Assembly (NCBI GenBank): GCA_012295275.1
Contig: CM022668.1
Coordinates: 4,402,001 to 4,466,000 of the forward strand
Source: Chrysomallon squamiferum
Taxonomy: Eukaryota > Animalia > Mollusca
Direction of reading: 5' to 3'
DNA length: 64,000 nt
Below the pieces are notes generated by a model. That model was not told where the DNA came from and searched no databases. It saw nothing but the letters and a program-made list of their open reading frames with translations. Each line of letters opens with the position of its first letter. Position 1 is the stretch's first letter. The position numbers were made by a program, and so were the translations under genes. Shown here in pieces: positions 1 to 64,000 of this stretch.

Positions 1-14812: not shown

Positions 14813-15284
14813 AATCAAATGAAATCAGATAAAATGGATAATGCTAATAACATATATCAATAACTTTTCTGGATTTATTTTTTTTAAATTTTTTTTGTAC
14901 TTTTTTATTTTTTACTATTTGTTTTGGTGTTATTCTTTTATAATGATGATGATGATGACGATCAAGAAATTTATCATGTATCACTGGACACTGAAATTTA
15001 TCATGATATACTGAACACTGAAATATATCAAGTGAAACTAAATATTACCAAGAGTCTGTGTTAAAACGAGACAGGAAATTCGTCGCTGTCACAACTGAAT
15101 ACCGTTACAGACCACAAAGGACTTTTACATTTTGACTTGCAACTTACGAGTTTCCCACAATGATTGGTGGGTACCAGATCTCGTTCTCAGATACGTAGAG
15201 GTAGCCGATGTCGTTGTAGAGGGTGCTGTCCCACTTTAAACGATAATCCACCCATTCCTGTTATAATAATAATAATAATAATAA

Positions 15285-15323
<39 letters not shown>

Positions 15324-15511
15324 GAACAAGAAAAAGAAGAAGAAGAATAACAATAATGAGGATGACGTCAATGATAATGACGATGATTATGATTATGGTA
15401 AGGATAATAATCAGCACGATAATAATACTGATGAATATGGCGATGGTTATTATACTTATGATGACGATGAGATAGAAACAGAGAGAGAGATAGAGAGACA
15501 GAGAGAGAGAG

Positions 15512-15548
<37 letters not shown>

Positions 15549-16710
15549 CATTATTTACCATAAGAAACCATCCGGTGACCGAGAACGACATGCGACGGGT
15601 ATCCTGAAAAGAATTAAACAAACAAGTAAACAAACAAACAAATAAACAAACAAACAAGTAAACAAACAAACAAACAAACAAACAAACAAATAAGTAAACA
15701 AACAAACAAACAAACAAACAAATAAATAAACAAACAAGTAAACAAACAAATAAACAAACAAACCCTACATATGTTTACTTCTCTCTGTTTATTTCAACTT
15801 GTCTTATAATATTTACAAAAATCTCTAAACTGTTCTCACCAAGTCGTTCACGGTCATCAAGTGAAAGATTATTTTTATTCGAGTCGACTGCTTCGGGCGA
15901 TCCAGACTCGAGTAGTTCGTGAATAAATCTTTCCTCAGATCCGCGGAGTATTCTGGAGAGTAGGCTGCACCTACTGTGTGGTAGCCTGTTTAAAGTAAAC
16001 AAGTAGGTAAACAGACAAACAACTGAACAAACAGATAAACAATCAAATAAATAGACAGAGAGACAGACAGACAGACAGACAGACAGGCAGGCAGACAGAC
16101 TTACAAACTAACATACACAACACACATATTAACACACAGATATACATACATACATACATAAATAAAGAGGGATGTACTGTTTGATACATATTAGTTGTTA
16201 ACTAATTAATTAATACAAGAAGATCTATTAACGGTCGTAACAGTAGTTATAATGTTTATATTGGTACTGTAGTAGCAGTAGTTTTAACAGTAGTCGTTGT
16301 TTTGTTAGTGTTATAATAACAACTTAGACAGTAGAAATAGTAGTAACAGTAGTAGCAGTAGTAATAGTAGTTGTAGTAGTAGTAGTAGTAGTAGTTGTAG
16401 TAGTAGTAGTAGTAGAAATAGAAAAAGTGGTTGCTGTTATTTTTGTTTTTGTAATAACAGTTGAAGAATTAGGCGTGGTGTCAGCGTGGTGTAACACCAA
16501 CAGTGCAATTAAAGTTATACTAACGATGAGGGAAATAATATAAATAGTAGTAGTAGTAGTTGTAACAGTAGCAATAATAGTGGTGGTAGTAGTACCACTA
16601 GTAGTAACAGTAGTTGTCATTGTAGTAGAAATTTGTTGTAGTAACAGCAGTAGTGGTGGTGGTGGTAATAGTAGTAGTAGTAGTAGTAGCAGTAGCAGTA
16701 GTAGTAGTAG

Positions 16711-16742
<32 letters not shown>

Positions 16743-16782
16743 ATAGTTGTTGTAGTAACAGCAGTAGTGGTGGTGGTGGTAA

Positions 16783-16815
<33 letters not shown>

Positions 16816-17316
16816 CAGTAGCAGTCGTAGTAGTGGGAGTAGTAGTAGTAGCAGTAGTAGCAGTAGTAGTAATAGTTGTTGTTGTAATAGTAGTAGTTAT
16901 TATGAACACATAAATAGATTCATGTATTAACAAAAAATAAACAGAGATGAATGATCAACATGATGAAGTTAGAAATTAACTGACAAATGTCTCACACTGA
17001 AACGATTTGCAGCAAACTAAAACTGATAAATATGTCTTCAAAATCACTTTAATTAACGATTATATTAAATTATATCGATTTACAGAACAAGAGATAACCT
17101 AGCAAATGTTATCAAAATAATTATATCAAAAAATAAAATTATTTCAGAACCAACCTTCTGCAAGATAACAGTACTGTTAACATGAAATTAAAGTTATTTT
17201 GAAAGACAGTCTTTTACTAATTATAAATGGTTAAAACCAATCTTCTAAATGTTATTGAGACTGTTATGCTAAACATGTAACTACTTACAGCAGAGAATAA
17301 CAAGTAGAAAAAACAT
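12495..17316 (-). CDS. Cys-loop ligand-gated ion channel subunit, divergent non-alpha nAChR-like (copy B), about 415 aa
   Basis: Minus-strand exons 17316-17289 (MFFLLVILC, GTAAGT donor), 15985-15840, 15603-15559, 15257-15148, 14744-14206 and 12874-12495. Exon lengths equal those of copy A (146/45/110/539/380). The total is 1248 nt, open frame. Confidence 0.93.
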
Positions 17317-19320
17317 CGTCCGTCTCCAAACTTCCAATACATTAATCGGCCCAGTAGATCTAAACGTTTTGCCAAAGATTAACACTTTGCAAAAAAAAAA
17401 AAAAGAATTTCAGATTGTTTTTTACTAAACGGCCCAGTATGTATAAATCATAAAGAGTTTGTAAACATTTTGTCCCGTTCCAGCTTTGATTCATAGTTTA
17501 ATTTCGTGTGCACAACAACATCACAGAATAATTGTCGGGCGTTAATAATGTATGAAGTAAATGTTTGCTGGTAATGGAACCGTAATGAAAATCGTTCTGA
17601 GGTAAATAAACTATAATTTTATCGTCTGCAGATAATGAAATTGTGCTATAAACATTTGTGATTTTATGGACAGAATAAAACTGTCTCTTTGTTTGGCGAT
17701 AAAAATATTTGAGTTTAATAATGGTTCGTTGTTTACGATAAGAGCGGACTAAACTGAATCTCTCGATATGTTTAGGGTTTTTTGTTGTTCTTATTATTTT
17801 ATTTGTTGTTTATTTGTTTGGAAGAAAGTCAGGTATTAAAGAGGTTTACCTCTGTGTTAACAATGACACAGCTGTCAGTGAAATCTCACTGTAATACGTG
17901 TTAAATTTTGCTATCAAAGACCAATCTTTATATTAATAAATATCAGTGAAGGTTATTTAAGATATTAATATTACTACCATATAGAATACTACTATTACTG
18001 CTACTGCTACTACCACTCCTTTTTCCTACTACTACTGTTATCACTACTACCACCACCACTATTACAGCTATTATCACTAGAACTTTTATTACTACTGCTA
18101 CATCTCATACTGTTATTACTAATAGAACTACTACTACTGCTACTACTACTACTACTATTACTGCTGCTGCTTCTGCTGATACTACTATTACTGTAACTAC
18201 TACCACTACTATATTAATATTATTACTATTATCACCACAACAACTACTACAACTACTGTTACTACTACCGCTACATCTATTACTACTACCGCTACATCTA
18301 TTACTACTACTAATAAGACTACTACTGTTACTATTACCATTAATACTACTGCGACTACTGCTGTTACTTACAACTACAGCTGTCATTACTATTACCACTA
18401 TTACAACCACCACCACTACTGCTACTACTACTACTACTACTACTATTACTACTACTACTACTCTTGTCCTGTCTCTGTATTGTGATTGTCGTTAAACCAA
18501 AACGTCAAGCCAGAATGTACACGTTTCATTTCTGAGAATACTACTACTGTTACTACTACTACGAATAATAATAACAGCAACAACAAAAAGAGAGCAAACA
18601 AGTAAAAATAGAAAACAAAGCGTCAACATCAACCGTAATGACTATCACAGCAACACACAACAGCAACAATAATAAACAATAAAAATAAAAGAAATTATAA
18701 TTATGATAATAATAATTATAATAAATAAATAATTATTATTAACTTACATAAATATATATATATGAAAACATTTGTCCCCACTATCTATAATTTCCCCCAC
18801 CCTGGATAATTTCCCGCACCCTGGATACTAACCACACTCATTAACCAAATACTGTCTTCATTCTATTAACCCTGTTACAAGACCAATTGTTTTCACTTGT
18901 CCTCGCACAAAAGGATTATGGGATACGTTTTACTGTAGTTCAAAGTTCGATACTGGATCAATGAATCGACGTGTAACAAACAACTAAAGTAATTCACAAG
19001 CGCTACGTTAACTCACACGCAACGAAAAGTAATTTTAGCCGAGTTGTTAAAAGTAATTTTAAAATTATCCCCGTAAACTATTACGTAAATTGTTTTAAAA
19101 TTTTATTTCTATTTCTTACTTTTTCTTTGTTTGTTTAAATTAACTGCGTTATTGTTTTATTACTTTTTTCTAATTTTTTTTCTCTTATTTAATTTTTATT
19201 ATTTAATTACTTAACTTTTTCACTTTTTTTTGTTTCTCATTTATTGTATGTTTCACACACACTCATTCACATAAACACACACACTCTCCACTCATATAGA
19301 CTCTCTCTCTCTCTCTCTCA

Positions 19321-19437
<117 letters not shown>

Positions 19438-19746
19438 GACACAGGTAATTACGTACATTCAGCCCCATTCAGACAGTTACGTAGTTTACGGTGAATGAAC
19501 TCAATCTACCTGTGTACGTATCCAGTGAAGCGGTCAGCTTTGACCAAAATAAAACCTATGTCCACGCATGTGTCCAAAACAGTATTGTTCTTTGTAGCGT
19601 TGCTGTGGACATTGGAAACACAGTGTTAGAACACTGACTCTTTGAACATGTTATTCGTTTCTGATTTCAATGTTGATGCTATGATTTAACGTGATTTGTT
19701 TTTTAAAGTTATAAATCGTGTTAAAAAACTACTACTACTAATAATA

Positions 19747-19867
19747 ATGGCTTTGAAACTAGCGACTGTTTTACTTATTCTAGGAGGGATATGTGTTTTG
19801 AAAACTGAAGGTAAGATAGATTTGTCTACTTTTAAAATGTACGTGTGTGTTTATATATTATATATAT

Positions 19868-19923
<56 letters not shown>

Positions 19924-20411
19924 ATTAAATAATTAAATAAATAATAAATAAAATAAATAAATGAATGAACACCATAAATCACTAGATAAACAAGTAAATG
20001 TATGTCTTTGTCCCTGCATATACACAAACACAAACATACTTCGAAAATAGAATTATTCGTATTATGAATTAATCGTAATATCGACAACAACAACAGTAAC
20101 AACAACAATAACAGTACAGTAACAACATTAAAAGTCACATTTAAGACGTAATATTCAAAATACAAAGATATGTTAGAAATATGTAGCAGTAAACAAGTAT
20201 AATATGCTATGAATACAATTAACCTGTGAAATTTGAATATTCGATGACGAAAACGATTATTCTTTGTTTAGCTCGTGACAGCTGTTTACTGCGCAATGCA
20301 CGCGTGCGGAATACACGCCATTTGCAATTGTTGTAAAACAAAACGTTTAATGTTATATCATAATTATATGTTTTTACTATTAATAGTATTCGTACTACCT
20401 CTACCTCCACC

Positions 20412-20469
<58 letters not shown>

Positions 20470-20620
20470 TATTATCTCTACTGCTACTATTATTATTATT
20501 ATTATCATGGCCGTCGTCCTTAATATTTTATTATTTTGTTCTGTCTGTTTATTACTAATTTATTACTATATTATATCTTACTTGATAATATTCATTTATT
20601 ACTAGTGCTACTACTATTTC

Positions 20621-20657
<37 letters not shown>

Positions 20658-20771
20658 ATTATAATTATATAGCCACTGCTTCTGCTACTAATACTGTTAC
20701 TACCACTGCTATTATTTCTATTGTTATTATTATTATTAATATTAATATTATTACTATTATTATTATTATTA

Positions 20772-20804
<33 letters not shown>

Positions 20805-20882
20805 GTAGTAGTAGTAGTAGTATTTCTGTTATGATTATTATTACTATTATTATTATTATTAGCAGTAGTAGTATTAGTATTA

Positions 20883-20920
<38 letters not shown>

Positions 20921-21045
20921 TATTACTATTATTATTAGCAGTAGTAGTATTAGTAGTGTTACTGTTATTATTATTATTATTATTACTATTATTACTATTA
21001 TTATTATTATTAGCAGTAGTAGTATTAGTAGTATTACTGTTACTA

Positions 21046-21076
<31 letters not shown>

Positions 21077-22008
21077 TATTACTATTATTATTAGCAGTAG
21101 TAGTATTAGTAGTGTTACTGTTATTATTATTATTACTGTTATTGTTGTTGTTGTTGTAGTTGTTGTTGTTGTAACTGGCAGGTTTCGGTGTGGTGTCGGA
21201 GACAGAGTTGAGGTCAGATCTGATGACGAACTACTCGAGCAAAGTGCGTCCCGCGGGGACAGTCAACGTGCAGCTCCTCTTTCAGCTCCTCACAGTCAAC
21301 TTGCTGGTGAGTGTCGGGCTGGGCGTGGTCGGTCACTGAACCCCTCCCAGAGTTACTTGACGAGGGGTGGGGGGGCAAGATATTACATCACCTTGTAACT
21401 CGTTAACACACAAATCAGGATAGATATAAACAATGCGTGTCAAAAGTCTGAATATTATCTTGTGGTAGTTTTATTACGATTGGTTACCAACCTTTGCTAA
21501 TAATAAAGGATATTTTTTGTTTAAATAGTTAGTTTCTGTTTCAGTTTCGAAATCGTCCATGACGTCACATATTTTATGATGTCAAAGATCAGTTATGTTT
21601 TCTTTTATCATAGTTCAGTAGAAGGTTTTGAGGCGTTTGCATATTTTATTTTATTTTTTTGTTTTATTTAATATTATTTTATTTTAATTTTATTTTATAT
21701 TTGTTATTCTGCAGTTATAATTAGTTATTAAGCAAAACTTTGCGTCGAAGTCAGTTAAAGTCAGAAGGAACTATTGAGAAAATTATTAATTATGTTTATG
21801 TGTAGTATAAACCACCAAACCTACCACCAGCCAAAATGATCATCTCCATCATCATTTTTCTGTCTATAACGCACTGATGAAAAGATATTGCTTCTTTCTA
21901 AGAATAACTGACAAGACTCGACAAAATTTAAAAAGATCCTAATAAATGTTAAAATAAATCAAATATTAACCACAAATTATCCCAGTTTTACATTAACTGT
22001 TATTAGAT

Positions 22009-22039
<31 letters not shown>

Positions 22040-22385
22040 GTACACCCTAACAAATAATAACCAGTTTTATTTTTTTGTTTTTTATAATCCTGATTTGAGG
22101 GAGGAAATCCGATTCTAATTATAATATTCAGATATTCAATGCTTCGTAATTATTAGAAGATTAGTTTTGTATAATTAAATGTTTACTTGTCTTTCGTTTC
22201 AGGATGCCAGAACACAAACATTCTCTGTTTCTGGAATATTTACCATGGTGAGTATAATTTGGAAATAACTTTTAGTCATTATAACTGACTTATCGATTCT
22301 CGTGCATAAATTATGTTAATTATAATCTGTTACAGTGCTTTATGATTATTATTTTTATTGTTGTTGTTTTTATTATTATTATTAA

Positions 22386-22426
<41 letters not shown>

Positions 22427-23081
22427 TTATTATTGTTATTGTTATTGTTATTGTTATTATTATTATTATTATTATTATTCTGGTTATTATTATTAACATT
22501 ATAGCCACCTACGTAAACTGCTCATACAGAAGTTAAATTGTTAACATTTGGAAACACAATGAAAAATCTTTACCGCATTAAAATAATCCCTTCCAGTGTT
22601 TTATTGAAATCAGGTCAAGCAAACAGAACTTTTAAAAGTATTATGTTCACCTATGAACATCGGATATGTTGTTATATTCCCCCTGTGAAATAAACTAATT
22701 AACTCACACTGTGAGGTCAGCCTCGTAACAAAGACGTGCGCTTTTTGCGTGTTGATGTCTTCCTATCCGTGACGTTCAGTGCTAATCCGTTTGTACTTGT
22801 TACCATGTTCATAATACACAGCTAGGTAAACAGAAACTAGACACACCGATGAACTTGTAGATATATAATCAGAGGGAGAAGCCGACAGACAGACAGATAG
22901 ACAGACAGACAGTCAGATAGATAGAGAGAAAGATAGATAGACATATAGACAGTTGGAAAGACAGACATTTTCTACATAGCAACTTACCTATGTATTTATA
23001 TTTCTTTATCTCTCTGTTTTTCTGTATATCTGCCTGCCAGCCTACCTACCCATCTACCTATCTATCTATACTGTTTATTTT

Positions 23082-23117
<36 letters not shown>

Positions 23118-23168
23118 CTCACATAATATCTTTCTGAGAGAGAGAGAGAAAGAAAGAGAGAAAGAGAG

Positions 23169-23220
<52 letters not shown>

Positions 23221-23673
23221 TCTAACAGCCTCCATTTTAAAGAGAGAGAGAGCAGAGAATATGTTTATGAGAGAGAGAGAGAGAGATTATCATTTTGTCT
23301 AATAAACATCAATGGCTAGCATCAGTAACAATTAGGAAACCAATTATTTTGTCACTTAGTGTCACTGCGGATAGAACACATTCTGTAGTCACACGTTGAT
23401 GATTTCATTCTTTTCTGTCTACAGCTTCGACCATCACTGTCATTATTTTCTCTTGTTGCTGTTATTGACGATATTATTATTAGAACTGTTGTTATTATTG
23501 CTCATGTTCTTCAGGTTGTTGTTGCTGTTGTTGTTGTTATTGTTGTTGTTGTTGTTGCTGTTATTATTATTATTATTTGCTCTTTTATTGTTGCGGTTGT
23601 TGTTGCTGCTCTTGTTGCTGGTATTAATGTATTATTATTATCATGATTATTATTAGTACCACTATAATTGTCA

Positions 23674-23720
<47 letters not shown>

Positions 23721-23980
23721 GTTATTGTTGTTATTGTTATTATTACTGTCATTGTTATTATTATTATTTAGGTGTGGCACGAAACTCGTCTTGTTTGGAA
23801 CGAGGCTAACTATGGAGGAATAAAATTTATTTTTGCAACTGGGACTGATGTCTGGAAACCAGCATTCGTCGTGGAGAACTCGTCAGTACTTTCATAATCA
23901 TTTTTAATATACCTGTGTGTTGATTTACATAAATATATATAAATGTATGTATGTGTGTGTGTGTGTGTGTGTGTGTATGT

Positions 23981-24073
<93 letters not shown>

Positions 24074-24969
24074 GTATCCAAGTCAATACAGTTTTGTCCC
24101 AAAAAGATATTTTAGAAATTTTTCTAATCATCAATAATCAACAGAGATTGGAAAACATACATACATTCATTCATACATACATACATTATAGCATATATAC
24201 ATACATTTACTAGGTTGCACATCTTATTAGTTACATTAGGTAATTATTTTATTATTATATTTTAGGTGTCATATCTTTATTATGCTATATAAGGATTATT
24301 ATATGTTGTATATGTTTATTATTGCATAATAGGTGTCATATCTTTATTACTATATGTTAAGTTTCATGTCTCTGTTATTTATATTTTATGTATAATATAG
24401 TTTGTATTATTTATGTGTTATTATATTATTATATATTATGTTTCATTTCTTTGTTAATAATGTTATATAATGTCTTTAGCATTGTGCACTTATTACTATT
24501 ATTATTGTTAAATTTGTTTACCATCACATGATTATCTCAAAAGTATTATATTATTTATATTTCAATATTTCAACGAAAGTACAATAGTAAAAATATTTCA
24601 GTATCCATGTAATATTGTTAATTTTTCAATATCGGTGTAATATGATTAATATTTGAACATCAGTGCAATGTTATAAATATTTCACTACAATGCAGAATTG
24701 TTAATATTTCATTAACTATGGAGTTAATATTTCGGTATCAGTTAATATTATTAATATTTCAATATCAGTTAATATTGGTAACATTCCTGTATTAATGAAT
24801 ATTTTATATTCCAGTATCAAATATTATTAATATTTCAGTGTCAGTATTAATGTCGTTAATATTTCATTATTATTATTATTATTTCATCCATGTAATATTA
24901 TTATCTCAGTGTAATATTACATTATCCAGTATAAATTTATATTTCTCGTGTAATATTAAGAATATTTCA

Positions 24970-25011
<42 letters not shown>

Positions 25012-25059
25012 CATTATTATTATTATTTATATCCATTATTAACGATTATTGTTATTATT

Positions 25060-25097
<38 letters not shown>

Positions 25098-25121
25098 TAT
25101 ATCCAGTATCAACGATCTCGG

Positions 25122-25154
<33 letters not shown>

Positions 25155-25209
25155 CTCAGTGTAATATTATTTATATCCAGTATCAACGATCTCGGTGTTA
25201 TATTTCACC

Positions 25210-25270
<61 letters not shown>

Positions 25271-25625
25271 CTCAGTGTAATATGATTTATATTCCAGTAT
25301 CAACGATCTCGGTGTGATATCGGACTCGGAGGTACCGCTACGTATCGACCAAACGGGGGAGGTGGTCTGGAATCCACCCGGTATCTACGCGACCCACTGC
25401 GATATTGACATTGCCTACTACCCGTTTGATACCCAGGAGTGTTACCTGAAGCTGCAGAGCATAGGGTACAACCTGGTAGAGCTGAACATGACGGTGTTTG
25501 GAAACGGGGTGGATTTAAACGACTACAAGCCTAACGGAGAGTGGGACATGATTGAAGCAAAGTCACTGAGGTAGGGATTCGCTCTTGATGATGATGGCGA
25601 TGATGGTGCTGGTCGTAATGATGGC

Positions 25626-25658
<33 letters not shown>

Positions 25659-26000
25659 AATAATAATAATAATAAAAAAACAACAACAATAATAAAAACA
25701 TCTATATCACCATCAGAAGCATTACTATAAATGATTGCAGTACTAATAAAAGTAGTAAAAGTATATTAGACGTAATGATGTTTATTATTATCGAAAAATT
25801 ATATGTCTGTATTACTATCGCCATCATTATCGTCATCATCGTCTTCATATTTCTAATGATAATGTTCATCATCATAATCATTTTATCAATATCAATATTA
25901 TCATCATTGTCATTATTATTATTATTATTATTATTGTCATTATTCATCATCATCATTATTATTATTATAATTATTATTATTACTTTATTATATTTATTCC

Positions 26001-26084
<84 letters not shown>

Positions 26085-27470
26085 TTTGTTGTTATTATTA
26101 TTGTTGTTGTTGTTGTCGTTATCAGATCTATTGTAACCGGTTCTGTGGACGCAAACTCGTACTCCAGCGTTCTCTTCAAGTTCAAGATGACGCGGAAAGC
26201 TCAGTACTACGGCATGAACGTCGTGCTTCCCATCATGGTGCTGTCAGTGCTGTCGTCGATGGTGTTCATACTTCCGCCGGAGTCTGGTGAAAAGATGGGC
26301 TTCTCGCTCACCGTTCTGCTGGCGTTTGCAGTGCTGCTGACGTTAATCTCCGACAGCATGCCCACGACGTCGAGATCCACGTCCATCATGGGTTCGTTTA
26401 CGTTGACAACATTGTTGTTCAGATGATCGGAAATTTCGTCATCTTTGTTGTTGTTGTTATTAGTAGTATTAGTATTAGTATTACTATAACTACCAACATT
26501 ACCATCAGCATACACAGCATAAATCAATGGAGGGTTTGATAATGTAATGTCAAATATATTCATACTATGCAAGATCCACATGCATACACATCCACACACA
26601 GAGACAGATAGATAAATAAACAGACAGACAGACAGACAGACAGATCGATATTGCCATGGATTGTATGCAGTTTGAACTGTAACTGATCTGGCGAATTGAC
26701 GCTCTTTTTTTTTTTTTTTTTTTTCCTTTCATCTGATGTTTTTAGTTTCAACAGTGATCTGTCTTTATTAATTATAAAGTTATACATAAATTTGGACGGC
26801 GAGAAAGTCTATGAAAAAATGAATAAAATGGGAAGAATTTAAAAAATAATAATAATAAAAAAAAATATTAGAAAAAACAAAAACAACGCAGATTAGCGGA
26901 AAAGGTGGATGTTTAAAAGTAAAACTTTAAATGTTTATTATTGTTATTCATGATCATGTATTACAGTTAATCCTGTTGGGCTTTTTTTTTATCTTCTTTT
27001 TCTTGATATTATTTTTATTACTGCTGTTATTGTTGTTGTTGTTGTTGATAAAACCGTTGTTATTTTATACAGGAGTGTATCTTGGCTGTATTCTCTGCCT
27101 CAGCGGGTTAAGTGTCATAGCCTCGGTCTGGATCATGGTCGTGTTCACACGTGACGAGAACTCGGTTGTGCCAAGGTTGACCCAGAAAATCGTCAAAGTT
27201 GCGGCAACGATTATGCTCGTTCCGGGTTACTTGCCATGCACTAGCAAACAAAACAGAATCAATGGAGGTGGGCTTGATGACGTAATCGAAGAAAAGGACA
27301 GTAAAAGTGCAGAAAACGCGAGATCGAAGAAGCACCTGGCGTGGAGTCCGATGGATTATTCTCTCACGTGGAAAGACGTCGCTTTTATTTCAGACTGTAT
27401 ATTTTTTAGACTGTACATGTTAGCTGTGGTATCCGTGACTTTGGTCTGTTTTTTGATGCTTGGAGTCTAA
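19747..27470 (+). CDS. Cys-loop ligand-gated ion channel subunit, divergent non-alpha nAChR-like (paralog C), about 426 aa
   Basis: Exons 19747-19810 (MALKLATVLLILGGICVLKTE signal), 21182-21306, 22203-22247, 23772-23881, 25298-25570, 26126-26391 and 27073-27470 have consistent phases. Cys-loop CDIDIAYYPFDTQEC, GEW, M2 GEKMGFSLTVLLAFAVLLTLISDSMP. Confidence 0.92.
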
Positions 27471-27704
27471 CTAGAGAATAAATGCTGGTTTTGGTAAAAT
27501 AATGCTGAGTTAGAATGGAGGAAATTACGGCAAGGAAGAATCTATGATAGTGGTACTTCCGGTGTCTTGCCAGATGTGTATAATTTGCTTCATGTCCGAT
27601 CATTTGTTTCTTGTAGTCTTCCCTTTGAGTAATTCAAGACGAATCTTATGTAACACTTATAAAATAACATGCATATTTATATTCATATTCATTATATTAT
27701 TATT

Positions 27705-27737
<33 letters not shown>

Positions 27738-28737
27738 GACATCATAATTATTTAACAAAAAATTAATATTAAAAAAAAAAAAAAAAAACCAGGTCACATC
27801 ATTGCTATCGCTATTGTCCATTGTAACGAATAGGGAGCCGACTTATTTCTGAACACATTCCAAAGAAATAACCCAAAATAAACCATTCGTTATATTCTCT
27901 GAAAAATAAACTTAACCTGTTCGAAAGAAAAAAAGCAAAATGAGCCATTCGTTATAATTATTAAAAATAAACTTCACAAAACTAATGGACGCATTTCTCA
28001 GTGACGTCATTATGTACAGAAGACAAAAATATTTTATTTTATTCTCATCACTTAATCACGTTATTTATTATTTATTTTTATGCTTATTAACGTAAATGAA
28101 AATATAAAATCATAATTATTTACATTTTTACACATAAATGCGGTGGTATCTGTTTTTGATAAAATAGATGTGGAATTTGTTGTTATTAAGGATACTGCCA
28201 GAAACAGTGTCATAGATATATTTGATTGTGTATATATTGTGATTGTTATTTATTATAATTAAGTTAATATAAATTTTACACTCTGTGAGAAAGCCTGGGA
28301 TATATATATAAAATAAAAAAATAAAAAAAATAAAATCACTTTCTGCTAATTATTGGATGTAATATAATATTTATTATGACAAGAATGATAAACAGTTTAT
28401 TATTATTGCTTGTATTTTAGTGTTTTATTTCAGTTATTTCTAATTTTGTCTGCCTGTTTGTTCATCAGTTCTTGTAACACTAAAATATTGTAAGAAGAAC
28501 TGCTGATCGAATTAGATGAATTAATATTTGAACAGTGAAAAAAATAAAAATAAGGGACATAACCTGAATTTGTTTTGAAAGCTGTTTTGATTTTATGAGT
28601 TATCTCCCGTATTCCATACGCATTATTATTTGAAAACGGAATCATTCCAGTGTCAGTTTCGAATCGTTTGTTGTGAAAAGCAAACTGTTTATATTATTAT
28701 TGTAATATTACTAGAATAAGTTTCTCAAAAGATGGCA

Positions 28738-28774
<37 letters not shown>

Positions 28775-29251
28775 AAAATAGATAAAAAACAACAACTATT
28801 AATTAAAAATTAAAAATGATAAATTTCATAAAATGTCTTATTGTTTGCTAACATCATAAGCTAATACTCAGATGGAAGATATTTTTAAAATGAACTACTT
28901 AGATAAACAATAATAATTGTAACAACCACACCAAACAAATAAAAAAAGAAATAAATAATAAATAAAAAAGAATCTATATATATGCAACAAACTGTAAATC
29001 TTATGAATTCCCTTCAAGAACTAAAGGATGTTTTGATGCAACTAAAATACGACTACCATTTTCTCCCCCCCAAAAAATGTTTTGTTAATAATAATATTAA
29101 TAACTACAATCATATTACATTTAAATGACACAAAAAAAGAGTGTACAACTGTTTAATATTCGCTTGATTATTAAGAATAAATTAAATTTAACTGAAGGTC
29201 TTATGAGTTTTATTTATGAGTTTTATTTATTTTTTATTTTTCATATTACAG

Positions 29252-30109
29252 CTCCTACAACAAATAAGTGTAAAATTGTAACTATTAATTTAGTGCAAAC
29301 ATACATTACAAGAATACATTCATACGTAAATACAGACACACATAGATAAAAAAACACATTATTTTAGAAACATACAATTTCTAACATATTTCATCCAACG
29401 TAATTTAGTTGTTAGGTTATAAAATACATACAAAAACATTTAATACATTTATACAGGAATTAATTTATATTACTGTTTATATACAGTATATGTATAGATG
29501 TATGTATGTATGTATAATGTGATACTTATATGTGAAAATATAAAACAAATAGCATGTATATATATATATTGGTTCTAATTTATTAAAATGCTGTAAAAAA
29601 TAAAATAAAAATATCCTACTTGAATCTATTTTTGTTCATTTTAAAGAGCCTACAACAAGTAAGATATCTAATATAATACATACAAACATTTATAAATACA
29701 GGAATAGGTATTCATATATGTATGTATATGTATGATGCATATATATATATATATATGCTAAATATATTTCATACAGATATCTACAGCCAGATATTTTGTT
29801 TTTACCTAGTTTTGTTTTTACCTAGTTTATAAAATATAAATATTCATTATACACTAATTTATAAAACTAATTTTTATTGTTTATATATAGATGAAGATAG
29901 ATAGATAGATTGATAGATAGACAGATAGACACAAGCGCACGCTTGTATAAATCTCTCTATCTGTCTATCCATGTCGCTTTCTGCTTGTCCGTCCCTCTAT
30001 CTGTCTATATCTATCTCTATAGATCTATCTGTGCATTATCTCTGAAATTTCGGTGATGAAATATAAAATTTTCATAAAATTGTTCAGTTCATTACAGCTA
30101 CTCCAAAAG
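29252..30109 (+). pseudogene. Orphan micro-exon relics of the same family
   Basis: ag|CTCCTACAACAA|ataagt (29252-29263, dead donor), ag|AGCCTACAACAA|gtaag (29647-29658) and ag|CTACTCCAAAAG|gtaaat (30098-30109). No upstream signal exon was found. Confidence 0.55.
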
Positions 30110-30768
30110 GTAAATTTTTTATGTACTTATTTTACGTCAATATATACACGGATATAAAATGACAGACTGATGAACAGACGCACTGTCAAGCAGTTCACCA
30201 AGGAGAACTAACACTGAATTACAATAAATACGTCACTTCCTCTTTTAGGGGACCCTGTGCATGTTGGAATTCATTTTGGCATTTTAACTTCGAACTCGAA
30301 TACACATAGATAAAGAAACTCTCGAAGTAGTTTAAGTGTTTGAAATATCCTCATTTGTTTCTTTTGTTTTAATAATTTATATATACCCCAAAACTGGCCT
30401 GACATACCCCGGGGTGGGGCAGGTGGAGTGACCCTTGGGTACAGATTAGGACAACGCAGACACGCAAGATAAATACTGTCAAATAAGCACAGAGTTGCTT
30501 CAAATTAACCTGGAGTGTAACTGGTAAACATTTAAATCAAAACCAACAACATAAAACGAATGCAACACAAATATCGTTATTGTGTTTCGGTAAACTGCAG
30601 CAAAGGCATATGTGCATAATTACTTGAATACTGAAATAGAAAGAGATGGAAATAAAAAGACAGACAGTGTCTGTTAGTAAGTCAAAGAGAGAGAGAGAGA
30701 GAGAACTTTACAGAAACAGATGGAAAAGCGAAATACAGAGTGACAGAAGAAATAAGTTATGGACATAG

Positions 30769-30848
<80 letters not shown>

Positions 30849-31213
30849 TGAAAAATAACTAAGGAAAACAATCTATAAATATTTCACATGACTTTATATA
30901 TATATTTTTTTTTAGAATATATTTGACAGACAGTCCTCGCGGTAAACATTTCGATTCTTTTTATTATTGTTATTGTTATTATTAGCAGTAGTATATAAAA
31001 CCAACATTCGTACAGAAATGAATATAAATAACCCGTATCTCCACTCCCAAATAAATGCAGAAACGGATTCAAGTTTAAGTTTTAACGTGTTACAGTTGCA
31101 GGATAAAACTGAAATACACCCTACGGTTTAAATCGAAATGAAAGAAAAAAAAAATCATTGAAAAGGTGACCTTTTCTTTGTTTCGCGTCACCTTCGCACG
31201 TTTGAATAACATT

Positions 31214-31219
31214 TATAAA
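31214..31219 (+). promoter_or_regulatory. TATA box of gene D
   Basis: TATAAA about 80 bp upstream of the ATG at 31294, in a context homologous to the E and F promoters. Confidence 0.5.
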
Positions 31220-31293
31220 TGGCTCCACCTTCTTGAGAGATAGTCACTCGATAAGGAATTAGTAGAAAGAAGTTAGAACAAGACTCAGTAACT

Positions 31294-32348
31294 ATGAAAA
31301 TATTTCTATTTGTCGTCGTCGTAGCATGTTTGACTATTTGGAGTCACATGGAAGTTGGTGGGGCAGACATTTCTGGCACAGCTGCAGTGAAAGGTAAATT
31401 TATTTCTTTATAGTTTAATTTAAGCGATCCTGAAATGTAACTTCCTTTTTTTATTATTATTATTTTTTTTTATTTATTTTTTTTTTTTGTGGGAAGGGGT
31501 TATTAGGCAATTTTTGATTGTTATTTGTTATTTCCTTATTGTTGTTTTAATTTCTGATTTTCTTTTTACTTAACTACATATATTAAATTTCGTATTTCCG
31601 TTTATTGATGTGATTTTTTTTTTTGTACCTGATATAAAGGATCTTCTAAAATAATTTCTTTATACTTCAAAGTTTTTTTAACTGTTTTTAAATTTTTTTA
31701 ACTTATTTCATCAATGATTTATTACTCACAATAAAGTAATGTTTTTAACAAAACAATTGCACGCCGCCATTTTACTTTCACAAATGAATTCCTACAGTCC
31801 ATAACACAACTCCTAAATTTGTAATGAAATACGAAATTAGTGAACAGAGACTTTGGAACTTTTAAGTTAGTTTGTTGTCTGAGGAATCCGAAAAATTGAT
31901 GGACATTATCGATTCGTAGTTTTTTTGCTATTTAATAAATATCTGTGCAATGGCTATACCTCTCAAATAAATTTACCTAGACATACGCAATTACTATTAT
32001 TTTCTTCTTGACAGTTCTTCATATTATTATAATTGGTTTAATGGAGTAAAGAAGATTAATGGAAACATGTTTCATGATATAGCTCAAGAGATAGCAGTTT
32101 ATGTGTCCATAAAAACAGCTAAATCAAATGGAATTGTATAATTTGAATAAACAAATTACTGCAATATTATTAAATTTATACTGAAATCGAGAGGTTATGT
32201 AAAAAAATCTATAAAAATCTAAATCCGAATCGATCAGGGATTTAGAAAAAAACACTGTATGTAGCATTTAATATTCCTTAGGAAGGGCGTTTTTTTTTAA
32301 ACTGTATTTCTTTTATATGTGAAAGTGCCTACCACAAGTCAGATTTTA

Positions 32349-32394
<46 letters not shown>

Positions 32395-33262
32395 ATTTAT
32401 TTTCACTATTCTCATTAGATATACATAGATACATACATACATAGCTACATGCATATATTATTTATTTCTCTTTTATGTTAAAGCGCCTACAAGTAAGTCT
32501 TTATTATTATTGTTCTTATTATTATAGTTATTATTATTATTGTTATTCTTGTTATTATTATTATTATTATTATTATTCAATTTGTTTTCACGATTCACAT
32601 TACATATAACTTTATACATACATCCATACATACGTACATACATAGATACATACATAATTACATACATTTATACATGTGTAGATACACAGATACATTTATA
32701 CATATGTAGATATACAAATACATTTATACATATGCAGATATACAAATACATATATTGATCATGACAAATCAATTTCATCACACCTATATTCCAACATATG
32801 AAATAAAATGCATAATGTGTGAAACACTAAAAATAGTGTTTATTCTTTCAAATGACGCTAAAAATCTTTATTAAATTTGAAATTCAAATTTATTTATTTT
32901 TTCTTTTTGTTCTTTTTGTTGTTGTTTGTTATTGAAGCTTTTACAACAAGAAAGTTTGTGTTCTTTTTTAAATTCATTTAATACACACCTTTTTTTATAT
33001 ACATACATACGTACATACATCAAACACATATACATATAATTATACATGAAAATATATTTGTGCTTGATATTTGTATACCTCTGCTTTTTTTCTTTCATAT
33101 TTTTCTTCTTTTTTTTATATTGAAGCGCCTACAAGTAAGTTTTCTAATTATTAATTTATCTTTGTCTTTCATATATAGATACTTACATATATGCATATTC
33201 AAACAGGAAAACACAACAACAAAAACAACAACAACAACAACAACAACAACAATAACAACAAC

Positions 33263-33318
<56 letters not shown>

Positions 33319-35191
33319 CTTAAACCTACAGGTTATATAAACAGTTCTATAAAAATCCAAATCAATCAGGGATTTGGGGGAAACAGTTATATGTAGCAGA
33401 CACATTTTAGATTCCTTAGGCAGTCCTTTTTGTATAATTTTTTATTTTATATTTTATTTATTTCTCTTATATGTTAAAGCGCTTACAACAAATAAGTATT
33501 TATTGTTGTTGTTGTTGTTGTTATTATTATTATTATTATTTTTATTTTCACGAACTCATTAGATATTAACACACACACATACATACATACATACATAATA
33601 TATGCATACATACATACATACATACATAGATACATATATTATTTACTATTTATTTCTCTTATATGTTAAAGCGCCTACAACAAACAAATCTATTATTATT
33701 ATTGTTATTGTTGTTGTTTTTATTATTATTTATTCTTATTTTCTTCTTCTTCTTCTTCTTCTTCTTATTATTATTATTCAATTTGTTTTCATGATTCACA
33801 TTAAATATAACTATATATATATACATCCATACATACGCACATACATAATTACGTACATTCATACATATGTAGGCATACAGATACATAAACTGATGAATGA
33901 CAAATCAGTTTCATCACACCTATATTCCAACATATGAAATGAAATGCATAATGAGTCAAACACTAAAAATAGTGTTTATTCTTTCAAATGCTGAAAATCT
34001 TTATTACATTTGAAATTTAAATTTATTTCTCTTTTTCTTCGTTGTTGTTCGTTACTGAAGCTCCTACAACCAGTAAGTTTTTGTTCTTTTTTTAAATTCA
34101 TTTAATAGAGACCTATATATACACATACATACATACATACATACATACATACATACATACATACATACATACATACGAACGTACATACATACACATGAAA
34201 ATATATTTATGCTTGATGAATATGCTTCATGAGTTTATATCTAATAATTGTTGTATTAAACAAAACTTATGTAACCACAAAAAAATAGTTTGTAATGTTA
34301 AAAATCTCTTTGGAAAACGTGATTAGATTTGAAAGATAAAACTATTTCTGATGTTATTTATTTATTGATTGACTGATTTATTTGTTGTTTATTTGTTTGT
34401 TTATTTATTTATTTCTGTTTCATATTGAAGCTCTTACAACACATATGTATTTCTTTTAAATTCATTTAACACAGACCTTTTTATACATATATATATACAA
34501 ACACATACATATAATTAAACACACACATTTTCTTAATATATTAAACAAAATTTATGTAATCACTAAAAATAGTTTCAGTGTTAAAAACCTCTCTGGAAAA
34601 TGTAATTAAATTAGAAAGATAAAATTATTTATGATATTTATGCATTTTATTATTATTTATTTATTTATTTATTCATTTATTTATTTATTTTTCTGTTTTA
34701 TATTGAAGCTCCTACAACAAGTAAGTATTATTTTTTAAATTCAATTACCAGAGACCTTTTGAAATACATACGTACATACATACATACATACATCAAACAC
34801 ATATACATGAAAATACAATTGTTCTTGATGAATATACTTGATGAGCTTATATCTCATATTTTTTTATATATTAAAAAGAAATTATTTGAAATGTTAATAC
34901 CTAAAAATAGTTTGTAATGTCAAAAATCTGTTTGGAAAACATAATTAAATTAGAAAGTTAAAACTCTTTCTGATTTCTGCTTTTGTTTTTTTTTTTTTTA
35001 TATTGAAGCGCCTACAACAAGTAAGTTTTCTAATTATTAATTTATCTTTGTCATTCATATATAGATACTTACATATATGCATATTCAAACAGGAAAACAC
35101 AACAGCAACAACAACAACAACTATAATAATAATAACAATAAGCACAATAATAATAATAACAATAAGCATAATAATAAAAATAATAATAATG

Positions 35192-35252
<61 letters not shown>

Positions 35253-35586
35253 CAGAAACCTACAAGTTATGTAAACAGTTCTACAAAAATTCAAATCAGG
35301 GATTTTGGGGAAACCGTTATACGTAGCAGAAACATTTTAGATTCCTTAGGCAGGGCTTTTTGAATGATTTTTTATTTTATATTTTATTTATTTCTCTTAT
35401 ATGTAAAAAAGCGCTTTCAACAAATACGTCTTTATTGTTGCTGTTGTTGTTGTTATTATTATTATTATTTTTTCACGAACTCGTTAGATATATACACATA
35501 CATACATACATACATACATACTTACATTAATATATTATTTATTTATTATTTCTCTTATATGTTAAAGCGCCTATAACAAATAAGTC

Positions 35587-35619
<33 letters not shown>

Positions 35620-35764
35620 TTCACGAACTTATTAGATATATACATATACATACATATATATACATACATATTTATTTATTATTTATTTCTCTTATATGTT
35701 AAAGCGCCTACAGCAAGTAAGTCTATTATTATTATTGTTGTTGTTTTTATTATTATTATTTCTT

Positions 35765-35795
<31 letters not shown>

Positions 35796-36381
35796 TTATT
35801 ATTATTATTATTATCAGCCATTTGTTCTATGTAGAATCATTTCTGTTTTGTCAGTGTCATTGTTTACATTTTTAGCAATAACAAATATCTAAAAAAAAAG
35901 TGTCATTCTTAGGTTAGTAAATGTTTTCTTCCTATGTCTGTACATGCTCTACACGAACGTTTTACACGTGTGTCTCTTCGTGTATGCTATACGTATATTG
36001 AAATATATGTTTTATACAAATGTTTTACACAAATGTTGGTAAACGTTTTAATCATATGTTTCTATATATTTAATACAAATGTTCACTGCAGATTATACAC
36101 ATACTTGACTTGTGGCAGCTTTTTTTTAAAGTTAATACAGAGTGTTGTTTTACCTGTTGTTTATAAGCATCATTTCTGTGATGTTTCAGTGTGTGAGTAC
36201 ACGTATGAAACAGTTGCTGCCTGTGACGCAGATGACGGTGACGTAATCAACGATGGTCAGTGCCCGGGGAACGATGACGTGTGTTGCAATGGTAAATTCG
36301 TATCTTCAACTGTGTCTGTCTGTCTGTATGTATGTATGCCTGTACGTGTATCTGTATCCCTACGTACGTATGTATGACAAA

Positions 36382-36412
<31 letters not shown>

Positions 36413-36565
36413 GTATGTGTTTATATATCTATGCATACATGTGTGCGTGTATGCATATATACATATATATATATAAATGTTTCTCTAGGTCATCCATCAA
36501 CAACTTAGTGTACCTCGTCTCTGAGCTATGTCGCGGCAGAAGAGTTATTTAACACTAATATTGTT

Positions 36566-36608
<43 letters not shown>

Positions 36609-36688
36609 ATGCGTGTATGTGTGCCTTTACCTGTCAAAAATCTATATTTCTTAAATTCTGTTCTCTTCTTATTTTTCTTATAGTTTAA
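31294..36688 (+). CDS. Secreted micro-exon protein D: signal peptide, TPTT mucin-like stalk, acidic beta-defensin-like (5-Cys) domain, about 94 aa
   Basis: Exon 1 31294-31393 (MKIFLFVVVVACLTIWSHMEVGGADISGTAAVK, phase 1). AG/GT micro-exons at 32326-32337, 32484-32492, 33126-33134, 34061-34072, 34709-34720, 35009-35020 and 35705-35716. A 102-nt exon 36190-36291 encodes CEYTYETVAACDADDGDVINDGQCPGNDDVCCN. The last exon starts at 36684 (V-stop TAA at 36686-36688). Confidence 0.72.
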
Positions 36689-37084
36689 AAAAGACTTCTG
36701 AAGACAGAGGGAACAACAGTACGACACACAAAGATGACAGTTCCTACTTTACAGTTTTACCTGATATAAAACATACTTTTACCTTTAAAAAAGTAACAAT
36801 TTGACAGTAAAAAAATACTTTTCCTGTAATAAAATATACCTTCGTGTGACGTAATAGTACTTTTTTTTTTTTTTTTTTTTTTTGCTAATTGGTAGATTGA
36901 TCTATTATGAATTACTTTTATTTTCCAATTTTCATTTCGAACAATTACTAGAAAGATCAACATATTTACCCACACACATTCAAAGAATCTGTCATTTCTC
37001 CATGCATTCATACTTACGTGCTTATGTAGACAGTAATGAATGTTCTGTTGTCTCATGTTCGCAAACTGGACATATGCTATTTTT

Positions 37085-43312
<6,228 letters not shown>

Positions 43313-43550
43313 TATTATGAAAACAGATACAAGATGATAACAAAATAAATTGTTTAAAGTGTAACAGCTTTGAGACTAAAAACTAAAACACATATTACGG
43401 TTTGTATCGAATTTTACGAAACAGGGTTTTATTGTTTTTGGTTTGTTTTTGTTATTTATTTATTTATTATTATTATTTTTTTTTTTGCTGGCAACACTTG
43501 CGAGAGTCAACTAAACAGCACCCCATGCTTTCCACAGATCTGATTTAAAA

Positions 43551-43602
43551 TCACGTGATCTGTTTTCTTGACACGTTCGCACATCTCAGTAATATTTATA
43601 AG
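43551..43602 (+). promoter_or_regulatory. Putative core promoter of gene E: TCACGTGA (43551-43558) plus TATAAG (43597-43602)
   Basis: Conserved with the gene F promoter; about 70 bp upstream of ATG 43667. Confidence 0.5.
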
Positions 43603-43666
43603 CCACACTCAGAGATCTTCATTCTGTAGTCAATTCAACAGAAGAACTGAAAAGAAGACAACAACC

Positions 43667-45284
43667 ATGAAACTACTTCTACTTATCGCCGTCGTCGTAG
43701 CATGTCTGGCTACAGTAGAGTCACATGGAAAATTGCGTCACTGCAGACGAAGGTAAATTTATTTGTTTTATTCTATAAATTAGGCGATCTTGAAATTAAC
43801 TTCGCAATTCAAAGTAACCGGTTTTTTAGTTGTTTTTTTAAAAATATGTTTTATAATTAATATATATTTTTTTTCTTGTTGTGTCACTCCAGTGTTTGTT
43901 TTCTTGTTGTCCTTTGTTTATTTTTATTTATATTTATTTAATTTTTTTTTTGTAATATATATATATATTTTTTTTTTCATTCCTTCTTGAGCTTTGACAA
44001 GATTATTGAGCTTTTGTATACAAAAACATGTACATACATATACAAAAAGATCCATAAAAAAAAAAAAAAAAATAAAAGAAAAGAAAATAAAAGAAAAAGA
44101 AAAAGAAGAAGAAAAGGTTTGTTAACACCCAAGTTAAGTTTAAAACTGATTATTATTGATTGTTTAATGTAATAATAATGAAATTCGGTATCTTACAGAG
44201 AGAATAAAAGAAATATAGAAAAATATGAAAGTAAAAGTATGATTGCTAAAAAGATATACAGCAAACAAGCTAAGTCATTTTACGTAAAGAAATATATAAT
44301 ATATTATTTCAATAATGATCTTCAAAAAGGTGAAACCATTTTCTCCATTCTCCATTATATTTGTCACATTCGCAATTTTAAAAGTAAATAGATCAGTCTG
44401 TATGAAATTTACTTTGCAGTTTACTTTTAATAATATTAATATTATCATAATTACCAAATAAAATAAATATGATAATTTGTATTAATTATTAGCCAGTTAA
44501 CTGCATATACTTGGTTTATTTCAGAACTAATCCTTTCCACAAAACAGTATTTTTTGTAACACATTACTGATATTTCAATAGGCGAAATTTTCATTCATGC
44601 ACTGTTTTCTGTACAGTTTTAATTTTATGACAATCATAAAATAAAATTAAAATAAAAAATAAAAAAGTAAAAATAACTTTTAGGAGCATGTTTGTAAAAA
44701 AATACTTTCATCAGAATCTAAGTTTTATGTAAAACAGTGGATACTTAAACCATGACAAGCTGAATCTTTCAAATGCTTTTTTTTTTTTAATTATTTTATT
44801 TATTTAATTATTATTATTTTTTTTTTTTCTAAATACATTTTATAAAACATTACGATTCATATTTCTATGTTTAGTTTTCGTGGATTTGTAATGATTGTAA
44901 CAGATAAGTGATTATGTTATTAATTTTTGAAGAATTGTTACTCCATTCAGCTGCCTGATTCACCAAATGTTAATAAAATTCTTAATTTGCTTGATTTTAG
45001 ACAAAAATTAGACTGTAGTATCTGTTTTAAGGTAAAAATGTACAACAAGTAGTAATCCTGTACTAACTTTCAACACTCTGGGAATATTACACTTGATACG
45101 GTTAATTTTAGGCGTGAAATTTCAGCGTAATACTCAAGTTTGTCATTGCACTGCTCAGACACATAGAAGTTTTTTCAAGAATGAAACTGGTGTCATCAGC
45201 ATGTTACGATATCAAATATTCAGTACCATCTCATATCTTTGTAATTTCCCAGTAAAATTTCGACACATATTTAATGAAGAAAAG

Positions 45285-45324
<40 letters not shown>

Positions 45325-45900
45325 TGACTGGAAGTCTCTTTCTCTGTAGCATGAAAGTTTCTGAAAGAAAATCATTTTGTAGCAGTTTGCATATCAGATG
45401 TTTGTAAAAGATTTCTATCCAGCATTTTATAAATTATTTAAATTTAAACATATAACTAAAAGATCAGGTATTTCAAGTATATCAGTGTTTTTCAGTGATT
45501 ATAACAGACGTATGTTGTGTATCAGCGATACTTCCTTCCAGTTGTTTAGAAACTGTTCTGGTTTATTTGTTTCAAGTCTACACGCTATAATAACACGTTT
45601 TACTTATCTGAACCAAGGGATTCTGTCATTTTTCATGTTTTTAAAGAGTAAAACATTTCTATATAACATATTTACTTCTTCAATGGTTAACTTTCTAAAA
45701 ATGATATTTACTTAGATGGTGCTATTTCATTGGTTAATTTTGTCTTGTTCTAATATATCCAGTTACTTGTTGATCGTTTTCTTCCAGTTCATGATGATCT
45801 CAATTTCTTTTGTTTTTCTCTTTTTCAATAAATACTGAATATGAAATCGTATAGTTCTGGGATTTTATTTTATTATATTTTTTTTTTTTTTTTATTTATT

Positions 45901-45954
<54 letters not shown>

Positions 45955-46622
45955 TTTATTTATTTATTTATTTGTTTATTTATTTTCCTTTAAAACGTCT
46001 CTTTGGAACTTTTGAAATTTTTCTGCAGAACAGTAAGCCCATACGAGATCAAAGTAAATAAACAAAGACGTTTGAAAATGTCCGAGATTATCCGATATAT
46101 CACACTGTAATACTAATGAATGAATGATATAATGAATAAATGAATGGATGAATGAACGAATGAACGAATGAATAAATAAATAGACAAACAAAAGAAAACA
46201 AAACAAAAAATAAAATGTTTAGACACACTCTCTTCTCAACGTAGAATAATCTTTTAATTTCATTTAATTTATCGTCATCATTATCATGATTACAACATCT
46301 TCATCACCATCAGTAAATGAATAAATAAATAAATATTGTAATTAAATATTATTTCATTTTCAGACTTAAATTACTGAAGACAAAACTCTGTGTTCTAAAC
46401 AAGGAACTTGATGAATGCGAATCGAAAAGTAAGATATAAGTATAGATATTAGTATAGTTATATTATATCAGTTTCTACTTTATTTTCCTTTACATCTGAT
46501 CTGATATGTGTACTATTAAATTATAATTTATTTCTGTTAATTTTAAAACAACTAAAATAAAAAGGGTGATTTCAATAACTGTTCAGTCAAATTACGGGTA
46601 CACAAAGAAAATCTAATATTAC

Positions 46623-46719
<97 letters not shown>

Positions 46720-47177
46720 TAAGATATATACTAATTGAGTATTTTTCCTAAATTATTTTTGTTTTGTAGCTACCACTACAGGTGAGTTTTTTTTTTTATT
46801 CTGTCTTTATTCTTCTACTGACATTGAAACACGCAGCAAAACACCCAGCTACTTGTTATATTACCAATCGGCAATTATGCACAAACATACGTACATACAT
46901 ACATACATACATACAAACATACATACATACATACGTACATACATACATACATACATACATACATACATACATACATACAAAAGCCACTGGAGACGATGAC
47001 GTTGACGTCGATGTTGTGGAGTCAAGATTCATCTTCTGTCTGGTTGGATGTCGTAGATTGATGATTTCATCAGTGTGACCTCGCTCGTGACCTCTGGCGC
47101 TGGGGGTGGTACGGGCTGGGAGGGGTGTTGGCTGTAACCTGTTTCACACATGTACGATTCAGATCACACACGCACAC

Positions 47178-47217
<40 letters not shown>

Positions 47218-50093
47218 ACACACACATATGTACGGGCATAAATACAAACTAAAGCTTGTTTTCTAACGTATTTTTTATTTCTACTTTATATAGAGGCGTC
47301 TACAACGAGTAAGTTTTTTTAATTATTTATTTATCTTCTGCTCTCTGATATAGATATTTAAAAATGCATACACTTATACGTACAGAAAGAAGGAAATACA
47401 TATACATACATACGTACATACACAGATTCATACATACAAATTTGATACAGTAGAATATTTTGTCATGAACACATAAAGATCTGCCTAAATAATTTAATGC
47501 ATGATGAACAAATTGCATCACATGTATATTTGACCATATAATTTGACTTTGTGAAACATTATTAAATTTGAAATTAAAATCTATTTCTGATGATTTATTG
47601 TGTGTGTATATATATACACTAAAAATTAATACCTTTATACAGATATACATAGATACACACACACATACACATATATACATACAAACATACATACATCAAA
47701 CACATATACGTGAAACATATATTTGTCCTTCGTGAATATACTTCATGAGCTTATATCACACATTTCTTAATATAATTAAACAAAAGTTATGTAATCACTC
47801 AAAATAGTTGGTAATGTACAAAATATGTGTGGAAAAAAATAATTAAATTAGAAAGCTAAAACTATTTGCGATTTTTTGATTTTATTTGATTATTTGAATT
47901 TTTAAACATTATATTAAAGCGCCTACGACAGGTAAGTTTTTAAATTATTAACTTATCTTCTTTATTCATATGTACATAACCAAATATGCACTACATGAAC
48001 ATCCACATACACACACACATACACACATGTATACATACACACACACATACATATATATACAGGTACAGATACATAAATACATAAATTCATTCATACGTTT
48101 ATGTCTGATTACTAAATAACATTATATGTATTTTTCATCTTTCTTACCTTGTTAAATATACCGAATACACACACACATACAAAGAAACAAACACACACAC
48201 AAACAAACAAACAAACACACACACAAACAAACAGACGCACATAGACTTTATTTACTTTGATATTTTGATTATTTCAATTTAAAAAAAAAATTATATTGTA
48301 GCCCCTACTACAAGTAAGTTGTCTAATTATTCATTTATCTTTCACATTCATATGTACACAACTAAACATACACTACACGCACGCACACACACACACACAC
48401 ACACACGCACATATATATACAGACTCACACAGACGTACACACACATACATACAGATATATACAGATACACATACATAAATACATAAATACATAAATTCGT
48501 TCATACATTTATGTCTGATTAGTAAATAGCATCATATCTATTTTTTATCTTTCTTACCTTGTAAAATATACCGAATACAAACACACACACACGCACACGC
48601 ACACACAAACAAACACACGTACATACACACCCACGTTTTTATTGTTTAAAATATTAACTAAAGCTTGTTTTCTAACATATTTTATTTCAATTTTACACTG
48701 AAGCGCCTACAACAAGTAAGTTTTTTAGTTATTGATTTATCTTCTGCTTTCAGATATAGATCTTTAGACACGTACACTGAATGTATAAATGACCATATAA
48801 ATTAACGTATATATATATATATATAGTTCAGGAGCTTATATCACATATTTCTAAATATAATTAAACAAAAGTTAAGTAATCACTAAAAATAGTTGGTACT
48901 GTAAAAAATAAATAAATTAGAAAGCTAAAACGATTTCTGATTTGTTTATTTGTTTATTTTTTTATAATTTGCATTTTTTAAATTATATTGTAGCGCCTAC
49001 AACAAGTAAGTTGTCTAATTATTCATTTATCTTTCGCATTCATATGTGCATAACTAAACATACACTACACGCTCACACAGACACACATATATATACAGAC
49101 TAACACACACACACACACATATATACAGACACACACACATACACACATATATATACAGACACACACACATACACACATATATATACACACACATACATAC
49201 AGATATATACAGATACACATACATAAATACATAAATACATAAATACATAAATTCATTCATACATTTATGTCTGATTAGTAAATAGCATCATATCTATTTT
49301 TATCTTTCTTACCTTGTAAAATATACCGAATACAAACACACACACACGCACACGCACACACAAACAAATACAGACACAAAGAAACACACACAGAAACAAA
49401 CACTCACGCACACACAAACAAACACACGCACATGCACACCCACGTTTTTATTGTTTAAAATGTTAACTAAAGCTTGTTTTCTAACATATTTTATTTCAAT
49501 TTTACACTGAAGCGCCTACAAGTAAGTTTTTTAATTATTTATTTATCTTCTGCTTTCAGATATAGATCTTTAGACACGTACACTGAATGTATATATGTAT
49601 ATATGACAATATAAATTAACGTATATATATATATATATATATAGTTCAGGAGCTTATATCACATATTTCTAAATATAATTAAACAAAAGTTATGTAATCA
49701 CTAAAAATAGTTGGTACTCTAAAAAAATAAATAAATTAGAAAGCTAAAACGATTTCTGATTTGTTTATTTTTTAATTTTTTTATAATTTGCATTTTTTAA
49801 ATTATATTGTAGCGCCTACAACAAGTAAGTTGTCTAATTATTCATTTATCTTTCGCATTCATATGTGCATAACTAAACATACACTACACGCTCACACAGA
49901 CACACATATATATACAGACACACACACACATATGTATACACACATACACACAGATATATATAGATGCACATATATAAATACATAAATACATAAATTCATT
50001 CATACATTTATGTCTGATTAGTAAATAGCATCATATCTATTTTGTATCTCTCTTACCTTGTAAAATATACCAAACACATACACAAACCAACAC

Positions 50094-50130
<37 letters not shown>

Positions 50131-50554
50131 ACACATACAAACTTACACACGCACATTCACACACACGTTTTTAATTGTTTAAAATGTTAACTAAAGGTTG
50201 TTTTCTAACATATTTTATTTCAATTTTACACTGAAGCGCCTACAAGTAAGTTTTTTAGTTATTTATTTATCTTCTGCTTTCAGATATAGATATTTAGACA
50301 CGTACACTGAAAAATAAAGAAAAATACATCCAAATATACGTAGAGAAAGAAAAAACGTACACATATATAACATACATATGTACATACACACAGTCATACA
50401 TACAGATTTGATACAACGGAATATTCAGTTCTGAACACATACAGATCTACCTGCATAAGTTAATGAATGATGAAGAAATTGCATCACATGTATATTTGAC
50501 CATATGAATTGATGTGAAAGATTATTTGAATTAAAATCTATTTCTGTTTTATAC

Positions 50555-50588
<34 letters not shown>

Positions 50589-50895
50589 AAGTGCTAAAAA
50601 TTAAAACTAATTTTTATTATTTAAACATATACGTTAAACATATTTGTCCTTGGTGAATATACTTCATGAACTTATATAACATATTTCTTAATATAATTAC
50701 ACAAAAGTTATGTAATCACTAAAAATGGTTGGTACTGTAAAAAATAATAAAATTAGAAAGCTAAAACTATTTCAGATTTTTTGATTTTTTGATTATTTGA
50801 ATTTTTTAAATTTATATTGTAGCGCCTACGACAAGTAAGTTGTCTAATTATTAATTTATCTTTCACATTCATATGTACACAACTAAACATACACT

Positions 50896-50928
<33 letters not shown>

Positions 50929-51156
50929 CACATACACACACACACACACATATATACACATACACATACACATACACACACATATATATATATAGAGAGA
51001 GACACACACACACACACACACATATATATACACACATACATACAGATATATACAGATACAAATACATGAATACATAAATTCATTCATACATTTATGTCTG
51101 ATTACTGAATAACATGATATGTATTTTTGATCTTTCTTACCTTGTTAAATATACCG

Positions 51157-51231
<75 letters not shown>

Positions 51232-53367
51232 ACAAACAAACAGACGCACATACACTTTATTTACTTTTATTTTATTTTTTGATTATTTGAATTTTTTAAA
51301 TTATATTATAGCGCCTACGACAAGTAAGTTGTCTAATTATTAATTTATCTTTCACATTCATATGTACACAACTAAACATACACTACACGCACACATACAC
51401 ATACACACACACATATATACACTCACACACATATATATACACTCACACACATATATACACTCACACACATATATATACATATATATACACTCACACACAT
51501 ATATACACATACACACATATATATACACTACACGCACACATATATACACTCACACACATATATATACACACATACACACAGATATATACAGATAAACATA
51601 CATAAATACATAAATTCATTGATACATTTATGTCTGATTACTAAATAACATCATATGTATTTTTGATCTTTCTTACCTTGTAAAATATACCAGACACACA
51701 TACACACAAACAAACAAAAACACACACACACACACAAATAAACACAGACACACAAACAAACACACATACGTTTTTAATTGTTTAAAATGTTAACTAAAGC
51801 TTGTGTTCTAACATATTTTATTTCAATTTTATATAGAAGAGCCTGCAAGTAAGTTTTTTAATTATTTATTTATCTTCAGCTTCCAGATATAGATATTTAG
51901 ACACGTACACTGAAAAATAAAGAAAAATACATCCAAATATATGTACAGAAAGAAAAAACGTACACACATTATAACATACATATGTACATACACACATTCA
52001 TACATACAGATTTGATACAACGGAATATTCAGTTCTGAACACATACAGATCTACCTGTATAAGTTAATGCATGATGAACAAATTGCATCACATGTATATT
52101 TGACCATATGAATTGATGTGAAAGATTATTTGAATTAAAATCTGTTTCTGATGTTTTATTCTATATATATATACACACACACACACACACCCTCACACAA
52201 AGTGCTAAAAATAATTTTTATTATTTAAACTATCGTTGAAACTCTTTATTAAATTTGAAGCTAACACCTATTTTAACACATACACATATATTTGTCCTTA
52301 ATGTTTATTCTTTCAAATGACGTTAAAATCTTTATTAAATTTGAAATTTAAATTTACTGATCTTTTTTCGTTTTGTTCTTTTTGTTTCTGTTTGTTATTG
52401 AAGTTCGTACAACAAGTATATTTTTGTTCTTTTTTAAATTTATTTAATACATACCTTTTTTATACATACATACATCAAAACCACATACATATAATTACGC
52501 ACGACAATACATTTGTCCTTGATGAATACACTTCATGAGCTTATATCTCATATTTTTTAATATATTAAACAGAAATTATGTGAAATGCTAAACACTAAAA
52601 TAGTTTCCAATGTTAAAAACATTCTGAAAACTTAATTAAATTAAAAACTTAAACCAATTTCTGGAATCTTCTATTTTTTATTTTATTTATCAGCCTGCAA
52701 AAAGCAAGTTTTCTAATTATAAATTTAACTTCTGCATTCATATATAGATACTTAGATAAATATATATATATTCAAACGCGAAAAAGGCATGAGCAACAAC
52801 GACAAAAAAAAAAAAAAGAAAAAAAAAAGAAAGAAAAAGAAAACAATAACAATATCCTTTTCACGACAACCAGCACACGATCATTAAAACGCACAGTGCG
52901 AAATAACACACGTGCGCCTCTTATTTACATGTTTCTAAATACTGAGTGTGAATGTTCCCTGCAGTTCTTGTATCCTTCTTGTTTGTCCTCAGCTGGAAGT
53001 TTTTCTTTGTTTGTTTGTTTGTTTTTTTTTTATATTTAATATTTATTTATTTTTTAACATTGTCTGTTGTTTTACCTGTTCTTTTACTTTTCAGTATGTG
53101 AGTACTCCTGCGTGAGAAAAGCTCGTTGTGAAAAGTTGGGCGGTGAAGAAATTGAAGGTGGTATTTGCGAGAAGGACTATTCTGTGTGTTGCAAAGGTAA
53201 TTTGACACACACACAGATACTCACACACACACACGCACACACATACACACACACACAGACACACAGACGCATACAGAGAAAAATTCTCTTTTGTGTTGTT
53301 CATCTAACGCCTTGCATCCTGCCTCCTTGCTATTTTCTCACTGTCTATCCATCTATATTTTATATTA

Positions 53368-53438
<71 letters not shown>

Positions 53439-53545
53439 GATAGATGTTATGTGTATGTATACTTTTACATATTATCAAAGTTTTAAACTTTGTAAAATGC
53501 GGTTTGCTTCTTATTTTAATTTTAGTTGAAAGCGAAGAGTATTGA
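43667..53545 (+). CDS. Secreted micro-exon protein E: signal peptide, Cys-capped coiled coil, micro-exon-encoded Thr/Pro stalk, 6-Cys beta-defensin-like domain, about 140 aa
   Basis: Exon 1 43667-43752 (MKLLLLIAVVVACLATVESHGKLRHCRR, phase 2). Exon 2 46364-46428 (LKLLKTKLCVLNKELDECESK). Phase-1 micro-exons at 46770-46781, 47294-47308, 47920-47931, 48302-48313, 48704-48715, 48994-49005, 49513-49521, 49813-49824, 50237-50245, 50823-50834, 51312-51323, 51840-51848 and 52404-52415. A 102-nt exon 53095-53196 encodes CEYSCVRKARCEKLGGEEIEGGICEKDYSVCCK. The last exon is 53526-53545 (VESEEY*). Confidence 0.8.
44450..45860 (-). mobile_element. Degenerate non-LTR retrotransposon (L1/Tx1-like) reverse-transcriptase fragment in intron 1 of gene E
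   Basis: Minus-strand translation gives decayed RT motifs in order: MKNDRIP (K-SPG-DG-like), WIEIFYK...LQNDFLSETFMLQR, YLIS*HADDTSFIL (YADD box, 45192-45203), LEYYAEISRLKIN, KIKQIKNFINIW. Many stops and frameshifts; boundaries approximate. Confidence 0.75.
47240..52760 (+). repeat. Complex tandem array of intron+micro-exon units (two unit types; ~0.7-0.8-kb higher-order period)
   Basis: Alternating units tttatttcaattttacactgaag[CGCCTAC(AAC)AA]gtaagtttt and aattatattgtag[CGCCTACAACAA]gtaagttgtctaatt; spacing e.g. 48704/49513/50237 and 48994/49813. Confidence 0.88.
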
Positions 53546-54289
53546 AGAAAGAGGGAACAGCAGTTCGATAGAGAGACATGACAGTTCCTGTAGTAAAACA
53601 TACCTTTAAGAAAGTAAAAGGTTAAAAAAAAAAAAAAAAAAAAAAATAATTATATAATAATAATTCTCTAATAAAATATACACTTTTAAATGCAATAAAA
53701 TACAACTTCATCTGATGTTATTGTTTTTTTTGTTTTGTTTTTTTGTTATTGGTAATTTATACATTTCTGTTGCTCTTATTTGCAATTATGAATTACTTTT
53801 ATTTATTCAATTACTTTTATTTTATTATTATTTTCATTTGCTAAAACTGCTAGACAGATCGACAAATATGCACACACACATATACACAAACTTGCCTGCA
53901 TTTTTCCATGCGTGGATATTTACGTACTTACGTGGATTGGAATGAACTTTTGTTATCTCACGTACGTCTGATTATGCTGCGCACAGACAACATTCACAAC
54001 TCACTGGCACGCGAGCACAAAGTGCAAAGAAGAAATCAGAATCATCGGATTCCACTGAGGACATTCCAGCCCAAGACACCCATTCGTTCGCGAACATGAC
54101 ACAAATATAAGAAACGTGTATGTAAGAAATATAGTCTGTTGAACTAAAAATCAAAACTAAAGCAGACATACAGTCACACTGTGGTGATTTTAATCACTCA
54201 CCTTCTGTCTCTGTTTGCAAGGGCGCTCATATTTACCTCCTTGCACTCTCTCGTTTAAGATAAAACTGATGCATTATGATCTATTTCAT

Positions 54290-55833
54290 TCCTGTATTTA
54301 ATTTAATTTAATTTAATTTAATTTAATTTATTTTATTTATTGATTTATTTATTATTATATTTTACTTTGCTTTGCTTTGTTTTATTTTATTTTATTATAT
54401 TTTTTTTTGTTTAACATTTATTGTATATTGTATATTATTTATTATAATATTTATTTATTTTATTTGTTTCAATTATTTTATTTTACAATTATTTTATTTT
54501 ATTTTATTTTATTTTATTTTATTTATTTATTTATTATTTTTTACTTTGCTTTATTTTATTTTATTACATTTTTTGGTTAATATTTATTGTATGTTGTATA
54601 TTATTTATTATAATATTTACTGTTTTATTTGTTTCGATTTACTTTATTTTACTTTTATTTTATTTTGTTTTATTTATTTTAGTTTATTAATTTGCTTTGT
54701 TGTATTTCATTATATTTTTTAATTTATTTTTCTATGTTTTCTATTATTTTCTTTTATTTATATATGTGTGTGTGTATTTGTGTGTGTGTGTTTTTTAAAT
54801 TATTTTCTTTTTTATTTATTTTATTCCGTTTAGTTTTGATGATGATTTTTTCCTTTATTTTTATTTATTTTGTCCTCTCCTATTTTATTTTATTTTCTTA
54901 TATTTCACTTTCCTTTACTTTAATTTATTTAACTTTAATTTAGTTGATCTCACTTTATTTTGTTTTATTTACTATTATTTCATGTTAAATTGTTTAATTT
55001 TATCTTAGTAGTTGTGATTTGATTTCGTTTAATTTTATTTCATTTCTCTTTATTTTATTTGATCCTATTTTATTTTACTTTATTTTATTTCTCTTTATTT
55101 TATTCTCTTTTATTTTATTTTATTTTAATTTGTTTTATTATTTCCTTTTTTTTAGTTTACTATATTTTATTTTATTTTTATTTTACTTTATTTTATATTA
55201 TTTTGCTATTTTATATTGTTGTTATTTTATTTTACTTTCTTTTATTTATTATTATTACAGTTTTTTTTGTCAATATTTATTATATATGATATATTGTTTA
55301 TTATTTTATTTAAATTTACATTTTGTTATTTCAATCCACTTTATTTATTTTATTTTAATTTATTAATTTTTTTTTTTTTCTGATTTCATTATTATAAATT
55401 AACTTATTTTATTTCATTTAATTTATTTAAATTATTAATCTTGTTTTCTTTGATTCCATTATATTTTTAAAATTTATTTTACTATATTTGTATTATTTTA
55501 CTGTTTTATGTTATTGTTTATTTTACTACATTTTATTGTATCATATTACAATTTTCTTTGTTAATATTTATTATATATGGTATATTATTTATTATTTTAT
55601 TTAAATTTGCATTTTGTTATTTCAATTTACTTTATTTTATTTTTTTTTACTGATTTAAATCATTAATTTTGTTTTGTTTGATTCCATTAAATTTCTACAA
55701 TTTATTTTAAATATTTTGTTATTTTATTGTCTTCAGTTTACTTTTTTTTTACTATCCTTCATTTGATTTTATTTATTTTCTGTATTTTGTTTTATTTCAC
55801 ACTATTATATAAATATATATATACACACTACTA

Positions 55834-55865
<32 letters not shown>

Positions 55866-57050
55866 TTTTGTTTTGCATTATTTTGTTCTATCCTAATTTA
55901 TTTTATTTTATTATATTTCACTTCCCTTTACGTTACTCTATTTCACTTTGTCTTGGTTGATCTGACTTTGTTTTCTTTTATTTCATATTATTTCATATTA
56001 TATTATTTTTTCTTACTTGATTTGATTTGATTTAATTTATTTCATTTCTCTTTATTTTGTTCTCTTTTATTTCATTTGATTTTAATTTGTTTTATTTTAT
56101 TTAATTTCATTCATTTTAATTCATTTCATCTTCTTTTGCTTTATTGTGTTTCATTTAATTTTTCTTTATTTTATTTTATTTTATTTTATTTTATTTCATT
56201 TCACGTTGTTTCTTTTCTGTATTTTATTTTATATCATTTTATTTCAATTTTTTTGTTTTCTTTCAGTTTATTTTATTCCGTCTATTTTTTTATTCTAATG
56301 TAGGGTTTTTTATGTTTTTTCCATTATTTTATATTACTTGAGTTTATTGCTCTTTACTTTGTTCTCTTTTATTTTATTTCCATTTGTTTTATTTTATTTT
56401 ATTGCATTCATTTATCTTACTACATTCGATCTTATGTTTCGTCCAATTTTCCTTTATTATATTTTATTTAAAGGTAGATTTAATAAAAAAAATTATTATT
56501 TTATTTCAATTTAAATTGTTTTATTTGAATATATTGCACTTTATTTTGTTTAACTTTATTGGATATAATTTTTTATCATTTTTTTAATTTTTTTTCATTT
56601 CATCTTATTTTACTTTATTTTAATTCATTTTTTTTATTTTGCTTTATTTTACTTCGTTTCTAAGTTACTTTACTTATTTATTTAGATTAGTACACTTAAT
56701 TTTATTCTTATTTTACTTTATTTCATGTTAGTTTACTACTTTATTTATTTCCGTTTATTTTATTTTTATTTTATTTTAATATATTGATTCAATTTTTTTA
56801 TTTTATTTTAAATTCTTTATGCTTTTTTAAAATTTTTATTGTATTCTAATTTAGTATATTTTATTTTATCTATACGTCACTCTAATTTTATGTCATTTTA
56901 CTTATTCTTATTTTATTTATTTTATGTTAATTTATCGTTAATATTTTAATTTATTTCACTTAATTATTATTTTATGTAGTTGTATTTATTTAAATCTATT
57001 TTATTTTACTTTGCTTTCTATTGATTTATGTAATATAATACAATATAATA
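54290..57050. repeat. Degenerate AT-rich (TTTTA)n low-complexity tract
   Basis: About 2.7 kb of T-rich pentamer variants; the source of the FILFY ORFs. Confidence 0.85.
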
Positions 57051-57363
57051 TAATATAACAGTTTAATTAATTTATATATATTTAATATATATATATATAT
57101 AGAAAAATAAAGTGAAATGATGGAAAGAAAAATAAAGTAAGATAAATAAAATAACGTAAAATATAGTTAAATAAATAATATAACCATAGAGTGAGATAAA
57201 TACAGAAATATATATAAATTAATTAAACTATGTTATATTATAATATATTATGTTATGTTATGTTATATTATATTATATTAAATAAATGAATAGAAAGCAA
57301 AGTAAAATAAAATAGATTTAAATAAAATACAACTACATATAGAAAATTATCAATAAAATCAAT

Positions 57364-57456
<93 letters not shown>

Positions 57457-57589
57457 ATGACGGAAAGAAAAATAAAGTAAGCTAAATAAAATAACGTAAA
57501 ATATAGTTAATAAATAATATAATCGTAGAGTGAGAAATATATATACACACACACATGCACTCTGTTTTTTATTTTTATTTACTGAAATA

Positions 57590-57622
<33 letters not shown>

Positions 57623-57769
57623 CTGTCCATTGTCATTTGGAAATCTCAGTTCTCTGTTGTAAAGTTTAGTTTATTGATTGAAGTTGATTAGAAAATGTTG
57701 ATTAGAACTTTAGCAGAACATGATCTCGGAAATGCACCATAACACATATAATATTCTGAAACGTGTTTC

Positions 57770-58018
57770 ATACAAATATTAGTAAACGTTTTATTCATAT
57801 GTTTCTGTATACTTAATACAAATGTTCCCTGTTGTTTATACATACTTGATTTATGGCAGCTTTCTTTTTCATAATATTTTGTGTTATTTTATGGCTTTTT
57901 TTATTATTAATTTTTTTATAACATGGTTTCTCTTATTTTTCAGAGTGTATGCGTTTGAATATGTTCAGTGTGTAAATCAAAGTTTCTATTTGTGAAAGTT
58001 TTATGCCTCTCTCGCTCG

Positions 58019-58108
<90 letters not shown>

Positions 58109-58286
58109 ATATATGTGTGGTTATACAAATAGATAGATATTTTTATATAGTACTAAATATTAGTATTGTTAAAATCGGTTTCCTTCTTATTTTTCGTTTG
58201 TTTGAACAAAGACAGAACAGCAGTACGAGTCACACAAATTACAATTCCTACTTTACAGTTGTAACTAAAAAAATAAAAGACCTATC

Positions 58287-58320
<34 letters not shown>

Positions 58321-58530
58321 AATTGTTTCCTATAATAAGATATACTATTATCTGTAATAAAACATAATTTTACATGCAATAATATATAGCTTAGTATGAC
58401 GTAATAGTCTTTGTTTTTTGTTATTGGTAATCTGTTGCACTTATTAATCTATTGTGAATTATTTATATATTTTTTTTTTATATAATTTCCAAACTGCTAG
58501 AAAGATCGACACATATACACACATACAAGG
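57770..58530 (+). pseudogene. Decayed 3' end of a further D/E-family paralog
   Basis: 57770-57945 resembles the intron preceding D's Cys exon (36030-36189). 58165-58530 resembles the D/E last exon and 3' UTR (gaacagcagtacga...ttcctactttacagtt). The Cys exon itself is deleted or degenerate. Confidence 0.55.
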
Positions 58531-58557
58531 ATATATGCATTTTTCTATCTATCTATC

Positions 58558-58666
<109 letters not shown>

Positions 58667-58869
58667 ACATACACACACACGCTATTCATGAGAGGTCAAG
58701 GATCAAAACTACTTGTGCAAATAAAAATACGCCATTAAGCTGAAGCTGTGACGACTAATGACAGATTATTTATTTGATGTCTCAAGAACAGAAAACCTTT
58801 GTTTGGAAACTAGTTCACCACCCAGATGGAGAAAATCATGCACCCCAAACATCATGTTCACGCATGTAG

Positions 58870-59160
58870 TAGAAACGTCAGCAACTGGTGTAGCCACCAT
58901 CATCATCATTCAAACATTTCTGACAACGTCGTCGTCGCATGCTGTTAACCAGGTGTTGGAAGTAGTTGCTGAGCCGATGGCTGCTGGATGTTGACGGCAG
59001 GGACGGGATGTGATGGAACTCCCCGCCCTGGTTTATCCCAGTGTGGGTGACTGCACTGTTGAATTATGCAGGCGAATGCATATGCTGAACTTTCTACTGC
59101 TGCAGGAAATCAGTGACCACTCTGGGGCTTGCGTTGTGGTCACGGAACCAAGCTCATGGT
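58870..59160 (-). mobile_element. Degenerate Tc1/mariner transposase C-terminal fragment
   Basis: The minus strand reads RDHNASPRVVTDFLQQ*KVQHMHSPA..., HWDKPGRGV..., YFQHLVNSMRRRRCQKCLNDDDGGYT. These match the Tc1 consensus segments DNARPH...VVTDFL...WPA, HLWDELGRRV and LVNSMRRRCQACI...GGHTRY. Confidence 0.75.
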
Positions 59161-59288
59161 CCAGTATACACACACATACATGTAAATACATAATGTCTAT
59201 GTGCATTGTAATCAGCTGTACGAAAGTCAGACAAGTTTTATACATAAATACATACTAGGATCCAGAGGACAGTCAGAAATATATCTCA

Positions 59289-59429
<141 letters not shown>

Positions 59430-60136
59430 TATATACTTACATAGCTATATGCATGGTATATTGATGTGTGGCTTTCACATTTCAACAAACATACATTTCT
59501 TCTTACTTTATAAAATATTAGCATCTATTATATAGTTTTTTTGTTGTTTAAAATATCTGATGGTCTTTTCTATTTATCTTGAAGCTCCTACAACAATTAA
59601 TAATTATTTGAAATTATGCTTTCATATACAGACACGCAGAAAACTACATACAAACATAGACAGAAAGGAATATTTGTTTTATTTGTTTCTGTTTTAGATG
59701 GTTAAAATAGACTGTTTTTGAAAAACACAGCACAACTGTACAAGAGAGAAACATTAACAGTCAGAACTTTATGCTTTTAACTGTAATGAAATATACTTTG
59801 ATCTATAACAAAATACACTCTAATCTTAATAAAATATTCTTTTATCTGTAATAAAATACACTTTGATATTTAATAAAATATTCTTTTTTCTGTACTAAAA
59901 TATCCTTTTACTTGTAATAAATATACTCTTACCTGTAATAAAATATCCTAATACATATTTATAATGACATTAAAATATATTCCATTTATACCAGATCTGA
60001 TTAACTTATACCACATACCCTTTCTCCCGATTCTATATAATACATACAATGTGTATGTATATATCAATCCGTGTATTTTTGTTTTGTTTTTGTGCGTCTA
60101 TGTGCATCATATGTTCGTATATATGTACGTGTGTGT

Positions 60137-60168
<32 letters not shown>

Positions 60169-60656
60169 ATTCAAAATGATGAACTAAAATAGTTTTAGAA
60201 ATTATTAATGAAATAATTAAACATCTCGCTAAATGAATGAATGAATGATGAATAAATGAATAAATTATTTTTTAAAATAGATAAATAAAAATTAAAATAA
60301 AATAAAATAAAATTGATAAATATAATTTTTTTTTAAAAAAATGATAAATAAATAAATGAACAGATAAATAAATAAATAAGCAAACAAATAAATTCATAAA
60401 CAAACAAGTCAAATAAGTACGTTAAAACGTAATTAAGTAAATTAATTAATTAACGTAACTTAGCATAACATAATAAAACAAACAAACAAACAAAAAATAA
60501 ATCGGTAACTTAAACAGCATTTCAAAGCACCATTATTTTTTTTTTTTTTGTTGTTGTTGTTAATTAATACTAAATAACACAACATGATGCGAATTAAGCA
60601 CAAAACAAACGAAAAGCAGAAACAATGTTTAACACTGCGCTTTATTCAGTGTTGTC

Positions 60657-63320
<2,664 letters not shown>

Positions 63321-63337
63321 AGATTCAGTGGTTGGGA

Positions 63338-63371
<34 letters not shown>

Positions 63372-63529
63372 TAGATAGATATATATAGATAGATAGATAG
63401 ATATATAGATAGATAGATAGATATTACTTTTTAAATTATGATCACACTTAATGTTCTTGTTGAGGTTATTCTTGTTGATTTTATTGTTGCTAAGGCTATT
63501 ATTATTATTATTATTATTATGGATGGATG

Positions 63530-63728
63530 GATACATACATACATACATACATACAGACAGACAGACAGACATACATACATACATACATACATACATACAC
63601 ACATACACACATACATACATACATACATACACACATACATACATACATACATACATACATACATACATACATACATACATACATACATACATACATACAT
63701 ACATACATACATACATACACACACACAT

Positions 63729-63759
<31 letters not shown>

Positions 63760-64000: not shown

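Follow-up and report, generated by a model that had tools for sequence, protein, structure and literature searches.

The question raised by this locus is whether a region of about 10 kb, repetitive in look, houses a gene whose secreted product carries a stalk pieced together from exons of 9-15 nt, and whether the length of that stalk is set by splicing or in the DNA itself. The window is the whole 64,000-nt stretch of Chrysomallon squamiferum DNA that was analysed, and all coordinates below are window positions on the + strand. Judging from its sequence, the segment 43667..53545 (gene A) is likely to be a real gene of this gastropod. A neighbouring gene is likewise indicative of a gastropod. 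Joined at canonical sites, its 17 exons give a frame open for 140 aa (423 coding nt), in the order signal-peptide exon, 65-nt exon, 13 micro-exons, 102-nt six-Cys exon and last coding exon. This layout lies where the first-pass annotation had placed it, and the joined peptide proposed there is the translation of the assembled frame.

Gene A and its micro-exons

A TATA-like box (43597..43602) lies 70 nt upstream of the ATG, and the same element stands at comparable distance in two paralogues, B (31214) and C (9651). Exon 1 (43667..43752, 86 nt, phase 0-2) encodes a predicted signal peptide, with a hydrophobic core to about residue 17 (Kyte-Doolittle means over 9 residues lie at 2.6-3.8 for start positions 1-9), and the first Cys of a heptad module. 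The module continues in exon 2 (46364..46428, 65 nt, phase 2-1), which holds the leucine heptad and two Cys. Across the junction the a/d positions read C26, L30, L33, L37, L40, L44 and C47, a Cys-capped pattern matched by 25 of 20,000 shuffles, and exons 1-2 are predicted to encode a coiled coil. The module is basic (10 basic vs 4 acidic residues) and has an odd third Cys. At the other end, the Cys exon (53095..53196, 102 nt, phase 1-1) carries six Cys spaced C-x3-C-x5-C-x12-C-x6-CC, and the last coding exon (53526..53545) carries the stop, after which AATAAA/ATTAAA-type signals occur at 53670 and 53694. The first intron holds, near 46030, an AG..GTAAG site of 4 nt that would break the frame and was excluded from the model. 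The Cys-capped module, the paralogues and a change of stalk length at the DNA level were all absent from the first-pass annotation.

Between these ends lie the micro-exons. The first (46770..46781, 12 nt, TAG/GTGAGT) has unique flanks. Units of type X carry micro-exons 2 (47294..47308, 15 nt), 5 (48704..48715, 12 nt), 7 (49513..49521, 9 nt), 9 (50237..50245, 9 nt) and 12 (51840..51848, 9 nt, or 12 nt via a tandem acceptor at 51837, both versions keeping the frame). Units of type Y carry micro-exons 3 (47920..47931), 4 (48302..48313), 6 (48994..49005), 8 (49813..49824), 10 (50823..50834) and 11 (51312..51323), each of 12 nt. Micro-exon 13 (52404..52415, 12 nt, weak GTATAT donor) belongs to type Z, which is common to gene B. 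About 14 copies of the motif had been claimed; 13 have both AG and GT, while the fourteenth (~52692..52703) has decayed: its donor is GC, and it measures 10 nt from the nearest AG. The spacing, given earlier as 300-630 bp, measures 290-626 nt from start to start, and all 13 intact copies are indeed 9, 12 or 15 nt long, divisible by 3 and in phase 1-1. From its composition (32 Thr, 10 Pro and 1 Ser in 51 residues), which bears out the Thr/Pro-rich stalk described before, the stalk is likely to be O-glycosylated; most micro-exons encode one and the same tetrapeptide.

The donors of the gene A micro-exons are GTAAGT in 11 of 13 cases, with one GTGAGT and the one weak GTATAT. Of 3337 GT dinucleotides on the window's + strand, only 27 belong to a GTAAGT. 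Six of the 13 acceptors are AAG, a weaker acceptor (five if copy 12 uses the upstream TAG); AAG is the acceptor of type X units, while those of type Y have mostly TAG. The flanking introns are short (278-679 nt), and strong donors together with short introns fit constitutive inclusion of the micro-exons. According to the accessible part of PMC8797185, eMIC-regulated micro-exons have a long AG-free zone and a UGC near the 3' site, with a weak 5' site in the Drosophila targets. In gene A, an AG-free zone of 28-117 nt precedes 12 of 13 micro-exons, a UGC occurs within 40 nt upstream in 2 of 13, and the donors are strong.

As a control for chance, the window was scanned with a fixed pattern, AG-(6-24 nt)-GTRAG preceded by a T-rich, AG-free stretch. 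Within four family regions 19/19 sites were multiples of 3, a figure built on micro-exon copies that are not independent of one another, compared with 7/18 outside them (3/7 on the + strand, 4/11 on the - strand). Clustering by flanks reduces 31 copies to 10 lineages, 8 of them with an intact copy.

Tandem duplication of the stalk units

Comparison of the units shows that the stalk array arose by tandem duplication of 290-630 nt segments, each containing one micro-exon with its introns. Flanks are up to 98% identical between units, and the youngest units share 91-98%. Since a tandemly duplicated exon can persist only if its phase is symmetric, the phase 1-1 symmetry of the array says nothing for skipping. 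The change from 12 to 9 nt amounts to the loss of one unit in an ACA repeat and may reflect slippage.

Beside gene A, the window carries the two paralogues and two remnants, D and E. Paralogue B (31294..36688) has a 100-nt exon 1 with a 1-nt deletion relative to A and lacks exon 2, for which a search of its first intron gave no candidates. Seven of its 13 micro-exon copies have GT donors and six have lost the donor; as assembled, it has an open 94-aa frame with an acidic five-Cys head. Paralogue C (9716..11578) has a TATA element, an exon 1 without ATG and a 65-nt exon 2 with the heptad conserved in the same register (C-L-M-V-L-L-C, reached by 16 of 20,000 shuffles). It continues with phase-1 exons of 24, 24 and 12 nt, possibly also one of 3 nt, before an inverted duplication cuts it off. 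Remnant D (29252..30109) consists of three 12-nt copies, one of them donor-less, and remnant E (57740..59596) combines a decayed Cys-exon start, a B-like upstream intron, an A-like 3' region and one donor-less micro-exon copy. At the DNA level, stalk length is shown to differ between paralogues through unit number and splice-donor loss.

Several comparisons bear on constraint within the micro-exons. Intron indels adjoining them are multiples of 3 in only 3 of 26 cases. Among intact 12-nt copies, 50 pairs have flanks whose identity has fallen to background level (52% vs 54.6+/-3%); the mean exon identity of these pairs is 72%, a value inflated by the selection of copies outside gene A through motif similarity. 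Distinct changes in genes A and B number 9 synonymous and 7 non-synonymous in intact 12-nt copies, against 0 and 5 in donor-less ones (one-sided p 0.039). With the 9-nt copy 12 included the counts are 9/9 vs 0/5 and the signal falls back to p 0.059, and over all genes they are 11/14 vs 0/5 (p 0.08). The core and both splice sites have been retained in 8 lineages while the flanks drifted towards background, and donors are kept in 13 of the 14 gene A copies.

The Cys-rich head and searches for relatives

The head of gene A is predicted to adopt a beta-defensin-type fold, a proposal based on a structural model (pLDDT 83.6). When this model was compared with 48,161 chains, three reached Z of at least 2, all of defensin type, the best at Z 3.0 (rmsd 1.5, 30 aligned residues), which is below the tool's trust level. 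The sole structural matches were platypus DLP-1 (1b8w) and DLP-2 (1d6b), the C-terminal domain of AvBD11 (6qet) and crocodile CpoBD13 (7t9q). The top Foldseek row was again a defensin, at a non-significant E of 3.8. The defensin-like head of the first-pass annotation stands as a predicted resemblance in fold with weak Z values, but the head is acidic: by hand count of the translations, head and tail hold 10 acidic and 6 basic residues in A, and 9 and 0 in B. Between the head exons of A and B, pN is 0.41 and pS 0.37, and one of the six Cys is gone in B, so that constraint on the head is indicated no further than for the Cys frame. Accelerated evolution of the head was considered and dropped, given that pN is close to pS and that the head-adjoining introns of A and B do not align.

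Homologues were sought with single-exon stretches as queries, two of which also took in a little adjoining intron, an insensitive design. Word searches with these queries (lengths 96-2000 and 29-95) returned no homologue, and the ESM Atlas gave one unnamed 0.77 match and none that was usable. Pfam matched 0/5 and 0/2 family peptides, and a sequence search of the PDB gave a single match at E 5.8. Among 1.84 billion representatives, a profile search found two matches, to long repeat proteins over a 14-position stretch, which we rejected. A metagenome scan left one locus among 141 candidates, on a contig of 64% GC with 10 residues matched and a negative BLAST to the window, and we regard it as chance. 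The Cys exon with short flanks matched no contigs in any of 4/4 listed runs, including one with 35% of the words, a result uninformative about silence of the gene. In the literature, a molluscan micro-exon mucin was not found in any paper within a search that covered mainly openly accessible papers, and the accessible part of PMC7142155 holds nothing on the gene A locus.

Rival readings and known systems compared

Taken as a whole, gene A is probably best explained as part of a small tandem family encoding a secreted stalked protein, with a stalk built from duplicated micro-exon units. Several chains would be linked through the Cys-capped coiled coil, the Thr/Pro stalk may serve as an O-glycosylated spacer, and the acidic head of putative beta-defensin fold would be presented at its end, probably for multivalent binding within mucus or extracellular matrix. 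Most intact micro-exons would probably be spliced in via their short flanking introns and strong donors, and some skipping may be tolerated without frameshift. A stalk 'tunable by splicing' seems to us doubtful. We also consider it rather unlikely that gene A works as a diversifier like the schistosome micro-exon genes (MEGs) or the Schistosoma mansoni polymorphic mucins (SmPoMuc), in which frequent combinatorial skipping would give each animal a graded series of stalks differing in length and glycan load and the variation itself would be selected. All 8192 of 8192 micro-exon subsets stay in frame, yielding 1600 distinct stalk peptides of 47 lengths, and the AAG acceptors and single weak donor point the same way, as do precedents in the accessible literature: SmPoMuc, for which glycosylation has been shown, has transcripts that differ in repeat number (PMC2576457), and MEG variants have been confirmed by proteomics (PMC5825161). 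However, the symmetric phase is non-discriminating, the perfect GTAAGT donors and short introns argue for inclusion, an upstream UGC, a mark of eMIC-regulated micro-exons (PMC8797185), is confined to two of the 13, and the repeated tetrapeptide would restrict variation to length alone.

It seems quite improbable that gene A yields a 90-aa protein from four exons, the array being an intronic minisatellite, now skipped, that brought with it an ancestral exon together with its splice sites, or that the locus is a recent pseudogene. Omission of all 13 micro-exons does leave the frame intact, the near-identity of the young units' flanks means that their intact sites need no selection, and the relatives are damaged (C in its ATG, B in exon 2 and six donors, D and E throughout as remnants). 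Against this, core and splice sites persist over eight flank-diverged lineages, nearly all gene A donors are kept, and the synonymous excess of intact over donor-less copies points weakly to selection. A further tentative possibility keeps the same gene structure and takes the product as a structural or mineral-binding matrix component of shell, scale or mucus gel, with acidic heads and disulphide cross-links, instead of a microbe-binding defence factor. The acidity of the heads, the basic N-terminal module and its odd Cys, free for cross-links, would suit such a role, whereas the predicted defensin-type fold, the fast-diverging head and the birth-and-death family do not, being typical of host-microbe interaction genes. 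We regard as unlikely the proposal that a free-living snail independently evolved schistosome-style variation of extreme scale, in which combinatorial skipping of exons of 3-4 residues lets a single gene make disulphide-linked bouquets whose defensin-fold heads sit on stalks of as many as 47 lengths, fixing how far they reach in mucus at a host-microbe surface.

If the micro-exons are spliced in, as the stalked-protein reading that we prefer supposes, this would be a secreted family so far undescribed, at least by searches with single-exon queries. ORF finders and ordinary read mapping would overlook about one third of the coding sequence, and the tandem-exon mucin design would reach beyond schistosomes, with much smaller exons. 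Gene A is also a natural test case for two questions: how splicing recognises 9-nt exons in a series of thirteen, and whether the length of a mucin depends on splicing or on copy number and donor loss in the DNA.

In overall layout, gene A resembles collectin/ficolin-type bouquets and mucin-stalked receptors, which have an N-terminal Cys and oligomerising segment, an extended stalk and a C-terminal binding head. It differs in having a mucin-like stalk encoded by micro-exons in place of collagen, and a head that is neither a lectin nor a fibrinogen domain. With beta-defensin-fold peptides the head shares six Cys ending in CC and a predicted strand-helix-strand-strand order. It differs in its first spacing (C-x3-C), its attached mucin stalk, the lack of a Pfam match, Z values of 3.0 at most and its net acidity, antimicrobial beta-defensins being cationic when mature.

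The comparison with schistosome genes follows the accessible parts of the papers cited. The earlier proposal of a MEG-like system holds for the longer 5' exon with a signal peptide and the central symmetric exons of less than 36 bp flanked by longer ones (PMC4671649). It fails on proportion, for MEGs have about 80% of the coding region in symmetric exons of 6-36 bp (PMC5825161), and micro-exons make up 150 of 423 coding nt (35%) in gene A. As in the O-glycosylated MEG-4.1 and MEG-8, a disordered T/S/P-rich region is joined to a distinct C-terminal motif, there proposed to bind a target (PMC5825161, PMC4671649). Unlike in MEGs, the gene A micro-exons are nearly identical to one another and were duplicated in tandem along with their introns, Cys modules of predicted fold stand at both ends, and the host is a free-living mollusc.

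In design, Schistosoma mansoni SmPoMuc is the closer analogue. It too has one short exon with flanking introns in tandem, microsatellites in the units, an S/T/P repeat and a multigene family arranged in tandem, in which some members are truncated and some are probably pseudogenes (PMC2576457). Its exon, however, is 27 bp long in units of about 1 kb that are more than 93-94% identical, within a 15-exon gene ending in a 234-residue C-terminal region (PMC2576457). Gene A has exons of 9-15 nt in units of 290-630 nt, of several diverged types with X and Y alternating, set between the Cys-capped heptad and a head of about 35 residues. It has no 27-bp exon 2, and its C-terminal part comprises about 39 residues in 2 exons. 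As described, the unique parts of the two genes differ in size and make-up.

Architecture and tandem origin of the micro-exon array

At the DNA level, the exon structure, reading frame and tandem origin of gene A and the differences among its paralogues are established. The first-pass annotation had described a secreted-gene layout around some 13 tandem exons of 9-15 nt, and all of its elements were located on the forward strand: exon 1 (43667-43752), exon 2 (46364-46428), 13 micro-exons of 9, 12 or 15 nt each (between 46770 and 52415), the Cys exon (53095-53196) and the last coding exon, which holds the stop (53526-53545). Every micro-exon is indeed a multiple of 3 in phase 1-1. Introns are GT-AG throughout, a TATA box precedes the gene and two polyA-type signals follow it, and the joined frame encodes 140 residues without interruption, or 90 with all 13 micro-exons skipped. 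GTAAGT donors are found at 11/13 micro-exons versus 27/3337 GT sites on the + strand of the window. In a fixed scan of the window, micro-exon-like sites were divisible by 3 in 19/19 cases in the four family regions and in 7/18 elsewhere.

The repeat unit, one micro-exon with introns and microsatellites, spans 290-626 nt. Grouped by flank identity, the 31 micro-exon copies in the window fall into 10 lineages, and the gene A units, typed by their flanks, run unique, X, Y, Y, X, Y, X, Y, X, Y, Y, X, Z, with the young units 91-98% identical. Based on unit order and flank identities, the array expanded through tandem duplication, in part of an X-Y pair; its 13 copies are therefore not 13 independent observations.

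Length differences between exon copies are exclusively multiples of 3, compared with 3/26 neighbouring intron indels. Exon identity is 72% over 50 copy pairs with flanks at background identity, a value biased by the copies having been located by motif. Among the 12-nt copies of genes A and B, the distinct changes number 9 synonymous and 7 non-synonymous in intact copies versus 0 and 5 in those lacking a GT donor (p 0.039); p becomes 0.059 when the 9-nt copy 12 is added, and 0.08 over all genes. We regard this signal of selection on the micro-exons as suggestive rather than strong.

Paralogues and neighbouring sequence

Paralogue B (31294-36688, +) has 13 micro-exon copies, six with lost donors, and lacks exon 2. 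Its exon 1 (31294-31393, +) carries a 1-nt deletion, yet frame is maintained into the array and the head, as the deletion exactly cancels out the missing 65-nt exon 2. This offset could be a compensatory change, a coincidence (1 in 3) or an assembly error. Because the alternative frame at the end of exon 1 still resembles A and C, paralogue B may be a derivative whose frame was compensated, a copy in decay or an assembly error. Without an ATG and truncated by an inverted duplication, paralogue C (9716-11578, +) keeps a 65-nt exon 2 together with phase-1 exons of 24, 24 and 12 nt. It also contains two possible 3-nt exons that would maintain phase 1 (10992-10994 and 11307-11309, +), both with a CAG acceptor and with donors GTAGGT/GTAAGT. 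D and E are family remnants. Stalk length thus varies among genes via unit number and donor loss, so regulated splicing need not be invoked. The window start (1-600), adjoining a 200-N gap, holds sequence 94% identical to the first intron of paralogue C (10045-10391), hinting at a further family copy upstream.

The window DNA is AT-rich and eukaryotic. Three Cys-loop (nAChR-like) channel genes lie at 2290-8180 (+), about 12480-16000 (-) and 19747-27470 (+). A Cys-loop ligand-gated channel exon identified with Pfam (3666-4202) has Gigantopelta aegis as its best named relative (71% identity); behind it come chiefly Gigantopelta paralogues and Haliotis at 52-56%, which points to a gastropod as the likely source of the window. 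The second channel gene duplicates the first in inverted orientation, with blocks of 82-92% identity; it truncates paralogue C, and could stem from a genuine inversion-duplication or from an effect of haplotype or assembly. Long pentanucleotide satellites occupy 4230-6620 (CATAG-type, within a channel intron) and 40680-41220 (TCACT-type, between paralogue B and gene A). Downstream of the family lies a fibrinogen C-terminal domain gene (60657-62970, -; PF00147, last exon E 6e-21), of a common gastropod immune/lectin class.

Predicted protein and possible skipping

By hydropathy, the gene A product appears to begin with a signal peptide (residues 1-19). A heptad (a/d = C, L, L, L, L, L, C) covers residues 26-47 and spans the exon 1/2 junction, and the matching register in paralogue C (C, L, M, V, L, L, C) supports that junction; shuffles reached the heptad score in 25/20000 (A) and 16/20000 (C) cases. 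The module suggests a disulphide-linked coiled coil. Beside the first Cys sits a basic cluster, R24 and R27-R29 (43736-43752 and 46364, +), a possible convertase site; the corresponding residues of paralogue C are R-Q-R. Of the 51 stalk residues, 32 are Thr and 10 are Pro.

The head, previously called defensin-like, was folded from a two-sequence alignment (pLDDT 83.6). Only 3 of 48161 chains matched this model at Z of at least 2, all of them defensin-type peptides, the best at Z 3.0 with rmsd 1.5 over 30 aligned positions, and the top Foldseek row was a non-significant defensin. As these structural scores are low, a defensin-type fold is likely rather than established. By hand count the A and B heads (pN 0.41 and pS 0.37 between them) are net acidic, unlike antimicrobial defensins, which are cationic.

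Our preferred explanation, which we favour with some reserve as a whole, is of coiled-coil-joined chains with a mucin stalk and defensin-fold heads. Gene A would be transcribed, its micro-exons spliced into the mRNA and its product secreted; the chains would oligomerise, the stalk would be O-glycosylated and the heads would bind multivalently in mucus or matrix. Genuine inclusion of the micro-exons in the transcript is considered quite probable. Confidence in the preferred explanation does not exclude a matrix protein or diversification by skipping, since both share its gene model. That any exon subset would be frame-safe had been claimed and proved correct by computation (8192/8192 in frame, yielding 1600 peptides of 47 lengths), and the AAG acceptors are compatible with leakiness. 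However, strong donors and short introns are compatible with inclusion, and symmetric phase alone is no indication of skipping because duplication already presupposes it. We consider it rather unlikely that extensive skipping is the selected function, and the bolder form of the splicing-ladder reading appears about as unlikely.

Comparison with known systems

Features of eMIC micro-exons were taken from PMC8797185. The accessible part of PMC7142155 yielded nothing on the gene A locus, and no molluscan case of this design was found in the literature searched. Gene A likely belongs to a genuine gastropod family that has not been described before and whose mucin stalk is encoded by tandem micro-exons. 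Among the systems compared, the closest design is that of SmPoMuc, in which a 27-bp exon is repeated with introns in ~1 kb units and transcripts differ in repeat number (PMC2576457), although gene A is not a member. In MEGs, symmetric exons of 6-36 bp make up ~80% of coding sequence (PMC5825161), and several are T/S/P-rich and predicted to be O-glycosylated (PMC4671649). The suggestion of a MEG-like system fails on the micro-exon share of coding sequence, 35% in gene A versus ~80%, and stands as regards layout, which is like that of MEG-4/8.
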